A program made the position numbers and the translations under genes. Source: an uncultured Gemmatimonadales bacterium (GTDB lineage: Bacteria > Gemmatimonadota > Gemmatimonadetes > Gemmatimonadales > GWC2-71-9). From it: a DNA stretch of 64,000 nt. Below are positions 1-64,000 of this stretch, in pieces. Numbering within the stretch: the first letter of the stretch is position 1; every line of letters begins with the position of its first letter. Under the pieces are notes generated by a model. It did no database searches and was not told the origin of the DNA. It worked only from the letters and a program-made list of their open reading frames with translations. Location: NCBI GenBank assembly GCA_963730185.1, contig CAVSQW010000008.1:320001-384000 (forward strand), in the 5' to 3' direction.

Positions 1-261
1 GTAGTAGCGGTCGACCTGCTCCCGGGTCAGGTGGACCCCGACCAGGCGCTCCTCCTCGAGTCGGTCGTCGAGCTCGTCGCGGGTGGGCCCCAGCTCCTCC
101 AACGAGAGCCCCGGCCAGCCGATCCAGAGGCCGTTGGAGTCCCGGTGCGGCGCGCTGAGCCCGGTGGCCAGGCCGCCGCTGCTCCGGTCCAGGGTAAATC
201 CCGGGTCCTTGATCCGGACCGTGATCGGGAGCCGGTTGGAGACGATCAGCAAGCGCCCCAC
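1..261 (-). CDS. otsA: Trehalose-6-phosphate synthase (GT20), N-terminal part, runs off the window edge; may be a TPS/TPP fusion
   Basis: Manual translation from GTG at 261: MGRLLIVSNRLPITV...SSGGLATGL...GLWIGWPG...QVDRYY. The VSNRLP, GGLA and WIGW motifs are typical of OtsA. Not in the ORF track. Confidence 0.85.
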   Translation of the reverse strand, partial: MGRLLIVSNRLPITVRIKDPGFTLDRSSGGLATGLSAPHRDSNGLWIGWPGLSLEELGPTRDELDDRLEEERLVGVHLTREQVDRYY

Positions 262-263
262 GG

Positions 264-2150
264 TCAGACCCAGGCCCGGACCCGGCCGTCCCGGGCTTCC
301 AGCAGCTCGCCGATGGTCATGGCGGCATGAACCAGACCCACGTGGGTGTAGGCCTGCGGGAAGTTGCCCAGGAGGGCACCGGTCTCCGGGTCGACGTCTT
401 CCGAAAAGAGGCCGACCGGGTTGGCGTAGTGGAGCAGCCGGTTGAACGCCTCGATGGCGTCCTCCAGCCGGCCGGTCAGCGCGAGGGCCTCGGCATACCA
501 GAAGGAGCAGATCGTGAAGGCGCTGGTCGGGACGCCCACGTCGTCGGCGTTGAGATAGCGGAAGGTCAGCCCGTGGCGAACCAGGCTCCGCTCGTAGTGG
601 GCCACGGTGGTGACGAAGCGGGGATCGCGGGCGTCGACGATGCCGATGGTGGGAAGGAGCAGATTCGAGGCATCGGCGTTGGTGCCGTCCAAGGCCTGGG
701 TGAAGCAACCTTCGCTGGCGGAGTAGCCCCGCTGGAGGACCGTTTCCCGCTCGGCCTCCGCACACCGCTCCCAGCGCTCGGCATCGGACTTGAAGCCGAG
801 CCGGCGGGCGAGCTTCGCGCCCCGGTGCATCGCGACCCAACACATGGCTCGACTGAAGGTATGGTGACGGAGCATGCTCCGTAACTCCCAGATCCCGGTG
901 TCCGGGGTCGGGGCGCGCTCGATCGCGAGCTCCACCAGGTGCTTGACCAGCGGGTAGTACGACTCGGGCGCCTCGTGGACCACCCGGGGGTCGGTGAGCA
1001 TGGTGTCGAGGCAAAGGATGACCTCGCCCATCAGGTCGTGCTGGGACTGGTTGACGGCCGCGTTGCCGATTCGCACGTGCCCGTTGCCGCCGAAGCCGGC
1101 CAGGTGGGGCAGCATCTCCTCCTGGAGGTCCCGCTCGCCGGCGATCCCGTAGAGCGGCTGGAGCGGTCCCGACTCCACCACGTCGCGGATGTACCGGATC
1201 AGGTGCTCGCCTTCGTTGAGGTGGCTCAGCCGCCGGAGCGCCTCGGCCACGAAGGCGGCGTCGCGGAGCCAGCAGTAGCGGTAGTCCCAGGTTCGCTCGG
1301 TGCCCATCGCCTCGGGGATGCTGGTGGTGGCCGCGGCGATGATCGCCCCGGTGTCCTGCGAGGCGTGGAGCTTGAGGCAGAGCGCCGAGCGGAGCACCGC
1401 GTGCTCAGCGAAGGTCGGCAGCGCGCAGGTCCGGGCCCACTGCCGCCAGCCGGCGACGGTTACGTCGAGGTCGTGGGTGACCGTCGCCAGGGTGGCCGGC
1501 GCGGGCCGGGGCCCGTAGTGCATCGAGACGAAGATCGGATCGGTCAGGGTGAACTCCTGACGGTTGGCCAGATATTCGGCCGGCAGGTTGGTCGCCACGT
1601 GAATCGAGGCCCCGGCGCCGTGGAGGACCATCCCTTCGCCCACCGGCTGCCAGGTGGCCTCCCGCCGGGCATAGTCCGGCCGGGCGTCGAGCTCGAGCGT
1701 GATCCGGGGATGGCCCGCCAGGGGGCGGATCAGCCGGATGCACTCCACCGGACAGGCCGCGGTCAGGCCCTCGGGAAGCCGCGGGGCGAAGTCGATCACC
1801 TCCCAGGCCAGCTCGTCGCGCTGGAACCGGACCCGAGTGACGTTGGTGTTTCGGAGGTAGTCGAGCTCGCCCCGGATCTCCTCACCTCCGGCCAGCACCC
1901 GGAAGGTCCCCCCCCGGCGAGCGTCGAGGATCCGGGCGAACACCGAGGGCGAATCGAACCGTGGCAGGCAGAGCCAGTCGATCGACGCGGAGGGCGAGAC
2001 CAGGCCCAGGACTCGCCCGTTGCCGAAGGCCGCGTAGTCGAGCGGCGCCGGCCGGAGCTTGCTCCGCTCTCCGGTCCCGTTCGGCGTCCGCCGCCCTCGT
2101 CCCCTCCCGTCCCCCCCCGTCTCTCCTTCCCCCTTGGCCGTTTCACCCAT
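264..2150 (-). CDS. Glycoside hydrolase family 15 (trehalase/glucoamylase-like)
   Basis: IDWLCLPRFDSPSVF, AAATTSIPE, WDYRYCWLRDA, GLFSED and LLGNFPQAYTH motifs; directly upstream of otsA. Confidence 0.9.
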   Translation of the reverse strand: MGETAKGEGETGGDGRGRGRRTPNGTGERSKLRPAPLDYAAFGNGRVLGLVSPSASIDWLCLPRFDSPSVFARILDARRGGTFRVLAGGEEIRGELDYLRNTNVTRVRFQRDELAWEVIDFAPRLPEGLTAACPVECIRLIRPLAGHPRITLELDARPDYARREATWQPVGEGMVLHGAGASIHVATNLPAEYLANRQEFTLTDPIFVSMHYGPRPAPATLATVTHDLDVTVAGWRQWARTCALPTFAEHAVLRSALCLKLHASQDTGAIIAAATTSIPEAMGTERTWDYRYCWLRDAAFVAEALRRLSHLNEGEHLIRYIRDVVESGPLQPLYGIAGERDLQEEMLPHLAGFGGNGHVRIGNAAVNQSQHDLMGEVILCLDTMLTDPRVVHEAPESYYPLVKHLVELAIERAPTPDTGIWELRSMLRHHTFSRAMCWVAMHRGAKLARRLGFKSDAERWERCAEAERETVLQRGYSASEGCFTQALDGTNADASNLLLPTIGIVDARDPRFVTTVAHYERSLVRHGLTFRYLNADDVGVPTSAFTICSFWYAEALALTGRLEDAIEAFNRLLHYANPVGLFSEDVDPETGALLGNFPQAYTHVGLVHAAMTIGELLEARDGRVRAWV

Positions 2151-2841
2151 AGGTCACGCCCGGGTAGAGCAGGTTCACGACCAAGAGGAAGATCGGATTG
2201 ATGATCTGATCGAAGAGCTGCCAGGCGACGAGCAGCCCGATCCAGGCGAGCGCCGGCCGTCCCCAGATGAATTGCTGATAGCGGGCCGTGGCCCGGTCGC
2301 TCAGCAGGAGCGGGACCGCGCCCGAGCCGTCGAGTGGTGGGAGCGGCAGCAGGTTGAGCGCTCCCAGGAGGAGGTTGAGGCAGAGGAAGACGCTCACCAG
2401 AAACGCCACCCCCTCCCAGGCGCCGCCGTGCGCCCCGACGATGTGTCCGAAGCGGATCGACGAGGGTGGGAAGAACACCCCGGCCGCGACCCCGATCCGG
2501 ATCGCCGCGAAGGAGATCAGGGCCAGCAGGAGGTTCGACGCTGGCCCGGCCAGGGCCATCAGCGCGGCCCGCTTGGGATGGCGCATGGCCCATTGTGGAT
2601 CGTAAGGCGCGCTGGCGAATCCAAACGGCCAGCCCGAGAGGACCACGCTGATCAGCGGCAGCACCACCATGCCGAACGGCTCCCGGCGGATGTGCGGGCG
2701 CGGATCGAGCGAGACCTGGCCGCCTCGGTAGGCGGTCAGGTCACCGCCCCGCTTGGCGGCCCAGGCGTGGGCCGCCTCGTGCAGGGTGGTGGAGAAGAGG
2801 AATACGATGTAGTAGACCAGCCCGCTCGCAAGATCTGGCAT
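2143..2841 (-). CDS. Site-2 protease family (peptidase M50) membrane metalloprotease
   Basis: HEAAH zinc motif, AGPASN and NLLPLPPLDG motifs, hydrophobic helices. Confidence 0.9.
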   Translation of the reverse strand: MPDLASGLVYYIVFLFSTTLHEAAHAWAAKRGGDLTAYRGGQVSLDPRPHIRREPFGMVVLPLISVVLSGWPFGFASAPYDPQWAMRHPKRAALMALAGPASNLLLALISFAAIRIGVAAGVFFPPSSIRFGHIVGAHGGAWEGVAFLVSVFLCLNLLLGALNLLPLPPLDGSGAVPLLLSDRATARYQQFIWGRPALAWIGLLVAWQLFDQIINPIFLLVVNLLYPGVTYG

Positions 2842-2957
2842 GGCATGGGGTTGGGGTCACGGTGTCAGGGTACCGGGATCCCAGCGAAGATGGGGGGGCG
2901 GCGAGGGCAGGGGAAGGGAGCGGTGGGCGGGCCGGACCTGGCCTGCCCGTCCGTCGG

Positions 2958-3389
2958 CTACCTCAGGAGAGCGCCAGGACCGCCAGCGTCGCGATGATCG
3001 GGCCGGGCGACCCCGAAGGCAAGGGTCACGGCGGGCGCGCTGGTCGCATGTCCCGAGGGGAACGAAAATCGGTCGGGGTCGGCGATCAGCCGGGTTCCCG
3101 GCGAGGTGGAGGACGGGCGGGCCCGATGCACGAACTGCTTGACCACCTGGACCGCCAGGTGCGAAAGGACCAGCGCCGCGCCGGCTCGGATGCCGGCCGA
3201 CCGGGAGGCGCCGCCCAAGGCGGTGGGGATCAGGACGCTGACGATCGTCACCACCGCACTCCCGAGCCGGGTGATCGCGGTCCAGAGCCGGCGGACCGGC
3301 GCAGCGCCCTCGGTGGTGAGGGCCAGCCGCTCGAGCCAGCCCTGGTCGAGCAGGTTGTGACGGGTCAGTAGAACGGGCAGCGGCCGCAT
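2958..3389 (-). pseudogene. Truncated or degenerate PAP2-family phosphatase
   Basis: Has motif 1 (KQFVHRARP) and motif 2 (SFPSGH). The frame then drifts, a hydrophobic continuation (PIIATLAVLALS*) lies in another frame, and motif 3 (SRxxxxxHxxxD) is absent. Confidence 0.6.
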
Positions 3390-3743
3390 GGCACCACTCG
3401 GTCGAAGACGCGTCCAACGACCTCGGCCCGGCGCTTGGCCGACGGGGCGCGACGGCGCGAGGTTCGGGGCTCGCTCGAGTATGCGATCGACGTGTGGGCT
3501 TTGGGCTTCGGCTGGGACGCGGAGCTGGACCGGCTCGACGCGAGCTACCGCCGGCTGCTCACGCCAGCGGCCTCGAGCGAGCCGGCATCCCGGCTGGCGG
3601 CTGTGGCGGGCTGAACCGGCGGCCTCGTCGTCGCCGGCGATCGTCGCGAGCTCGGGCGGGACCAACGATCCGGCCCGCCGGGTGGGCCGCCCGGCGGGTC
3701 TGGTCGCGGAGAGGGACGGACCGACGGGGGGCGGGCCTCCGGG

Positions 3744-4709
3744 CTACCGCGCCGGCGGCGGGGTGGGCCGAGCCCCGCCCTCCGGGGTCGCGATCCGGCG
3801 GGTGTCCGGTTCCGCGCTCGCCGCCGGCTGTCCGAGCATTGTCGACCCGCCCACCAGGCCCATCAGCGACGGCGCGTTCAGGGAATCCGCCAACCCCGAG
3901 GGGACCACCATCAGCGAGCCGCGCTTGACGATGCTCTCGTAGAGCATGTTCATGGCCCGGAGGGTCATCGCCTCGGGATGGTCGCGGTAGGCGGCGGCCG
4001 CCTCGACGAACTTGTGGGCGATCTCCGTCTCGGCGGTGCCCAGGATGATCCGGGCCTGGCGCTCCCGCTCGGCCTGTGCCTGGCGGGACATCGCGTCCTC
4101 GAGTGCGGCGGGGATGATCACGTCGCGGATCTCGACCGACTGCACGTCGATCCCCCAGTTCGCCATCTTGTTTTCGAGCGCCACCCGGAGCCCGTGGCCC
4201 AGCTCCACCCGGGACTGGATCAGCTCGGCCAGGTCGTGCTTGCCGATGGCGTCCCGGAGGGCGGTCTGGGCCGAGAGGATCACGGCCTCGTCGTAGTCCT
4301 GGACTTCGAGGGCGGCCCGTTCCGCGTCGCGGACGATCCAGAACGCGATCGCATCGACGTTGACCGGGACGGTGTCCCGGGTCAGGCAGGACTCGGCCCC
4401 GAACGCCGCGGTCCGGATCCGGGTGTCGACGTGATACGAGACCCGGTCGAGGATCGGGAAGACGGCGAAGTAGCCGGGGCCTCGGAGCCCCCGATAGCGG
4501 CCCAGCCGGAGCAGGACGGCCCGCTCCCACTGGTCGGTGTACTTGATCGAGGCCATCAGGAAGAGCCCGACGGCGAGCCCGCCCGCAGCCACGATCGGTG
4601 CGGGCAGGCCGAGCAAGTAGAGCCCGCCCGCGACCCCGGCGCCCCCGATCAGCCCCGCCGCGATCGCGGCAAAGGAGTATCGGGTGTCGGTCGGCGTGTG
4701 TTTGGTCAT
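3744..4709 (-). CDS. SPFH/band 7 (stomatin/slipin-like) protein
   Basis: N-terminal TM segments, ERAVLLRLGR, LTRDTVPVNVDA, AQTALRDAIG and MSRQAQAERERQAR coiled coil. Confidence 0.9.
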   Translation of the reverse strand: MTKHTPTDTRYSFAAIAAGLIGGAGVAGGLYLLGLPAPIVAAGGLAVGLFLMASIKYTDQWERAVLLRLGRYRGLRGPGYFAVFPILDRVSYHVDTRIRTAAFGAESCLTRDTVPVNVDAIAFWIVRDAERAALEVQDYDEAVILSAQTALRDAIGKHDLAELIQSRVELGHGLRVALENKMANWGIDVQSVEIRDVIIPAALEDAMSRQAQAERERQARIILGTAETEIAHKFVEAAAAYRDHPEAMTLRAMNMLYESIVKRGSLMVVPSGLADSLNAPSLMGLVGGSTMLGQPAASAEPDTRRIATPEGGARPTPPPAR

Positions 4710-4754
4710 GGTTCCCTCTCCGTTCAGGAATACCGGCTGAATGTGGGTCGTCGC

Positions 4755-6041
4755 CTAACGAGTTCGGGCCGGCCGGATCGACTCGCGCCGGGGCCGGGTG
4801 CTCCGGGGCCGGATCAGGTGCGAGGGCGGCGGTTCCCGGTCAGGCACGCGGGCCAGCCCCATCTCGATCGGGAGCGCCACCTTCACCAGGACGGTCAGGA
4901 CCAGGAGCCCCAACGCCCAGACGCCGGCGGTGACCCCGAGCTCCGCCGGCGAGGGCCGGTACTCGACGATCTCGCCGAGGGGCGATGGGATGAAGCCGGG
5001 GATCACCAGCCCGATACCTTTCTCGATCCAGATCCCGATGAAGAGGAGCACGCACGCCGGGAGGAGCAGCCGCGGATTGCGCCGAATCGGGTGCACGGTC
5101 AACGCGAGCGTGGCGCCCAGGTTGAGCCCGATCCCGGTCCAGATCCAGGGCCGGAGCGCCGAGTGTCCGTCCAGGCCGAAGAAGAGGTACCAGGCGCTCA
5201 GTCCGTGGTGGGTCGGCCAGTAGAACTCATAGAAGAGCTCCGAGCCGAGCATCACCAGGTTGATCTGGGCGGCCACGGTGGTGATCAGGGCCAGCTTGGC
5301 AAAGGCGCCCTCGCCGATCTGATAGCCGGTCTGGCGCTGAATGACCGAGAGCAGGACGATCACGAACGCGGGCCCGGCCGTGAAGGCCGAGGCGAGGAAA
5401 CGGGGGCCTAGAAGGGCGGTGTTCCAGAAGGGCCGGGCCGGGAGCCCCGCGAGGAGGAACGCGGTCACCAGGTGAATGCTCACCGCCCACATGACCGCCA
5501 GGTACATCCAGGGCAGGTATTTGCGCTTCTCCGGCTTCCGGCCGCCGAAGTGGCTGTAGAGGATGTAGAACGGGATCGCCAGGTTGAGGGCGAGATACCC
5601 GTTCAGCACGATCACGTCCCAGGAAAGCATCGAGCGGGGCCAGTTGAGGAACCCGAGGCCCGGGACGAGATGCCAGCTGGCCAGCGGGTTACCGATGTCG
5701 ACCACCACGAAGAGCAGGCACATCACCAGGGCCGAGACCGCCACGCCTTCCGCGATCAGCACCGCCCGGCCGAAATCCACGTCCTCGAAGACGTAGGCCG
5801 GGAGGACCAGCATCATTGCCGCGGCCGCGAGGCCGACCAGGAAGGTGAAGTTCGAGATGTAGAGTCCCCAGCTCACGTGATCGTTCATGCCCGTCACGCT
5901 CAAGCCGTAGCGGAGCTGGAGGGAGTAGCAGTAGGCGCCGGTCAGGATGATCGCGGTCAGGACGCCCATCCAGACGTGGTAGCGGCGTCCCCCGGTGGTG
6001 GCGGAGCGCAGCGCGGTGGTCACGAAGGCCTTGAGATACAC
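4755..6041 (-). CDS. NrfD/PsrC/DsrP-family integral membrane quinone-interacting subunit
   Basis: Multi-TM protein with TGMNDHVSWGLYISNFTFLVGLAAAA, VDIG, SMLSWD and WIEKG motifs; follows an NrfC-like gene. Confidence 0.85.
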   Translation of the reverse strand: MYLKAFVTTALRSATTGGRRYHVWMGVLTAIILTGAYCYSLQLRYGLSVTGMNDHVSWGLYISNFTFLVGLAAAAMMLVLPAYVFEDVDFGRAVLIAEGVAVSALVMCLLFVVVDIGNPLASWHLVPGLGFLNWPRSMLSWDVIVLNGYLALNLAIPFYILYSHFGGRKPEKRKYLPWMYLAVMWAVSIHLVTAFLLAGLPARPFWNTALLGPRFLASAFTAGPAFVIVLLSVIQRQTGYQIGEGAFAKLALITTVAAQINLVMLGSELFYEFYWPTHHGLSAWYLFFGLDGHSALRPWIWTGIGLNLGATLALTVHPIRRNPRLLLPACVLLFIGIWIEKGIGLVIPGFIPSPLGEIVEYRPSPAELGVTAGVWALGLLVLTVLVKVALPIEMGLARVPDREPPPSHLIRPRSTRPRRESIRPARTR

Positions 6042-6048
6042 GGTCGCC

Positions 6049-7026
6049 TCAGTCGGAGAAGTACCAGAACCGCGGTTCCGTGCCGAGATCTTCCTTCAAT
6101 CGGAAGATCTTCTTGTTCGCCAGCACCCAACGAATCTCCGAATCGGGGTCGAGCAGGTTGCCGAACACCCGGGCCCCGGTGGGGCAGGCTTCGGCGCACG
6201 CCGGGAGCCGCCCTTGCCGGGTGCGGTGGATGCAGAAGGTGCATTTCTCCACCACGCCCATCTTCCGGGCCCGGTTGCCGAGGTAGTGCTGATTGGTGTT
6301 CACCTCGTTCACGGGCACCTTGGGCTCGGCCCAGTTGAAGCGCCGGGCCCAATAGGGGCAGGCCGCCATGCAGTACCGGCACCCGATGCACCAGTCGTAG
6401 TCGATCACCACGATGCCGTCCGGCTCCTGCCAGGTGGCCCCCACCGGGCAGACCCGGGTGCAGGGCGGATCGGCGCATTGGAAGCACTGGGTTCCGAGAT
6501 AGAAGTGCCCTTCGGCGGGGACCTCGTGCTGGAAGGTCGCGTCGGCGTGATCGAGGTTCACCTCGCCCTCGGACATCTCGAAGATCCGGATGTACATGGT
6601 GTCGGCGTCGCGATCGAGGTTGTTCTCGTTGATGCAGGCCTCGACGCAGTTCCGGAACCCCTGGCACTTCGAGATGTTGAAGGCGTAGCCGAAGAGCACG
6701 CCGGGTTGAGCTTCGGTCGACTGGATTCGGACCTCGAGCCCCTCCCGCAGCTTGGCCAAGCGCTCCAGCCGGGCGATGGTGTCGGTCCGCTCGCCCTCGG
6801 TCATGAACCGGTAGTTGCCCTTGATGTACTCCTGCCAGGCCAGCCGCTTGATCTCCCGCTCTTCGGGTGGGCCGGCGGCCAGGGGCCGGCAGGCGTTGAG
6901 GGCCTGGGCCCCGGCGGCGAGCCCGCCCGCCAGCAGGGACAAAGCCCGGCGCCGGTCGACCGGCTTCTCGAGCAGGGTGCTCGGCTCGGGGGGCGTGCCG
7001 CCCCGATCGGCTCGGTCGGTGCTCAT
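6049..7026 (-). CDS. NrfC/DsrO-like 4Fe-4S dicluster protein with Tat-like signal
   Basis: DRRRALSLLAGG twin-arginine leader. Cys clusters CQGFRNCVEAC, CFQCADPPCTRVCP, CIGCRYCMAACP and CTFC...PACAEACP. Confidence 0.85.
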   Translation of the reverse strand: MSTDRADRGGTPPEPSTLLEKPVDRRRALSLLAGGLAAGAQALNACRPLAAGPPEEREIKRLAWQEYIKGNYRFMTEGERTDTIARLERLAKLREGLEVRIQSTEAQPGVLFGYAFNISKCQGFRNCVEACINENNLDRDADTMYIRIFEMSEGEVNLDHADATFQHEVPAEGHFYLGTQCFQCADPPCTRVCPVGATWQEPDGIVVIDYDWCIGCRYCMAACPYWARRFNWAEPKVPVNEVNTNQHYLGNRARKMGVVEKCTFCIHRTRQGRLPACAEACPTGARVFGNLLDPDSEIRWVLANKKIFRLKEDLGTEPRFWYFSD

Positions 7027-7736
7027 GGCTCGGGCCTTTGGCGTGGCTCCAGCTCCGGCGCTCGGAAGGGAATCCGAGGCTCGACGGCCGGCGAATGGGG
7101 GTTGTGGCAGTCACTGCAGCCCATCACCACCCGCCGGCCCTGCCAGCCGTCGAGCCGCTTGCCGTGGGCACCGTGGGCCCAGGCCCGAACCTGCGCGAAG
7201 TGGCACTGGGCGCAGAGGCGGTAGGCGTGGTCCAGCGGCGGCCGCTCGCCGTTGAGCAGAGCCAACCGCTCGACGTTCTCGCGGGAGTGGCAGGTGGAGC
7301 ACACCGCACCGGTCGCCTTGGGGTGGACCGGCTGGATGTTCTGGTGGGCGTCGGGTACCCGCTTGGCGGCCATGGCCAATCGAGTGCCGGCGTGGCACGA
7401 GCTACAGGGGTACTGGGTCAAGGCCGGCGATTGCCGGAGTGTGATCGGGAGGGTGATGGTGCCGAACCGCCGGGCGTGTCCCGCCCGGGCCTCGGCGCTC
7501 CGGAGCGCGACCTCGAACGGACGCCCGACGTAGGTCGGCCCGAGGTTCACGGGCTCGGAGGCCACCGTGTGGAGGGCCCCCGGCTCCCGGGTGGCGTAGC
7601 GGCCGGTATCGACGGCCATCGTGTCGGGCCCGAGGGCCGGCTCGGCCGGGACCTCGTTCGGGGTCCGGCCGCTCCGAGAGCAGCCAACGGTCAGGAGGGC
7701 CAGTCCGGTCCAGGCGGCCCGGTGAAGCATCGTCAT
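7023..7736 (-). CDS. Tetraheme cytochrome c lipoprotein
   Basis: ATG overlaps the upstream stop (ATGA); lipobox LTVGC; CSSCH, CSTCH, CAQCH, CSDCH. Confidence 0.85.
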   Translation of the reverse strand: MTMLHRAAWTGLALLTVGCSRSGRTPNEVPAEPALGPDTMAVDTGRYATREPGALHTVASEPVNLGPTYVGRPFEVALRSAEARAGHARRFGTITLPITLRQSPALTQYPCSSCHAGTRLAMAAKRVPDAHQNIQPVHPKATGAVCSTCHSRENVERLALLNGERPPLDHAYRLCAQCHFAQVRAWAHGAHGKRLDGWQGRRVVMGCSDCHNPHSPAVEPRIPFRAPELEPRQRPEP

Positions 7737-8542
7737 CGGGTGGCCTCGACCCGGTCGTCGGTGGTGGCCGGCCGGGCGAATGCCGGCGGATCGGCACTGA
7801 TCGCCACGTGACAGTCCCGGCAGGCCGCCCGGTCGGGATGGGTCGTCCGGATCTCCTGCACCGCGGCCGGCCCGGCGTGACAGGCGAGACAGTTGCCCCG
7901 GATCTGGAGGTCGTGCGGAATCCACGGCGGGTTCTCTCCCGGGGTGATCGGTTGGAGCGCCGGCCAGACCGTCGTGTTCCACTCGGACGGCGGGTTGGCG
8001 CGAGGATTATTGGGGTCGTGGCACTGCTTGCAGATGGTGTTGGGGTCGATGCTCGGGAGCGTGACGCCGGTGATGCCGTCGACGCCGACGTGGCATTGCA
8101 GGCACGGGCCCATCTGGGGGTGCGGCGTCACCGGCACGTAGGCCCCGAACCGGGGGGAGTAGCCGCCGCGCTCGTGACAGGTGGTGCAGGCGCCGCTTCG
8201 AAACTCTTCGCCGGTCAGACCGTGGGGAATCTGGGGCGGCGCCCCGGGGTAGGCGCGGCGGGTCCGGTAGATGTGAAGCGTGCGCGGCTTGGCGGGCCGG
8301 CGGGCGACGTCAAACTTCCAGATCGCGAGGGTCTTGGGGCCGGTGCGAAAGACGTCGGCCTCACTGGTGATCGGGTGCTCGGGCGGGGTGAGGAGGGCCA
8401 CCGCCGTGTCAGGCTCGCTCGGGGGCCGGGCCGCGAGGGCCCGCTGCGCGAAGATCACCCCGGCGGCCGCGGCGGTTGCGGCGGATCCGAGCATCGCCAG
8501 GCCGAAGAGCACGCCGCCGGTGGTCCAGCCCCGGACGCTCAC
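7733..8542 (-). CDS. NapB-like periplasmic cytochrome c, 5-heme form
   Basis: GTGA overlap with the napA-like stop; hydrophobic leader; RAYPGAPPQIPH motif; CTTCH, CLQCH, CKQCH, CLACH, CRDCH. Confidence 0.8.
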   Translation of the reverse strand: MSVRGWTTGGVLFGLAMLGSAATAAAAGVIFAQRALAARPPSEPDTAVALLTPPEHPITSEADVFRTGPKTLAIWKFDVARRPAKPRTLHIYRTRRAYPGAPPQIPHGLTGEEFRSGACTTCHERGGYSPRFGAYVPVTPHPQMGPCLQCHVGVDGITGVTLPSIDPNTICKQCHDPNNPRANPPSEWNTTVWPALQPITPGENPPWIPHDLQIRGNCLACHAGPAAVQEIRTTHPDRAACRDCHVAISADPPAFARPATTDDRVEATR

Positions 8543-10872
8543 CGGTTGGCCCCGGCGCCGGCCCGCTCCAGGCGGACGGCGCACTTCCGGTCGTCCGGTT
8601 GGCCGGACCAGGGATCGTGCGCCCGCCCGGTCAGGCGGTTGATCGGCTTGCCCTCGTCGAAGGTCGGGACGAAGACCTGTCCCCGGGGCGGCTGCGAGCG
8701 ATAGTCGATCCGGGCTTCGAGCTCGAGGGCGCCGCGGCGGCTCACCAGCCGGACCAGGTCGCCCCGCTGGATCTTGTGGGTGGCCGCGTCGGCCGGGTTG
8801 ATCTCGACGTAGGCGTGGGGCAGGGCCCGGTGCAGGGTCGCGATCCGCTGGGTCATCGCCCCGCCGCCCCAGTGCTCCAACACGCCGCCCGTCACCAGCC
8901 AGAGCGGGTAGGCCCGGTCGGGCGCCTCGGCCGCCGGCCGGTCCGGCCGGAGCCAGACCCAGGCCCGGTGGTCGGGATGGCCGTAGAAGTCGAAATCGCC
9001 GCGGGCCCGGTCGGCGGCGGGGTCATGGGCGGTGTGGTACCGCCACTTGGTCTCGTGACCGTCGCGGTAGGGCCAGTAGACTCCCGGCCGGCGACGGAGC
9101 TCGGCGAGCGGCGGCAGGGGACTGGGCCCGTCGGCGTGGAAGCGCTGGTACTCCTCCCAGATCTGATCGGCCAGGTGGTCGCGGTCCCAGGGAAAGAGCG
9201 ACGCCAGGCCGAGCCGCCGCCCCACCTGGATCATCAGTTCGGCGTCGCTGGTCGCGTCGCCGGGCGGATTGGTCAGCTTGGCGAAGTGCTGGACCCGGCG
9301 TTCGGGGTTGGCATAGATGCCCTCCCGTTCGATCCAGATGGCGGCCGGCAGGACCACGTCAGCCAGGTCCGTCGTCGGGGTGGGGTACGCTTCGCTGACC
9401 ACGATGAACCGGTCCGGTTGCCGGGCGGCGCGGCGGTACCGGTCCAGGTCCGGGAGGCTCAACATCGGGTTGGTGGCCTGAATCCAGAGCACCCGAAGGT
9501 CGCCCCGGTCGAGGGCGTCGAACAGACCCACCGCGGTGCCCCCCGGACGGGGGTCGATCCGGTCGGCCGGCACGCCCCAGATCCGGGCGGCCCGCTCGCG
9601 ATCCTCGGGGCGAGTGACCAGGCCCCGCGGGAGGGTATGGGTCAGCGTTCCGGCGTCGTGTGGGGCGGCCCCGCCGTTCGGCTGGCCGGTGGTGGCGAAG
9701 GCCGCGTTGCCGGGCGTGCCCATCTTGCCGGCCAGCAGGTGGATGTTGTAGAGCGCGTTGTTGGTCCAGGTGCCGCGGACGTCCTGATGGACGTTGGCGC
9801 CCCAGATCGACATCACCTTCCGGGCCGGATCGCCGTAGAGCGACGCGACCCACCGGATCGTCTCGGCCGGCATCCCGGTCAGCCGTTGGGCCCGCTCGGC
9901 GGAGTAGGTCTCGAGCCCGGCCAGGAACTCGTCCCGGCTGGCGTCGGCCGGTCGCTCGGCGACCAGGCCGCCGTCCGGGGGCTCTGGCGCGGCCTCGCTC
10001 GCCGTCTTCTTGAACGCGACGTATCGGTTCACGAAGTCCCAATCCACCCACTCGCTGGCGACCAATTCGTGGCAGACGGCCTGGGCGATCTCCAAGGCGC
10101 CGTGAGGCAGGAAGAGCGCGGCCCGGTCGGCGGCGTAGCTGGTGCGGGTCGTTCGGGTGGCGAGGTCGATGATTCGGACCGCCGGATTGTCGCGGCGGCG
10201 GGCCAGAATCCGGGAAAAGAGGACCGGATCCGTCTCGGCCAGGTTGGTGTCCCAGAGAACGATGGTGTCGGCGTGATCGATGTCGTCGTAGCAGCCGACC
10301 GCTCCGTCGAGCCCGAAGGTGCTGTCCAGTCCGGCCATCGCGCCGGCGCCGTAGAGCCGGGTGCTGGTCTCGAGATTGTTCGTGCCGAGGCCGCCTTTGA
10401 CCAGCTTGGAGGCGACGTAGGCGTCGAGGATCGTCCACTGGGCCGATCCGTACAGGCCGACGCTGTCCTTGCCGTGCTGGTCGATCGATTCCCGGATCTT
10501 CCGGGCCACGAGGTCCAGCGCCTCGCCGAGAGGAACCGGAACCAGGGCGCCGTCCCTCCTGACCAGGGCCCGGGTGATGCGATCCTCGCCCCGGAGCGCC
10601 TGGACCGAGAGATAGCCGCGGACGCAGGCCAGGCCGCCGGCGACCGGCGAGTCGAGATCGCCCTTGACGGCCGACGCGCGACCGTTGGTGAGGCCGACGA
10701 GGAGGCCACAGCCGACCCCGCAGAGCCGGCAGGGCGCCTTGTGCCACACCGTGCCGGCCAGCGCCCGCCCCTCGGCCGGGGCCATGCCCAACCCGGGAAT
10801 GCCGACCGCGCCGACCGCCGCGGACAGGGCGACGACCTCTTTGACGAACCCGCGCCGGTCGAGGGCTCTCAT
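8539..10872 (-). CDS. NapA-like (DMSO reductase family) molybdopterin oxidoreductase with atypical active site
   Basis: Tat DRRGFVK; WHKAPCRLCGVGC...ACVRG Fe-S motif; DAYVASKLVKGGLGTNN; NIHLLAGK...PGN...TGQP; VLEHW; C-terminal KCAVRL. The Cys ligand position is Tyr. Confidence 0.85.
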   Translation of the reverse strand: MRALDRRGFVKEVVALSAAVGAVGIPGLGMAPAEGRALAGTVWHKAPCRLCGVGCGLLVGLTNGRASAVKGDLDSPVAGGLACVRGYLSVQALRGEDRITRALVRRDGALVPVPLGEALDLVARKIRESIDQHGKDSVGLYGSAQWTILDAYVASKLVKGGLGTNNLETSTRLYGAGAMAGLDSTFGLDGAVGCYDDIDHADTIVLWDTNLAETDPVLFSRILARRRDNPAVRIIDLATRTTRTSYAADRAALFLPHGALEIAQAVCHELVASEWVDWDFVNRYVAFKKTASEAAPEPPDGGLVAERPADASRDEFLAGLETYSAERAQRLTGMPAETIRWVASLYGDPARKVMSIWGANVHQDVRGTWTNNALYNIHLLAGKMGTPGNAAFATTGQPNGGAAPHDAGTLTHTLPRGLVTRPEDRERAARIWGVPADRIDPRPGGTAVGLFDALDRGDLRVLWIQATNPMLSLPDLDRYRRAARQPDRFIVVSEAYPTPTTDLADVVLPAAIWIEREGIYANPERRVQHFAKLTNPPGDATSDAELMIQVGRRLGLASLFPWDRDHLADQIWEEYQRFHADGPSPLPPLAELRRRPGVYWPYRDGHETKWRYHTAHDPAADRARGDFDFYGHPDHRAWVWLRPDRPAAEAPDRAYPLWLVTGGVLEHWGGGAMTQRIATLHRALPHAYVEINPADAATHKIQRGDLVRLVSRRGALELEARIDYRSQPPRGQVFVPTFDEGKPINRLTGRAHDPWSGQPDDRKCAVRLERAGAGANR

Positions 10873-10910
10873 GGGAGTCCGGGAACAGGAACACCTGGGC
10901 ACTGAGGCAT
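10869..10910 (-). other. 13-aa upstream mini-ORF (MPQCPGVPVPGLP) coupled to the napA-like start
   Basis: AGGAGGT SD 7 nt before ATG 10910; its TGA (10871-10869) overlaps the napA-like ATG (10872-10870). Confidence 0.4.
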
Positions 10911-10995
10911 GCCGGAGACCTCCTGATCGGTCGTTACCGCTGTTGGGTGTCCTGCAATCCGCGACCGGGGTCCGGTCTGAACGCGCTGTCGGCGC

Positions 10996-11069
10996 GGTGA
11001 AGGCAACGGTCGAACGAACGACCGTTTGGAACCTGCGGGGCGTTGGGTGAAGGCGTTCCTAACGAACGA
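10996..11069. promoter_or_regulatory. Tandem direct repeat GGTGAAGGC-N6/8-AACGAACGA upstream of the nap-like operon; putative TF operator
   Basis: Copies at 10996-11021 and 11046-11069. The first overlaps an 8-bp inverted repeat (11005-11026). Confidence 0.45.
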
Positions 11070-11087
11070 TGAAGCTTGGCTTAGAAG

Positions 11088-11897
11088 TCAGCCAGTCGGC
11101 TTGACGGCGGCGCGAGCCTCGGCCAGGAAGCGGTCGACGGCCGTCTGGTGGTCGCGGTACTCCGGCCGGCCAGCCGCGATCTCCTTGTCGTAGGCGGCGT
11201 TGAAGCCCTGGTAGGCCCTGGCGAGCGCGGCGTCGTTCCGGGCGAATTGGGCCAGCGCGCCCTCGATCATGAAGCCGAAGAGGTGGGTGGGATCGTTGGC
11301 GAGGATGGTGTCGGCCAGCGCCCGAGCGCCGGCCAGGTCGCCGGTGTGGAGTCGGAGCATGGCCGAGTGGTAGCGGGCGTCGGCGTCCGGGGCGGGGAGG
11401 TCCGCGTACGCCTGCATGGCCATGGGGAGGAACTGGGAGGCTTGGGCGGTGTCGCCCGACTCACTCGCTTGCATGACCCGGTTGTAGAGGCGGTCGAAGC
11501 GCTCCCGTGGGCTCATGTTGCTGATGTCGGGCGGTGCCCCGTTCCCGCCGCCGCCCAGAGCGGGGGTGGCGGCCGGGACGGGGGTGACCGCAGCCCGGGT
11601 CTGGCTCTCCTTCCGGAACAGGGCCACCAAGATGACGAGCAGGGCAGCGCCTCCGATGAGGTACGGGAAGACGGTCCCCATTGACAGGGATGGCTTGGTT
11701 GCCTGGACCGGTGCCGGCCCAGCCGGGCCGACCGGCTGGCCACAATTGGCGCAGAACTTGACCCCCGGGGTCAACGGCTGGTCGCACGAGCGGCAGCGGG
11801 CGCCGGGAAGCGGGGCGCCGCAGCTGGCGCAGAATCGGCCGGTGCTTTGGGCGCCACACTGCGAACAGGTGCTGGGGGCTGTCGGATTGGGTGACAT
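11088..11897 (-). CDS. Zinc-ribbon membrane protein with C-terminal TPR-like helical domain
   Basis: Four CxxC motifs (CSQC, CASC, CRSC, CANC), one TM helix and a helical C-terminus. Confidence 0.7.
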   Translation of the reverse strand: MSPNPTAPSTCSQCGAQSTGRFCASCGAPLPGARCRSCDQPLTPGVKFCANCGQPVGPAGPAPVQATKPSLSMGTVFPYLIGGAALLVILVALFRKESQTRAAVTPVPAATPALGGGGNGAPPDISNMSPRERFDRLYNRVMQASESGDTAQASQFLPMAMQAYADLPAPDADARYHSAMLRLHTGDLAGARALADTILANDPTHLFGFMIEGALAQFARNDAALARAYQGFNAAYDKEIAAGRPEYRDHQTAVDRFLAEARAAVKPTG

Positions 11898-11987
11898 CGG
11901 GATGCTCGGAAGGGGTCACGTGCCTGGGCTGCGCCAAGACAATAATGTGGTCGGGGGCGAAACCTGAAGCCGAGGTGGCGCAAAGTC

Positions 11988-12017
11988 TTGAAGAATTTAT
12001 GAAAGTCAGCTTAGAAT
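11988..12017 (+). promoter_or_regulatory. Putative sigma70-type promoter of the multiheme cluster
   Basis: TTGAAG-18 nt-TAGAAT in an AT-rich divergent intergenic region. Confidence 0.4.
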
Positions 12018-12134
12018 CGTGCCGGATGCCTTGTAGGCGGACGGGGAGGATAGCTACTGTTGACCCGTGGTTGGATTACTTGGGTAGAAATGCGGTATGC
12101 GTTCAACCTGGTCTGGTCAACGACGGAGACGGTT

Positions 12135-13730
12135 GTGCGATTCAGAATCCCCTTTTCGAGTGGTGTCCTGGGCGTCATTTGCGCCATGACCCTGGCGGGA
12201 TGTACCTCGGAGAAGATCGTCTACCGCGATCGGGAGCCGTTCAACGTGCCGCCCGACGCGGCCTTGGGCTTCCTGGGGTACTACGACGTCTCCACCAAGC
12301 AGACCACCTGCGGCAACTGCCACAGCGAGAAGCAGGCGAGCTGGTCGACGACCAAGCACGCCTCCGCGTGGGAGGATCTGCAGGCTTCGGGGCACGCGAC
12401 GGCTTCCTGTAACGGATGCCATACGGTGTCCGAGAATGGGAACTCCGTGGGCGCGCCGGCGGGCTACAGCGTGGTCCCCGACTCGGTCTATCAAGACGTG
12501 CAGTGCGAGAACTGTCACGGACCGGGCCTGACCCACGTTCAGAATCCGACCAACACCAACCAGCCGTTGGCATCGATCTCCGCCGATACCGGCCAGGTCA
12601 ACGGCTGCGGCGGCTGCCATTCGGGCGTTCACGAGCCGTTCGTGGATCAGTGGAAGGAATCGGCCCACGGGTCGGGGCCAGGCTTCGACCACGCCGCCAC
12701 CAACGCCACCTGTGCGCCTTGCCACGAGGGCAAGGCGGCGCTGAGCCAGAAGTTTGGGGTCACGACCAACTACAAAGAGGCGAGCTCGACCGATCCGGTC
12801 CGGATCGTCTGCGCCGTCTGCCACAACCCGCACGGATCGCCCTACGACCATCAGCTTCGGGCGTCCGTCTCGACGCCGACCCGGGACAACCTCTGCATCA
12901 TGTGCCACTCCCGGCAGGGCACTCCGCCGTGGAGCACGGCCGCGGCCGGCGGCGGCACGACCCGAGGCGCTCACGGGGCCCAGGGGCTTCTGGTGCTGGG
13001 TCTCGACGTCGGGTGGATTCCGCCCAACTTCGCCTACGACCCGTCGTCGATCGTGAGCACGCACGGAACGGGCGCCAATCCGAAGCTCTGCGCCACCTGT
13101 CACGTCGCCCAGACCACGGTGACTGATCAAGCGACCGGTGCCTTCGTCTTCCAGAGCGTGGGGCACACCTTCACGGCGACGCCGTGCCTGGATGCCCAGG
13201 GCCTCCCGACCGCCACGACCGAGTGCGACGTTACCCAGCGGGACTTCACGGCCTGTGCCGCCTCCGGGTGCCACTCGAGCGATCAGACGGCTCGGGCGGC
13301 GTACATCTCCTTCGAGAGCCGGTTGGACAACCTGGTCGACCAGATCTGGAAGGACACCAACGGGAACAGCGTGATCGACGCGACCGACGGTGGCTTGATC
13401 CCGCAGATGGTGGCCCGAAACTCGGCCGCCGACCAGGCCGCGCTCGACTTCAGCAGCACCGTGACGACGACGGCCAAGGGCGCGCTCTTCAACGCGGCCC
13501 TGGCGGCCACCGACAACCGGCCCCAGTTCCTGGCCGGCACGGTCTACAACTTCACCTTCTCGACCCACATGGCCTCGGGTGGCGGTGCCCACAACCCGTT
13601 CCTGCTCGAAGCCCTGCTGACCGCGTCGATCGAGGCCCTCAAGAACGACTACGGGCTCAGCGCGCCGCCCAACCTGGACCTCAAGGTCCACGCGGTGGCG
13701 CCGAAGGGCCTGCGGATGGCGGCCCGGTAG
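12135..13730 (+). CDS. Multiheme c-type cytochrome lipoprotein (8 CxxCH + 1 CxxxxCH)
   Basis: GTG with GGAG SD; lipobox LAGC; CGNCH, CNGCH, CENCH, CGGCH, CAPCH, CAVCH, CIMCH, CATCH, CAASGCH; helical C-terminus with GAHNP. Confidence 0.9.
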   Translation: MRFRIPFSSGVLGVICAMTLAGCTSEKIVYRDREPFNVPPDAALGFLGYYDVSTKQTTCGNCHSEKQASWSTTKHASAWEDLQASGHATASCNGCHTVSENGNSVGAPAGYSVVPDSVYQDVQCENCHGPGLTHVQNPTNTNQPLASISADTGQVNGCGGCHSGVHEPFVDQWKESAHGSGPGFDHAATNATCAPCHEGKAALSQKFGVTTNYKEASSTDPVRIVCAVCHNPHGSPYDHQLRASVSTPTRDNLCIMCHSRQGTPPWSTAAAGGGTTRGAHGAQGLLVLGLDVGWIPPNFAYDPSSIVSTHGTGANPKLCATCHVAQTTVTDQATGAFVFQSVGHTFTATPCLDAQGLPTATTECDVTQRDFTACAASGCHSSDQTARAAYISFESRLDNLVDQIWKDTNGNSVIDATDGGLIPQMVARNSAADQAALDFSSTVTTTAKGALFNAALAATDNRPQFLAGTVYNFTFSTHMASGGGAHNPFLLEALLTASIEALKNDYGLSAPPNLDLKVHAVAPKGLRMAAR

Positions 13731-13738
13731 CTGACAAG

Positions 13739-13785
13739 GGACCGTCCGTCGATTAGGTTCCGGCGGACGGTCCAACTTCTTTCTT
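13739..13785 (+). terminator. Intercistronic stem-loop with U-rich tail
   Basis: GGACCGTCCGTCG / CGGCGGACGGTCC 13-bp stem (one G-U), 9-nt loop, then AACTTCTTTCTT. Confidence 0.6.
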
Positions 13786-13789
13786 CATC

Positions 13790-15754
13790 GTGACTCTTCT
13801 CGGCTTCCCCCAGCTGACCGACACGGTGCGGGCGGCGTCGGCGGTTGCCGATACCACCCCCCCGACTCTGGTCGAGTCCCCCCTCCCCGGGGGCGTGTCC
13901 GAGGTCGTTCGCTACTTCTTCAATCTGCCGCAGTGGTTCCAGATTGCCGGCTTCTTTGCCGGCCTGATCGTCGCGGCGCTGATCTTGATCTATCTCTGGA
14001 AGCGCCGGGCGCCGATCGTCTACTGGATCAAGACCCGGGAGCGCGGCCTCCAGCTGGGGCTTGCCGGCGGCCTGTTCGGCCTCATCCTGCTCGCCAGCGG
14101 CGCCGGGATGGTCAGCTGGAACTACATGCAGCACGACAACGGGTTCTGCACCGGATGCCACGTCATGAACGTGCCGTTCGGGAAGTTCGAGGTCCGGGCC
14201 GGGAAGCACGACTCGCTGCAGTGCCACAACTGCCATCAGCAGTCGATCTACGCCAGCATGCGGCAGCTCTACCTCTGGGTGGCGGAGCGTCCGGAGGAGA
14301 TCGGGAGCCACGCCAAGGTGCCGAACCGGGTCTGCGCCGGGTGTCACGTCACCGGCGAGGGCAAGGAGAAGTGGAAGAACATCGCCGCGACGGCGGGCCA
14401 CCGGGTGCACCTCGAGTCCGACTCGACGGCGCTCAAGAACGTCCAGTGCGTGACCTGCCACGGCTACGAGGTGCACCTCTTCGTGCCGGTCGACCGGACC
14501 TGTATGCAGTCGGGCTGTCACGAGAACTTGAAGATCGGTCTGGGTAAGATGGCGGGGCAGACCGACCTCCACTGCGTCACCTGTCACCAGTTCACCGCGG
14601 ACGTGCCTCGGCTGGCGACCTACGACTCGGCCGCGAAGACCCTGGTCCCCACCAACAAGCAGTGTCTCAGCTGCCACGAGATGCAGAAGGTCCTGACCGA
14701 GTTCGATCCGGCCAAGGATCCGCACAACGGGGCCTGCGGCACGTGCCACAACCCGCACACCCAGACCAAGGCGGCCGACGCGGCGAAGCGCTGCGCGACC
14801 TCGGGCTGCCACGACAACTGGGGCGAGGTGCCGTTCCACGTGGGGGCGACCCATCGGCAGGTGGTGCAGGACTGCCTGCTCTGCCACAATCCGCACCAGG
14901 CCCGGCTCGACGCCAGCGACTGCGAGGGCTGCCACACCAAGGTGCGGGCCCGGGGACGGTTCAGACCGCCGGTACCGTTCGACACCTTGCGGGCCCTCAA
15001 GGGCGGGCGGGGGTCGCCGCCCGGCGCCTCAGCGGGTGGCCCCGTCACGGGCTTCATCGGGGGGGGCGCCTGGTGGGAGCCCCCCCTTTCGTTGTCCGAT
15101 CCGCCCCCGGTCCGGGCCGTGCCCGCACCGGCAGCCGATTCGTTCCCGCACCAACGTCACAAGAGCCTCGCCTGCCTGACCTGTCACAAGCCAACCGCCA
15201 CCCACGGACGCCTGAACTTCGAGACTCCCCGCGGGTGTCAGATCTGCCACCACGTGGTCCAGCGTGACAAGCCGTGTACCGTCTGCCACCAGCAGTCCGA
15301 GCTGGACCCGCCGCACGTCGAGACGGTGACGATCACCGTGCCCGACCGGGCGCCGAGGGCCCGGCCGGTGACATTCACGCACCGAGGCCCGCACGAGAAG
15401 CTCGCCTGCCGTGACTGCCACAAAACCGAGGTCACCAACCTGCCGGCGGCCGACGTCGTCACCTGCCAGGCGTGCCACGACCGACACCACGGCAACCCGA
15501 CGACCTGCTCCACCTGTCACACCGCCACCGATCTCCAAGCGGTCCATGCCCGACCGATCGAGGCCCATCGGGCCTGTGACGAATGCCACACGGCCCGGAT
15601 CGTCGCCGAGCTGGTTCCCACCCGGAACCTCTGCGTGACCTGTCACCGGACCAAGGCGGATCACTATCCCGCCAAACAGTGCACCGTGTGTCACTTCCTC
15701 TCGGATCCGGAGAGCTATCGGGTCCACCTGCGCAAAGCGAGCAAGGCCGGGTGA
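13790..15754 (+). CDS. Membrane-anchored multiheme cytochrome with NapC/NirT-like N-terminus (18 CxxCH + 2 CxxxxCH)
   Basis: Two hydrophobic helices, then YMQHDNGFCTGCHVM (NapC-type FCxxCHxM); heme motifs counted by hand. Confidence 0.88.
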   Translation: MTLLGFPQLTDTVRAASAVADTTPPTLVESPLPGGVSEVVRYFFNLPQWFQIAGFFAGLIVAALILIYLWKRRAPIVYWIKTRERGLQLGLAGGLFGLILLASGAGMVSWNYMQHDNGFCTGCHVMNVPFGKFEVRAGKHDSLQCHNCHQQSIYASMRQLYLWVAERPEEIGSHAKVPNRVCAGCHVTGEGKEKWKNIAATAGHRVHLESDSTALKNVQCVTCHGYEVHLFVPVDRTCMQSGCHENLKIGLGKMAGQTDLHCVTCHQFTADVPRLATYDSAAKTLVPTNKQCLSCHEMQKVLTEFDPAKDPHNGACGTCHNPHTQTKAADAAKRCATSGCHDNWGEVPFHVGATHRQVVQDCLLCHNPHQARLDASDCEGCHTKVRARGRFRPPVPFDTLRALKGGRGSPPGASAGGPVTGFIGGGAWWEPPLSLSDPPPVRAVPAPAADSFPHQRHKSLACLTCHKPTATHGRLNFETPRGCQICHHVVQRDKPCTVCHQQSELDPPHVETVTITVPDRAPRARPVTFTHRGPHEKLACRDCHKTEVTNLPAADVVTCQACHDRHHGNPTTCSTCHTATDLQAVHARPIEAHRACDECHTARIVAELVPTRNLCVTCHRTKADHYPAKQCTVCHFLSDPESYRVHLRKASKAG

Positions 15755-17247
15755 TCGGGCGCGCGAGCGGACTCGTCCTTCTGGTGGCCGGTGTCGCCGC
15801 CCTGCCGGTCGCGGCCCAAGGGTACCGCCTCCGGCTGGACAGCCGCTACCAGAGCGTGAGCTTTCGCGGGGTCCGGGCCGACAGCATTCTGGCGGTGGAC
15901 GCCGTGACCCGGGCGGGGCAGGGATACTTCACGACCGACGGCTTCGCGGTCTCGTGCGCTCAGGGAGCGGTCTACTGCTACTTCCTCCGGCCTGGCGACA
16001 AGCTCCGCGGGAACCCGGTGAGCGGCACCGGCGACCTCACGCTCTGGGGCTTCGGGGTCACGGGTCTCACGTTCCATGCCTCGGCCCGGTTCGCGCGGGA
16101 CCTGAGCAGCCAGGTGGACTACCCCCTGACCGAGCCGGCCGTGACCCTGCTCGAGGGGTATCTCGACTACAACAGCCGCCACCTGGTGGGTCGAGCCGGG
16201 CGCCAGATCGTCACCGGCCGGCTCGGATACCAGGGCTTCGACGGCGCGCTCGGGACGTTGCGCGACCCGGCCCGAGGCATCGAGGTGACGGGCTACGCGG
16301 GTTGGGGGCTGGCTCGGGGTACCGCGCTCCCGGTCACCAGCCCGGCCCTCAATCCGTTGGACGACTTCCAACCGCGGAACCGGCAGCTGCTCTTCGGCGC
16401 CCAGCTGGGCGTCCGGCATGCCTGGGTGGATTTCCGCGCCGACTATCGGCGGGAGATCGACCCGGTGCCGGACTACCTGGTCTCGGAACGGGCCTCCGCG
16501 AGCCTCTCTCTTTCGCCGCTTCCCGGGTGGCGGTTGACCGGCGGCGGCGACTATGACTTCGCCAACGGCTGGTGGGGCAGCGCCGATGCGACGCTCGGCT
16601 ATGCCGGCAAGCGCTTCTATGCGACCGCGACCGCCAGGCGCTACCGCCCGTTCTTCGATCTCTGGACCATCTGGGGGGCGTTCTCGCCGGTGCCCTATCA
16701 TGCCGTGTCCGGCGCCGCCGCCGTCCAGCCGGTCGAGCACCTCTGGGTTCGGGCTAGCGGAGAGCGGTACTGGTTCGAGGCTTCGGAGGCCTCGACGGCG
16801 CTCGTCTCGGTCGAGGATCGCGGGTGGCGGGGATCGGTGGGTGCGTCGTTGACGCTCGCCGACCGCTGGACGTTCGACGCCGGGCTCCGGGGAGAGTTCG
16901 GCCCGGGCGCCGCCTCCCGAACGGTCGAGGGCTCGGTCACCTGGCAGGCGCGGGACGGCGTGAGCCTGTCCACCCAGGTCGCGACTTTGGCCCGGCCGCT
17001 GGAGTTCCGCTACGACCAGAGCAACCTCGACTGGTATTCGGTCGGCGCGGACGTCCGGCTCAACGGCCAGTGGCGCTGGGTGTCCGACCTGGCTTGGGTG
17101 TCCGAGAGACGCAATCGTCCCGACGCGGCCGCCATCGACTGGGGGCAGTTCCGGGCCAGCACCCGGATCGTGCTCACCCTCGGATCGAGCGCCGATCGCC
17201 TCGCGTTGCCGCCGGGCCGCCCGCGGCCGAAGGGAGCGACGCCATGA
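15751..17247 (+). CDS. Predicted outer-membrane beta-barrel (porin-like) protein
   Basis: GTGA overlap; signal peptide ending PVAA-Q; alternating amphipathic, aromatic-rich strands (LEGYLDY, RAGRQ); no heme motifs; lies between cytochrome genes. Confidence 0.7.
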   Translation: MIGRASGLVLLVAGVAALPVAAQGYRLRLDSRYQSVSFRGVRADSILAVDAVTRAGQGYFTTDGFAVSCAQGAVYCYFLRPGDKLRGNPVSGTGDLTLWGFGVTGLTFHASARFARDLSSQVDYPLTEPAVTLLEGYLDYNSRHLVGRAGRQIVTGRLGYQGFDGALGTLRDPARGIEVTGYAGWGLARGTALPVTSPALNPLDDFQPRNRQLLFGAQLGVRHAWVDFRADYRREIDPVPDYLVSERASASLSLSPLPGWRLTGGGDYDFANGWWGSADATLGYAGKRFYATATARRYRPFFDLWTIWGAFSPVPYHAVSGAAAVQPVEHLWVRASGERYWFEASEASTALVSVEDRGWRGSVGASLTLADRWTFDAGLRGEFGPGAASRTVEGSVTWQARDGVSLSTQVATLARPLEFRYDQSNLDWYSVGADVRLNGQWRWVSDLAWVSERRNRPDAAAIDWGQFRASTRIVLTLGSSADRLALPPGRPRPKGATP

Positions 17248-18725
17248 GGGCGCTTCGGATCGGTCTCGCGCTCGGTCTGGGGTGGGCCTTGCTCGGCGGA
17301 GCGGCCAGGGCCGATGCTCAGCGTCCGGACACCGCGCGGTGGGATCACGCCCGCCACGCCAAGGTGTTCCCCAACTGTCTGATCTGTCACGCGGGCGCCG
17401 CCGAGGCAGGGGCGCCGATGTTCCCGGCTCCGGTTGCCTGCCAGGCCTGCCACGATGGGACCGTCGAGCCGCGGATCAGCTGGGAGCCCCGGGTTGGGCC
17501 CCGGCCCAGCAACCTGACCTTCGATCACGCCCGCCACCGGGCCGCGTTCGCCCGCGGCGCCAGTCGCCATCCGGGCCGCGAAGCCCCCCAGTGCGTCACC
17601 TGCCACATCCCGGAGGGGGCCGGTTGGATGCGGGTCCAGCGCGCCGTGGTGCCGCGCTGTCTCGATTGCCACGAGGTGCGGACCGAGCACTTCGCGGCTC
17701 CGGACACGGCCTGCGCCACCTGCCACCGACCGCTGGCCGACGCGCCCAACCTGCCCGACGCGAAGATCGCGGCTCTCAAGGCGCCGCCGTCGCACCAGGC
17801 CCCGGGCTTCGTGGGGAGCGGCCCGACCAGTCACGGGCAACTCGCCCGGTCGCTGGACCGCTCGCACGGGTACGAGGTGGCGCGGAGCTGTGCCACCTGT
17901 CACGCCCGGGATTTCTGTCTCGACTGTCACGTCAACGCGCCAGAGACCGAGGCGATCCAGGATCTGAAGCCCGATCCGCGTTCGCTCCTGATCCCGGCCA
18001 AGCTCGAAGCACCGGCTTCTCATCATCGGGCCGACTTCGCCCGGAAGCACGGCTCGTTGGCGGGCAAACAGGGTGAGCGGTGCGTCGTCTGTCACACCCG
18101 CGAGAGCTGTGCGACCTGCCACGCCGGCACCCTCCCGGCGGCCGCCGCCTCGCTCGCCATGGCCGGTCCTGGCCGGGCACCCGGGGCCAAGACGGTCCGC
18201 CGGCGGCCGCGCTCGCACGGCGCCGGCTGGGACGAGCACCATGCCTCGCTGGCCGACGCCGCCCCGACGACCTGCCTGAGCTGCCACGTCCGGTCCACCT
18301 GCCTCGAATGTCACCGACCGGCCGCCGGCCAGCGGAACGGGTTCCACCCCGTGGGCTTCCTGGCTTCTCACCCGGCCGCCGCGTACAACCGCCAATCCAA
18401 CTGCGCCGACTGCCACAATCAGGCCCAGTTCTGCGCGACCTGTCATGCTCAGGCCGGGCTCAGCGCTCGGGTGGGGCTCGGGACGGCCGAGCGCTACCAC
18501 GACGCCAAGGGCGTCTTCATTCTCGGCCACGGTCAGGCCGCCAGGCAGAACCTCGAGACCTGCGTCAGCTGCCACGTGGAGCGCGATTGCCTCAAGTGCC
18601 ACGCGGCCCTGGGCGGGCGGCGGTTCAACCCGCACGGCCCGGGCTTCGACCCGGAGCGGCTCCGCAAGAAGAACCCGGAGATGTGCATCGCCTGCCACGG
18701 CCTGGCGATACCGGGTAGTGAGTAG
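17244..18725 (+). CDS. Periplasmic/exported 16-heme cytochrome c
   Basis: ATGA overlap; signal peptide ending ADA-Q; 16 CxxCH, mostly in repeated H...H...CxxCH-x4-5-CxxCH modules. Confidence 0.9.
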   Translation: MRALRIGLALGLGWALLGGAARADAQRPDTARWDHARHAKVFPNCLICHAGAAEAGAPMFPAPVACQACHDGTVEPRISWEPRVGPRPSNLTFDHARHRAAFARGASRHPGREAPQCVTCHIPEGAGWMRVQRAVVPRCLDCHEVRTEHFAAPDTACATCHRPLADAPNLPDAKIAALKAPPSHQAPGFVGSGPTSHGQLARSLDRSHGYEVARSCATCHARDFCLDCHVNAPETEAIQDLKPDPRSLLIPAKLEAPASHHRADFARKHGSLAGKQGERCVVCHTRESCATCHAGTLPAAAASLAMAGPGRAPGAKTVRRRPRSHGAGWDEHHASLADAAPTTCLSCHVRSTCLECHRPAAGQRNGFHPVGFLASHPAAAYNRQSNCADCHNQAQFCATCHAQAGLSARVGLGTAERYHDAKGVFILGHGQAARQNLETCVSCHVERDCLKCHAALGGRRFNPHGPGFDPERLRKKNPEMCIACHGLAIPGSE

Positions 18726-18917
18726 GGAATAGGGAGTGGGGAGCAGGGAGGGAGTGGGGGGAGTAGGGGAGGGAGTGGAGGGGAGGGAGTAGGTGGACGC
18801 TCGGTACCGGCTCCTCCCACTTCCCACTCCCCTACTCCCCCTACTCCCCACTACTCCCTTCCCTACTCCCCACTCCCAACTCCCTCCCTATTCCCCACTC
18901 ACAACTCCCTATTCACT
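18713..18917. repeat. Degenerate short tandem repeats (GGGAGTA-like) followed by their C-rich complement
   Basis: G-rich block at about 18713-18794 and C-rich block at about 18811-18917; forms an imperfect long inverted repeat. Confidence 0.75.
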
Positions 18918-18932
18918 AAACTACGTTTCACC

Positions 18933-19394
18933 ATGTGCGAGATCGCGGTCAACGGCATCGTCCGGGAACTGCCGGCGACGGTGTGGCTTTCCCTCCTCGA
19001 CTTCCTTCGTAACCACCTGGGGCTCACCGGCGCCAAGCCGGGGTGCCGCGAGGGGGAGTGCGGCGCCTGCACCGTGCTCGTCGACGGGCGTCCGGTGCTC
19101 TCCTGCCTGACCCTCGCCCGATCGGCGGAGGGCGCCAGCGTGACGACCATCGAAGGGCTGGCCGACGGCGAGCGGCTTCACCCCGTCCAGCGCGCCTTCA
19201 TCGAGCACGACGCGTTGCAGTGCGGCTACTGCACTCCGGGACAGATCCTCTCGGCGGTGGCCTGCATCGCGGCCGGTCACGCGGATTCCGACGAGCGCGT
19301 CCGCGAGTGGATGAGCGGCAACCTCTGCCGCTGCGCCGCGTATCCCCAGATCGTGGCCGCGGTCCGGGCCGCCGGCGCGGAGCTCGGGTCGTGA
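18933..19394 (+). CDS. Xanthine dehydrogenase family 2x[2Fe-2S] subunit (YagT/PaoA-like)
   Basis: GAKPGCREGECGACTV and QCGYCTPGQ...GNLCRCAAY; no Tat leader. Confidence 0.9.
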   Translation: MCEIAVNGIVRELPATVWLSLLDFLRNHLGLTGAKPGCREGECGACTVLVDGRPVLSCLTLARSAEGASVTTIEGLADGERLHPVQRAFIEHDALQCGYCTPGQILSAVACIAAGHADSDERVREWMSGNLCRCAAYPQIVAAVRAAGAELGS

Positions 19395-20371
19395 CCGATC
19401 TGGCCTACCTTCGTCCCACTTCCGTCGCGGAGGCGGTGGCGCTCACCGCCGTCGACGCGACGGCTCGGTTCCTGGCCGGAGGGACGGAGCTGATTCCGGG
19501 GATGCGCCAGGGCTTGGCCCGTCCGGCGACCCTGGTCGACATCACCCGCTTGCCGCTCCGGGGCGTCGAGCGGCGCGACGGCGGGCTGCGGATCGGGGCC
19601 CTGACCCGGCTGGTCGACGTCGCCGCGGACCGCGAGGTCCGGCGGACCGCCCCGGTCTTGGCGCGCGCCATCGAGCTGGCCGCGAGCCCTCAGCTCCGCC
19701 AGATGGCCACCCTGGGTGGCAACCTGCTTCAGGAAACCCGGTGTCCCGTTTTTCGAGCTGGGCCGGGCCTACCCTGCAACCGGCGGGTTCCGGGGAGCGG
19801 CTGCCCGGTCCGAGCCGGCAACCAACGGTCCGCGGCGATTCTCGGAGCGACCGAGGCGTGTGTCGCCACCCATCCGTCCGATCCCGCCGTGGCGCTGGTT
19901 GCCCTCGATGCCCGGGTCACGGTCCTGAGCCCCGCCGGCGAGCGGGAGACGACCGTCGAAGCCCTCCTCGCCCGGCCGCCGGAGCAGGGCGTTCGGCTGG
20001 CGCCGGGAGAGCTGATCACCGCCGTCGACCTGCCCCTGACCGAGCCGGGCTGGGCGTCCGACTACGTCAAGGTTCGGGATCGCGCGTCCTTCGATTTTGC
20101 CCTCGTCTCCGCCGCCGCCTCGCTCCGAATGGCCGGCGGGCGGATCAGAGCGGTCCGGCTGGTGCTCGGCGGCGTGGCGCCCTGGCCCTGGCGATGCCGG
20201 GTGGCCGAGGGGCGGCTCGCCGAGAGCCGCCTGGACCGGGGCGCGCTGCGAGCGGCGTTCGACGCCGAGCTGGCCGCCGCGGCTCCCCTGCCGGGCAACG
20301 AGTTCAAGGTCCAGCTGGCCGCCGAGGCTGGGGTCCGGGCGTTGGTGAGCGCGGCGGGAGGGGCCGGGTGA
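19391..20371 (+). CDS. Xanthine dehydrogenase family FAD subunit with [4Fe-4S] insert (YagS/PaoB-like)
   Basis: LAGGTEL, ASPQLRQMATLGGNL, RC...CNRR..GSGC...CVATHPSD and KVRDRASFDFA. Confidence 0.9.
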   Translation: MTDLAYLRPTSVAEAVALTAVDATARFLAGGTELIPGMRQGLARPATLVDITRLPLRGVERRDGGLRIGALTRLVDVAADREVRRTAPVLARAIELAASPQLRQMATLGGNLLQETRCPVFRAGPGLPCNRRVPGSGCPVRAGNQRSAAILGATEACVATHPSDPAVALVALDARVTVLSPAGERETTVEALLARPPEQGVRLAPGELITAVDLPLTEPGWASDYVKVRDRASFDFALVSAAASLRMAGGRIRAVRLVLGGVAPWPWRCRVAEGRLAESRLDRGALRAAFDAELAAAAPLPGNEFKVQLAAEAGVRALVSAAGGAG

Positions 20372-22479
20372 GCGCGATCGGCGTCCCGACCCGGCGGGTG
20401 GACGGGCCGGACAAGGTCACCGGGAGGGCCCGGTTCGTGGGCGACCTGGAATTCGACGGTCTGCTCGACGGCGGCTTCGTCCCGAGCCCGGTGCCCGCCG
20501 GGCGGATCTTGGCGATCGACGTCGGCGCCGCGCGGCGGGCCCCGGGCGTGGTGGCCGTGTACACTCACGAGAACGTCCCTCGCCTGCCCCCGCTGGAGCA
20601 CTGGGCCCTGGGCCAGACTCGGATGCCGCTCCAGTCCGACGAGGTGAAATACGAGGGAGAGCCGGTGGCCCTGGTGCTGGCCGAGTCGGGCATGGCGGCC
20701 CACCTGGCCGCCCGGCTGGTGCGGGTCGAGATCGAGCCCGCGGCCGCTCGGCTGGACCTCGAGGCGTTGGCGGCCGAGGCCGTGGAGATCAAGGACTGGG
20801 CGCCCAATACCTCGAGCGTGGGCGACGTGGACCGGGGGCTCCGGGAGGCGGCGGTCCAGGTCGACCAGACCTACCGGACCGCCGACCGCCACCACTCGGC
20901 GCTGGAGACGTCGGTGGCGGTCGCCCGGTGGACCGGTGACCAGCTCGAGCTCTGGACCTCCACCCAGTGGGTGGGCGGGGTGCGATCGGCCTTGGCCGAG
21001 GCCCTCGGTGTGCCGGCCGAGCGGATCAGGGTTCGGGGCGCGCAGGTGGGGGGTGGCTTCGGCGCCAAGGGCTCGACCTGGCCGCACGAGGTGTACGCCG
21101 CCGTCGCGGCCCGGGCACTGGGGCGTCCGGTGCGGATCGCCCTGACCCGGGCCGAAACGTTCACGGCCCATGGCTATCAGCCCGGGACGATCCAGCGGGT
21201 GACACTCGGCGCGGACCGGGATGGCCATCTGACCGCAATCCGCCACGAGAGCATCGCCTCGGCGGCGATGGCCGACGACTACGTGGAGCACGGGAGCCTG
21301 GGCTCTCGCTCGATGTACGCCTGTCCCAACATCGCCACCCGGGACCGGGCGGTCCGGCTTCACAAGCCGCAGCCCACCTTCATGCGGGCGCCGCACGAAG
21401 GGCCGGGCATGGTGGCGCTCGAGGTGGCGATGGACGAGCTGGCGGGCGCGCTCGAGCTCGACCCGGTGGAGCTTCGGCTCCGGAACTACGCCGACGCCGA
21501 TCCGACCAGCGGCAAGCCGTTCTCCAGCAAGGCCCTCCGGGAATGCTACCGGCTCGGCGCCGAACGCTTCGGATGGAGGGAACGGAACCCGCCGCCTCGG
21601 AGCATGCGACAGGGCGGAGAGCTGGTGGGCTGGGGGATGGCCAGCGCCCTGATGAGCACCTTCCGCTTCGGCTCCAGCGCGCGGGTGACGATCCAGCGCG
21701 ACGGCACCGCCTTGGTGGAGAGCGCCACCCACGACATCGGGAGCGGTGTCCCCACCATGCTGGCCCAGGTCGCGGCCGACGCGCTGGGCATCGACTCCGC
21801 CCGGGTCGAAGTGGCGTTCGGCGACACCGCGCTCCCGGAGGCCGGCGGCACCTTCGGGTCGGCCACGACGATCGGGGTCGGATCCGCGGTCCGGGTCGCG
21901 TCCGAACGGCTTCGCAAGAAGCTGGAGGAGCTGGCCGGCGAGCCCGATCTCCGCCCGGACGAGTATGGCGAGGTCTTGGCGCTCCGGCGGCTGGACCAGG
22001 TGGCGGAGGTCGCGAGCTGGGCACCGACCCAGGAGGAGAACGCCTGGGCGATGAACGCCTACGGCGCGGTCTTCGTCGAGGTCCGTCTCGACGAGGCCTT
22101 CCTGGTGCCGCGGGTGACCCGGTGCCTGGGCGTCTACAGCGTGGGGCGGATCATCAATCCGCTGGGTGCCCGGAGTCAGGTCGTCGGCGGCCTCGTCTGG
22201 GGTGTCGGCCAGGCCCTGCTGGAGGACTCGGCCTTCGACGTCCGGCTGGGACGGTTCCCGAAGAGCTTCGGCGGCTACCGCCTGCCGGTCTCCGCCGACG
22301 TGCCGTCGGTCGAGGCGCTGTTCGTCGCCGAGGACGACCGCCGGGCCAGCGCCTTGGGCGCCCGGGGCGTGGGCGAGATCGGGACGATCGGCATTGGCGC
22401 CGCCGTGGCCAACGCGGTCCACCACGCGACCGGGGTGCGGGTCCGCCGGCTCCCGATCCGGACCGAGGACCTTCGTTAG
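20368..22479 (+). CDS. Xanthine dehydrogenase family molybdopterin subunit (YagR/PaoC-like)
   Basis: RVDGPDKVTG, VGGGFGAKG, MRAP, AGGTFGS and GARGVGEIG. Confidence 0.9.
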   Translation: MSAIGVPTRRVDGPDKVTGRARFVGDLEFDGLLDGGFVPSPVPAGRILAIDVGAARRAPGVVAVYTHENVPRLPPLEHWALGQTRMPLQSDEVKYEGEPVALVLAESGMAAHLAARLVRVEIEPAAARLDLEALAAEAVEIKDWAPNTSSVGDVDRGLREAAVQVDQTYRTADRHHSALETSVAVARWTGDQLELWTSTQWVGGVRSALAEALGVPAERIRVRGAQVGGGFGAKGSTWPHEVYAAVAARALGRPVRIALTRAETFTAHGYQPGTIQRVTLGADRDGHLTAIRHESIASAAMADDYVEHGSLGSRSMYACPNIATRDRAVRLHKPQPTFMRAPHEGPGMVALEVAMDELAGALELDPVELRLRNYADADPTSGKPFSSKALRECYRLGAERFGWRERNPPPRSMRQGGELVGWGMASALMSTFRFGSSARVTIQRDGTALVESATHDIGSGVPTMLAQVAADALGIDSARVEVAFGDTALPEAGGTFGSATTIGVGSAVRVASERLRKKLEELAGEPDLRPDEYGEVLALRRLDQVAEVASWAPTQEENAWAMNAYGAVFVEVRLDEAFLVPRVTRCLGVYSVGRIINPLGARSQVVGGLVWGVGQALLEDSAFDVRLGRFPKSFGGYRLPVSADVPSVEALFVAEDDRRASALGARGVGEIGTIGIGAAVANAVHHATGVRVRRLPIRTEDLR

Positions 22480-22481
22480 GC

Positions 22482-24158
22482 ATGGCCCGGAGGACGCTCG
22501 GGCGGGCGGTGCTGATGGCGGCGATGGCCGCGGCCCTCGGGCCCGGCGGCCTGTTCGCCCAGCGGCCGGCCCGGGCCTCCCTCGGGCCGGTGGAGCGGCT
22601 CTTCGATTCGGTGCGCTATCTCGGCGACCAACTCGACGTCACCCGAACCCGGGGCGCCGACCGGACCATTCACGGGGTGTCGGTCGACTCGCTGGTGGCG
22701 GCGTACGGCCGGGTCCAGCCCGCCCTGGTGCACGCTTTGCCGGCCGTCGACACCGCCGCCCTCAGCCCCGACGACCGGGCCGCGTTGGCGCGGATCAAGG
22801 TGGTGACCCGGCAGTCACTCGGGGCCGACCAGGGCGTCCCGACCGTGGCGACCGTGGGCAACGCCGCGCCCGACTGCCGCTCCGAGCCGGCCGGGTCGGG
22901 TGACGGGCGGGCCGCGCTGGATTCGCTCACCGCTCGGGTCTTCGCCTGCTACGGCGCGGCGGCCGGCCGGATCGTGGTCGACGGCGACACCCTCGACCGG
23001 CTCTCCATTCTCGGTCTCCTCGGCGCCACCGACGATCCCGCCCGGCGGGAGCGGCTCTTCCGCGCCCTGGCGCCGGTCTGGCGGTCCGTCAACGGCGACG
23101 ACGGCCCCGACAGCCCCTATCGGCGGATGGTCGCGCTCCGGCGCCAGGCGTGGGCCGGGCGGCCGACGCCGATGGCCCGGCGCGCCGCGGTCTTCGGCAT
23201 CGACGGCCCGACGTCCGAGACCTGGCTGGTCGAGGCGCTCGAGGCCTGGAGGGCCGTCCTTCCGGACACCCTGATCGAGCCCTGGAACTACTACTACCTG
23301 ACCGGCGCGGCGAGTCGACGGTTGAGTCCGCGCATCCCTCGCGATTCACTCCTGGCCTTGAACCGGCGCTTTTACCGCTCGCTCGGCGCCGATCCCGACT
23401 CGATCGGGATCCAGTACGACATCGAGCCCCGGCCGGGCAAGTATCCGGTGGCGTACACCACCTTCGGCGCCCGGTCGGTCGAACGGGAGGGGCGCTGGGT
23501 CCGGGCCGAGCCCTGGGTCTTCACCGCCTACCGGCTCGGCGGCTTCGACAACCTGCTCGAGCTGCTGCACGAGTCGGGGCACGGGATCCACATCGCCGCG
23601 ATCCGGACCCGACCGGCGTACGACGACTGGCCCGACAGCGACACCTTCACCGAGGGTATCGCCGACGTCGCCGCGCTCGAGGCCTACGAGCCGGCGTGGC
23701 AGGAGGCCTACCTCGGCGACTCGGTACCCCTGATCGAATCGCTCCGGGGCAAGTACGGCGCGGTCATGCTCGACCTCGCCTGGTCGCTCTTCGAGATCCG
23801 GGTCCACCGCCCCGGTACGGCGAGCCCCAACCAGGTTTGGACCGAGATCACCCGCGACTACCTCGACATCCGGCCCCACCCCGAGCTCTCCTGGTGGGCC
23901 ATGCGCGGGCAGCTGGTGGACTCACCTGGCTACATGCTCAACTATGCGCTGGGGGCGTTCCTGGTGGCCGACCTCCGCCGGGAGATCGAGCGCCGCTGGG
24001 GCGACTTCGCGCGCGGCGACCGGGCCTGGTACGGACGAGTGAGCGACGCGCTCTACCGCTTCGGGCACGCCCGCCCCGCGGCCCGGGTCACTCGCGATTT
24101 TCTGGGGAGGGCCACCACGCCCGACGCCCTGCTGGCCGATCTGGGACGGATCAGATGA
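22482..24158 (+). CDS. Secreted gluzincin metallopeptidase (M2/M3/M32-like)
   Basis: Signal peptide; RPGK; LLHESGH with downstream FTEGIA third ligand; YMLNYALG. Confidence 0.7.
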   Translation: MARRTLGRAVLMAAMAAALGPGGLFAQRPARASLGPVERLFDSVRYLGDQLDVTRTRGADRTIHGVSVDSLVAAYGRVQPALVHALPAVDTAALSPDDRAALARIKVVTRQSLGADQGVPTVATVGNAAPDCRSEPAGSGDGRAALDSLTARVFACYGAAAGRIVVDGDTLDRLSILGLLGATDDPARRERLFRALAPVWRSVNGDDGPDSPYRRMVALRRQAWAGRPTPMARRAAVFGIDGPTSETWLVEALEAWRAVLPDTLIEPWNYYYLTGAASRRLSPRIPRDSLLALNRRFYRSLGADPDSIGIQYDIEPRPGKYPVAYTTFGARSVEREGRWVRAEPWVFTAYRLGGFDNLLELLHESGHGIHIAAIRTRPAYDDWPDSDTFTEGIADVAALEAYEPAWQEAYLGDSVPLIESLRGKYGAVMLDLAWSLFEIRVHRPGTASPNQVWTEITRDYLDIRPHPELSWWAMRGQLVDSPGYMLNYALGAFLVADLRREIERRWGDFARGDRAWYGRVSDALYRFGHARPAARVTRDFLGRATTPDALLADLGRIR

Positions 24159-24747
24159 CCTGGACGTTGACGAAGAGCCCCAGGACGGCCGACACGCTGG
24201 CGTACTGGTCGAACACGGCGCCCGCCGGAGCCGGCGTTTCGGTGGTCAGGAACTCGCGGGAGGCGAAGTCGGTCGAGTCGGCCGTGATCCGGTCCCGGTT
24301 GCTCTTGAGGGTGAAGGAGTAGACGTACTCCTTGTTATCGACCGCCGCCGGCCCGCGGGAGGCGTTCAGGGTGTAGGTCCCCTTGGTCAGCTGGAGGTTG
24401 GTGTCCGAGGTCAGCTTGACCCAGTTGTCGTAGGCCTCGCCCGAGCCCGACTTCGAGTCGGCGATGACGCGGCCCGAGGCGCTCAGGAGCTGGTAGCGGA
24501 CCGTCCCGTCTTGGGCCACGTCGAATCCCGTCCCGTCCTTCCCCACCAGCTCACCGGTCGAGATCCGGGCGAAGCCATCGGCCGTCATCCGGAACCGGAA
24601 GTTGTCTTGCCGGTCACCGACGCTGAGCGAGGTATTGACCGACACCTTGGACCGGCCGTCCTCCAGATTGCCGATGTACCGGGCATAGGCCCGGGTATCG
24701 AACCCCACGTCCTGGGTATAGCGGCTGAGCAGGGCCACGTCGGTCAT
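24151..24747 (-). CDS. Hypothetical protein (beta-rich, possibly PPC-like fold)
   Basis: 198-aa ORF with coding-like codon usage and amino-acid composition; no signal peptide. Confidence 0.6.
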   Translation of the reverse strand: MTDVALLSRYTQDVGFDTRAYARYIGNLEDGRSKVSVNTSLSVGDRQDNFRFRMTADGFARISTGELVGKDGTGFDVAQDGTVRYQLLSASGRVIADSKSGSGEAYDNWVKLTSDTNLQLTKGTYTLNASRGPAAVDNKEYVYSFTLKSNRDRITADSTDFASREFLTTETPAPAGAVFDQYASVSAVLGLFVNVQVI

Positions 24748-24894
24748 ATAGGTGGGTATCGGCGGGGGGAGTCCGGCTCTTGAGGCGGCCGGAGGCGAAC
24801 CCCGGCGGTGGGGACGGACGCTCCGGGGTGCGCCGGCCAATCAAGGCGGCCAAGGGCACAAGCCGGGGGAGGCCGGCGGGGGCCTCCGAAGCGT

Positions 24895-25698
24895 TCAGGC
24901 TGAGCCCGGCCTGCCGAACCGGCGGTCCCGGGCCGGCCGAATCAGTCTCGGGAAGTTGGTGATGATCCCCGCGACCCCCAGGTCCCAGAGCCGCTCCGCC
25001 GTCGCGGCGTCGTTCACGGTCCAGACGTGTACCGGGCAGCCCAGGCGGGCGGCGCCTCTCACGAAACGCCCTGTCACGACCGGGATCAGGCCCCGGTACC
25101 GCGCCGGAACGGCGTAGAAACCCACCCCCTGAGACCGAGGGGTGAGCCCCAGGGCCGTTCGTCCCACCAGGCCGGCGATCTCTCGCCGAGAGGCGCCGGC
25201 CAGGAGCGGCGGCCGGTGAAATCGCTCCAGGGCCGTCCGGAGGAACGAGGCGACCACGGCCTGGCCGGCCGCCTGCCGGGCGAGCAGGAGGTCGGCAACC
25301 GGGCGCTCCGCCTCGGCCACCTTGAGCTCGATCAAGAGCGGCACACCGGGGTAGCGGTCGAGCACCTCCGCGAGCGTCGGAATCGTCGCTCCCCGGCCTC
25401 GCCAGGGGTACGAGGTGGCGTCGGGCATGAACCGGGCTCCGGCGTCGAGTCTGGCCAGCTCGCTCGACGACGCGGCTGCCAGTGGGCCGTGACCGTCGGT
25501 GGTTCGCTCCAGGGTCGGGTCGTGATGGACCATCGGGACGCCGTCGGCCGAAAGCCGGATGTCGAGCTCCAGTGCATCGGCCCCCTGGGAGAGGGCCAGG
25601 TCGAACGACGGGATGGTGTTCTCCGGGGCGTCGCCGGAGGCGCCGCGATGGCCGATCACCGGGTGCCCGGAGGGGTCGAGCAGGAGGTCGGCGATCAC
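24895..25698 (-). CDS. Glycerophosphodiester phosphodiesterase
   Basis: VIGHRGA...PENT, ELDIRLSADG..VHHD, IELK, VWTVND and GIITN; GTGA overlap. Confidence 0.9.
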   Translation of the reverse strand: MIADLLLDPSGHPVIGHRGASGDAPENTIPSFDLALSQGADALELDIRLSADGVPMVHHDPTLERTTDGHGPLAAASSSELARLDAGARFMPDATSYPWRGRGATIPTLAEVLDRYPGVPLLIELKVAEAERPVADLLLARQAAGQAVVASFLRTALERFHRPPLLAGASRREIAGLVGRTALGLTPRSQGVGFYAVPARYRGLIPVVTGRFVRGAARLGCPVHVWTVNDAATAERLWDLGVAGIITNFPRLIRPARDRRFGRPGSA

Positions 25699-26600
25699 CG
25701 GCCACCGTCCAGTCGGAGCCCGGCGGGCAAGGTGACTCCGCCGGTGGCCAGGGCCCCCGCGATGATCGGGACGGTGAAGGTCACCCGTCGGCCGGACGAG
25801 GGCGCCACCAGCTCGACCCGGGCCGCCAGGCCGGCGGTGGAGTCCGAGCTCAGGGTCAGGGCGCTGTCCGGGAGGACCGTCCGGCCCCGGACGAACGCCA
25901 GCACCTGGATGGCGAACGGCTCCGGTCGGTCGGCGACGACCGACACCCTGGTGGCCGGCTCGCGATCGTTGCCCAGCTCGAGGACTCCGACGACGGAGGG
26001 ATCGACCGCGCTCTCGGGTGGGGCCGCGGCGGAGAAGGTGTCGTGGAAGGCCAGGAAGCGGCGACCGGTCCGGCCCGGATAGACCAGCTCCCGGAGGCCG
26101 ATGCTCGACGCGAAGAGCGAGCGCCCGGTGAGCAGGCTCCAGTAGGCATCGAGCGTCTGGCTCCCACAGCAACCCCGACTCGACATCCGATAGAGGTTCC
26201 CGATCGGCGTGCCGCTTACCCCCCGGCCGGCAATCCGGAAGAGCGGGCCGGTTTGGCCGCTGTCGGGTTGCCAGGCGGTGATCAACGCCTCCGACCCGAC
26301 GCTCTCCGACTCGACGCAGTAGCGGGTGTCGTAGCTCTCCTGGAGTACCAGGCGCCGCGGCCCCTCGTCGTCCTGGACGGTCACGACCCGGAACTGACGG
26401 TTGGTGGTCTGAATCGATTGGCACCCCGCGGCGTCGCGGTAGAGCCGCAGCTCCGATCGCGCCTCGTGGCTGATCACCCCGCGGGCGAGCACGGGGCCGC
26501 CATCCGTTCGACTGGAGGAGGGCGGCAGCGACTCGATCCGGCAGGCGGCACTCAGGATCAGGAGCGCGCTCCCGAGAATTCTCCACCGTGCGGGCCGCCC
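25695..26600 (-). CDS. Hypothetical lipoprotein (start uncertain)
   Basis: RILGSALLILSAAC lipobox followed by about 280 coding-like residues; the nearest in-frame GTG is at 26717. Confidence 0.55.
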   Translation of the reverse strand, partial: GRPARWRILGSALLILSAACRIESLPPSSSRTDGGPVLARGVISHEARSELRLYRDAAGCQSIQTTNRQFRVVTVQDDEGPRRLVLQESYDTRYCVESESVGSEALITAWQPDSGQTGPLFRIAGRGVSGTPIGNLYRMSSRGCCGSQTLDAYWSLLTGRSLFASSIGLRELVYPGRTGRRFLAFHDTFSAAAPPESAVDPSVVGVLELGNDREPATRVSVVADRPEPFAIQVLAFVRGRTVLPDSALTLSSDSTAGLAARVELVAPSSGRRVTFTVPIIAGALATGGVTLPAGLRLDGGR

Positions 26601-27008
26601 TGGCCGGTGGAGTCGGTCGGCCGTGCGAGATCTTGCACCTCGGCTCCGACGTCGACCTCGCCTAACTCCCAGGGCGAGCCATGTCGAATCGTTTCGGGAC
26701 CTGTGACGGATCGACACGCTTCGGGTGGAGTTGCTGCGACCGCACCACGGTATCGGCGCACCTGCCCGCGCGCCGGCACCTGCTCGTGACAGCGGCGTGT
26801 TGGCGTCGTGATTCCCGCTGGGGAGGTTTCCGTCCGTCGGAACGGGGCGTCCGTCACGGTGATGGAACCCCGCTGGACCGAAGGGCTTGACAAAGTGGAA
26901 CCTTTTTTGCGGAATACCGTTGTAGAGGTGGACGAGCGCACCGGCGGGCGGTGCGTGATCCAGACTTGGTTCGGGGGGGAGGCCCGGGCCCAGAGGAGGG
27001 TAGGACCC

Positions 27009-27203
27009 ATGCTCGACCCCGTTTTGTTGCACTTGCATCAGGCCAAGCAGTCGGCCCAGTGGTTCGCGCAGCTGATCTCGCTGGACCCGGAATTGGTTCT
27101 CCCGGCGGCGCTTCCGCTCATTGCCGCCCGTCTCATGGACGCCGGAGGAGCGGAGGACGACGGGGACGACGATCTCGACGCCGCCGAGCTGGCTGTGATC
27201 TAG
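27009..27203 (+). CDS. Small hypothetical protein with acidic tail (64 aa)
   Basis: GGAGG/AGGA SD-like sequence before ATG; MLDPVLLHL...EDDGDDDLDAAELAVI. Confidence 0.4.
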   Translation: MLDPVLLHLHQAKQSAQWFAQLISLDPELVLPAALPLIAARLMDAGGAEDDGDDDLDAAELAVI

Positions 27204-27320
27204 ATCACAAAACCGATTCCCCGCGCAGCACCCGCACGGCCCCCGGTTGTTCTTGGGGGCCGTCGTCGTTCGGCGCGGATCGGGTTGCAGAACTCCCACC
27301 GTCGGGCGGTTTGCTCCCGG

Positions 27321-30056
27321 CTACCGGCCGAGGATTCCGTTGAAGAGGAAGCGGTAGGTGCCGTGCGGTTGGCTTCGGAAGGTGATCTCCGGGGTGAACA
27401 GATAGAGCGTCCCCCGACCCACCTTGGCCTCGGCCGCCACCACCCCCTGATCGAGGAAGGTCTGGCCCCAGGCCCAGCCGCTCCGCAGCGGGCTCGCGGT
27501 GTCGAACCAGGCGACCGGCCGGACGCCCTTGGCGCGGGCGTCGGGATCGAGCCGGAAGACCGGATCCTCGTCGAAGAACACGATCGCCCGGCCGTTCATG
27601 CCCAGCGCCGACTGGGCGGTGGAGTCCACCGCCACCTCCAGCAGCGAGCCGGGGAGGTAGTACTTCTCCTGGGGCAGCGGCTTGACCGCCCCGTCGGGCG
27701 AGCGCTCGACCAGCTGGCTCTCCATCGGCAGGCCGAGGTGCCGGGCTAGGGCGGTGGCCGATCCGATCGTCACGATCCGTCCGCCGGCCTCGAGGAACGC
27801 CTTGAGCTGGGGCACGGTCTCCTCGACCGTGACTCGCCCGATCTCGTTCTGGTATTGCGCCGGCAGGTCGGACGGGGCCTCCCGGGCCGCATTCTGGCGG
27901 CGGGACACGGCGTTGCCGGCCGCCCGGGCCGGAATCGACCCGCCCACGAAGATCAGGACGTCGAACTGCTGAGCCAGGTTCCCCTGGTCGAGCCGCGGGG
28001 CGTACACCAGCTGGAAGGGAAACTCGAACTGTTCCAGGATCCAGCGGACCCAGCCCGACGGTGACGAGCCGCCGTACTGATCCCAGAGCCCCACCCGGAC
28101 CGGCTTGAACGGCGCGGCGCCGGCGGCGCGGCCGGTGGCCGCCGCGACCGGGAGGCCTCGTTCCGAGACCAGGGCCTGGAGGATCTTGGTCGATTGACCG
28201 GTCGCGGGCACCCGGATCTCGTCGCTGCCCGGCACCGCTTCGACCCGCTGACCGGCCGTCAAGAGGCGGTTCACCGCCAGGTAGGAGTCGTTGACCCGCC
28301 GGCTCAAAGCGTAGGTCCGGGCCTTGGGGAGTGACGCTGCCACCGGCGGCTTGGCGAGCACGTCGTCGATCCTGGTGCAGGGGCAGTCGAACCCGTCGAG
28401 GATCCGGTCGTACTTCACCCCCATCTGCATCGCCAGGGTGTAGCCGGTGTTGTCGTAGGGCGGCTTGGGCGGCCCGCCGGGATAGGCCAGGTCGTTGGGG
28501 TAGTCCTGGGGCTCCATCATGTCCATCACGTGGGCGCCGAACGCCTGGGCGGTCTTGATCACGTACGAGCCGGCGGGATACTGCCTGCCCGAGACCGTGA
28601 ACGGCCGGGTGGCGTACTGGACGGCGATTCCGGAGCGGATCAGGGCGTCGACGAACGCGGTGGCGGTCAGGAAGTCGCTCTGGTCGGAGGGGAGCACGTA
28701 GCCCCGGGGGTCGCGGTCCTCGGGCCGCCGGAGCAGGCTCACCAACGTCGGGTTGAGCAGCTTGGTGCCCCGGAAACTCGCGACCGTGCCGTTGGAGTCC
28801 TTGGCCGCGGCCGCCTCGAGCTTGGCGACCATGCTCGGCGTGATGGTCCAGCTGTCCTCATTCCCGCGCCGGATTTGGTTCCGGCCCATCAGGTAGATGT
28901 TGTAGAGGAGCTGCTCCCGGTAGCGCGAGGCGTAGTCGAGCACCGCCCGGTTGGCGGTCATCGAATATTCGATCGACTGCTTGAAGTGCCACTCCCGGGG
29001 CAGGACCGGGAAGGGATCGCTCCCGTTCGCCACCAGCATGTCGGGCACTAGGGGAATGGTGATCGGGGTAGGGTTCCCGATGGTCTCGGTCAGGAGACCC
29101 ACCATGTTGTGGAAGTAGGGCGCGGTCCGGAGCCCGCCGTTCCACCAGGTCTGGTAGTTGGAGGCGTTGCGGGTCACGACGCCCGGCTTGCCCTCGGCGG
29201 CGAAGCGGGTGTGCATCGCCTCGCCGACCATGCTGAGGGTGCTCATCAGGATCGGGCCGAGGAAGTAGTTCTGCGGGTCGCGGAAGGGCGGGGAGAACAT
29301 CACCGCGCCGGCCGGTCCGGTCTGGTGATGGTTGTAGACGATCTCCGGGTACCACTGGCGAAACAGGATCCGGCTCATGTTCTGCGTTTCCGGCATCGCG
29401 TTCATGTAGAAGTCGCGATTGTTGTCGTGGCCGACGTACTTCTGGTAGAGGCGGGGCAGGTCGTCCGTGCTGCGCTGGGTCGGGTCGGACCGCCGCATGT
29501 ACCAGTTGGAGACCAGCTCCATCCCGTCCGGGTTGGCGTGCACCAGGACTTGGATCACGTCGTCGAGGATCCGGAGCGTCTCGGGATCGTTCTTCGATGC
29601 CATCTCGTAGAGGTGCTCCATCAGCTGATGGGCGCCCAGCACCTCGGTGGCGTGGAGCCCGCCGTCGATCCAGATCACCGCCTTGCCTTCCCGCGCCAGA
29701 GCGCGGGCTTCGTCGTCGGTCAGTCCCTCGGCCCGGGCCAGGCGCTCGGCGATGTCCTTATAGTGGTCGAGCTTGGCGAAGTTGGCGGGCGAGGTCACGA
29801 TGGCCATCAACTGGTCCCGTCCCTCGGCGGTCTTCCCGATCGACCTCACCCGGACCCGGTCCGATTCGGCGTCGATCTTCTTCCAGTATTCGGTCAGCTG
29901 GGTGTAGTTGGCGAGCTGGTAGTCGTCGCCGATGTCGAAGCCGAATTGCTCCTTCGGCGTGGTGATGTGTTGCTGCGCGGCGAGCGGAGCGGCCAGGACG
30001 ACGAGGGCAGCGGCGCCAGCGGCGACGTGGGGACGGAGCCACACGAGCATGGTCAA
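27321..30056 (-). CDS. Secreted M14 zinc carboxypeptidase
   Basis: Signal peptide; GKTAEGR, GGLHATE (HxxE), NPDG, DNNRD and HHQ. Confidence 0.88.
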   Translation of the reverse strand: MTMLVWLRPHVAAGAAALVVLAAPLAAQQHITTPKEQFGFDIGDDYQLANYTQLTEYWKKIDAESDRVRVRSIGKTAEGRDQLMAIVTSPANFAKLDHYKDIAERLARAEGLTDDEARALAREGKAVIWIDGGLHATEVLGAHQLMEHLYEMASKNDPETLRILDDVIQVLVHANPDGMELVSNWYMRRSDPTQRSTDDLPRLYQKYVGHDNNRDFYMNAMPETQNMSRILFRQWYPEIVYNHHQTGPAGAVMFSPPFRDPQNYFLGPILMSTLSMVGEAMHTRFAAEGKPGVVTRNASNYQTWWNGGLRTAPYFHNMVGLLTETIGNPTPITIPLVPDMLVANGSDPFPVLPREWHFKQSIEYSMTANRAVLDYASRYREQLLYNIYLMGRNQIRRGNEDSWTITPSMVAKLEAAAAKDSNGTVASFRGTKLLNPTLVSLLRRPEDRDPRGYVLPSDQSDFLTATAFVDALIRSGIAVQYATRPFTVSGRQYPAGSYVIKTAQAFGAHVMDMMEPQDYPNDLAYPGGPPKPPYDNTGYTLAMQMGVKYDRILDGFDCPCTRIDDVLAKPPVAASLPKARTYALSRRVNDSYLAVNRLLTAGQRVEAVPGSDEIRVPATGQSTKILQALVSERGLPVAAATGRAAGAAPFKPVRVGLWDQYGGSSPSGWVRWILEQFEFPFQLVYAPRLDQGNLAQQFDVLIFVGGSIPARAAGNAVSRRQNAAREAPSDLPAQYQNEIGRVTVEETVPQLKAFLEAGGRIVTIGSATALARHLGLPMESQLVERSPDGAVKPLPQEKYYLPGSLLEVAVDSTAQSALGMNGRAIVFFDEDPVFRLDPDARAKGVRPVAWFDTASPLRSGWAWGQTFLDQGVVAAEAKVGRGTLYLFTPEITFRSQPHGTYRFLFNGILGR

Positions 30057-30143
30057 TGTCCGGGGACGGAGGTGCGGAATTTGATGGTAGGAAAACTGAC
30101 GGCACGTCTCAACGATGGCAAGTCAGTGGCGCTTTTCGCGGGC

Positions 30144-30557
30144 TCACCAAGGGGACGGAAATTCACTTTCGATCGTCTCGGCCAGGGCCAGGAGCTCCTT
30201 GGCCGATCCGGCGTGGGGCAGCAGCTGGGCGAGCTCGCCCCGAACCAGGCGCAAGCGCCCCGTGAGCAGGGCCATTACCGGAGACTGGCGGGATTCGAAC
30301 AGCTCGCGCCACACCTCCGGCTCGGCCTCGAGCAGGTACGCGGCGCCGGCCAGGTCGGCGCCGGTGGCGCGCCGCGCCTCCCGACACTCGCCGTGCCAAA
30401 GGTCGAGGAAGACGGCGGCCGGCTCGGGCAGGGCGGGGCCGGCCGCGACCAGGGCCACCGAGCCTTCCCAGGCAGCGGCGGCGGTCCGGTAGGTCTCGCT
30501 GGCGGCCAGCGCGTCACCCCACGCGCGGGCCCAGGCATCGCTGAAGACGATCGGCAC
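30144..30557 (-). CDS. SCP2 sterol/lipid-binding domain protein
   Basis: FSDAWARAW...YRTAAAAWEG, LDLWHGEC and PVMALLTGRLRL. Confidence 0.75.
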   Translation of the reverse strand: MPIVFSDAWARAWGDALAASETYRTAAAAWEGSVALVAAGPALPEPAAVFLDLWHGECREARRATGADLAGAAYLLEAEPEVWRELFESRQSPVMALLTGRLRLVRGELAQLLPHAGSAKELLALAETIESEFPSPW

Positions 30558-30621
30558 GGATCGGGGCTCCGGAAGAGAACGGCGCGCGAATCCTAATACC
30601 GCGGCGCCCGGGCGGGCCACG

Positions 30622-33318
30622 TCAGAAGCCGGGAATCCAGTACGAGGCTTTGATCGCGAGGAAGTTGTCGCCGGTCGCCCGGAGCGCGTCGCGGAGGGCG
30701 CCGGGTCCGACCAGGGCGCCCGGCTCCGAGCCGGCGCACCCGACCGGATTGGACGGAGTGCAGAACCCGGCCCGGCTCTGCTGCCAGACCAGGAAGAGGG
30801 TGCTGCCCGGGCTCCATTCCCACCGGAGCACCAGGTTGCTCCGGAACGACAGCGCCCGGAAATCGGGGACGTCGACCGAGAAGGTCTCCCCGTTCCGCTG
30901 GTCGTGTACGAGCAGGGTGCCGTCGGTCGCGGGCGTTGCCGTCGTGCCGTCCTGACCGTAGAGGCGGAGATCGGAAGTCCGGGCCGCGGCCAGCTCGCCG
31001 ATGCCGCTGTAGCGCCCGCTCGCGGCGAAAGGCTCGGCGTAGAGCTCCATCGTCAGGTTCGGGCTGAAGGTGTAGTTGAGCCGAAGCTGGGCGACCAGGG
31101 TGGTTCGGCGGATCGCGCCGAACACGTACCGCTGCCCGTAGGTGGCCGCGGAGCCGCCGTCGAGGGTGGTGAGATACTGTCGGTGGTCCAGGCTGGTGAG
31201 GTACGACGGGTTGAAGGAGAGGCTCACCCGGGACGACGGACGGAGGGTGAGCCCGGCCGAGAAGCGCCGCTGCCAGTTGCCCAGGCCGCCCTGGTACAGG
31301 TTGGCGTAGAGGTCCCAGGTGGTGCTCCCGGCGTAGCTGCTGTTCACGCCGGCGTTGATCTCGAACCCGGCCGGGGTTCGCATCAGCGGGCCGCCCCGGG
31401 TTAATCCGTCGCTCTGGGCCGGGAGCGCCAGGTTCAGGTTGAGCGAGCTGGAGAAGAAGTTCCGCCAGGTGTGGTGCGAGAAGATGCCCACCAGAGAGCT
31501 GGTCCGGACCCCGTCGAAGTTCCAGTTGGACCGGCCGTAGACTCCCAGCACCGCGTTTCGGAAGAGCCGGCCGGGGCGGGTCCAGTGGTGGTTGAGGTCG
31601 GCGTTGACGTCGATGTCGTCGGCCGTTTGGAGCCGGCCCATGTCGTTGGTCTCGAAGCCGGGCGACTTCATCGCGATCTCGGCGCCCGAAAGCCAGTTGC
31701 CGGCGTTCTTGTCCCAGCGGAGCCGGGCCCGCCAGCCGCGGAGGCTCGTGGCCAGGGAGTCGACCCGGCGGTACCGGTAATCGGGGCGCTGGAGGTAGCG
31801 GGCCGGCGCCTCCTGGAGCGCCGTCATCGCCTCGGTGGAGCCCTCGACGTAGCTGCCCCCGACGTCGCCCGTGATCTCGTACTCCCCCTGCTTGAAACGG
31901 AGGACCCAGTCCGCCCCGCCGGCGACGGCCCGGTCGGCCAGCTGACCTCGCAGGGCGGCGGCGTCGCCGAAACTCCGGGTTACCCCCGAGACGATGGCGC
32001 CGACCGTCGACGCCTCCCGGCCGAACTCCTGCTGGAGCCGGAGCACGCCGTATCCCGCCCGGGGCGCGATCATCGTCCGGGTGGTCAGCGCCGGGAGCGA
32101 GTCGTAGGTCCGGGCGTAGGCCTGGTCGGTGAGCGCCGTGAGTGCCCCGATCGAGAGCCCGCTCGGCAGCCGGCCGGTGACCTTGGCGGCTCCCAAGATG
32201 GTGGTGGCGTCGGGCCGGTCCAGGTAATCGCCCGTGGCGTCGCCCCGGGGAGCTCCGCCGACCCGGCGGCTGTAGAAGTAATCGTCGACGGTACTCCGGA
32301 GCAGCTGCTGACCCTCCGTGAAGAAGGGGCGCCGCTCGTTGAAGAAGGTCTCGAAGGCGGTGAGGTTCACTTCCGCCGGGTCGGCCTCGACCTGCCCGAA
32401 GTCGGGGTTGATCGTGGCATCGAGCGTGACGTTGGGCCCGAGTCCCATCTTGAGGTCCGCGCCGGCCCGGACCCCCACGTGCCGGCCGTCGGGGTCGAAG
32501 GGGTTCTTGGGGTCGGGCGCCCCGGCGAACCGCCCGTTGGAGGCCAAGTACGGCACCACCTCCACCCGCCGGCCCGAATGAATGTTCCGCAGACCCTCCA
32601 GGAGGCCGAACCGCGAGGCGAAGCCGGCCTCGGTCCGGGGCACCACCACCCAGTAGATGTCTTCGTTGAGCTGGGGGATCCAGCGGTACACCTGGATCCC
32701 CCATTCCTGCACCGGCCGGTCGTTGAACCGGAGCTGGGAGAACGGGATCCGCATCTCCGCCGTCCACCCGGTGGAGTCGATGTGGGCCTTGGCCTCCCAG
32801 ACGGGATCGAAGGTGAAGTCCCGGACGTCGAATCCGTCCCGGTCGCGCGGCAGGTAGTAGTCGCGGCGCACCCCGCCGGAGGTGACCGAGAAGCTGGAGG
32901 CGGTGCGGCGGTCCAGGAACGGATCGAACGACACCACGATGTGCTCGGAGTTGCCGTACTGATCGCGACGGGTGACGTCCCTCGGGATGGTCTCGGGGTG
33001 CCGGTTGAAGAGGCGGGCCCCCACGTAGAGCGCGTCGTCGTCGTACAGGAAGGCGACCTCGGTGCGTTCGTCGGGGGGCGCGTTCTCGACCGGCTCCTTC
33101 TGGCGGAAGTCGGAGAAGAACTTGGCCCGTTGCCAGGCCGCCTCCGTCAGTCGGCCGTCGAGATGGACGCCGGGACCCTCGATCCGGACCGCTTCCGCCC
33201 GCTTGCCGCTCGCCCCCGGGGCGGCCGTCCGGGCGCCCCGACGGGTCGTCTGGGCCGCCAGCGGTGGCGCCAGGATGGAGCAAGCCAAGGCCAATCCAAC
33301 CGCGAGGCGGGGCGTCAA
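30622..33318 (-). CDS. DUF5916 outer-membrane protein (CBM9-like N-terminus + beta-barrel)
   Basis: [47 protein letters not shown] and C-terminal KASYW; TTG start inferred. Confidence 0.85.
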
Positions 33319-33528
33319 ACAGGGGTCCTTTCGGGTCGGGACGTGACGAGGGGCCGCGACGCCGCGGCCCCTCACCCGCTACGACCTCGTTTCGAGCCGG
33401 GTTTCAGGCGCTCGGGGCGGGCCGCTGCGACTCCGAATCTGGTCGGCCCCGCACCGGATCGCCAGCCGACGCCTTATACTCAGGTCGGACCTTCCAGCCG
33501 ATCCCGACTCGTTGCGAGGCACCGAGCC

Positions 33529-35206
<1,678 letters not shown>

Positions 35207-35224
35207 AATCGGGGCGGCCACGCG

Positions 35225-36451
35225 GTGCCGGTTCTCCGCAACATCGCCACGCTGTATCAGTGCCGGCCGGACGGTGCCCAGGCCGACGTGCACCCAATCC
35301 CGGACGCCGCGCTCGTCTACCAGGGCGAGACCATCCGCTGGGTGGGGCCGCGGGCGGAGCTTCCCGGCACGTGGGCCTCGCTGCCGGAGGAGGACGCGGG
35401 TGGCGGGATCGTGATCCCGGGCCTGGTCGACTGCCACACCCACCTGGCCTTCGGGGGCTGGCGGGCGGCCGAGTTCGAGCAGCGGATCCTGGGCCGTTCG
35501 TACCTCGAGATCGCGCGGGCGGGCGGGGGGATCCGCTCCACCGTCGCTGCTACCCGGGCCGCGAGCACGAGCGAGCTGGTGGCCCGCTGCCACCGGCACC
35601 TCGACGGCATGGCGGCCCTGGGGGTCACCACGGTGGAGGCCAAGTCCGGCTACGGGCTCTCGCTCGACGAGGAGCTCCGGCTGCTCGAGGTCTACCGCGC
35701 GGTCGGGGCCGAACGGGCCCAGCGGATCGTGCCCACGCTGCTCGGCGCCCACACCATTCCGACCGAGTACGATGGCCGACGCGAGGCGTACGTGGAGCTG
35801 GTGGCGGCCGAGATGATCCCCGCCGCCGCCGAGCGGGGCTTGGCCCGCTTCTGCGACGTGTTCGTGGAGGAGACGGCCTTCTCGATCGACGAGGCCCGAC
35901 GGATCTTCGGCGCCGGCCGGGCCCATGGCCTCCGGCCGAAGCTCCATGCCGATCAGCTGAGCGCGGGCGGCGGGGCCGAGCTGGCGGCGGAGGTGCGCGC
36001 GGCGTCGGCCGACCATCTGGAGCGGGCCAGCGACCGGGGGATCGAACGGATGGCCGCGGCCGGTGTCGTGGCGGTGAGCTTGCCGCTGGCCTCGCTGTAC
36101 CTGGCCCAGCCGCCGATGCCGGCCCGTCGCTTCCTCGCCGCGGGCGTGCCGGTGGCCGTCGCCACCGACTTCAACCCGGGCTCCGCGCCCAGCTATCACC
36201 TCCCGTTCGCGCTGACGCTGGCCTGTAGCCTCCAGCGGATGACCCCGGCCGAGGCCCTCAAAGGGGCCACGGTGATCGCGGCGCGCGCGATCGGACTCGA
36301 CCGCGAGATCGGCTCGCTCGAGGCCGGCAAGAGCGCCGATTTCGCCGTCCTGGCCGCCCCGACCGTGGAGCACTGGCTCTATCAACTGCAGGCCAACGCC
36401 TGTCGCCGGACGGTGGCGCGGGGCTCGAGCCTCGCCGTGCCCGTGTCGTAA
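35225..36451 (+). CDS. hutI: Imidazolonepropionase
   Basis: PGLVDCHTH, EAKSGYGL, LGAH, KLHADQL and ATDFNPGS. Confidence 0.93.
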   Translation: MPVLRNIATLYQCRPDGAQADVHPIPDAALVYQGETIRWVGPRAELPGTWASLPEEDAGGGIVIPGLVDCHTHLAFGGWRAAEFEQRILGRSYLEIARAGGGIRSTVAATRAASTSELVARCHRHLDGMAALGVTTVEAKSGYGLSLDEELRLLEVYRAVGAERAQRIVPTLLGAHTIPTEYDGRREAYVELVAAEMIPAAAERGLARFCDVFVEETAFSIDEARRIFGAGRAHGLRPKLHADQLSAGGGAELAAEVRAASADHLERASDRGIERMAAAGVVAVSLPLASLYLAQPPMPARRFLAAGVPVAVATDFNPGSAPSYHLPFALTLACSLQRMTPAEALKGATVIAARAIGLDREIGSLEAGKSADFAVLAAPTVEHWLYQLQANACRRTVARGSSLAVPVS

Positions 36452-36612
36452 CGACAACTTCCGGTTCGAGCATCGTGTCCTTTCGACGCGCGCGTCTCCC
36501 TGTGCCACGGGGCGATAAGCCTTTCAGTGGCAATCGTTTCGAGCGCACCGTCCGGGTGGGCTCGGACGTTGCTTGAGGATCGGCGCGAGGTGAGACGGTG
36601 TCACCATTCCGA

Positions 36613-36978
36613 ATGGCCCGCTGGGGATTGTCGCTCGCGCTGACCGCGGGTTGTGGATCGACGGTCGGACCCGACCTGCAGACGGGCCTGACCGGCTCGG
36701 TGGCTCGCGGGCCGATTACGCCCGTGTGCTTCGAGTCGGTGCCCTGCGAGGCGCCGTTCGCGGCGAGCTTCACCGTGCTTCGGGCCGGCCGACGGGTCGG
36801 GGCCTTCCGAAGTGACGAGGCGGGGCGGTTCGAACTGCGGCTGGCGCCGGGCGACTATCAGGTCGTGCCCGCCGCCGATGCTCCCCTGGTGGCACCTGAG
36901 AGTCAGAGCCGGTCGGTGACCGTGGGGCCGGTTGGGCTCACGGCGGTGGCGCTCCGGTTCGACACCGGCATCCGCTAG
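36613..36978 (+). CDS. Small lipoprotein with carboxypeptidase-regulatory-like/Ig-like fold
   Basis: Lipobox LTAGC; SDEAGRFELRLAPGDY; ends FDTGIR. Confidence 0.7.
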   Translation: MARWGLSLALTAGCGSTVGPDLQTGLTGSVARGPITPVCFESVPCEAPFAASFTVLRAGRRVGAFRSDEAGRFELRLAPGDYQVVPAADAPLVAPESQSRSVTVGPVGLTAVALRFDTGIR

Positions 36979-37198
36979 GGCGAGCCGGCTCCAAGTGGCG
37001 TCAACTTGCGGGGTTGGGTATTGGACGACAAGTTGTATCCGTTCCAGAGTCCAACGTAGCTGAAGGGCGGGGGGGCGCGTCCGGGTGACCGGTGCCGGCC
37101 TCTTCAGGGTTTGGTGGTGAACGGGTTCGCGCGGGCGTCTTCGGACGCCCCGACGAGGCCGGGCATCTCGGGTTTCCATTCCACAACGCGGGGGATCG

Positions 37199-40156
37199 AT
37201 GGGCATGTATCGCAGGATCCTCGGGCTCGGGTTGGTCAGCGTGCTGGCCTTGCCCGCAGTCGCTCTGGCGCAGACGCGCCAGATTTCCGGCACCGTCCAA
37301 CGGACCGGGGGCGGCCCGATCGCGGCGGCCGTGGTCTCCGTGGCGGGGACGACCGAAACCGCCCGGACGGACGCCGAAGGGCGGTATACGGTGAGTGCGC
37401 CGACCGGCGAGGTCCGGCTTTCGGTGCGGGCGATCGGCTTCACCCGGAAGGACGCGGTGGTCGCGGCCAGCCAGAACACGGTCGACTTCCTGCTCGATCC
37501 CGACGTCTTCAAGCTGGAGGAGGTGGTCGTCTCCGGTCAGGCCACGACGGTCCAGCGCCGAAACGCCACGACCTCGATCGGGTACGTGTCGGGCGAGGAT
37601 CTGACCAAGGTCGCCTCGCCGACGATCGAGAGTGCGCTCTACGGCAAGCTCGCCGGCGTCAACATCCAGGGTAACGGTGGCGCGCCGGGCGGCGGCATGC
37701 AGATGCAGATCCGCGGCTCGAACACGATTCTCGGCAACTTCGATCCGCTCTACGTGATCGACGGGGTCATCTACTCGAACGCCAGCATCCTGAACGGCCG
37801 GAACGCGATCGACGCCGGCGCCAGCGTGTTGGAGGACAACCCGGTCAACCGCCTGGCCGACATCAATCCGGCCGACATCGCGAGCATCGAGGTGCTGAAG
37901 GGCGCCGCGGCGGCCGCGATCTACGGGTCCAAGGCGGCGAGCGGCGTGGTGGTCATCAAGACCATCCGGGGCCAGATCGGCGCCCCCAAGGTCGACGTCT
38001 CGCAGCGGCTCGGCACCTTCGACCGGCTTCGGGGCTACCAGGACCGCTGCCTGAGCAGCGTGGCCGACGTGCAGGCCCAGTTCGGAGGCACGGCCGCGGC
38101 CTACGTCTCGAGTCTGGGTGGCTCGGTGCCCTGCTATCAGCACTACGATCAGGTCTGGGGGCTCAACCGGGTCTCGTACGAGACCGTGGCCGACGTGAAC
38201 GGCGGCGACTCGAACACCCGGTACTTCGTCTCCACCACCTTCAAGCGCGACGCCGCGATCGAGCCGAACACCCAGTTCGGCCGCCAGGCGCTCCGCGTGA
38301 ACCTGGATCAGTCGCTGGGCAAGAAGATCGACGTGTCGGTGTCGAGCGTGTTCAACCGCTCGACCAACTCGCGCGGGTGGGACAACAACTGCAACAACTT
38401 CGCGTGCTACGGCTACGCGCTGGCCTACATCCCGAGCTACATCGATCTCCGGCAGCAGGCCGACGGCAGCTACATCAACCCGGCCAACGCCGGGACGGTG
38501 GCCTCGAACCCGCTCCAGACCGCGGCGCTCAGCTCCACCGGCTCGACCACGAACCGATTCACCGGCGGCACCACCATTACCTGGAAGGCCCGGACCACCG
38601 AGCGGTCCAGCCTCCGGTTCATCGCCGCGGGCGGTGCCGACCTCTTCCATCAGAACGACAACCTGGTGGCCCCGGTCGATCTCTTCTTCGAGCAGATCCA
38701 GGCCCAGCCGGGCGCCTCGATCGAGAACAACGGTGACAGCCGGCAGTTCAACTGGAACCTGAACGGCGTCTGGACCTACCGGACCGCCGCGACCGGCGGA
38801 ATGCAGTTCACCACCTCGGGTGGGGTGCAGTACGAGGACCGCTGGCTCCACACCAGCCGGATCACCACCACCAACCTGGTGCCCGGCCAGGTGAACGTGA
38901 ACCAGGGCTCGAACTTCGCGGTGACCGAGAACCTGACTCCGGAGAAGACCTTCGCCTTCTACGGTCAGGAAGACCTCCTGATGCTGAACGACCGGCTGCT
39001 GATCAGCGGCGGTATCCGGGCCGAGCGCTCGAGCGCCAACGGCAACATCAGCAAGTACTACGTCTACCCGCGCCTCTCGGGCAAGTACAGCTTCCGCGAC
39101 GTGCTGGGTGAGGGAAGTGAATTCAAGATCCGGGCGGCCTACGGCGAGCTGGGCAACCAGCCCAACTTCGGCCAGAAGTTCACCAACCTGAACACCCCGC
39201 AGTTCGGCGGCACCAACGGGTTCCAGGTCGGCACCGTGTCGGGCGATCCCAACATCGCGCCGGAGCGGGTCAAGGAGATCGAGGGCGGCTTCGACCTGAA
39301 CTTCTGGAACGGGCGAGCCAACCTCGACGTGTCGCTCTACAACCGGAAGACCACCGACCTCCTGCTCAGCCGTTCGCCGGCCCCGTCGACCGGGTACACC
39401 ACCCAGTTCTTCAACGGCGGTGAGATCCAGAACAAGGGCATCGAGATCGTGGCGGGCATCACCCCGATCCAGCAGCGGGACTTCAACTGGATCTCGTCCA
39501 CCAGCTTCACGTTGCACCGGAGTAAGGTCCTGAGCCTGCCGGTACCGTCCTTCCGCCCGCCGGCATCCGGCTTCGGCGGCCTGGGCGTGACCTTCATCGA
39601 GGTCGGCCAGTCGTTGAGCCGACTCTACGGCCCGCGGTACGCCACGCCGGGCGACGCATCGTCCGTGTATCAGGGCACCGTCGGCAACACCGATCCGACC
39701 TTCCGGGTCGGCTTCCAGAACAGCGTCACCTACAAGTCGTTCAATTTCTCGGTGACCGCCGACTGGCAGAAGGGCGGCAACGTCGTCAACCTGACCCAGT
39801 TCCTGCTCGACGACGGCAAGACCACCTTCGACTACGGCACCGCGGCGTACGACGCCCGGAGTGCGGCGGTCGGCGACGGCGTCACCACGATCTACGTGGA
39901 GCCGGCGGACTTCTTCAAGCTCCGCGAGGTCTCGCTGAGCTGGAACCTGCCCCGGAGCTTCACCGACGCGCTCGGCTGGGGCCTGCACGATGCCCGGATT
40001 GGCGTCACCGGTCGTGACCTCTTCTGGTGGACGAAGTACTCCGGTCTCGATCCGGAAGTCGCGAACTTCGGGTCGTCGGCCATCCGGTCGAATACCGACG
40101 TGACCCCGTATCCGCCCAGCCGGAGCATCTTCTTCAATCTTGCGGTGGGGTTCTGA
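37199..40156 (+). CDS. SusC/RagA-family TonB-dependent transporter
   Basis: Signal peptide, CarboxypepD_reg-like domain, PLYVIDGV, INPADIASIEVLKGAAAAAIYGSKAASGVVVI and C-terminal Phe. Confidence 0.93.
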   Translation: MGMYRRILGLGLVSVLALPAVALAQTRQISGTVQRTGGGPIAAAVVSVAGTTETARTDAEGRYTVSAPTGEVRLSVRAIGFTRKDAVVAASQNTVDFLLDPDVFKLEEVVVSGQATTVQRRNATTSIGYVSGEDLTKVASPTIESALYGKLAGVNIQGNGGAPGGGMQMQIRGSNTILGNFDPLYVIDGVIYSNASILNGRNAIDAGASVLEDNPVNRLADINPADIASIEVLKGAAAAAIYGSKAASGVVVIKTIRGQIGAPKVDVSQRLGTFDRLRGYQDRCLSSVADVQAQFGGTAAAYVSSLGGSVPCYQHYDQVWGLNRVSYETVADVNGGDSNTRYFVSTTFKRDAAIEPNTQFGRQALRVNLDQSLGKKIDVSVSSVFNRSTNSRGWDNNCNNFACYGYALAYIPSYIDLRQQADGSYINPANAGTVASNPLQTAALSSTGSTTNRFTGGTTITWKARTTERSSLRFIAAGGADLFHQNDNLVAPVDLFFEQIQAQPGASIENNGDSRQFNWNLNGVWTYRTAATGGMQFTTSGGVQYEDRWLHTSRITTTNLVPGQVNVNQGSNFAVTENLTPEKTFAFYGQEDLLMLNDRLLISGGIRAERSSANGNISKYYVYPRLSGKYSFRDVLGEGSEFKIRAAYGELGNQPNFGQKFTNLNTPQFGGTNGFQVGTVSGDPNIAPERVKEIEGGFDLNFWNGRANLDVSLYNRKTTDLLLSRSPAPSTGYTTQFFNGGEIQNKGIEIVAGITPIQQRDFNWISSTSFTLHRSKVLSLPVPSFRPPASGFGGLGVTFIEVGQSLSRLYGPRYATPGDASSVYQGTVGNTDPTFRVGFQNSVTYKSFNFSVTADWQKGGNVVNLTQFLLDDGKTTFDYGTAAYDARSAAVGDGVTTIYVEPADFFKLREVSLSWNLPRSFTDALGWGLHDARIGVTGRDLFWWTKYSGLDPEVANFGSSAIRSNTDVTPYPPSRSIFFNLAVGF

Positions 40157-40159
40157 GCC

Positions 40160-41596
40160 ATGACGACTAAAACACTGAAAATGGCGCTCGGCGCGACCGG
40201 CCTGCTGCTGACCGCGGCGTGCTCGAAGAGCTCGTTCGACATCCTGAACACCAACGCGCCGACGATCGAGCAGCTCACCGGGAATCCGACCAAGGCCACG
40301 CTGGCCCGGGCGGCCCTGGGGTCGGCGGCCGTGTTCGAGACCGACGTGGGTGGCGATATCGCCCGGTGGGCGATCTACGGCCGGGAAGGCTACAACCTGA
40401 ACGGCAACGATCCCCGACTCACTGGCGAAGATATTTCCGGCCCGCAGGATCCCAACGGGCACAGCGCCGGCGGGTGGGCCGGGAAGTACCAGGCCCTCCG
40501 GACCATCAACACCTACCTGGCCGCCATCGACCAGGCGCCGGACCTGACCTCGGCGGAGAAGTCTGCCTCGAAGGGGTTCGCCAACACGTTGAAGGCGATC
40601 CTGCTCCACCAGGCGATCGTCCGGAACGGCACCCTCGGCATCCCGGTGGACGTGGAAGTCGGGCTGGATCAGCCGCCGGCACCGTTCCTGACCGAGGCGC
40701 ATGCCTATGATCGAATCGTGGCGTTGCTCGATGACGCCCAGACCGACCTTCAGGCCGCGGGCAGCACGGCCTTCCCGTTCCCGATGCCGCCGGGCTACGA
40801 GGATTTCGCCACCCCGGCCAAGTTCCTCCAGGTGAACCGGGCGTACATGGCCAAGGTGATGATTCACCGGGCCACCTTCCTCAACGAAGGCGCGAGTGCC
40901 TATCAGGCGGCGCTCACCGCCCTGAACCAGTCGTTCATCACCACGGCGGGGCTTCCGGCCAGCTTCTCGCTGGGAGCGTACTACGCCTACGCCTCGGCGT
41001 CCGGTGAGACGGGCAACCCGATCACCGAAGCCACGAGCTCGACCCGGTTCTTCGTGCATTCGTCAATCGAGACCGGGGCGCAGCACAAGCTCAACGGCGA
41101 CCTCGACGACCGATTCACCAGCAAGACCTTCACGGTGACGGCCCGCACGGTCAGCGGCCTCACCAGCACGCTCAAGCCGGTGATGTACAACACCAACTCC
41201 CCGACCGGGTCGTCGCCGAATCTCGACGCCGACATCGCCATCATCCGGAACGAGGAGCTCATTCTCATCCGGGCCGAGGCGGAGTGGTTCACGGGCGCCA
41301 AGCAGGCCGCCCTGGACGACATCAACCTCGTGCGCGAGAACTCGGGCGGTTTGGAGGCGACCACGCTCACGACCGGCAGCAGCGACGCCGCGTTCACGAC
41401 CGAGCTGCTTTACAACCGGACCTACTCGCTTCTCTGGGAGCAGGGCACCCGATGGCTCGATGCTCGGCGGTTCGGGCTCCTGAGCACCCTGCCGCTCGAT
41501 CGGGCCGGCGACGTGACCTGGGAGTTCCAGATCGTCCCCGGTGGCGAGTGCGACGCCCGGAGCCTGCCGGCGCCGTGCACGCCCGCGACGCAGTGA
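40160..41596 (+). CDS. SusD/RagB-family lipoprotein
   Basis: Lipobox LTAAC; IIRNEELILIRAEA; LLWEQGTRWLDARR; directly after susC. Confidence 0.9.
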   Translation: MTTKTLKMALGATGLLLTAACSKSSFDILNTNAPTIEQLTGNPTKATLARAALGSAAVFETDVGGDIARWAIYGREGYNLNGNDPRLTGEDISGPQDPNGHSAGGWAGKYQALRTINTYLAAIDQAPDLTSAEKSASKGFANTLKAILLHQAIVRNGTLGIPVDVEVGLDQPPAPFLTEAHAYDRIVALLDDAQTDLQAAGSTAFPFPMPPGYEDFATPAKFLQVNRAYMAKVMIHRATFLNEGASAYQAALTALNQSFITTAGLPASFSLGAYYAYASASGETGNPITEATSSTRFFVHSSIETGAQHKLNGDLDDRFTSKTFTVTARTVSGLTSTLKPVMYNTNSPTGSSPNLDADIAIIRNEELILIRAEAEWFTGAKQAALDDINLVRENSGGLEATTLTTGSSDAAFTTELLYNRTYSLLWEQGTRWLDARRFGLLSTLPLDRAGDVTWEFQIVPGGECDARSLPAPCTPATQ

Positions 41597-41627
41597 GGTC
41601 GGTTCGGTAGCAGGTTGCAGGCTACCA

Positions 41628-41661
41628 GAAAGCGGGGGCCGGGAAGCCGGCCCCCGCTTTC
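41628..41661. terminator. Bidirectional hairpin terminator between susD and ftcd
   Basis: Perfect 15-bp stem GAAAGCGGGGGCCGG / CCGGCCCCCGCTTTC with GAAG loop between convergent genes. Confidence 0.8.
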
Positions 41662-41683
41662 ATTCGTTTGCCCCTCCGGATGG

Positions 41684-43369
41684 TCAGGCGAACTTGGCTT
41701 CGGCCGCCGCGAGCACGGCTTGCTCCCGGGCCGCCACCTCGGCCGCCAGCCGGGCGCCCTCGCGAACGATGTCCTCCACTGCCGTCCGGTCCTTCAGGCT
41801 GGCCAGGTTGGTCCGGACGTTGAGCCAGGCGCCCAGCACCGCCGAGCGGGCCGCCAGGGCGCCCACGGCGGCATCGGAGGCGGAGGCCGGGAGGCCGTCC
41901 TTGGCCATGGCCTCCAGCAACTCGAACGCCGCCCAGGCCGACTGCATCACCCGCCAGGGCACCTCGATGGCGCCTCGGTTGGCCTCCTCGAGCGCCTTGG
42001 CCCGGGCGGCTCGCTCCAGGTCGGTCGTCTTGGGCATGCCGAGCGCGGTCATGACCCGGTCGAACGCGCGGGTGTCCTCGTCGACCAGTTGAAGCAGCGC
42101 GCTCACCAGGCGCTGGCCCCGTTCGGCCCAGTCGGAGAATTGCTCCCAGCGGTCGTCCCAGCCGCGCTTGTGGGACGAGAGGTTGGCCACCATGGTGCCC
42201 AGGGCGGCGCCCAATGCGCCGAGCAGGGCGGCCACCGACCCGCCGCCCGGGGCCACCGACTCCGACGCCGTGACCTCCACGAACCCCGCCACCGTCAGGT
42301 CCACCAGCCGGGCCTGGCCGGGTTCGCGGAGGAGGTACTCGATGATCCGTTCCTCCGGCTTGAACGGCGCCAGCTGGTCCAGCCCCATCGACACCACCGC
42401 GATCCGGATCAGCTCCGATTCGGACAGGCCCAGCGAGCGCTGCTGCTTCCGGAGGAAGTAGCGCCCGGCGTCCAGCATCGTCTGGAGCGGCACCAGACCC
42501 ACCAGCTCGGAGCCGGTGACCCGGATGCCGCGGGCTCGGGCTTTCTCGCCCACCTCGTCGAACGCCACGTGGAGCGGGGTAACCGACAGGTCGGTCAGGT
42601 TCATCGAGACCTGGGCAATCCGGTACTCGTCGATGTACCAGCCGATCGCCTTGACCGCCTTGAGCGAGCCCGGAAGGCTGATCGGTTGACCGGCGGCGTC
42701 GGTGAGGACCTTGCCGGTGAGGGCGCCGCCCTCCCGCTTGGGCCGACCCGCCTCCCGGACGTCGAACGCGATGGCGTTGGCGCGGCGGGTCGAGGTGGTG
42801 TTGAGGTTGACGTTGTAGGCGACGAGGAAATCGCGGGCCCCGATGACCGTGGCACCGGCTGCGGGGTTCATCTTCGCCGGCCCGAAGTCGGGCTTCCACT
42901 TCGGATCCTCGATCTTCTTGAAGAAGCCCTCGTATTCGCCGGCCCGGATGATCGACAGGTTCCGCCTGGCGGGATCGGGTTGGGCCTGCTCGTAGAGGTA
43001 GACTGGAATCTCGAGCTCCTCGCCGACTCTCCGGGCCAGCTCCGTCGCGTACCGGGCGGTCTCCTCCATCGAGATCCCGGCCACCGGCACCAGGGGGCAG
43101 ACGTCGGTGGCGCCCATCCGGGGGTGCTCGCCCTCGTGCGTCCGCATGTCGATCAGCTGAGCCGCCTTGGCGATGGCCCTGAAGGCCGCCTCGACCACCG
43201 CCTCCGGCCCGCCGGCGATGGTGACCACGGTGCGATTGGTGGACCGTCCCGGGTCCACGTTCAGGAGCCGGGCCCCTTCAACCCCCTCGATCTCGACGGT
43301 AATTTGGCGGATGACGTCGAGGTTCCGGCCCTCGCTGAAGTTGGGCACGCACTCGATGATCTTCGACAT
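41684..43369 (-). CDS. ftcd: Bifunctional glutamate formimidoyltransferase / formimidoyl-THF cyclodeaminase
   Basis: IECVPNFSEGR, HEGEHPRMGATDVCP, AQVSMNL and cyclodeaminase APGGGSVAA...NVRTNL. Confidence 0.9.
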   Translation of the reverse strand: MSKIIECVPNFSEGRNLDVIRQITVEIEGVEGARLLNVDPGRSTNRTVVTIAGGPEAVVEAAFRAIAKAAQLIDMRTHEGEHPRMGATDVCPLVPVAGISMEETARYATELARRVGEELEIPVYLYEQAQPDPARRNLSIIRAGEYEGFFKKIEDPKWKPDFGPAKMNPAAGATVIGARDFLVAYNVNLNTTSTRRANAIAFDVREAGRPKREGGALTGKVLTDAAGQPISLPGSLKAVKAIGWYIDEYRIAQVSMNLTDLSVTPLHVAFDEVGEKARARGIRVTGSELVGLVPLQTMLDAGRYFLRKQQRSLGLSESELIRIAVVSMGLDQLAPFKPEERIIEYLLREPGQARLVDLTVAGFVEVTASESVAPGGGSVAALLGALGAALGTMVANLSSHKRGWDDRWEQFSDWAERGQRLVSALLQLVDEDTRAFDRVMTALGMPKTTDLERAARAKALEEANRGAIEVPWRVMQSAWAAFELLEAMAKDGLPASASDAAVGALAARSAVLGAWLNVRTNLASLKDRTAVEDIVREGARLAAEVAAREQAVLAAAEAKFA

Positions 43370-43421
43370 GACGACTCGTTGGGCTCGAGTTGAGGCCCTC
43401 AATTTATCCCGGAAACCCATC

Positions 43422-45230
43422 ATGACGAACCCGAGCAACCGATCGATCCTCGACCGAAGGACCTTTCTCGCCGCCTGCTCCATGGCGGGCATCGGGCATC
43501 CGGCGCTGGTGGAGGCGCTCTGGAGGAAACGAGGAGAGACGAGGGGCGATGGGGAAGGGCGAGGGGCGGACGGGGAAGGACTGGGCGGGCCGGGGGGCGC
43601 CGGCGTGGGGCAGGAGGGGCAGGGGAAGGTCACCCGCGAGATGGTGATGGCTGCGGAGCAGATCATCGGGCTCGAGTTCACCGACGCCGAGCGCGACATG
43701 ATGCTCACCGACCTCAACAACGCGCTCCGGAGCTACGACGCCATCCACGGCGTCACCCTGCCCAATGCCGTCTTTCCGGCCATCCGGTTCGATCCCGCCA
43801 CGCCGGGGCTCAAGACCCTGCCGGACAAGGGCATCTCACTTCGGGTCACCGACGAACGCCGCCGCCGCCGCGACGTGACCCGCCCGGGCACCGACGCCGA
43901 GTTGGCGTTTGCGCCGCTGGCCCAGCTGGCCGAGCTGGTTCGAAGCCGGAAGGTCACGGCGACGGAGCTGACCCGGCTCTACCTGGATCGGCTCAAGAGG
44001 TACGACCCCCAGCTGCTCTGCGTCATCAACCTGACCGAGGCCCGGGCCCTCGATCAGGCCCGGAAGGCCGATCAGGAGATTGCCTCGGGGCACTATCGGG
44101 GGCCACTCCACGGGATCCCGTGGGGCGCCAAGGACCTCTTCGCGGTGCCGGGTTACCCGACCACCTGGGGCTCGCCGATCTACCGGAATCAGATGCTGAG
44201 CGACACCGCCACCGTGGTGCGGAAGCTCGACGACGCCGGCGCCATCCTGGTCGCCAAGCTGACCCTGGGCGAGTTCGCCATGGGTGACGTCTGGTACGGC
44301 GGCATGACCCGGAACCCGTGGAAGCTCGACCAGGGCTCCAGCGGCTCCTCGGCTGGACCGGCCTCGGCCACGGTCGCCGGGCTGGTCGGCTTCGCGATCG
44401 GCACCGAGACCCTGGGCTCGATCGTCTCACCCTCGACCCGGTGCGGGGCCAGCGGGCTCCGGCCGACGTTCGGGCGGGTGAGCCGGCACGGGGCCATGGC
44501 CCTCTCCTGGACCATGGACAAGGTCGGTCCGATCTGCCGGACGGCCGAGGATTGCGGGCTCGTGTTCGAGGCGATCCACGGCGCCGACGGCCTCGACCCC
44601 ACGGCGGTCGACGAGCCCTTCCGCTGGAGCCCGGCCAAGAAGCTCGAGGGCCTTCGGGTGGGCTACCTCGAGTCGGCGTTCGAGGCCGATCACCCAACCA
44701 AGACCTTCGACGACGCCGTGCTCGACGTGCTCCGCCGGATCGGGGTGAATCTGGTCCCGATCGCCTTCGATCAGGACGTCACGGTCCCCACCAGCGCGCT
44801 CCGGATCATCCTGACCGCGGAGGCGGGGGCGGCCTTCGACGAGCTGACCCGGACCAACCAGGACGACCAGATGGTCCGCCAGCAGCGGGGGGCCTGGCCC
44901 AATACCTTCCGGGCCTCGCGCTTCATCCCGGCGGTGGAGTACATCAACGCCAACCGGATCCGGACCATGTTGATGCGTCAGGTCGATCAGGTGATGCGAC
45001 AGGTCGACGTGTTCGTGACCCCGTCGTTCGGCGGGAACGTGCTGCTGACCACCAACCTCACCGGGCACCCCACGCTCGCGGTGCCGAACGGCTACCGGGA
45101 GGACGACGGAACTCCGGTGAGCATCTCGTTCGTGGGGCGGCTCTACGGCGAGGCCGACGTGCTGGCGGTGGGGAAAGCCTACCAGGACGCGACGGACTTT
45201 CACCGGAAGCATCCGGGCGGGTTTGTCTGA
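43422..45230 (+). CDS. Tat-exported amidase-signature family enzyme
   Basis: DRRTFL leader; GPLHGIPWGAKD, GSSGSSAG and GTETLGSI. Confidence 0.88.
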   Translation: MTNPSNRSILDRRTFLAACSMAGIGHPALVEALWRKRGETRGDGEGRGADGEGLGGPGGAGVGQEGQGKVTREMVMAAEQIIGLEFTDAERDMMLTDLNNALRSYDAIHGVTLPNAVFPAIRFDPATPGLKTLPDKGISLRVTDERRRRRDVTRPGTDAELAFAPLAQLAELVRSRKVTATELTRLYLDRLKRYDPQLLCVINLTEARALDQARKADQEIASGHYRGPLHGIPWGAKDLFAVPGYPTTWGSPIYRNQMLSDTATVVRKLDDAGAILVAKLTLGEFAMGDVWYGGMTRNPWKLDQGSSGSSAGPASATVAGLVGFAIGTETLGSIVSPSTRCGASGLRPTFGRVSRHGAMALSWTMDKVGPICRTAEDCGLVFEAIHGADGLDPTAVDEPFRWSPAKKLEGLRVGYLESAFEADHPTKTFDDAVLDVLRRIGVNLVPIAFDQDVTVPTSALRIILTAEAGAAFDELTRTNQDDQMVRQQRGAWPNTFRASRFIPAVEYINANRIRTMLMRQVDQVMRQVDVFVTPSFGGNVLLTTNLTGHPTLAVPNGYREDDGTPVSISFVGRLYGEADVLAVGKAYQDATDFHRKHPGGFV

Positions 45231-45266
45231 GCCAGATGGGCGAACGAGTGGACGGGGCGGGCGGGG

Positions 45267-46094
45267 CTAGTTGGGGCGGGTGGTCAGCCAGAAGATGCCC
45301 ATGATGAAGGCCCAGATGGTCCACCAGAAGGCGCTGAAGCCCAGCACGCCCCGGATGCCGTTCCAGGTGAGGACCGCGCCCCAGCCCGCGTTTACCACCA
45401 CGATCGCGAGGACCGTCGCCAGGTAGAGCAGCACGTAGCCGGTGGTCCAGAACTGGCGCTCGGTCCAGAACCGGGTCGCGGCCGGGATCCATCCGCGCGG
45501 AATGGTTCCGTCCGCCCGGCGCCGAACCTGGAACCACCAGAGCCGCGGCCGGAAGGGCCAACCCGCCCGGCCGGCCGTGCCCCGGATCGCTCGCTTGAGG
45601 GCGACGGTATCGATCCGGAACGACCGCTCCCCGCGGACCCGCGGGACCACCCCGGCGGCCAGGCCGTACGCGCGCCCCACCCAGACGACGTCGATGCATC
45701 CGGCGACCAAGGCCAGGGACCACGAGAACCGCGGCACCCACCCGCGGAACCCGATGAAGAGGCTCGCGGTCCGGAGCATCTCGAACCAGCGGACCTCGTG
45801 CCGCTCCTCGTCCAGTACCAGCCAGGCCCGATACTGGGTGGTGAGCTTGACCCGGCTGAAGCCGGCCCGCCAATCCGCCGGCACCAGGTCGCACCGGACC
45901 TCGAGATCGGCCCGGCTTCCCGGGGCCAGCCGGCAGTCCGTCCCGCCGGGCTCGAGGTGGGTAAGGCGTTCCAGGAGCGCCATCCGGGACGACGGGTGGG
46001 CCTCCCGGTTCTGGCGGGTCAGGAAGGTCGCCGCGCTCTCCATCATGGCGTACACCATCACGAGCGCGAGCACGGCGATCAGCAGGAAGCCCAT
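45267..46094 (-). CDS. Hypothetical membrane protein
   Basis: N-terminal and two C-terminal hydrophobic helices; abuts the upstream gene. Confidence 0.6.
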   Translation of the reverse strand: MGFLLIAVLALVMVYAMMESAATFLTRQNREAHPSSRMALLERLTHLEPGGTDCRLAPGSRADLEVRCDLVPADWRAGFSRVKLTTQYRAWLVLDEERHEVRWFEMLRTASLFIGFRGWVPRFSWSLALVAGCIDVVWVGRAYGLAAGVVPRVRGERSFRIDTVALKRAIRGTAGRAGWPFRPRLWWFQVRRRADGTIPRGWIPAATRFWTERQFWTTGYVLLYLATVLAIVVVNAGWGAVLTWNGIRGVLGFSAFWWTIWAFIMGIFWLTTRPN

Positions 46095-46096
46095 GG

Positions 46097-46681
46097 CTAG
46101 AGCCGCCCGCCCCGGGTCAGGTAGACGTACACCAGCGAGGTGACGTCGAAGCAGGCCCGCCGCACCAGGTGCTCGCGAAGCCGGCCGGCCAGCCAGCGGT
46201 TGTCGAGCCAGGTGGGGCCGTGGTCGAGCGACAGGCTCTCCACCCGGACGGCCAGCACGCAGGCCACCGCGCTCTTCAGGTCCTTTGCCTTCGGTGCACT
46301 GTCGCCGCGCGCGACGAGGGTGGCTGTGCCGCCGAGATCCAGCGTGAGCCGAACCACCCCGGCCGCCGTCGCGGAGTCGCCGGGCCGGCCGCTCGTGCCC
46401 ACGGCGGCCTCCAGCTCCACCGTGCCGCCGGGGCAGTGCGGCACCGAGCCGCGGGGGGCCGACACCGTCGCGGCGCCTCCGGGCTCGGCCATTTTCAGGG
46501 GAAAGTACCGGGCTACGCCGCCCGAGACGACGTACGCCAGCTGGCCGGCGCCGATCACGACGCATGGCGCGAAGGGGTGACTTTGCCACTGCGCGGCGCC
46601 CCCCGGGGGGCCGAGCGACGCGATCGCCAGCAGCCCGAGGCCCGCCGCCCACCCGGCCGATCGCCCCGGGCCCGGGATCAT
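46097..46681 (-). CDS. Hypothetical secreted protein
   Basis: Signal-like N-terminus, four Cys, operon position. Confidence 0.5.
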   Translation of the reverse strand: MIPGPGRSAGWAAGLGLLAIASLGPPGGAAQWQSHPFAPCVVIGAGQLAYVVSGGVARYFPLKMAEPGGAATVSAPRGSVPHCPGGTVELEAAVGTSGRPGDSATAAGVVRLTLDLGGTATLVARGDSAPKAKDLKSAVACVLAVRVESLSLDHGPTWLDNRWLAGRLREHLVRRACFDVTSLVYVYLTRGGRL

Positions 46682-46717
46682 GGGGTCGATCTCCCTCGTC
46701 GAAACGGCAACGGGCGC

Positions 46718-48319
46718 CTACCGGCCGCCACCGGCGGGCGGGGCCGCCGGCGAGCGCTGGAGCGCGGTGTCGACCTGGGCCCGGAATCCGTCGAGCACCC
46801 CGCGGAGGGTCGCCAGCGCCTGGACCGCCGAGCTCTGGTCGGCGGCGCCGCCGAAGCTGCGGATCGCCGAGCGGAGGCTGTCGGCCTGGTCTGGCAGGCC
46901 GCTGGCCACCCGGAAGCTCTGGGCCACCAGGTTGAGGTTGCGATACTTGCCGGTGTAGGCGGGGAGCAGGCCGCCGACGGCGTCGAGGATCAGCTGGAGC
47001 CGCCCAAGGCGCTTGGAGCAGCACGAGGCCACGAACGGCGTCACGGCGATGCCCGAGACCGAGTCCGACCCGCCGGCGGGTGCGGTGCCGGCGTTCTTCG
47101 CAAGCTCGGCCTGGAGGTCGCCGACGGCGCCGGTCAGGCTGTCGGTCTGGACGCCGAGGATCGTGGGGAAGCCCGGCATCGCGGGCGCCGCCAGCGCGCC
47201 GGCCGGCACCGCGCCCGCCGGCACGAGCCGGTAGCGGTACACCATGCCATGCTCCCCGACCACGTAGGCGCGATCCCGCCGGGGCAGTGAGAATCCATGG
47301 CCGCTGGCGGGGAACGGGATGTTGCGGGAGACCCACCGGCGACCGCCGTCCGTGGTATAGGTCATGGTTTGGTACCGGAAAGCCCACCCGATCTCGGGAT
47401 CGGCAAAGGCCACCAGCGGCTTGCCTGGGCAGCCGGCCCCCGCCAGGCCTTCCCAGGTCACTCCGGCGTCACTGGTTCCGAAGAGCCTGCCACTGACGCA
47501 GCTGTACCCGTGCTGCGAGTCCGTGAACACCAGGTGTCCCTCGCGCCCGTCGATCCCTTGGCCGTCGTCGGCGAGCGCGAGCGCCGCCGTCCAGGTGTGC
47601 CCGCCGTCCTCGGTGCGGAACGAGTACAAGCCGCGGACGTCAGGGGAGTTGCCGATCGCGAATCCAAGATCGGGAGTCGGGAACGAGAAGTCGGCGACTT
47701 CGCAGCGGGCGTTGCGGGTCAGGCCCTTCGACTGCACCGACAACACACAGGTGAAGACCGGGGTCCAGGTCCGGCCGGCATCGTCGGTGCGCAGGATCTC
47801 GTTGTTGTGGGCCGTGAAGCCGGTCGTGGCGGACACGAAGCGGAGTGCGGCCCGATGCTGGGGTGCCGTGCCGGTCACTCGCCAGGTCTGGCCGTCGAGC
47901 GTTCGGAGCAGGGAGTGGTCGCCGGTGCCGGTCCGCTGGACGACGAACCCGGTCGATCGGTCCACGAACTGGAGTGACTCGAACCGTGACTGGTTGCCGG
48001 CCGGGTCACCCAGCTGCACGTCCCAGTGGGCGCCGCCGTCGGCGGTATGAATCACCACCCCGCCCGTTCCCATGCCGGTGACCCACCCCTCCTCCGGCGT
48101 GGTGAAGAACGCCTCGTCCAGCTCCACGTCCTCGGGGTAACTCACCGGTTCCCAGATTCCCTGGTAGGCCGGTGCGGTGGGGCCGCCCCGAACCGCCGGC
48201 GAGGGATGGCGCGCCGGGCGTGCCGGCCGGGGACGTTGGGCCGCGACCGGACCGGCCGTCAGGGTCAGCGCGAGCAGCGAGAGGGCCGGCCACGACCGGC
48301 GGGAAGAGATAGTAGGCAT
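46718..48319 (-). CDS. Secreted YCF48/BNR (Asp-box) beta-propeller protein with helical C-terminus
   Basis: Repeated T-x-D-G/A-G-x-x-W boxes (HTADGGAHW, RTDDAGRTW, RTEDGGHTW, YTTDGGRRW); signal peptide. Confidence 0.8.
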   Translation of the reverse strand: MPTISSRRSWPALSLLALTLTAGPVAAQRPRPARPARHPSPAVRGGPTAPAYQGIWEPVSYPEDVELDEAFFTTPEEGWVTGMGTGGVVIHTADGGAHWDVQLGDPAGNQSRFESLQFVDRSTGFVVQRTGTGDHSLLRTLDGQTWRVTGTAPQHRAALRFVSATTGFTAHNNEILRTDDAGRTWTPVFTCVLSVQSKGLTRNARCEVADFSFPTPDLGFAIGNSPDVRGLYSFRTEDGGHTWTAALALADDGQGIDGREGHLVFTDSQHGYSCVSGRLFGTSDAGVTWEGLAGAGCPGKPLVAFADPEIGWAFRYQTMTYTTDGGRRWVSRNIPFPASGHGFSLPRRDRAYVVGEHGMVYRYRLVPAGAVPAGALAAPAMPGFPTILGVQTDSLTGAVGDLQAELAKNAGTAPAGGSDSVSGIAVTPFVASCCSKRLGRLQLILDAVGGLLPAYTGKYRNLNLVAQSFRVASGLPDQADSLRSAIRSFGGAADQSSAVQALATLRGVLDGFRAQVDTALQRSPAAPPAGGGR

Positions 48320-48362
48320 CCTTTGTCACCTCCTGGCCGGCTCGGGGCGTCCGGCCGTCGTC

Positions 48363-49166
48363 TCAGTGGGGACCGAACTCTTTGGTCGCGAGGTTGTTGT
48401 CGACTCGCGGCTCCTGAATCGCGTGGTAGAAGTCGAGGTACACTTTGACGCCAACGTGGTCGGTACCCAGGTACTTGCCCCCGACGTGGAAGGAGGTCGA
48501 TTGGCCCGGGGCCAACACGGGGATCTCCGCGTCGGTCAGGATCGGGAGTGCCCCCGGATCGAGCAGCGACGACAGGTCCATTCCCGGTCCACCCCAGGCC
48601 CGGGCGATGACCGTTCTCGGCATCGCCTTGTTGCCCTGGTTCTGGACCGTGACCTGGATCCGGTACCGGGTGTTGAAGTCCTCCCAATCCTGCTTGACCG
48701 CGGTCACCGCGAGATCGGGACAGGGCGGGGTGACTTGGGCGGTTCGGGTGTTGTCGGTCTCGCTCGATTCGGTCACCACATGTTGGGGATCGGCGACGAC
48801 CTTGAGGCGGACCGCCGCGCAGCTGGAGACCGTCGCGACCGGGTCGCTCACCGTGGCCGAGGCGCCCCCCGCGAGCGAGGCGTGCTTGTAGGTGTCGACC
48901 CGGGCATCGTCGATGTAGACGTCGACCACGAAGGGCACCGTGACCGCCGTTTGGCCGTGGTTCATCACCGTGTACGTCAGCTGCCCGGCGGGGCTCAGGC
49001 CGAGGGCCGAGAAGACCAGGTCGCTGCCCTGGGTGAGGGGGGCAGCCGGCCGGGAGATGCCGCCCCGGATCGGGGTCGGCAGCCGCCGGCTCGGGGGCTG
49101 GGCCCCCACCGCGGCAGGGAGCACCGCCAGGGCGACGAGAACGATCCAGCGCTGTCGGTTCCTCAT
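48363..49166 (-). CDS. Secreted tandem CARDB-domain protein
   Basis: Signal peptide; two repeats of DL...TV.N.G...D....E....NN. Confidence 0.8.
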   Translation of the reverse strand: MRNRQRWIVLVALAVLPAAVGAQPPSRRLPTPIRGGISRPAAPLTQGSDLVFSALGLSPAGQLTYTVMNHGQTAVTVPFVVDVYIDDARVDTYKHASLAGGASATVSDPVATVSSCAAVRLKVVADPQHVVTESSETDNTRTAQVTPPCPDLAVTAVKQDWEDFNTRYRIQVTVQNQGNKAMPRTVIARAWGGPGMDLSSLLDPGALPILTDAEIPVLAPGQSTSFHVGGKYLGTDHVGVKVYLDFYHAIQEPRVDNNLATKEFGPH

Positions 49167-49285
49167 GAACGCCTCCTGAGCTCGGGCCCGCTCGGCTTGA
49201 TGGTCCGAACGGCACGGGCTACTATAGCCGAGGAGCCTCAGATCGCTCTCCGGCGGCACTCACACAGAATCACAAGACGGCCAAC

Positions 49286-52183
49286 ATGTTGCGGCTGCGG
49301 ACTTTCGGTGGGCTTGCCCTGGAGCGGGACGGCGTCCCGCTCGGCGGAGCCGCGTCCCAGCGTCGGCGGCTCGCGCTCCTCGCGCTGCTGGCCGCGAGCG
49401 ACCGAGCCCTGAGCCGCGAGCGGGTCGTCGCCTGCCTCTGGCCCGACCGGAGCGACGACCAGGGCCGCCACTCCCTGTCGCAACTGCTCTACGCCATCCG
49501 TCGCGACCTCGGGGTGGAGGTCATCCAAGGCGGGGCCGAGGAGCTTCGCTTCGTGGCTGGCGTCCTCGTCGCCGACGTCGTCGAGTTCCGCTCGGCGTTG
49601 GCGGTGGGCGACTTCGAGCGGGCGGTGGCGTGCTACTCGGGTCCATTTCTCGACGGCGTCCGACTCCCCGAGGCCTCCGAGTTCGAGCGCTGGGCGGACG
49701 AGCAGCGCCGGGCGCTGGCGGCGAGCTTCGGAGACGCCCTGGACCGGCTGGCCGAGATCGTGGCGAGCCGCGGCGACTTCGCGGCCGCCGTGGGATGGCG
49801 AAGGAAACGGGCCCACCTCGATCCCCTCGACGGCGCCGCCGCTCGGGCCCTGATGACCGCCCTCGTCGACGCGGGCGACCTGGCCGGTGCGCTCCAGCAC
49901 GCCACGGTGCACGCCGCCTTCCTCGCCGCCGAGCTCGAGCTCCCGCCCGACCCCGAAGTGGTCGCCTTGGCCGACCGGCTTCGGGCGGGCCTGCGGCCCG
50001 CCGCCGAGGCGGTCCCCGCCGCCGATCCGCCGTCGTCCCTCGAGGTGTCGCGGGCCGACGATGGGGTGGCCCGGATCGCGGTCCCTCGGGAGGTCGTGCG
50101 GGCGCCGGACGAGGCGCCCCAGCGACGGTCTCAGGATCGGGTCCGGTGGCGGCTCCGGAAATCCCGGCCGGCCCTGCTGCTCGGGGCCGGGCTGGTTGTG
50201 GCGCTGGTCGGGCTGCGTCTGGCTCGGGGGCCGTCGTCACCGGCAGCGCCGCGCGCCGTCGTGCTCGGATCCTTCGAGGGACCGGACTCGGTGTTGAGCC
50301 TCGGAATGCGGGAGGCGCTCCGGGCGGAGCTCAGCGCCACGCCGGGGGTCGACCTGGTGAGCGAAGCCCGGGTCCGGGAAGCGCTCCGTCTGCTCCGGCA
50401 CCAGCCCGACACCGTGCTCACTCCGGCGCTCGCGTCGCTGGTCGCGGCCCGCGAGGGGGTTCCGCTCGTGGTGACCGGGTCCGCGCTCCCGCTGGGAACC
50501 GGCGCCCAACTCGTGGTTGACGTCCGGAACGTCTCGACCGGCCGGACCGAGGTGACCCTGTCGGAGCAGGCGGCCCGGGCCGACCAGGTCATCCCGGCGG
50601 TGGCTCGCCTGGGCCACCGGCTGAGCCATCGCACCTGGGCGGTCGAGATCGACACGACCCTCCAGCCCCTGCCCGCGGTCACGACCACCTCGCTCGCGGC
50701 GCTTCGAAACTACGGACTGGCGCTCTCGGCTCTGGGACGCTGGGATCGTGAGACGGCGATCGCCCTGCTCGAGGGGGCCCTGGTCCACGACAGCCTCTTC
50801 GCGATGGCGCACTTCCTCCTGGGCGACATGCTCTGGTACACCGACCACGAGCGCCACGCCGAGGAGCACTTCACCCGGGCCCTGGGCCTGGCCGCTCGGA
50901 TGCCGCCCCGCGAGCGCCTGATCGTCCAGGCCCGGTTCGAGCAGGTGGTCCTCGACCGGCCCGACCTCGCCATCCAGACCTGGCGCACCCTCGAGACCAG
51001 CTTCCCCGGCGAGCCGATCGCCTACGAAGGGATCACCTGGGCCTACCGAGCGGTGGGGCGCTTCGAGGATGCGGTCGCCGCCGCGGACTCCGCCATCCGG
51101 CTCTCGCCCCGGCCGGGTACTCCGCTCTTCGTCGCGCTCAAGAACTCCATGGCGTCCTGCCGCGACACGGCGGCGGTCCGCCGGATCGTGACGGCCGACA
51201 GCATCACTCGTCCGCTTGGCGAGGCCACCTTGGCGTGGCTCCGGCGCTACCGGGCCGGCGACTGGGCCGAGGTCCACACGGCCTCCGACCGACGGGCCGA
51301 AGCGCCGCACCCGAGCAGCGCCGAGACGGCCCAGCGCATTCCGCTGCTGGTGGCGTCGGGCCGGGTGAGTGACGCCCTGGCCCTGCTCGACGGGGTCCGG
51401 GCCGAGCCCTGGATGCAGTACCTCCCGAAGAGCCTGCTTGCGGTGGGGCTCGGCGAGGCGGAGTGGGGGGCGCGGCGGACCGCCGTCGTGCTGGGACGGC
51501 AGGCGCTGGCCTGGATCGAGGGCGCCGACCTGTCGCCGCCGGCCTATGCCCGCCTCGCCGAGCGATTGGCGGAGCTCTCGGCCCGGACCGACGATCGCGC
51601 CACCCTGAGCGAGCTCCGCCGCTTTCTCGCCGACCGCGACGGCGGTCGCGATCTGCCCAGCTACCGACTGGCGCTGCTCACCGTGGATGGGGCGTTGGCG
51701 GCCATGCGGGGCGAGCGGCGCGCGGCCCTCCACTTCGCGACGGCGGCGGGGCAGGGCACCTTCTTCGGGCGGTCCCTGTCGACGGTCTATCTGTTCGAGG
51801 CGGAGGCACGGGCGGCGACCGGCGACCGGGTGGGGGCGGATTCGCTTTATCGGGTGATCGCGGACTACCGGCTCTCCGATCCGGACTACGAGACCTGGCC
51901 GATCATCCGGGCGATCGCCCTTCGGCGGCTGTCAGCGGACCAGGAAGCCGCCGCGAAGGCCGTCGGCCGGGTCGATCAGGAACTCGTGCCGCCCCGTGAT
52001 CGCGGCGGTGCCCGCCACCTCGGGGATCACGGCCGCGTGCGGCCCGAAGTCGGTTTCCTCGACGGCGGCCGCCTCGAAGGTCGTGCCCAAGATGCTCTCG
52101 ACCACGATCCGTTGTCCCAGCCCAAGCTCACCCCGGGCGTAGTGGATCGCCACTCGCCCGCTGACCCCCGTCCCGGTGGGTGA
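49286..52183 (+). CDS. SARP/BTAD transcriptional regulator with TM helix and TPR region
   Basis: LRTFGGL..QRRRLALLALL..LWPD..LSQLLYAIRRDLG, YSGPFLDG..EFERW and DPLD; TM LLLGAGLVVALVGL; TTSLAALRNY + TPRs. The 3' end is uncertain because of a gene overlap. Confidence 0.85.
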   Translation: MLRLRTFGGLALERDGVPLGGAASQRRRLALLALLAASDRALSRERVVACLWPDRSDDQGRHSLSQLLYAIRRDLGVEVIQGGAEELRFVAGVLVADVVEFRSALAVGDFERAVACYSGPFLDGVRLPEASEFERWADEQRRALAASFGDALDRLAEIVASRGDFAAAVGWRRKRAHLDPLDGAAARALMTALVDAGDLAGALQHATVHAAFLAAELELPPDPEVVALADRLRAGLRPAAEAVPAADPPSSLEVSRADDGVARIAVPREVVRAPDEAPQRRSQDRVRWRLRKSRPALLLGAGLVVALVGLRLARGPSSPAAPRAVVLGSFEGPDSVLSLGMREALRAELSATPGVDLVSEARVREALRLLRHQPDTVLTPALASLVAAREGVPLVVTGSALPLGTGAQLVVDVRNVSTGRTEVTLSEQAARADQVIPAVARLGHRLSHRTWAVEIDTTLQPLPAVTTTSLAALRNYGLALSALGRWDRETAIALLEGALVHDSLFAMAHFLLGDMLWYTDHERHAEEHFTRALGLAARMPPRERLIVQARFEQVVLDRPDLAIQTWRTLETSFPGEPIAYEGITWAYRAVGRFEDAVAAADSAIRLSPRPGTPLFVALKNSMASCRDTAAVRRIVTADSITRPLGEATLAWLRRYRAGDWAEVHTASDRRAEAPHPSSAETAQRIPLLVASGRVSDALALLDGVRAEPWMQYLPKSLLAVGLGEAEWGARRTAVVLGRQALAWIEGADLSPPAYARLAERLAELSARTDDRATLSELRRFLADRDGGRDLPSYRLALLTVDGALAAMRGERRAALHFATAAGQGTFFGRSLSTVYLFEAEARAATGDRVGADSLYRVIADYRLSDPDYETWPIIRAIALRRLSADQEAAAKAVGRVDQELVPPRDRGGARHLGDHGRVRPEVGFLDGGRLEGRAQDALDHDPLSQPKLTPGVVDRHSPADPRPGG

Positions 52184-52984
52184 TCGGTCCACCTCGCCGT
52201 CGGCGAAAATGCACACGTTCCGGCTGTGGTGGGCGGGATCCTCGGCCGGGCCGACCAGAATCGTTCCGTACAGGAAGCCGAGCTCGCGTTCGTAGGGGTG
52301 CTCGATGGGCCCCTTGGCCATCACGGCACGCTTGATGGCCATCCCGGCGTCGATCAGCTCGCGCCCCTTGCCGGGAACCAGCAGAAGCCCCAGCGAGTCG
52401 GCGTCGACGTACGCGTAGAAGGCCCCGCCGAAGGCCAGGTCGTACCGCACCGCGCCCAGCCCGGGCACGCTCACCGTCTGATCCCGCGCCGCCAGAAAGG
52501 AGGGCACGTTCCGGAACCGGACCGTGGTCACCCGGCCACCCTCCACCGTGGCCGCGGCCTCCACCGGGCCGGCCGGCGTGTCGATCGTCATCGAGGCGCG
52601 GTCGCCCTCGACCGGCACCACGCCCATGGTCACCAGCACCGTGGCCACGGCAATGATCCCGTGCCCGCACATGGTGCTGAACCCCTCGTTGTGCATGAAG
52701 AGGACGCCGCAGGCCGCCCCCGGCGTGACCGGATCGGTCAGGAAGCAGCCGTACATGTCGGCGTGTCCCCGCGGCTCCCACATGAGCGTGCGTCGGGTCT
52801 GGTCGAGGTGCTCGCGCGCGTACCGCCGCTTGGCGATCATCGTCGCCCCGGGAATCGCCGGCACCCCGCCGGTCACGACCCGAAAGGGCTCGCCGGCGGT
52901 GTGCGCGTCGATGGTGGTGATCCGCCCCCAGTCGGGCGGAAGTCCGAACCCACTCGCTCCGCCCGTCATGATGCCCTCGCTCAT
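51932..52984 (-). CDS. Proline racemase family protein, likely trans-3-hydroxy-L-proline dehydratase
   Basis: DAHTAGEPFR, EPRGHADMYG, MCGHG and DRSPTGTG (Cys/Thr pair). Confidence 0.85.
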   Translation of the reverse strand: MSEGIMTGGASGFGLPPDWGRITTIDAHTAGEPFRVVTGGVPAIPGATMIAKRRYAREHLDQTRRTLMWEPRGHADMYGCFLTDPVTPGAACGVLFMHNEGFSTMCGHGIIAVATVLVTMGVVPVEGDRASMTIDTPAGPVEAAATVEGGRVTTVRFRNVPSFLAARDQTVSVPGLGAVRYDLAFGGAFYAYVDADSLGLLLVPGKGRELIDAGMAIKRAVMAKGPIEHPYERELGFLYGTILVGPAEDPAHHSRNVCIFADGEVDRSPTGTGVSGRVAIHYARGELGLGQRIVVESILGTTFEAAAVEETDFGPHAAVIPEVAGTAAITGRHEFLIDPADGLRGGFLVR

Positions 52985-53049
52985 CCGTTCCTCCCTTGCC
53001 ACGACCCGTCCCGCCGGCCTGCCCAGCCCCCACGGAATCCCCGACCCGC

Positions 53050-53176
53050 CCCAACTCCCAAGTCCCTACTCCCTCCCAACTCCCAACTCCCAACTCCCTA
53101 TTCCCTCCCAACTCCCAACTCCCAACTCCCAATTCCCTCCCAACTCCCCACTCACGACTCCCTACTCCCTACCCGG
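53050..53176. repeat. Heptamer tandem repeats (CTCCCAA/CTCCCTA)
   Basis: Long run of TCCCAAC-like units between aguA and the racemase-family gene. Confidence 0.8.
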
Positions 53177-54250
53177 CCATTGCTGCGTCACGCAATGAAT
53201 CGCCCCCAATCCCCACACCAGATCCCGGCAGTCGATCGGCACCACCCGCCGGGTCGGGAACAACGCCTGGAGCGTTTCCCGGGTCACCTCGTCGAGGTGG
53301 GTGTCGTAGGCCGGCATCAGGACGACCTCGTTGGCGATGTAGAAGTTGGCGTAGCTCATCGGGAGCCGGTGCCCGTCGAAGGTGCCGGGCGGCGGCATCG
53401 GGAGGGTGATGACCTGGAGCGGGGCGCCGTCCTGGTCCTTCATCCGCCGGAGCCGGTCCAGGTTGTCGCGCAGGGGGTGGTAGTTGGGGTCGCTGGAGTC
53501 GTCCTCGAGAACGGTCACCACGGTCCTGGCGTCCACGAACCGGGTCAGGTCGTCGACGTGGCCGTCGGTGTCGTCCCCCTCGATTCCCTCTCCCAGCCAG
53601 AGGATGTTGGTGACGCCGAGGTAGTCGCGGAGGATCTGCTCGAGGGCGGCCCGGTCGCGTCGCGGGTTCCGGTTGGGGTTGAGGAGGCACTGCTCGGTCG
53701 TGAGCAAGGTGCCGGCCCCGTTCACGTCGATCGAGCCGCCCTCGAGCACGATGCCCGGATGCTCCACCGGGATCCCCAGCTCCTCGCCGATCCGGGTCGG
53801 GATCACGTCGTCGAGGTCGTAGGGCGGGTACTTGTCGCCCCAGGCGTTGTAGCCCCAGTCCAGGATCAGCTGCTCCGGGCCGGCCTCCGTGACGCGCGTG
53901 ACGAAGATCGGCCCGTGGTCTCGACACCAGGCATCGTTGGTCGGATGACGGTGGAAGGAGACGGCCTCGGTCGGCGCCTTGGCGACCGCCAGCGCGGCGC
54001 GGGCGCTGGTTTCGAGCGCGTCGCTGCCCACGTTGATGTGCACCTCCTCACCCGGGGCAAGATGGCGGACCATCTCGGCGAAGATCGCGGGCACCGGCTC
54101 GAACTTACCGGGCCACGACGCTTCCTTGTGGGGCCAGCTGAGCCAGGTGCCCCGATGGCGGGCCCACTCGGCCGGCATCCGAAATCCCCGCGCGGCCGGC
54201 GAGCCGGGCGTGAACGGCGTCGAAGCGGGGCGGGGCACGGCCCGGCTCAA
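53162..54250 (-). CDS. aguA: Agmatine deiminase
   Basis: RMPAEW, WCRDHGP, LEGGSIDVNG, DDTDGHVDD, SYANFY and GAIHCVTQQ; start TTG 54250 or GTG 54238. Confidence 0.92.
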   Translation of the reverse strand: MSRAVPRPASTPFTPGSPAARGFRMPAEWARHRGTWLSWPHKEASWPGKFEPVPAIFAEMVRHLAPGEEVHINVGSDALETSARAALAVAKAPTEAVSFHRHPTNDAWCRDHGPIFVTRVTEAGPEQLILDWGYNAWGDKYPPYDLDDVIPTRIGEELGIPVEHPGIVLEGGSIDVNGAGTLLTTEQCLLNPNRNPRRDRAALEQILRDYLGVTNILWLGEGIEGDDTDGHVDDLTRFVDARTVVTVLEDDSSDPNYHPLRDNLDRLRRMKDQDGAPLQVITLPMPPPGTFDGHRLPMSYANFYIANEVVLMPAYDTHLDEVTRETLQALFPTRRVVPIDCRDLVWGLGAIHCVTQQWPGRE

Positions 54251-55134
54251 TCGTCGAGATAGCGACGGGTCAGGTCGCCGTAGGCATCGATCCGGCGGTC
54301 GCGGAGGAAGGGCCAGTGGGTCCGGACGAGGTCGACCTGCCCCAGCTCGCAAGGCACGATCAGCGTCTCTTCGTCCTGCCCGGCCTGGGCCAGGACCCGA
54401 CCGCTCGGATCGGCCACGAAGCTCCCGCCCCAGAATTCGATCCCGCCCGACCCGCTGGTCTCGAGGCCGACCCGGTTTACCGCGGCCACGTAGACGCCGT
54501 TGGCGATCGCGTGCGAACGCTGCATCGCCTCCCACGCCGCCTGCTGTCGCTCCCCGTACTCGGCCTTCTCCGGCGGAAGCCAGCCGATCGCGGTCGGGTA
54601 CAAGAGGACCTCGGCCCCGTGCATCGCGGTGAGCCGGGCGGCCTCCGGGTACCACTGATCCCAGCAGATCAGGACGCCCAGCCGGCCGAAGCGCGTGTTC
54701 CAGACCCGAAAGCCCAGGTCGCCGGGGGTGAAATAGAACTTCTCGTAGAACTGGGGGTCGTCCGGGATGTGCATCTTCCGGTATTTCCCCAAGTAGGTCC
54801 CGTCGGCGTCGATGATCGCGGCCGTGTTGTGATAGAGCCCCTCAGCCCGCTTCTCGAACAGCGACGCCACCACGACCACCCCGAGCTCCCGGGCGACCTC
54901 GGAGAGCACGGCCGTCGTGGGCCCCGGGATCGCCTCCGCCAGCTGGAAGAAGCGATGATCCTCGGATTGGCAGAAGTAGGGGCCGAGGAAGAGCTCTTGG
55001 AGGCAGATCACCTGGGCGCCCCGGGCGGCGGCGTCCCGAATGCGGTCGACCGCCGTGGCCAGGTTGGCCTTGCGATCCTCGCCGCAGGCCATCTGAGGCA
55101 GCCCGAGCGTGACGGTGCGAGCGGAACTGGTCAT
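54247..55134 (-). CDS. aguB: N-carbamoylputrescine amidase (nitrilase family)
   Basis: CLQELF, YRKMHIPDDP.FYEKFYF and ICWDQWYPEAAR; coupled to aguA. Confidence 0.88.
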   Translation of the reverse strand: MTSSARTVTLGLPQMACGEDRKANLATAVDRIRDAAARGAQVICLQELFLGPYFCQSEDHRFFQLAEAIPGPTTAVLSEVARELGVVVVASLFEKRAEGLYHNTAAIIDADGTYLGKYRKMHIPDDPQFYEKFYFTPGDLGFRVWNTRFGRLGVLICWDQWYPEAARLTAMHGAEVLLYPTAIGWLPPEKAEYGERQQAAWEAMQRSHAIANGVYVAAVNRVGLETSGSGGIEFWGGSFVADPSGRVLAQAGQDEETLIVPCELGQVDLVRTHWPFLRDRRIDAYGDLTRRYLDD

Positions 55135-55205
55135 CCCCGAAAACTAACGGGCCCCCCGCACCCCGTCTCCCCCCGTCCCTCCACCCCCTTTATCCTTCCC
55201 CACCC

Positions 55206-56267
55206 ATGCTCCGATCCCTCGTCGTCCTGCTGGTGCTGGCCTCGGCGCCGGCCACCCTCGCCGCCCAGTCGCTGACCTGGGCCAACCGGGTCACCCTCTA
55301 CGGGGACAATACCGAGTTCTTCACCCCATACCGTACCGGTCAGACGATCCTGGGCGGGCAGTTCCAGAGCTATCTTCGGGTGGGCCCCTCGGCCAAGACA
55401 GAGGTGATCGCCGGGGTGTTCGGTGACGTCCGGTGGGGTTCGTCCGAGTTCCTCGACCAGACCAAACCGCTCCTCGGGTTTCGCTACCGAACCGAACACT
55501 CCACCGCGGCGTTCGGGACCCTGGTTACCGAGCGGCGGCACGGGCTGCTCGATCCGCTGGAGGTGAGCACGCTCGAGCTTACCCGTCCGGTCGAGTACGG
55601 GCTGCAATGGATCGAGCGGCGGCGGAGCTGGGATCTCGACTTCTTCATCAACTGGCAGAAGCTCAACACCCCGACCCAGCGCGAGGTCTTCGACTATGGG
55701 TGGGTGTTCCGCTATCGCCCGATTCCCCAGATCTCGCTCGAAGGCCAGCTCCACGGTCTCCATCACGGGGGCCAGCTCTACGACGCCGGCGTGCCGGTCA
55801 CCAACAACGTGGCCTCGGGCTTCGGGGTGACACTCTCCGATTCGCTTGGTTGGCTCGGCCGTTCCGCCCTGACCGTCTATCGTCTCCGGAGCGCCGGGAA
55901 CATCGACCCCGCCGCCCCCGCCGATCGTCCCCGGTCCGGTCGCGGCTGGTACCTCCGCGCCGGGGTCCGGCCCGCGAGCGCGGTCGAGCTGTTCGGGATC
56001 TACTGGCGAGGCCGCGACTTTCTGTCGCAGGAGGGCGACAACAACTACAACTCGGTCGGGGTGGATCCCAGCTACTACCGATCGGAGCGCAAGTACGTCG
56101 AGCTCGGCGTCATGCGGCGGACCAAGATCGACGGCGCGGTGGACCTGGACGCCGAGTTCCGCCTGCACCGGATCGACGACGATCCCAGCATCGCCTTCCT
56201 GGGCACTCACTGGGAGTACTCCTATCGACTGGTGGTCCGGGCCCCGTTCGAAATCGTCGCCCGCTAG
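55206..56267 (+). CDS. Hypothetical outer-membrane beta-barrel protein
   Basis: Signal peptide (LAA-Q); aromatic-rich amphipathic strands. Confidence 0.65.
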   Translation: MLRSLVVLLVLASAPATLAAQSLTWANRVTLYGDNTEFFTPYRTGQTILGGQFQSYLRVGPSAKTEVIAGVFGDVRWGSSEFLDQTKPLLGFRYRTEHSTAAFGTLVTERRHGLLDPLEVSTLELTRPVEYGLQWIERRRSWDLDFFINWQKLNTPTQREVFDYGWVFRYRPIPQISLEGQLHGLHHGGQLYDAGVPVTNNVASGFGVTLSDSLGWLGRSALTVYRLRSAGNIDPAAPADRPRSGRGWYLRAGVRPASAVELFGIYWRGRDFLSQEGDNNYNSVGVDPSYYRSERKYVELGVMRRTKIDGAVDLDAEFRLHRIDDDPSIAFLGTHWEYSYRLVVRAPFEIVAR

Positions 56268-56321
56268 CCCCTCACTCTCTTACCCCCTACCCGCTACTCC
56301 TGCTCCCGCCCGGCTCCCCGA

Positions 56322-58307
56322 TCACGATTCCCAATTCACGACCCCAAATCCCAGCCGGCTCCCGAACGGCCCCAACAACCGCCGTCCCTCCGGGTCGGCC
56401 GATTGCATGAACCGGTAGTATCGGGTCTGGGCGTCGAACGGGACGTGCTCTCCCTCGAGGCCCAAGAGGTCCAGGGCTCGGTTGAGCCGCTCCACCAGTC
56501 CCGGCGTCAGGTCGGCCTGGCGCTCCGGCACCAGCCGGGTCAGGGCCGTCGACAGGACCTCCGGGTAGCGCTCCGATCCTTGCGCCAGGCGCACCAGGTC
56601 TTCGGCTGAGAGCACGCTGCGGAGTGCCTCCCGGCGGAGGGTCTCGCGCACCACGTCTCGTTCCCGTTCGGGGAAGGCTTCGAGCGTCAGGGTTCGCCGG
56701 TCGTCCGTCCCGTCGCTCACCAGGTCCACTTCGAGCCCGAAGGCCCCGACGCGGTGAGCGGACGCCTGGAACCGGGTGACCCGGCCGGTGCGCCGGTGCT
56801 GGACCTGCACCGATTCGCCCTGGGCGCCGACCAGGAACCGGCCGACGACCGGGAGCGCCCGCTCCGGCGCCACGCTCCGGACCGCGGCGAATCCGGCGGC
56901 GACGCGCTCGTCGCCCCGCCACCGCGGCTTGACCCGGGTCAGGTAAAGGTCGGCCGCGGTGCCGGCCTTGGGGTCGTTGCTCCGGGCATGGGCCAGCCGC
57001 TCGAGCAGCCCGCGTTCGAGTCGCTCGGCTTCGGGACCGGCCAGCGCGATCGCCCGGGCGGCGTACTTGAGGATCTGCAGCGTCTCGATCCCGGCGACGT
57101 CGTCGAAGAACCAGCCGCATGAGGTGAAGGTGCGGAGCGTGTTCCGCTCGAGTTCGAGCAGCTCCCGGGCCCGGACCGGCAGGTCGCTGGGCGCGCCGGT
57201 GATGGCGTACGCGGTGCGGGCCGACCAGGGGTCGGGAAAGAAGGGGCGGGCCTCCTGGTCGTAGAGGGCGTGCACCTCGGTCGCGAGCCACTCGAGTCCG
57301 GCCCGGAGCGGCGCGCGCCAGGCCTGGCTGGTCCCGTCATGCACCCGGCAGCCGCAGTCGCTCCGCCAACGCTCCACCCCGTGGGCGCAGCTCCAGGCGC
57401 TCGGCTCCACCAGGGTGATCTCGTGCTCGGCCGGGTTCCGGGCCAGAAAGGAGGCGTAGTTGTCGATCCGGACGTCGGGGTGGGTCTGGAGCTTGGCGAT
57501 CGTGGCCGCCAGCGCCATTTCGCCGAACCGGTGATGGTGCCCGAACGTCTCGCCGTCGGTGGCCATCGAACGGAGCAGCGGGCCCGACGGCGGCAGCTCG
57601 GGCTCGAGGATCCGGGCCATCCAGAGGTCGGCGTCGCGGACCAGTGGTCCGAACGCGATGTCGTGCGAGAGCGCCCCGTCATAGACGAAGATCGCGATCC
57701 GCCGGCCCTGGCCGGTCCGATAGAGGCCCGGCCGCCCGGCCGGCGGCGCCATGGCCACCTGACCCGGCGCCACGATCGTGAACGCGATCCCTTCGGCGGC
57801 CGCGGCGTCCAGGGTCTCGTCGTCGATCGCGGTCTCCGGGAGCCAGATCCCCACCGGGTCGCGGCCGAACCGTCGCCGGAAGTCCGCGATCCCGGCTCGG
57901 ATCTCGGTGACCTTGTCCTGGCGGGACGCGAGCGGGAGGATGATGTGGTGGTAGGGCATGGCGATCGCGTTGCCGTACCCCCCGGTGCGGCTCCGGCTCT
58001 CCCGGTCCGCGGCCAGAAACGCCTGATAGGTCGACGGCGCCGCGTGCTCCAGCCATTCCAGCAAGGTCGGCCCCACGTCGAAGCTGATCCAGGAGAGCGT
58101 GTTGACGATCGCTCGGATCCGGCCCTCGGCGTCCGGGACCCGCGCGGCCACCACCGTCCGGTAGCACTCCCGCTCGATCCGCTCGTTCCAGTCGTGCCAC
58201 GGAGCCGCGCTCGGCTCCCGCTCCAGCAGGTCGAGCGAGGGGTCTTCCCGGGGCGGCTGGTAGAAGTGCCCGTGGATGATCGCCGCCCGGCGCGGCACCG
58301 CGGTCAT
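56322..58307 (-). CDS. GH57-family glycoside hydrolase with DUF3536
   Basis: IHGHFYQPPRE, WLPETA, ATDGETFGHH, WSCAHGVERW and FTSCGWFFD. Confidence 0.9.
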   Translation of the reverse strand: MTAVPRRAAIIHGHFYQPPREDPSLDLLEREPSAAPWHDWNERIERECYRTVVAARVPDAEGRIRAIVNTLSWISFDVGPTLLEWLEHAAPSTYQAFLAADRESRSRTGGYGNAIAMPYHHIILPLASRQDKVTEIRAGIADFRRRFGRDPVGIWLPETAIDDETLDAAAAEGIAFTIVAPGQVAMAPPAGRPGLYRTGQGRRIAIFVYDGALSHDIAFGPLVRDADLWMARILEPELPPSGPLLRSMATDGETFGHHHRFGEMALAATIAKLQTHPDVRIDNYASFLARNPAEHEITLVEPSAWSCAHGVERWRSDCGCRVHDGTSQAWRAPLRAGLEWLATEVHALYDQEARPFFPDPWSARTAYAITGAPSDLPVRARELLELERNTLRTFTSCGWFFDDVAGIETLQILKYAARAIALAGPEAERLERGLLERLAHARSNDPKAGTAADLYLTRVKPRWRGDERVAAGFAAVRSVAPERALPVVGRFLVGAQGESVQVQHRRTGRVTRFQASAHRVGAFGLEVDLVSDGTDDRRTLTLEAFPERERDVVRETLRREALRSVLSAEDLVRLAQGSERYPEVLSTALTRLVPERQADLTPGLVERLNRALDLLGLEGEHVPFDAQTRYYRFMQSADPEGRRLLGPFGSRLGFGVVNWES

Positions 58308-59986
58308 GCGGGGAGCGGGGCGGTTTCGCGGGACGCCACCGCGACCGAGGCGAGGATGTCGGGGAAGACCTCGTTCCGGCGCCCCAGCGCAGCCGCCAGG
58401 TCCTGGGCCGCGACCCTGGCCGGCCCGTCGGTGTCGATCGCCGCCAGCAGGCGGGCGCAGTTCTCGGCATGCTCGAGGAAGCGTCGGCTCGCGTAGTCGG
58501 CGGCGGTCGCACTCGAGATGATGAACTGCCAATCCGAGCTCTGGGCCAGCACCAGCTCGCGGGCCGCCTGGGCGAGCAGGACGTGCGATGCCGGTTCGGC
58601 CAACCCTCGAGAGACGGTGTCCCAGAACTGGTGTTCCAGAGCCCACAGGCGAAGCCAAGTCCACTCTGTCTCCGGGTTGAGCCACTTGCTGAAGTCGCCG
58701 TTGGTGCCCCAGGAGCCCGGGACGAGCTCCGCGGTCGCGCTGGCCGGGTGCCGGCCCAGGTGGGTCGACGCGGTCGTCGGCCGGATCACCCGGTCCTCCG
58801 CCAGGGTCCGGAACACGTCGGTCAGGAAGTCGACGCCCTCGAACCACCAGTGGCCGAAGAGCTCGGTGTCGAACGGCGCCACGACCACGTCCCCGTCGTC
58901 CCGCTCCTCGGCCACGATCCGGTGGAGCACCTCCCGGTAGTGACGGGCATGCTCCCGAGCTCGGGCTCGCGCGGCGTTCGGGTCGTAGGGCTGCTTCCCG
59001 CCCAAATCCACGGCCGGATGGGTCACCCGCCAGAGCTTGAGCCCCCCGGGAAAGCGGATCTTGTGGAACTCCAGATACTCCCCGTCGCCCGGGTAGCCCT
59101 GATGGCGGCTCCAGACCTGGCGTGAGGAGCGCGGATCGCGGACCAGGGCCGCCACGGCCGGCGTACCCGGCTGGGGATCGATCCGGTACGCCCGGTGGGG
59201 CGACCGCACGGCGGGAAGGCCAAGCGGCTCCTCCGCCACCAGCATCGGGCCGCCGGGGAAGTCGGCTTCCGGATAGAGGCCCAGCGTGCGGCCAGCTTGG
59301 GCCAGGTGCGCGTCGGTGAAGAAATACCGGAAGCCGGCCCGACCGAGATGCGCCTCGATCCCGGCGCGGTCCGCCGCGGAGGGAGCGGCCGGGTGCGGTT
59401 GCCAGGGGCCGCGCGGCCGGTAGGCGCATTCGGGCAGCCAGCATCCCCGCGGCGCCACGCCGAAGAGCCGCTGGTGCTCGGCCCGCCCCAGCGCCAGCTG
59501 GAGCCGGACGCTCTCGTCGCGGGCGAGGAGCGGCAGAAACGCATGGGTGGCGGCCGAGCTCATGATTTCGATCCGCTCGGACGCTTCATGGCGGCGGAAG
59601 GCCCGGACCAGGTCGCCGTCCACCCGCTCGAACAGGCGGAGTAGCCGGTGCAGGCGCCCGCGCCAGTACTCGGCGATCGGAACGAGATGGCGCTCGCCCT
59701 CGGTCGTGAGCTCCGCCACGGCGGCGTCGCACGCCTCGAACCGCTGGGCGACGAAGGCCTCGAGCTCGCCGGCGAAGGTCGGGCTGGCGAGCTGGTTGGC
59801 GAGGATCGGTGTGATGCCGAGCGTGAGCGGGCTCGGCACACCCGCAATCTCGAGCCCGTTCAGGGCCTCGAGCAGGGGCAGGTAGGTATCGATCGCCGCT
59901 TCCGAGAGCCAATCGCTGCCGTGGGGCCACCGCCCATGATTCAGCACGTAGGGCAGATGGCTGTGGAGCGCCAGCACGAAGTCCAT
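58304..59986 (-). CDS. GH57 1,4-alpha-glucan branching enzyme (DUF1957)
   Basis: LHSHLPYV, WLPECAY, APFDTELFGHWWFEG and ARELVLAQSSDWQF. Confidence 0.9.
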   Translation of the reverse strand: MDFVLALHSHLPYVLNHGRWPHGSDWLSEAAIDTYLPLLEALNGLEIAGVPSPLTLGITPILANQLASPTFAGELEAFVAQRFEACDAAVAELTTEGERHLVPIAEYWRGRLHRLLRLFERVDGDLVRAFRRHEASERIEIMSSAATHAFLPLLARDESVRLQLALGRAEHQRLFGVAPRGCWLPECAYRPRGPWQPHPAAPSAADRAGIEAHLGRAGFRYFFTDAHLAQAGRTLGLYPEADFPGGPMLVAEEPLGLPAVRSPHRAYRIDPQPGTPAVAALVRDPRSSRQVWSRHQGYPGDGEYLEFHKIRFPGGLKLWRVTHPAVDLGGKQPYDPNAARARAREHARHYREVLHRIVAEERDDGDVVVAPFDTELFGHWWFEGVDFLTDVFRTLAEDRVIRPTTASTHLGRHPASATAELVPGSWGTNGDFSKWLNPETEWTWLRLWALEHQFWDTVSRGLAEPASHVLLAQAARELVLAQSSDWQFIISSATAADYASRRFLEHAENCARLLAAIDTDGPARVAAQDLAAALGRRNEVFPDILASVAVASRETAPLPA

Positions 59987-59988
59987 GC

Positions 59989-61530
59989 TCACTCGGCCCG
60001 CGCCTCGGTCGGCCCCCCGTTCAGTCCGGCCACCACCCGGCGGTACACCTCGAGGTACGACCGGACCGAGCGGTCCCAGCTGAAGTCCCGGGCCATCGCG
60101 GCCTGCACCATGCGGTGCCACTCGCCCGGGTTGGCGTAGCAATCGAGCCCCCGGAGCGCCGCCCCGAAGAGCGGTTCGGGATCGTAGGGCGTGAAGACGA
60201 ATCCGGTCACCCCGTCGTCGACGGTGTCGGCCAGGCCGCCCACTCGGCGGACGATCGGCGCGACGCCGTAGCGCTGGGCCCGCATCTGGGTCAGGCCGCA
60301 GGGCTCGTATTGACAGGGCATGAGCAGGAAGTCGGCCCCGCCCATCAAATGGTGCTCGATGGCGTCCGTGAAGTTCGTGTCGACGGCCACCCGGTCGGGC
60401 GCGGTGGCGGCGACGGCGCGGAGTGCGTTCTCGAACCGGGGCTCGCCCCGGCCGATGAAGATGAATTGGCCGTCCAGTCGGAAGATCGACGGCTCGCCCA
60501 GCACGAGGTCGAGCCCTTTCTGAGTAACCAGTCGCGCCGCCATGCTGAAGATCGGGATCTGGGGATCCTGCCGGAGCCCGAATCGCTCCTGGAGGGCGGC
60601 CTTGCAGATGGCTTTGCCTGCGAGATCGGCGGCCGAGAAGTTCGCCACGATACCGGTGTCGGTCTCGGGATCCCACTCCTCCAGGTCGAGGCCGTTCAGG
60701 ATCCCGGTGAAGCGGCTTCCCATCGACGTGAACACGCCCTGGAGCCCGAACCCGCCGTCCGCGGTCCGGAGCTCCTTGGCGTGGTTGGGGCTCACCGTCA
60801 CGGCGGCGTCGGCAAAGGCCAGCCCGGCCTTGAGCAGGTTGACCTTGCCGTACCACTCCAGCTGGCGCCAGTTGAAGAGCTCCCACGGGAGCCCGAGCTC
60901 GGGCAGCACGGTCGGCGGATAGTGTCCCTGGTAGCCGGCGTTGTGGACGGACAAGACCGTGGCCAGCCGGGCATAACGCGGGTCGGCGGCGAAGCTGGTG
61001 CGGGCGTAGGTGAGCGCGAGCGCCGCGTGCCAGTCGTGGGCGTGCAGCAGGATCGGGCCCTCGGCGATCTGGGGCAGCGCCCGGGCGGCGGCCCGGGCGA
61101 AGCAAGCGTAGCGGATGTGGTTGTCCGGATAGTCGCCCCGGCGGTCGCCGTAGAGGTCGGGCCGGTCGAAGAACTGATCGTGCTCGATGAAGTAGAGCCG
61201 GGTGTCGGCCGGTGCCTCGCGCTCGGTCAGGAGCCGGACCGTCTCCCGGCGGTCTCCCAGCCGGATCTCGAGAGGCGGGCCGACCGCCACCAGTTCGCCG
61301 GCCTTCTTCCGGGCCGAGCGGTGGAGCGGCATGATGGCGGCGGTGCGGACTCCGGCGCGCGACTGGAACCGGGCCAGGTTCGCGACCGCTTCCGCCAGGC
61401 CGCCGGCCCGGGCGTAGGGGTAGTACTCGGCGGCGACGTGCACGACCGTGACCGGCTCGCCCGCCCGACTCGCCAGGGCGGAGTGGGGGAGCCGGTCGCG
61501 GGTCGAAGAGCGCCGCTCGGACTCGTTCAT
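59989..61530 (-). CDS. glgA: Glycogen synthase (GT5)
   Basis: RAGGLA, HAHDWH, HNAGYQG, RLVTQKG, YEPCGLTQM and VGGLADTV. Confidence 0.9.
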   Translation of the reverse strand: MNESERRSSTRDRLPHSALASRAGEPVTVVHVAAEYYPYARAGGLAEAVANLARFQSRAGVRTAAIMPLHRSARKKAGELVAVGPPLEIRLGDRRETVRLLTEREAPADTRLYFIEHDQFFDRPDLYGDRRGDYPDNHIRYACFARAAARALPQIAEGPILLHAHDWHAALALTYARTSFAADPRYARLATVLSVHNAGYQGHYPPTVLPELGLPWELFNWRQLEWYGKVNLLKAGLAFADAAVTVSPNHAKELRTADGGFGLQGVFTSMGSRFTGILNGLDLEEWDPETDTGIVANFSAADLAGKAICKAALQERFGLRQDPQIPIFSMAARLVTQKGLDLVLGEPSIFRLDGQFIFIGRGEPRFENALRAVAATAPDRVAVDTNFTDAIEHHLMGGADFLLMPCQYEPCGLTQMRAQRYGVAPIVRRVGGLADTVDDGVTGFVFTPYDPEPLFGAALRGLDCYANPGEWHRMVQAAMARDFSWDRSVRSYLEVYRRVVAGLNGGPTEARAE

Positions 61531-63692
61531 GGCGCCGGGGGCCGGTCGACGATCGGATCCCGCCGCATGGCGGGCACGTAATACTGGTCGATGTACGAGA
61601 GGAGCATCCGGCGGGCCGTGAACCGGCTCATCGCTACCCGCATCGCGCTCCGCATCCGGTCCACCCAGCCGAGCGGGACACCGTGCTGATCGCGGTCGTA
61701 GTAGAGGGGAAGGATCTCTTCCTCGAGCAACCGGTACACGTGGTCGACGTCCGAGAGGTCCGCCTCCTCCGGATCGTCGAGCGTGGGCGGGTAGGGAATG
61801 GCCCAACCGTTGGTGCCGTCGTAACCCTCTTCCCACCAGCCGTCGATCGTGGCCAGCTGCGGCACCCCGTTCAAGGCCGCCTTCATGCCGCTGGTGCCAC
61901 AGGCTTCCAGCGGCACCCGGGGCAGGTTGAGCCAGAGATCCACCCCCTGCACCAGGCCGGAGGCCAGGTACATGTCGTAGTCCTCCAGAAAGGCCACCCG
62001 GCCCTCGAAGAACGGATCGTGGGTGAACCGGTACACCTGCTGGAGAATCTCCTTGCCCGGGTTGTCCGCCGGGTGGGCTTTGCCGGAGAAGATGATCTGG
62101 ACCGGCCGCCGCTTGTCGCAGAGCAGCCGGTGGAGCCGGTCGGGGTCGCGAAAGAGGAGCGAGGCGCGCTTGTAGGTGGCGAACCGCCGGGCGAAGCCGA
62201 TCGTCAGCGCGTACGGGTGGAGTAACGTGCCCGCCGCCACCACCTGGTTCGCCGACTCCCACTGCGCCGCGAACCGCTTCCGGGCCTCCTCCCGGATGAA
62301 GCCCATGAAGGCGCCCTTCAGCTGGTGATGGGTGAACCAGAGATCGGCCGGATCGATCTGCCCGATCTGATCCCAGAGCCCGGGATCCTCCAGCCGGTTC
62401 CCCCAGTCCGGACCCACCCGCCGGTCGAGCAGCGCCATGATCTCGTTGGCCATCCAGGTGGCGAGATGGACGCCGTTGGTGACCGAGCCGATCGGGACGT
62501 CGTCATTGGGGAGCGTCGGCCAGAGTGGCTGCCAGATCTCGCGTGATACCTTGCCGTGCCGCTTCGAGACCCCGTTGACCCGGGCCGAGAGCCGGATCGC
62601 CAGCACGGTCATCTGGAAGCGCGAGTCGCCGTTCGCCACGTGCCGGCCGAGATTGAGGAACGTCTCCCGATCGATCCCCATCTGCTCCCACATCGGACCG
62701 CTGCACGACTCGAAGTGCTCGGCGTCGAATGCGTCGTGGCCCGCCGGCACCGGGGTATGGGTGGTGAAGAGCGAGGTGGCCCGGACCTCGTCGACCGCCT
62801 GGGCGAACGGCATCCCCGCCACCGTCAGCTCCCGGATCCGCTCCAGCAGCATGAACGAGGCATGGCCTTCATTGGCGTGCCAGACGCCCGGGTCGATGCC
62901 CACCGCCCGCAGGACCCGCACCCCGCCGACGCCGAGGAGCCACTCCTGCCGGAGCCGCATGTCCGGTCCCCCGGCGTAGAGCTTGTTGAGCAGGGTGCGG
63001 TCTTCCGGGTCGTTTTCTTCCAGGTTGGTGTCGAGCAGGTAGAGCGGGATCCGCCCCACCCGCATGGTCCAAACCCGGACGCGGACCGGCCGGCCGAAGG
63101 TCTCGACCGTCGTGAGGTGGGGCTCGGCCTCGGGGCCGCGGAGCTCGAGCAGCGGCGTCAGCACCGGGTCGACGTGATCGTCGCTGTCCTCCTGCCACCC
63201 GTCGGCCCGGAGCCGCTGGTCGAAGTAGCCCTTCATGTAGCTCAGGCCGATCCCCACGAACGGCAGGCCGAGGTCGGAGGCCGTCTTGCAGTGATCGCCG
63301 GCGAGGATCCCGAGCCCGCCGCTATAGATCGGGACCGAGTTGTGGAGCCCGAACTCGGCGCAGAAATAGGCGACCGGCCGATCGGCCAACGACGGATACC
63401 GCCGGGCGAACCAGGTCCGGTCGCGGCGCCGATCGTCGGCCATCCACTCCATCACCGCGTCGTACCGCCCGAGAAAGTCCGGATCCTGGGCCAGCCGCTC
63501 GAGCCGGGAGGGCAGCACCTCGCGGAGCAGCGCGATCGGGTTGTGATGGGTCTCGCGCCAGAGCGGCGGGTCGATGGACCGGAGCAACGATCGCGCGTCG
63601 CGATTCCAGCTCCAGGACAGATTCGTGGCCAGGGCGGCGAGCCCTTCGAGGCGAGGAGGAAGGATCGAGATTTTCTGCCTGAGCAGTGTCAT
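61527..63692 (-). CDS. glgP: Alpha-glucan phosphorylase
   Basis: AYFCAEFG..YSGGLGILAGDH, FARRFATYKR and EACGTSGMKA. Confidence 0.93.
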   Translation of the reverse strand: MTLLRQKISILPPRLEGLAALATNLSWSWNRDARSLLRSIDPPLWRETHHNPIALLREVLPSRLERLAQDPDFLGRYDAVMEWMADDRRRDRTWFARRYPSLADRPVAYFCAEFGLHNSVPIYSGGLGILAGDHCKTASDLGLPFVGIGLSYMKGYFDQRLRADGWQEDSDDHVDPVLTPLLELRGPEAEPHLTTVETFGRPVRVRVWTMRVGRIPLYLLDTNLEENDPEDRTLLNKLYAGGPDMRLRQEWLLGVGGVRVLRAVGIDPGVWHANEGHASFMLLERIRELTVAGMPFAQAVDEVRATSLFTTHTPVPAGHDAFDAEHFESCSGPMWEQMGIDRETFLNLGRHVANGDSRFQMTVLAIRLSARVNGVSKRHGKVSREIWQPLWPTLPNDDVPIGSVTNGVHLATWMANEIMALLDRRVGPDWGNRLEDPGLWDQIGQIDPADLWFTHHQLKGAFMGFIREEARKRFAAQWESANQVVAAGTLLHPYALTIGFARRFATYKRASLLFRDPDRLHRLLCDKRRPVQIIFSGKAHPADNPGKEILQQVYRFTHDPFFEGRVAFLEDYDMYLASGLVQGVDLWLNLPRVPLEACGTSGMKAALNGVPQLATIDGWWEEGYDGTNGWAIPYPPTLDDPEEADLSDVDHVYRLLEEEILPLYYDRDQHGVPLGWVDRMRSAMRVAMSRFTARRMLLSYIDQYYVPAMRRDPIVDRPPAP

Positions 63693-63770
63693 GCGCTCGT
63701 CGGGTTTGGGCACGATACCCCGGGGCGAAAGCCCCGGAAGCCACTCGGAAAGTGCCGGGGGGTGGCGGTT

Positions 63771-64000
63771 GGGACAAGGAGAGACGGGGAGGGACAGGGG
63801 GAGACGGGGGGAGACGGGGAGGGACGGGGAGAGACGGCGAGGGACGGCGAGACGGCGAGACGGCGAGACGGCCGGCGCCTGCAGTCGGAGGCGGGGGACA
63901 GACGGGCCCACTGCTCGTCCGACCTCGTCGGTCCTCGTGTCTCCTCGTCCCCCCGTCCCTCCCCGTCTCCCCCCGTCCCTCCCCGTCCCTCCCCGTCCCC
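63771..64000. repeat. Decamer repeats (GAGACGGGGA-like) and their inverted C-rich copies
   Basis: G-rich run at about 63771-63871; complementary CCCCGTCCCT/CCCCGTCTCC run from about 63950 to the window end. Confidence 0.8.

Follow-up and report, generated by a model that had tools for sequence, protein, structure and literature searches.

A 654-residue protein encoded at 13790..15754 of the window (a 64,000-nucleotide stretch of contig CAVSQW010000008.1 from an uncultured Gemmatimonadales bacterium) is a real, conserved and uncharacterised 20-heme c-type cytochrome of the inner membrane. It is predicted with moderate confidence to form the inner-membrane (quinone-facing) end of a porin-cytochrome conduit and to carry a tethered shuttle arm. 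By analogy its mode of action would be that of an extended NapC/ImcH-type cytochrome of the inner membrane. Model systems divide the quinol dehydrogenase, the periplasmic shuttle and the outer-membrane conduit among separate components. The cassette described here would combine these three steps in four genes, making it a compact unit for expression and testing, and it bears on the question of how electrons get across the periplasm when no diffusible carrier is involved. All features given below lie on the + strand.

The open reading frame has a GC3 of 0.90 and was supported by the homologue search. Its translation contains two hydrophobic helices followed by FCTGCHVM at residues 119–126 and 20 heme-binding motifs, both as read in the first-pass annotation. 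Eighteen of these motifs are CX2CH and two are CX4CH (at residues 238 and 335), using all 40 cysteines. The annotation had divided them into 11 canonical and two atypical motifs followed by seven, which was incorrect: block 1 (residues 120–382) contains hemes 1–11, nine canonical plus the two CX4CH, and block 2 (residues 462–635) contains hemes 12–20, all canonical, with the anticipated Gly/Pro-rich heme-free linker between the two. The proposed division into four hemes and a 16-heme extension is correct as arithmetic only, the blocks actually being 11 + 9. The 18 + 2 motif count was found in 116 of the 120 best homologues (19 + 1 in two and 17 + 2 in two, with a heme total of 20 in 118/120), indicating that the heme count is not due to chance, and, in view of the identical layout in these 116, a frameshift or an assembly chimera was rejected. 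Hemes 5–11, including both CX4CH motifs, occupy residues 238–382 (14501..14935) as judged from the motif scan and conserved candidate distal histidines. There are 13 conserved non-motif histidines for the ten further hemes of block 1 and ten for the nine hemes of block 2, numbers sufficient for bis-His hemes throughout the extension. No longer fused forms (1146–3270 aa) were found at E 1e-10 among 1463 candidates, which is weak evidence.

Among 8000 candidates scored, 1419 were homologues, and the named ones were from Gemmatimonadales. Matches were obtained in 28 of 41 genomes of relatives, those in G027 belonging to the sister family described below. When genomes were drawn from across the phylum 68/201 matched the block 1 query at E 1e-30, a count in which kin are not independent; matches were present in 54/97 genomes of the organism's own family and in few elsewhere in the phylum. 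The 80 loci kept of 202 for analysis of gene linkage were from Gemmatimonadota apart from a pair of contigs in a single 'Vicinamibacterales' bin, one entry titled 'uncultured bacterium' and 'Bacterium HR33'.

The hydrophobic stretches of the N-terminus correspond to helices 48–71 and 85–115 in the predicted structure, mostly at pLDDT >90. Membrane helix 1 (residues 48–71, 13931..14002) was assigned from hydropathy and a model helix of pLDDT >90, and membrane helix 2 (residues 87–110, 14048..14119), an NrfH-type uncleaved anchor, from alignment to the NrfH anchor and from the model. Between them is a basic loop with a short helix (residues 72–86, 14003..14047) that is predicted to be cytoplasmic from the Lys/Arg counts of 120 homologues, which average 6.5 over residues 71–88 with a minimum of 4, while Lys and Arg are almost absent from the stretch after helix 2. 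The positive-inside rule applied to this loop places both the N-terminus and the heme domain in the periplasm. A cleavable N-terminus was rejected, as basic residues follow helix 1 and helix 2 begins approximately 87 residues into the protein. Hydropathy, charge, model helices and the NrfH anchor alignment all bear out the anchoring, non-cleavable N-terminus expected earlier, and point to an uncleaved anchor in the membrane immediately preceding heme 1, with the heme domain on the periplasmic side. In the distant orthologues of family f3 helix 1 is missing, and helix 2 alone forms the usual single anchor.

The NapC/NrfH-like head contains hemes 1–4 (residues 111–229, 14120..14476) and was assigned from sequence for hemes 1–2 and from alignment with the sister head for the whole. 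The 20-heme protein did not match PF03264, the family under which the first-pass annotation had placed it, at E 0.01, and a profile search of the whole source genome (82% complete) detected no PF03264 protein. A match to TIGR03153 at residues 106–151 gave 31.9 bits, far below the cut-off of 134.2. When residues 45–237 were searched against solved structures, the top match was NrfH from D. vulgaris, with residues 85–149 aligned on NrfH 12–71 at E 5.5e-5, and this match was repeated with a family profile at E 5.2e-6. PF03264 matches were found in nine orthologue loci from the 41 genomes, all inside model positions ~6–79 of 174, and five distant orthologues scored above the PF03264 cut-off (24.9–32.4 bits compared to 24.1). 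Taken together, the NrfH, TIGR03153 and orthologue PF03264 matches identify the anchor and hemes 1–2 as homologous to NrfH at the level of sequence. The NapC/NirT label is thus only partly appropriate: the anchor (helix 2) and hemes 1–2 align with NrfH, but there is no PF03264 match, and because the family score and lysine tests both fail the protein was not filed as a NapC/NirT member.

Comparison of the whole head with the sister 22-heme head was colinear over four hemes and gave 95.6% (E 1.3e-8), compared to 28.1% and 2.7% for unrelated multihemes and 3.3–85.6% for ten motif-preserving shuffles, of which a single one gave the highest value. Residues 150–250 alone, the half containing hemes 3–4, gave 20.9% against the sister head, which is not above background, and the evidence for homology of hemes 3–4 to a NapC-type head is thinner. 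His229 lies five residues past the heme-4 histidine, as does His145 of NrfH, and is a putative heme ligand. Foldseek ranked NrfH first with a low-confidence model (E 1.2), nothing matched the full-protein model (mean pLDDT 58.7, pTM 0.37) at E 0.001, and VIA-align of that model gave generic helices only, with a best Z of 4.6. In a tree of the heads (34 rows, 112 columns) the focal family was apart from the NrfH, ImcH-like and sister heads, with very long internal branches.

The NrfH residue numbering was taken from the alignment with NrfH, in which Met126 pairs with NrfH Met49. Heme 1 is attached at a CXXCHXM motif (14147..14167) containing Met126, which is invariant in 120/120 homologues, as are His140, His146, His174, His204, His207 and His229. 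The patterns used in the locus search included Met126 and His146, and conservation counts were therefore taken from the homologue set and the loci of relatives instead. The helix over heme 1 (residues 150–165, 14237..14284; alignments and model helix 153–165) is shortened and lysine-free, with Gln159 on the distal side. Residues 155–171 align without gaps to NrfH 85–101, with Ala, Arg, Tyr and Pro identical and Gln159 at the position of Asp89, and in the MAFFT alignment Gln159 shares a column with the ImcH-like Gln. At position 159, 99% of the 120 homologues have Gln and 1% have Glu, and the Met, His146 and Gln159 are kept in 7/7 distant f3 orthologues. These alignments suggest a non-histidine, open distal site at heme 1 with putative coordination by Gln159. 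The invariant His146 occupies the position of NrfH Asn67, a residue that presumably has a role in quinol binding. A Gln has also been modelled at the heme-1 distal site of ImcH, with predicted His/Gln ligation, and reduction of ImcH with menadiol has been described (bioRxiv 2023.05.03.539133).

The quinol-binding lysine (NrfH Lys82, CymA Lys91, NapC Lys103, ImcH Lys173) is missing, with Ser152 or Ile153 in register, and within the 20 residues after heme 2 a lysine occurs at any single offset in at most 3/120 homologues. In contrast the sister 22-heme family (sequences P0121–P0240) has a lysine at offset 12 in 120/120, and its heme 2–heme 3 spacing is 39 compared to 32 in 120/120 of the family studied here, the lysine having been lost together with a deletion of 7–9 residues of the helix over heme 1. 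Lys173 of ImcH is reported to overlap NrfH Lys82 (bioRxiv 2023.05.03.539133), replacement of the lysine in Wolinella NrfH to block nitrite reduction (bioRxiv 2023.05.03.539133; 10.1101/2022.01.10.475773), and the lysine to be required for quinol turnover in both NrfH and CymA (bioRxiv 2023.05.03.539133; 10.1101/2022.01.10.475773; PMC3340143). Its absence counts against direct quinol oxidation by this head. The quinol site proposed earlier is thus only partly retained, the CXXCHXM Met and the distal Gln/Glu being kept and the lysine lost; hypothetically, His146 may now handle protons in place of the lost lysine.

The same data could describe a degenerate NapC module without quinol turnover, in which case the protein would be a membrane-tethered wire that receives its electrons from a distinct quinol dehydrogenase and would still serve the conduit. 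This is rather unlikely, and the candidate feeders would be NrfCD-type, alternative complex III, ImcH or sister 22-heme systems. Loss of the lysine and helix residues in all 120 homologues, the spacing of 32 compared to 39 and the unmatched PF03264 agree with this explanation, as does the presence of NapA-like/NrfC/NrfD genes within 6 kb in 8/80 loci and in this window. In the source genome, the adjacent NrfC/NrfD-type genes and a cluster on C8 that resembles alternative complex III are other candidate quinol-oxidising modules, and the sister 22-heme family was not found there beyond the common arm. However, Met126, His146, Gln159 and Trp163 are strongly constrained, which is expected of a working open site and not of a plain wire heme, and Glu is the sole common substitution at position 159. 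The NrfCD linkage is also sporadic, whereas the cassette linkage is fixed.

Following block 1 is the heme-free linker (residues 383–449, 14936..15136), defined by the inter-heme distance and pLDDT. Heme 11 and heme 12 are 79 residues apart, compared to 61–95 in the 120 homologues. The first ~22 residues of the linker are conserved and the remainder is variable and rich in Pro, Gly and Ala; pLDDT is <50 over residues 406–485, leaving the linker disordered in the model. A variable, disordered linker is easier to reconcile with a mobile, tethered module than with a rigid rod of 20 hemes. The nine-heme arm beyond it (residues 450–635, 15137..15694) consists of three tandem cytochrome c7-like triheme units, as indicated by a PF14522 match of 44 bits (cut-off 24.8), profile matches to cytochrome c7/PpcA-family and 3oue structures, and a mutual similarity between units of 92.6–97.2% in a comparison without a shuffled control. 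The arm is common to the sister 22-heme family (99.7%). The source genome contains cytochrome c assembly genes, and no small free triheme was found among its eight ORFs with at least three CX2CH motifs.

The dodecaheme GSU1996 is reported to place 12 hemes within 12 nm, or ~1 nm per heme (PMC13591261), and a periplasm width of ~17 nm has been given (PMC11492766). At ~1 nm per heme the arm would extend ~9 nm and the whole protein at most ~20 nm, making it feasible by analogy for the 20-heme protein to span the periplasm, as the first-pass annotation had suggested. In sequence, the 79 residues of heme-free linker leave a gap in the heme chain, which counts against a continuous wire. The spanning proposal fits with the conserved neighbours of the gene, which encode a barrel, a 16-heme cytochrome and a lipoprotein.

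Upstream is the gene of a 9-heme lipoprotein (12060..13730; eight CX2CH and one CX4CH), identified from the motif scan, a lipobox with its Cys at 12201 and linkage. The start probably lies downstream of 12060, and the protein is the predicted outer-membrane or surface partner. The lipobox pattern was present in 52/57 of the scored ORF segments, of which at least one was a wrongly chosen ORF. Downstream, at 15751..17247, is the gene of a plugless outer-membrane beta-barrel, predicted from the structure model and linkage to have 22 strands, with a signal-peptide-like N-terminus; its start overlaps the stop of the 20-heme gene by four bases. The barrel gave no match in Pfam or NCBIfam, and an Atlas look-up returned unnamed Gemmatimonadota clusters, the nearest named entries being outer-membrane barrels. 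The model has a pLDDT of 84.6, and the 22 strands were counted from the DSSP string. Superposition in VIA gave Z 18.8 and rmsd 5.2 over 369 aligned residues with the FyuA barrel and Z 16.9 and rmsd 4.9 over 360 with MtrB, and the model also matched the barrel parts of FimD and BtuB, the plug domain being absent. A strand-alternation count of 23, compared to a shuffled mean of 14 and maximum of 20, was weak and is superseded by the model. A 16-heme cytochrome, the candidate barrel-inserted or periplasmic partner, is encoded at 17244..18725 (motif scan and linkage), its start overlapping the barrel stop by four bases; its signal-peptide-like N-terminus was read by eye.

Linkage was counted over the 80 kept loci, with those on short contigs dropped from each count. 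Among loci with enough flank the barrel gene adjoins the 20-heme gene in 70/70, the 16-heme gene is adjacent in 63/63 and the 9-heme gene precedes in 68/70. All four genes were present in 14 of 18 stretches from relatives, which overlap partly with the 80-locus set; two others were cut by contig ends, one was without a 9-heme match and one was of the sister family. The plugless barrel gene, exported multiheme and multiheme lipoprotein together constitute a predicted porin-cytochrome set, and no other inner-membrane component was found in the cassette. It is very unlikely that there is no trans-envelope conduit, the 20-heme protein acting instead as a quinol-charged periplasmic capacitor or enzyme feeder and the barrel moving substrate out or in. 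The c7 polymer GSU1996 has been proposed as an electron reservoir (PMC13591261) and the best fold matches of the barrel are transporter barrels, but the barrel is plugless, its gene shares bases with a heme gene at either end, and the standard porin-cytochrome set is described as comprising a barrel, a lipoprotein and an exported multiheme (PMC13591261).

In the favoured conduit mechanism each step along the electron path is inferred from the features above. Heme 1, with Met126 as ligand and Gln159 occupying the open distal site, would exchange electrons with (mena)quinol in a pocket that has been remodelled and in which the invariant His146 may have assumed the part of the lysine. Electrons would climb the 11-heme block from heme 1, and the tethered arm, as a built-in PpcA-like shuttle, would pass them first to the barrel-associated 16-heme cytochrome, from which they would reach the 9-heme lipoprotein. 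A stronger version, less likely than not, is that one polypeptide oxidises quinol at the lysine-free Met126/Gln159/His146 site and takes the electrons over the full periplasm on its tethered c7 arm, reaching a so far undescribed porin-cytochrome complex with 22 strands and forming a four-gene, 45-heme, shuttle-free wire that begins at the quinone pool and ends at the cell's surface in about a third of Gemmatimonadota.

Outward electron flow is a default guess. If the cassette instead imported electrons, an outside donor (Fe(II), humics or a partner cell) would be oxidised, the head would reduce quinone, and the remodelled site would reflect the reverse reaction. The anatomy of the cassette is direction-neutral, the site is unlike those of known quinol oxidases, and CymA-type and CbcL/MtrH/MtoC proteins are reported both from Fe(III)-reducing and from Fe(II)-oxidising organisms (PMC6295460). 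Import is nevertheless improbable, as nothing in these data connects the loss of the lysine with a reversed reaction and, in the available portion of the same source, ImcH-type Gln heads are reported in reducers only (PMC6295460).

Among known systems, NrfH (D. vulgaris, PDB 2J7A/2VR0) and the NapC/NirT/CymA tetrahemes likewise have an uncleaved anchor before heme 1 and a CXXCHXM motif. His61 of NrfH is equivalent to His140, and its helix over heme 1 also bears a non-His distal residue. The 20-heme protein differs from NrfH in lacking Lys82, in having a helix ~9 residues shorter, in the replacement of Asp89 by Gln and of Asn67 by His, and in its additional membrane helix, 16 more hemes and sub-cut-off family score. 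Unlike NrfH/NapC, its gene is linked to a barrel and not to a periplasmic reductase. TorC/DorC resemble it in the fusion of a NapC head to a C-terminal heme extension, which hands electrons onward. They differ in having one extra heme compared to sixteen and in serving a soluble periplasmic reductase.

The first-pass annotation treated NapC-type proteins as tetrahemes only, which overlooks both TorC/DorC, with five hemes (10.1101/2022.01.10.475773), and ImcH, with seven and homologues of 6–10; CbcL-type proteins, whose quinol module is different, have up to 23 (PMC6295460). ImcH of Geobacter sulfurreducens is similar in its NapC-like head with more hemes, heme-1 distal Gln and quinone-end role (bioRxiv 2023.05.03.539133), but has three membrane helices, seven hemes, a CX3CH heme 1 in homologues and a retained Lys173. 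As described in the sources available, ImcH passes electrons to free PpcA and was not detected next to mtrAB (PMC6295460; bioRxiv 2023.05.03.539133; PMC12307469). Assignment to ImcH was rejected because the protein has only two helices, a first heme of the CX2CH type, a total of 20 hemes and no lysine.

The GSU1996 dodecaheme c7 polymer and PpcA-E share the c7-like triheme units with the arm, but GSU1996 is reported as a soluble 12-heme protein of 12 nm (PMC13591261), while the units here are tethered to a membrane-anchored head. The cassette resembles MtrCAB (6R2Q) and Geobacter Om(abc)B/ExtABCD in the clustering of a barrel, an exported multiheme and a multiheme lipoprotein, and differs from MtrCAB/Om(abc)B in its barrel, with no Pfam/NCBIfam match and 22 predicted strands in ~475 residues, and in having the inner-membrane component inside the same cassette. 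The uncharacterised sister 22-heme NapC-headed Gemmatimonadota family, auto-named 'NapC/NirT family cytochrome c', has the common arm and the colinear head, but it passes PF03264 (120/120 among the matches listed), keeps the lysine, and has one membrane helix and a different middle block. As a natural control, this lysine-bearing family compared with the lysine-free site would test the true requirements of a NapC-type quinol site.

No description of this Gemmatimonadota 20-heme family, and no Gemmatimonadota strain with tested extracellular electron transfer, was found in the literature searched, which for the former excluded most subscription journals. A survey of Desulfuromonadia, in its available part, gives only three inner-membrane cytochromes with >10 hemes and suggests that wires might run directly from one membrane to the other (PMC11492766). 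Porin-cytochrome clusters with ImcH-/NapC-like genes and cytochromes of >20 hemes have been reported in cave MAGs (PMC13264449), and these clusters may include the cassette described here.

The NapA-like molybdoenzyme encoded at window 8539-10902 on the reverse strand scored 674 bits against NF010055, below the cut-off of 904. The sequence TRLYGAG was found where NapA contains ARHCMAS, and the cysteine of this motif, the molybdenum ligand, is missing. The motif cysteine is also absent from two relatives (L129 and L131), which contain RLHAAS at this position. The enzyme may represent a new substrate class or have altered catalysis.

The NapA-like gene is the first of an operon that continues at window 4755-8584 on the same strand with genes for two cytochromes, one with 5 hemes and one with 4. 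NapC is absent from this operon, which instead encodes an Fe-S protein resembling NrfC/DsrO and a membrane protein resembling NrfD/DsrP, the latter scoring above the NF045798 cut-off. Parts of the operon were located within 6 kb of the four-gene multiheme cassette in 8 of the 80 loci retained from 202. The NrfD-like gene is followed by an SPFH/band 7 gene (window 3744-4709, reverse strand).

A protein containing a double zinc ribbon, a membrane helix and TPR repeats is encoded at window 11088-11897 (reverse strand), divergently from the cassette, and its gene was close to the cassette in 17 of the same 80 loci. Two paralogues are present on contig C12 of the source genome, one of them between the 37-heme and 21-heme genes of a second multiheme cluster outside the window (C12:364824-372241), where a frame of 961 codons contains 37 CX2CH motifs and one of 675 codons contains 21. 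The zinc-ribbon/TPR protein may act in the assembly or maturation of multiheme systems. The cassette is followed on the forward strand by a xanthine/aldehyde dehydrogenase-type set of three genes (2Fe-2S, FAD and Mo; window 18933-22479).

The 20-heme cytochrome of the cassette shares a c7-like arm with a sister family of membrane-anchored 22-heme cytochromes, which have a full PF03264 head with the lysine conserved; 22 motifs were counted in 107 of 120 members (P0121-P0240). The member at L034:6706-8721 in genome G027 is flanked by 9-, 14- and 11-heme genes. Two orthologues of the 20-heme cytochrome were each spread over two frames (G078:C1:1303786-1304521 and G207:C18:39240-40238), reflecting a frameshift or assembly error. 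In the NrfH genes of Gemmatimonadota (loci L039-L050), the position of Asp89 in D. vulgaris NrfH is instead occupied by histidine in all nine heads examined.
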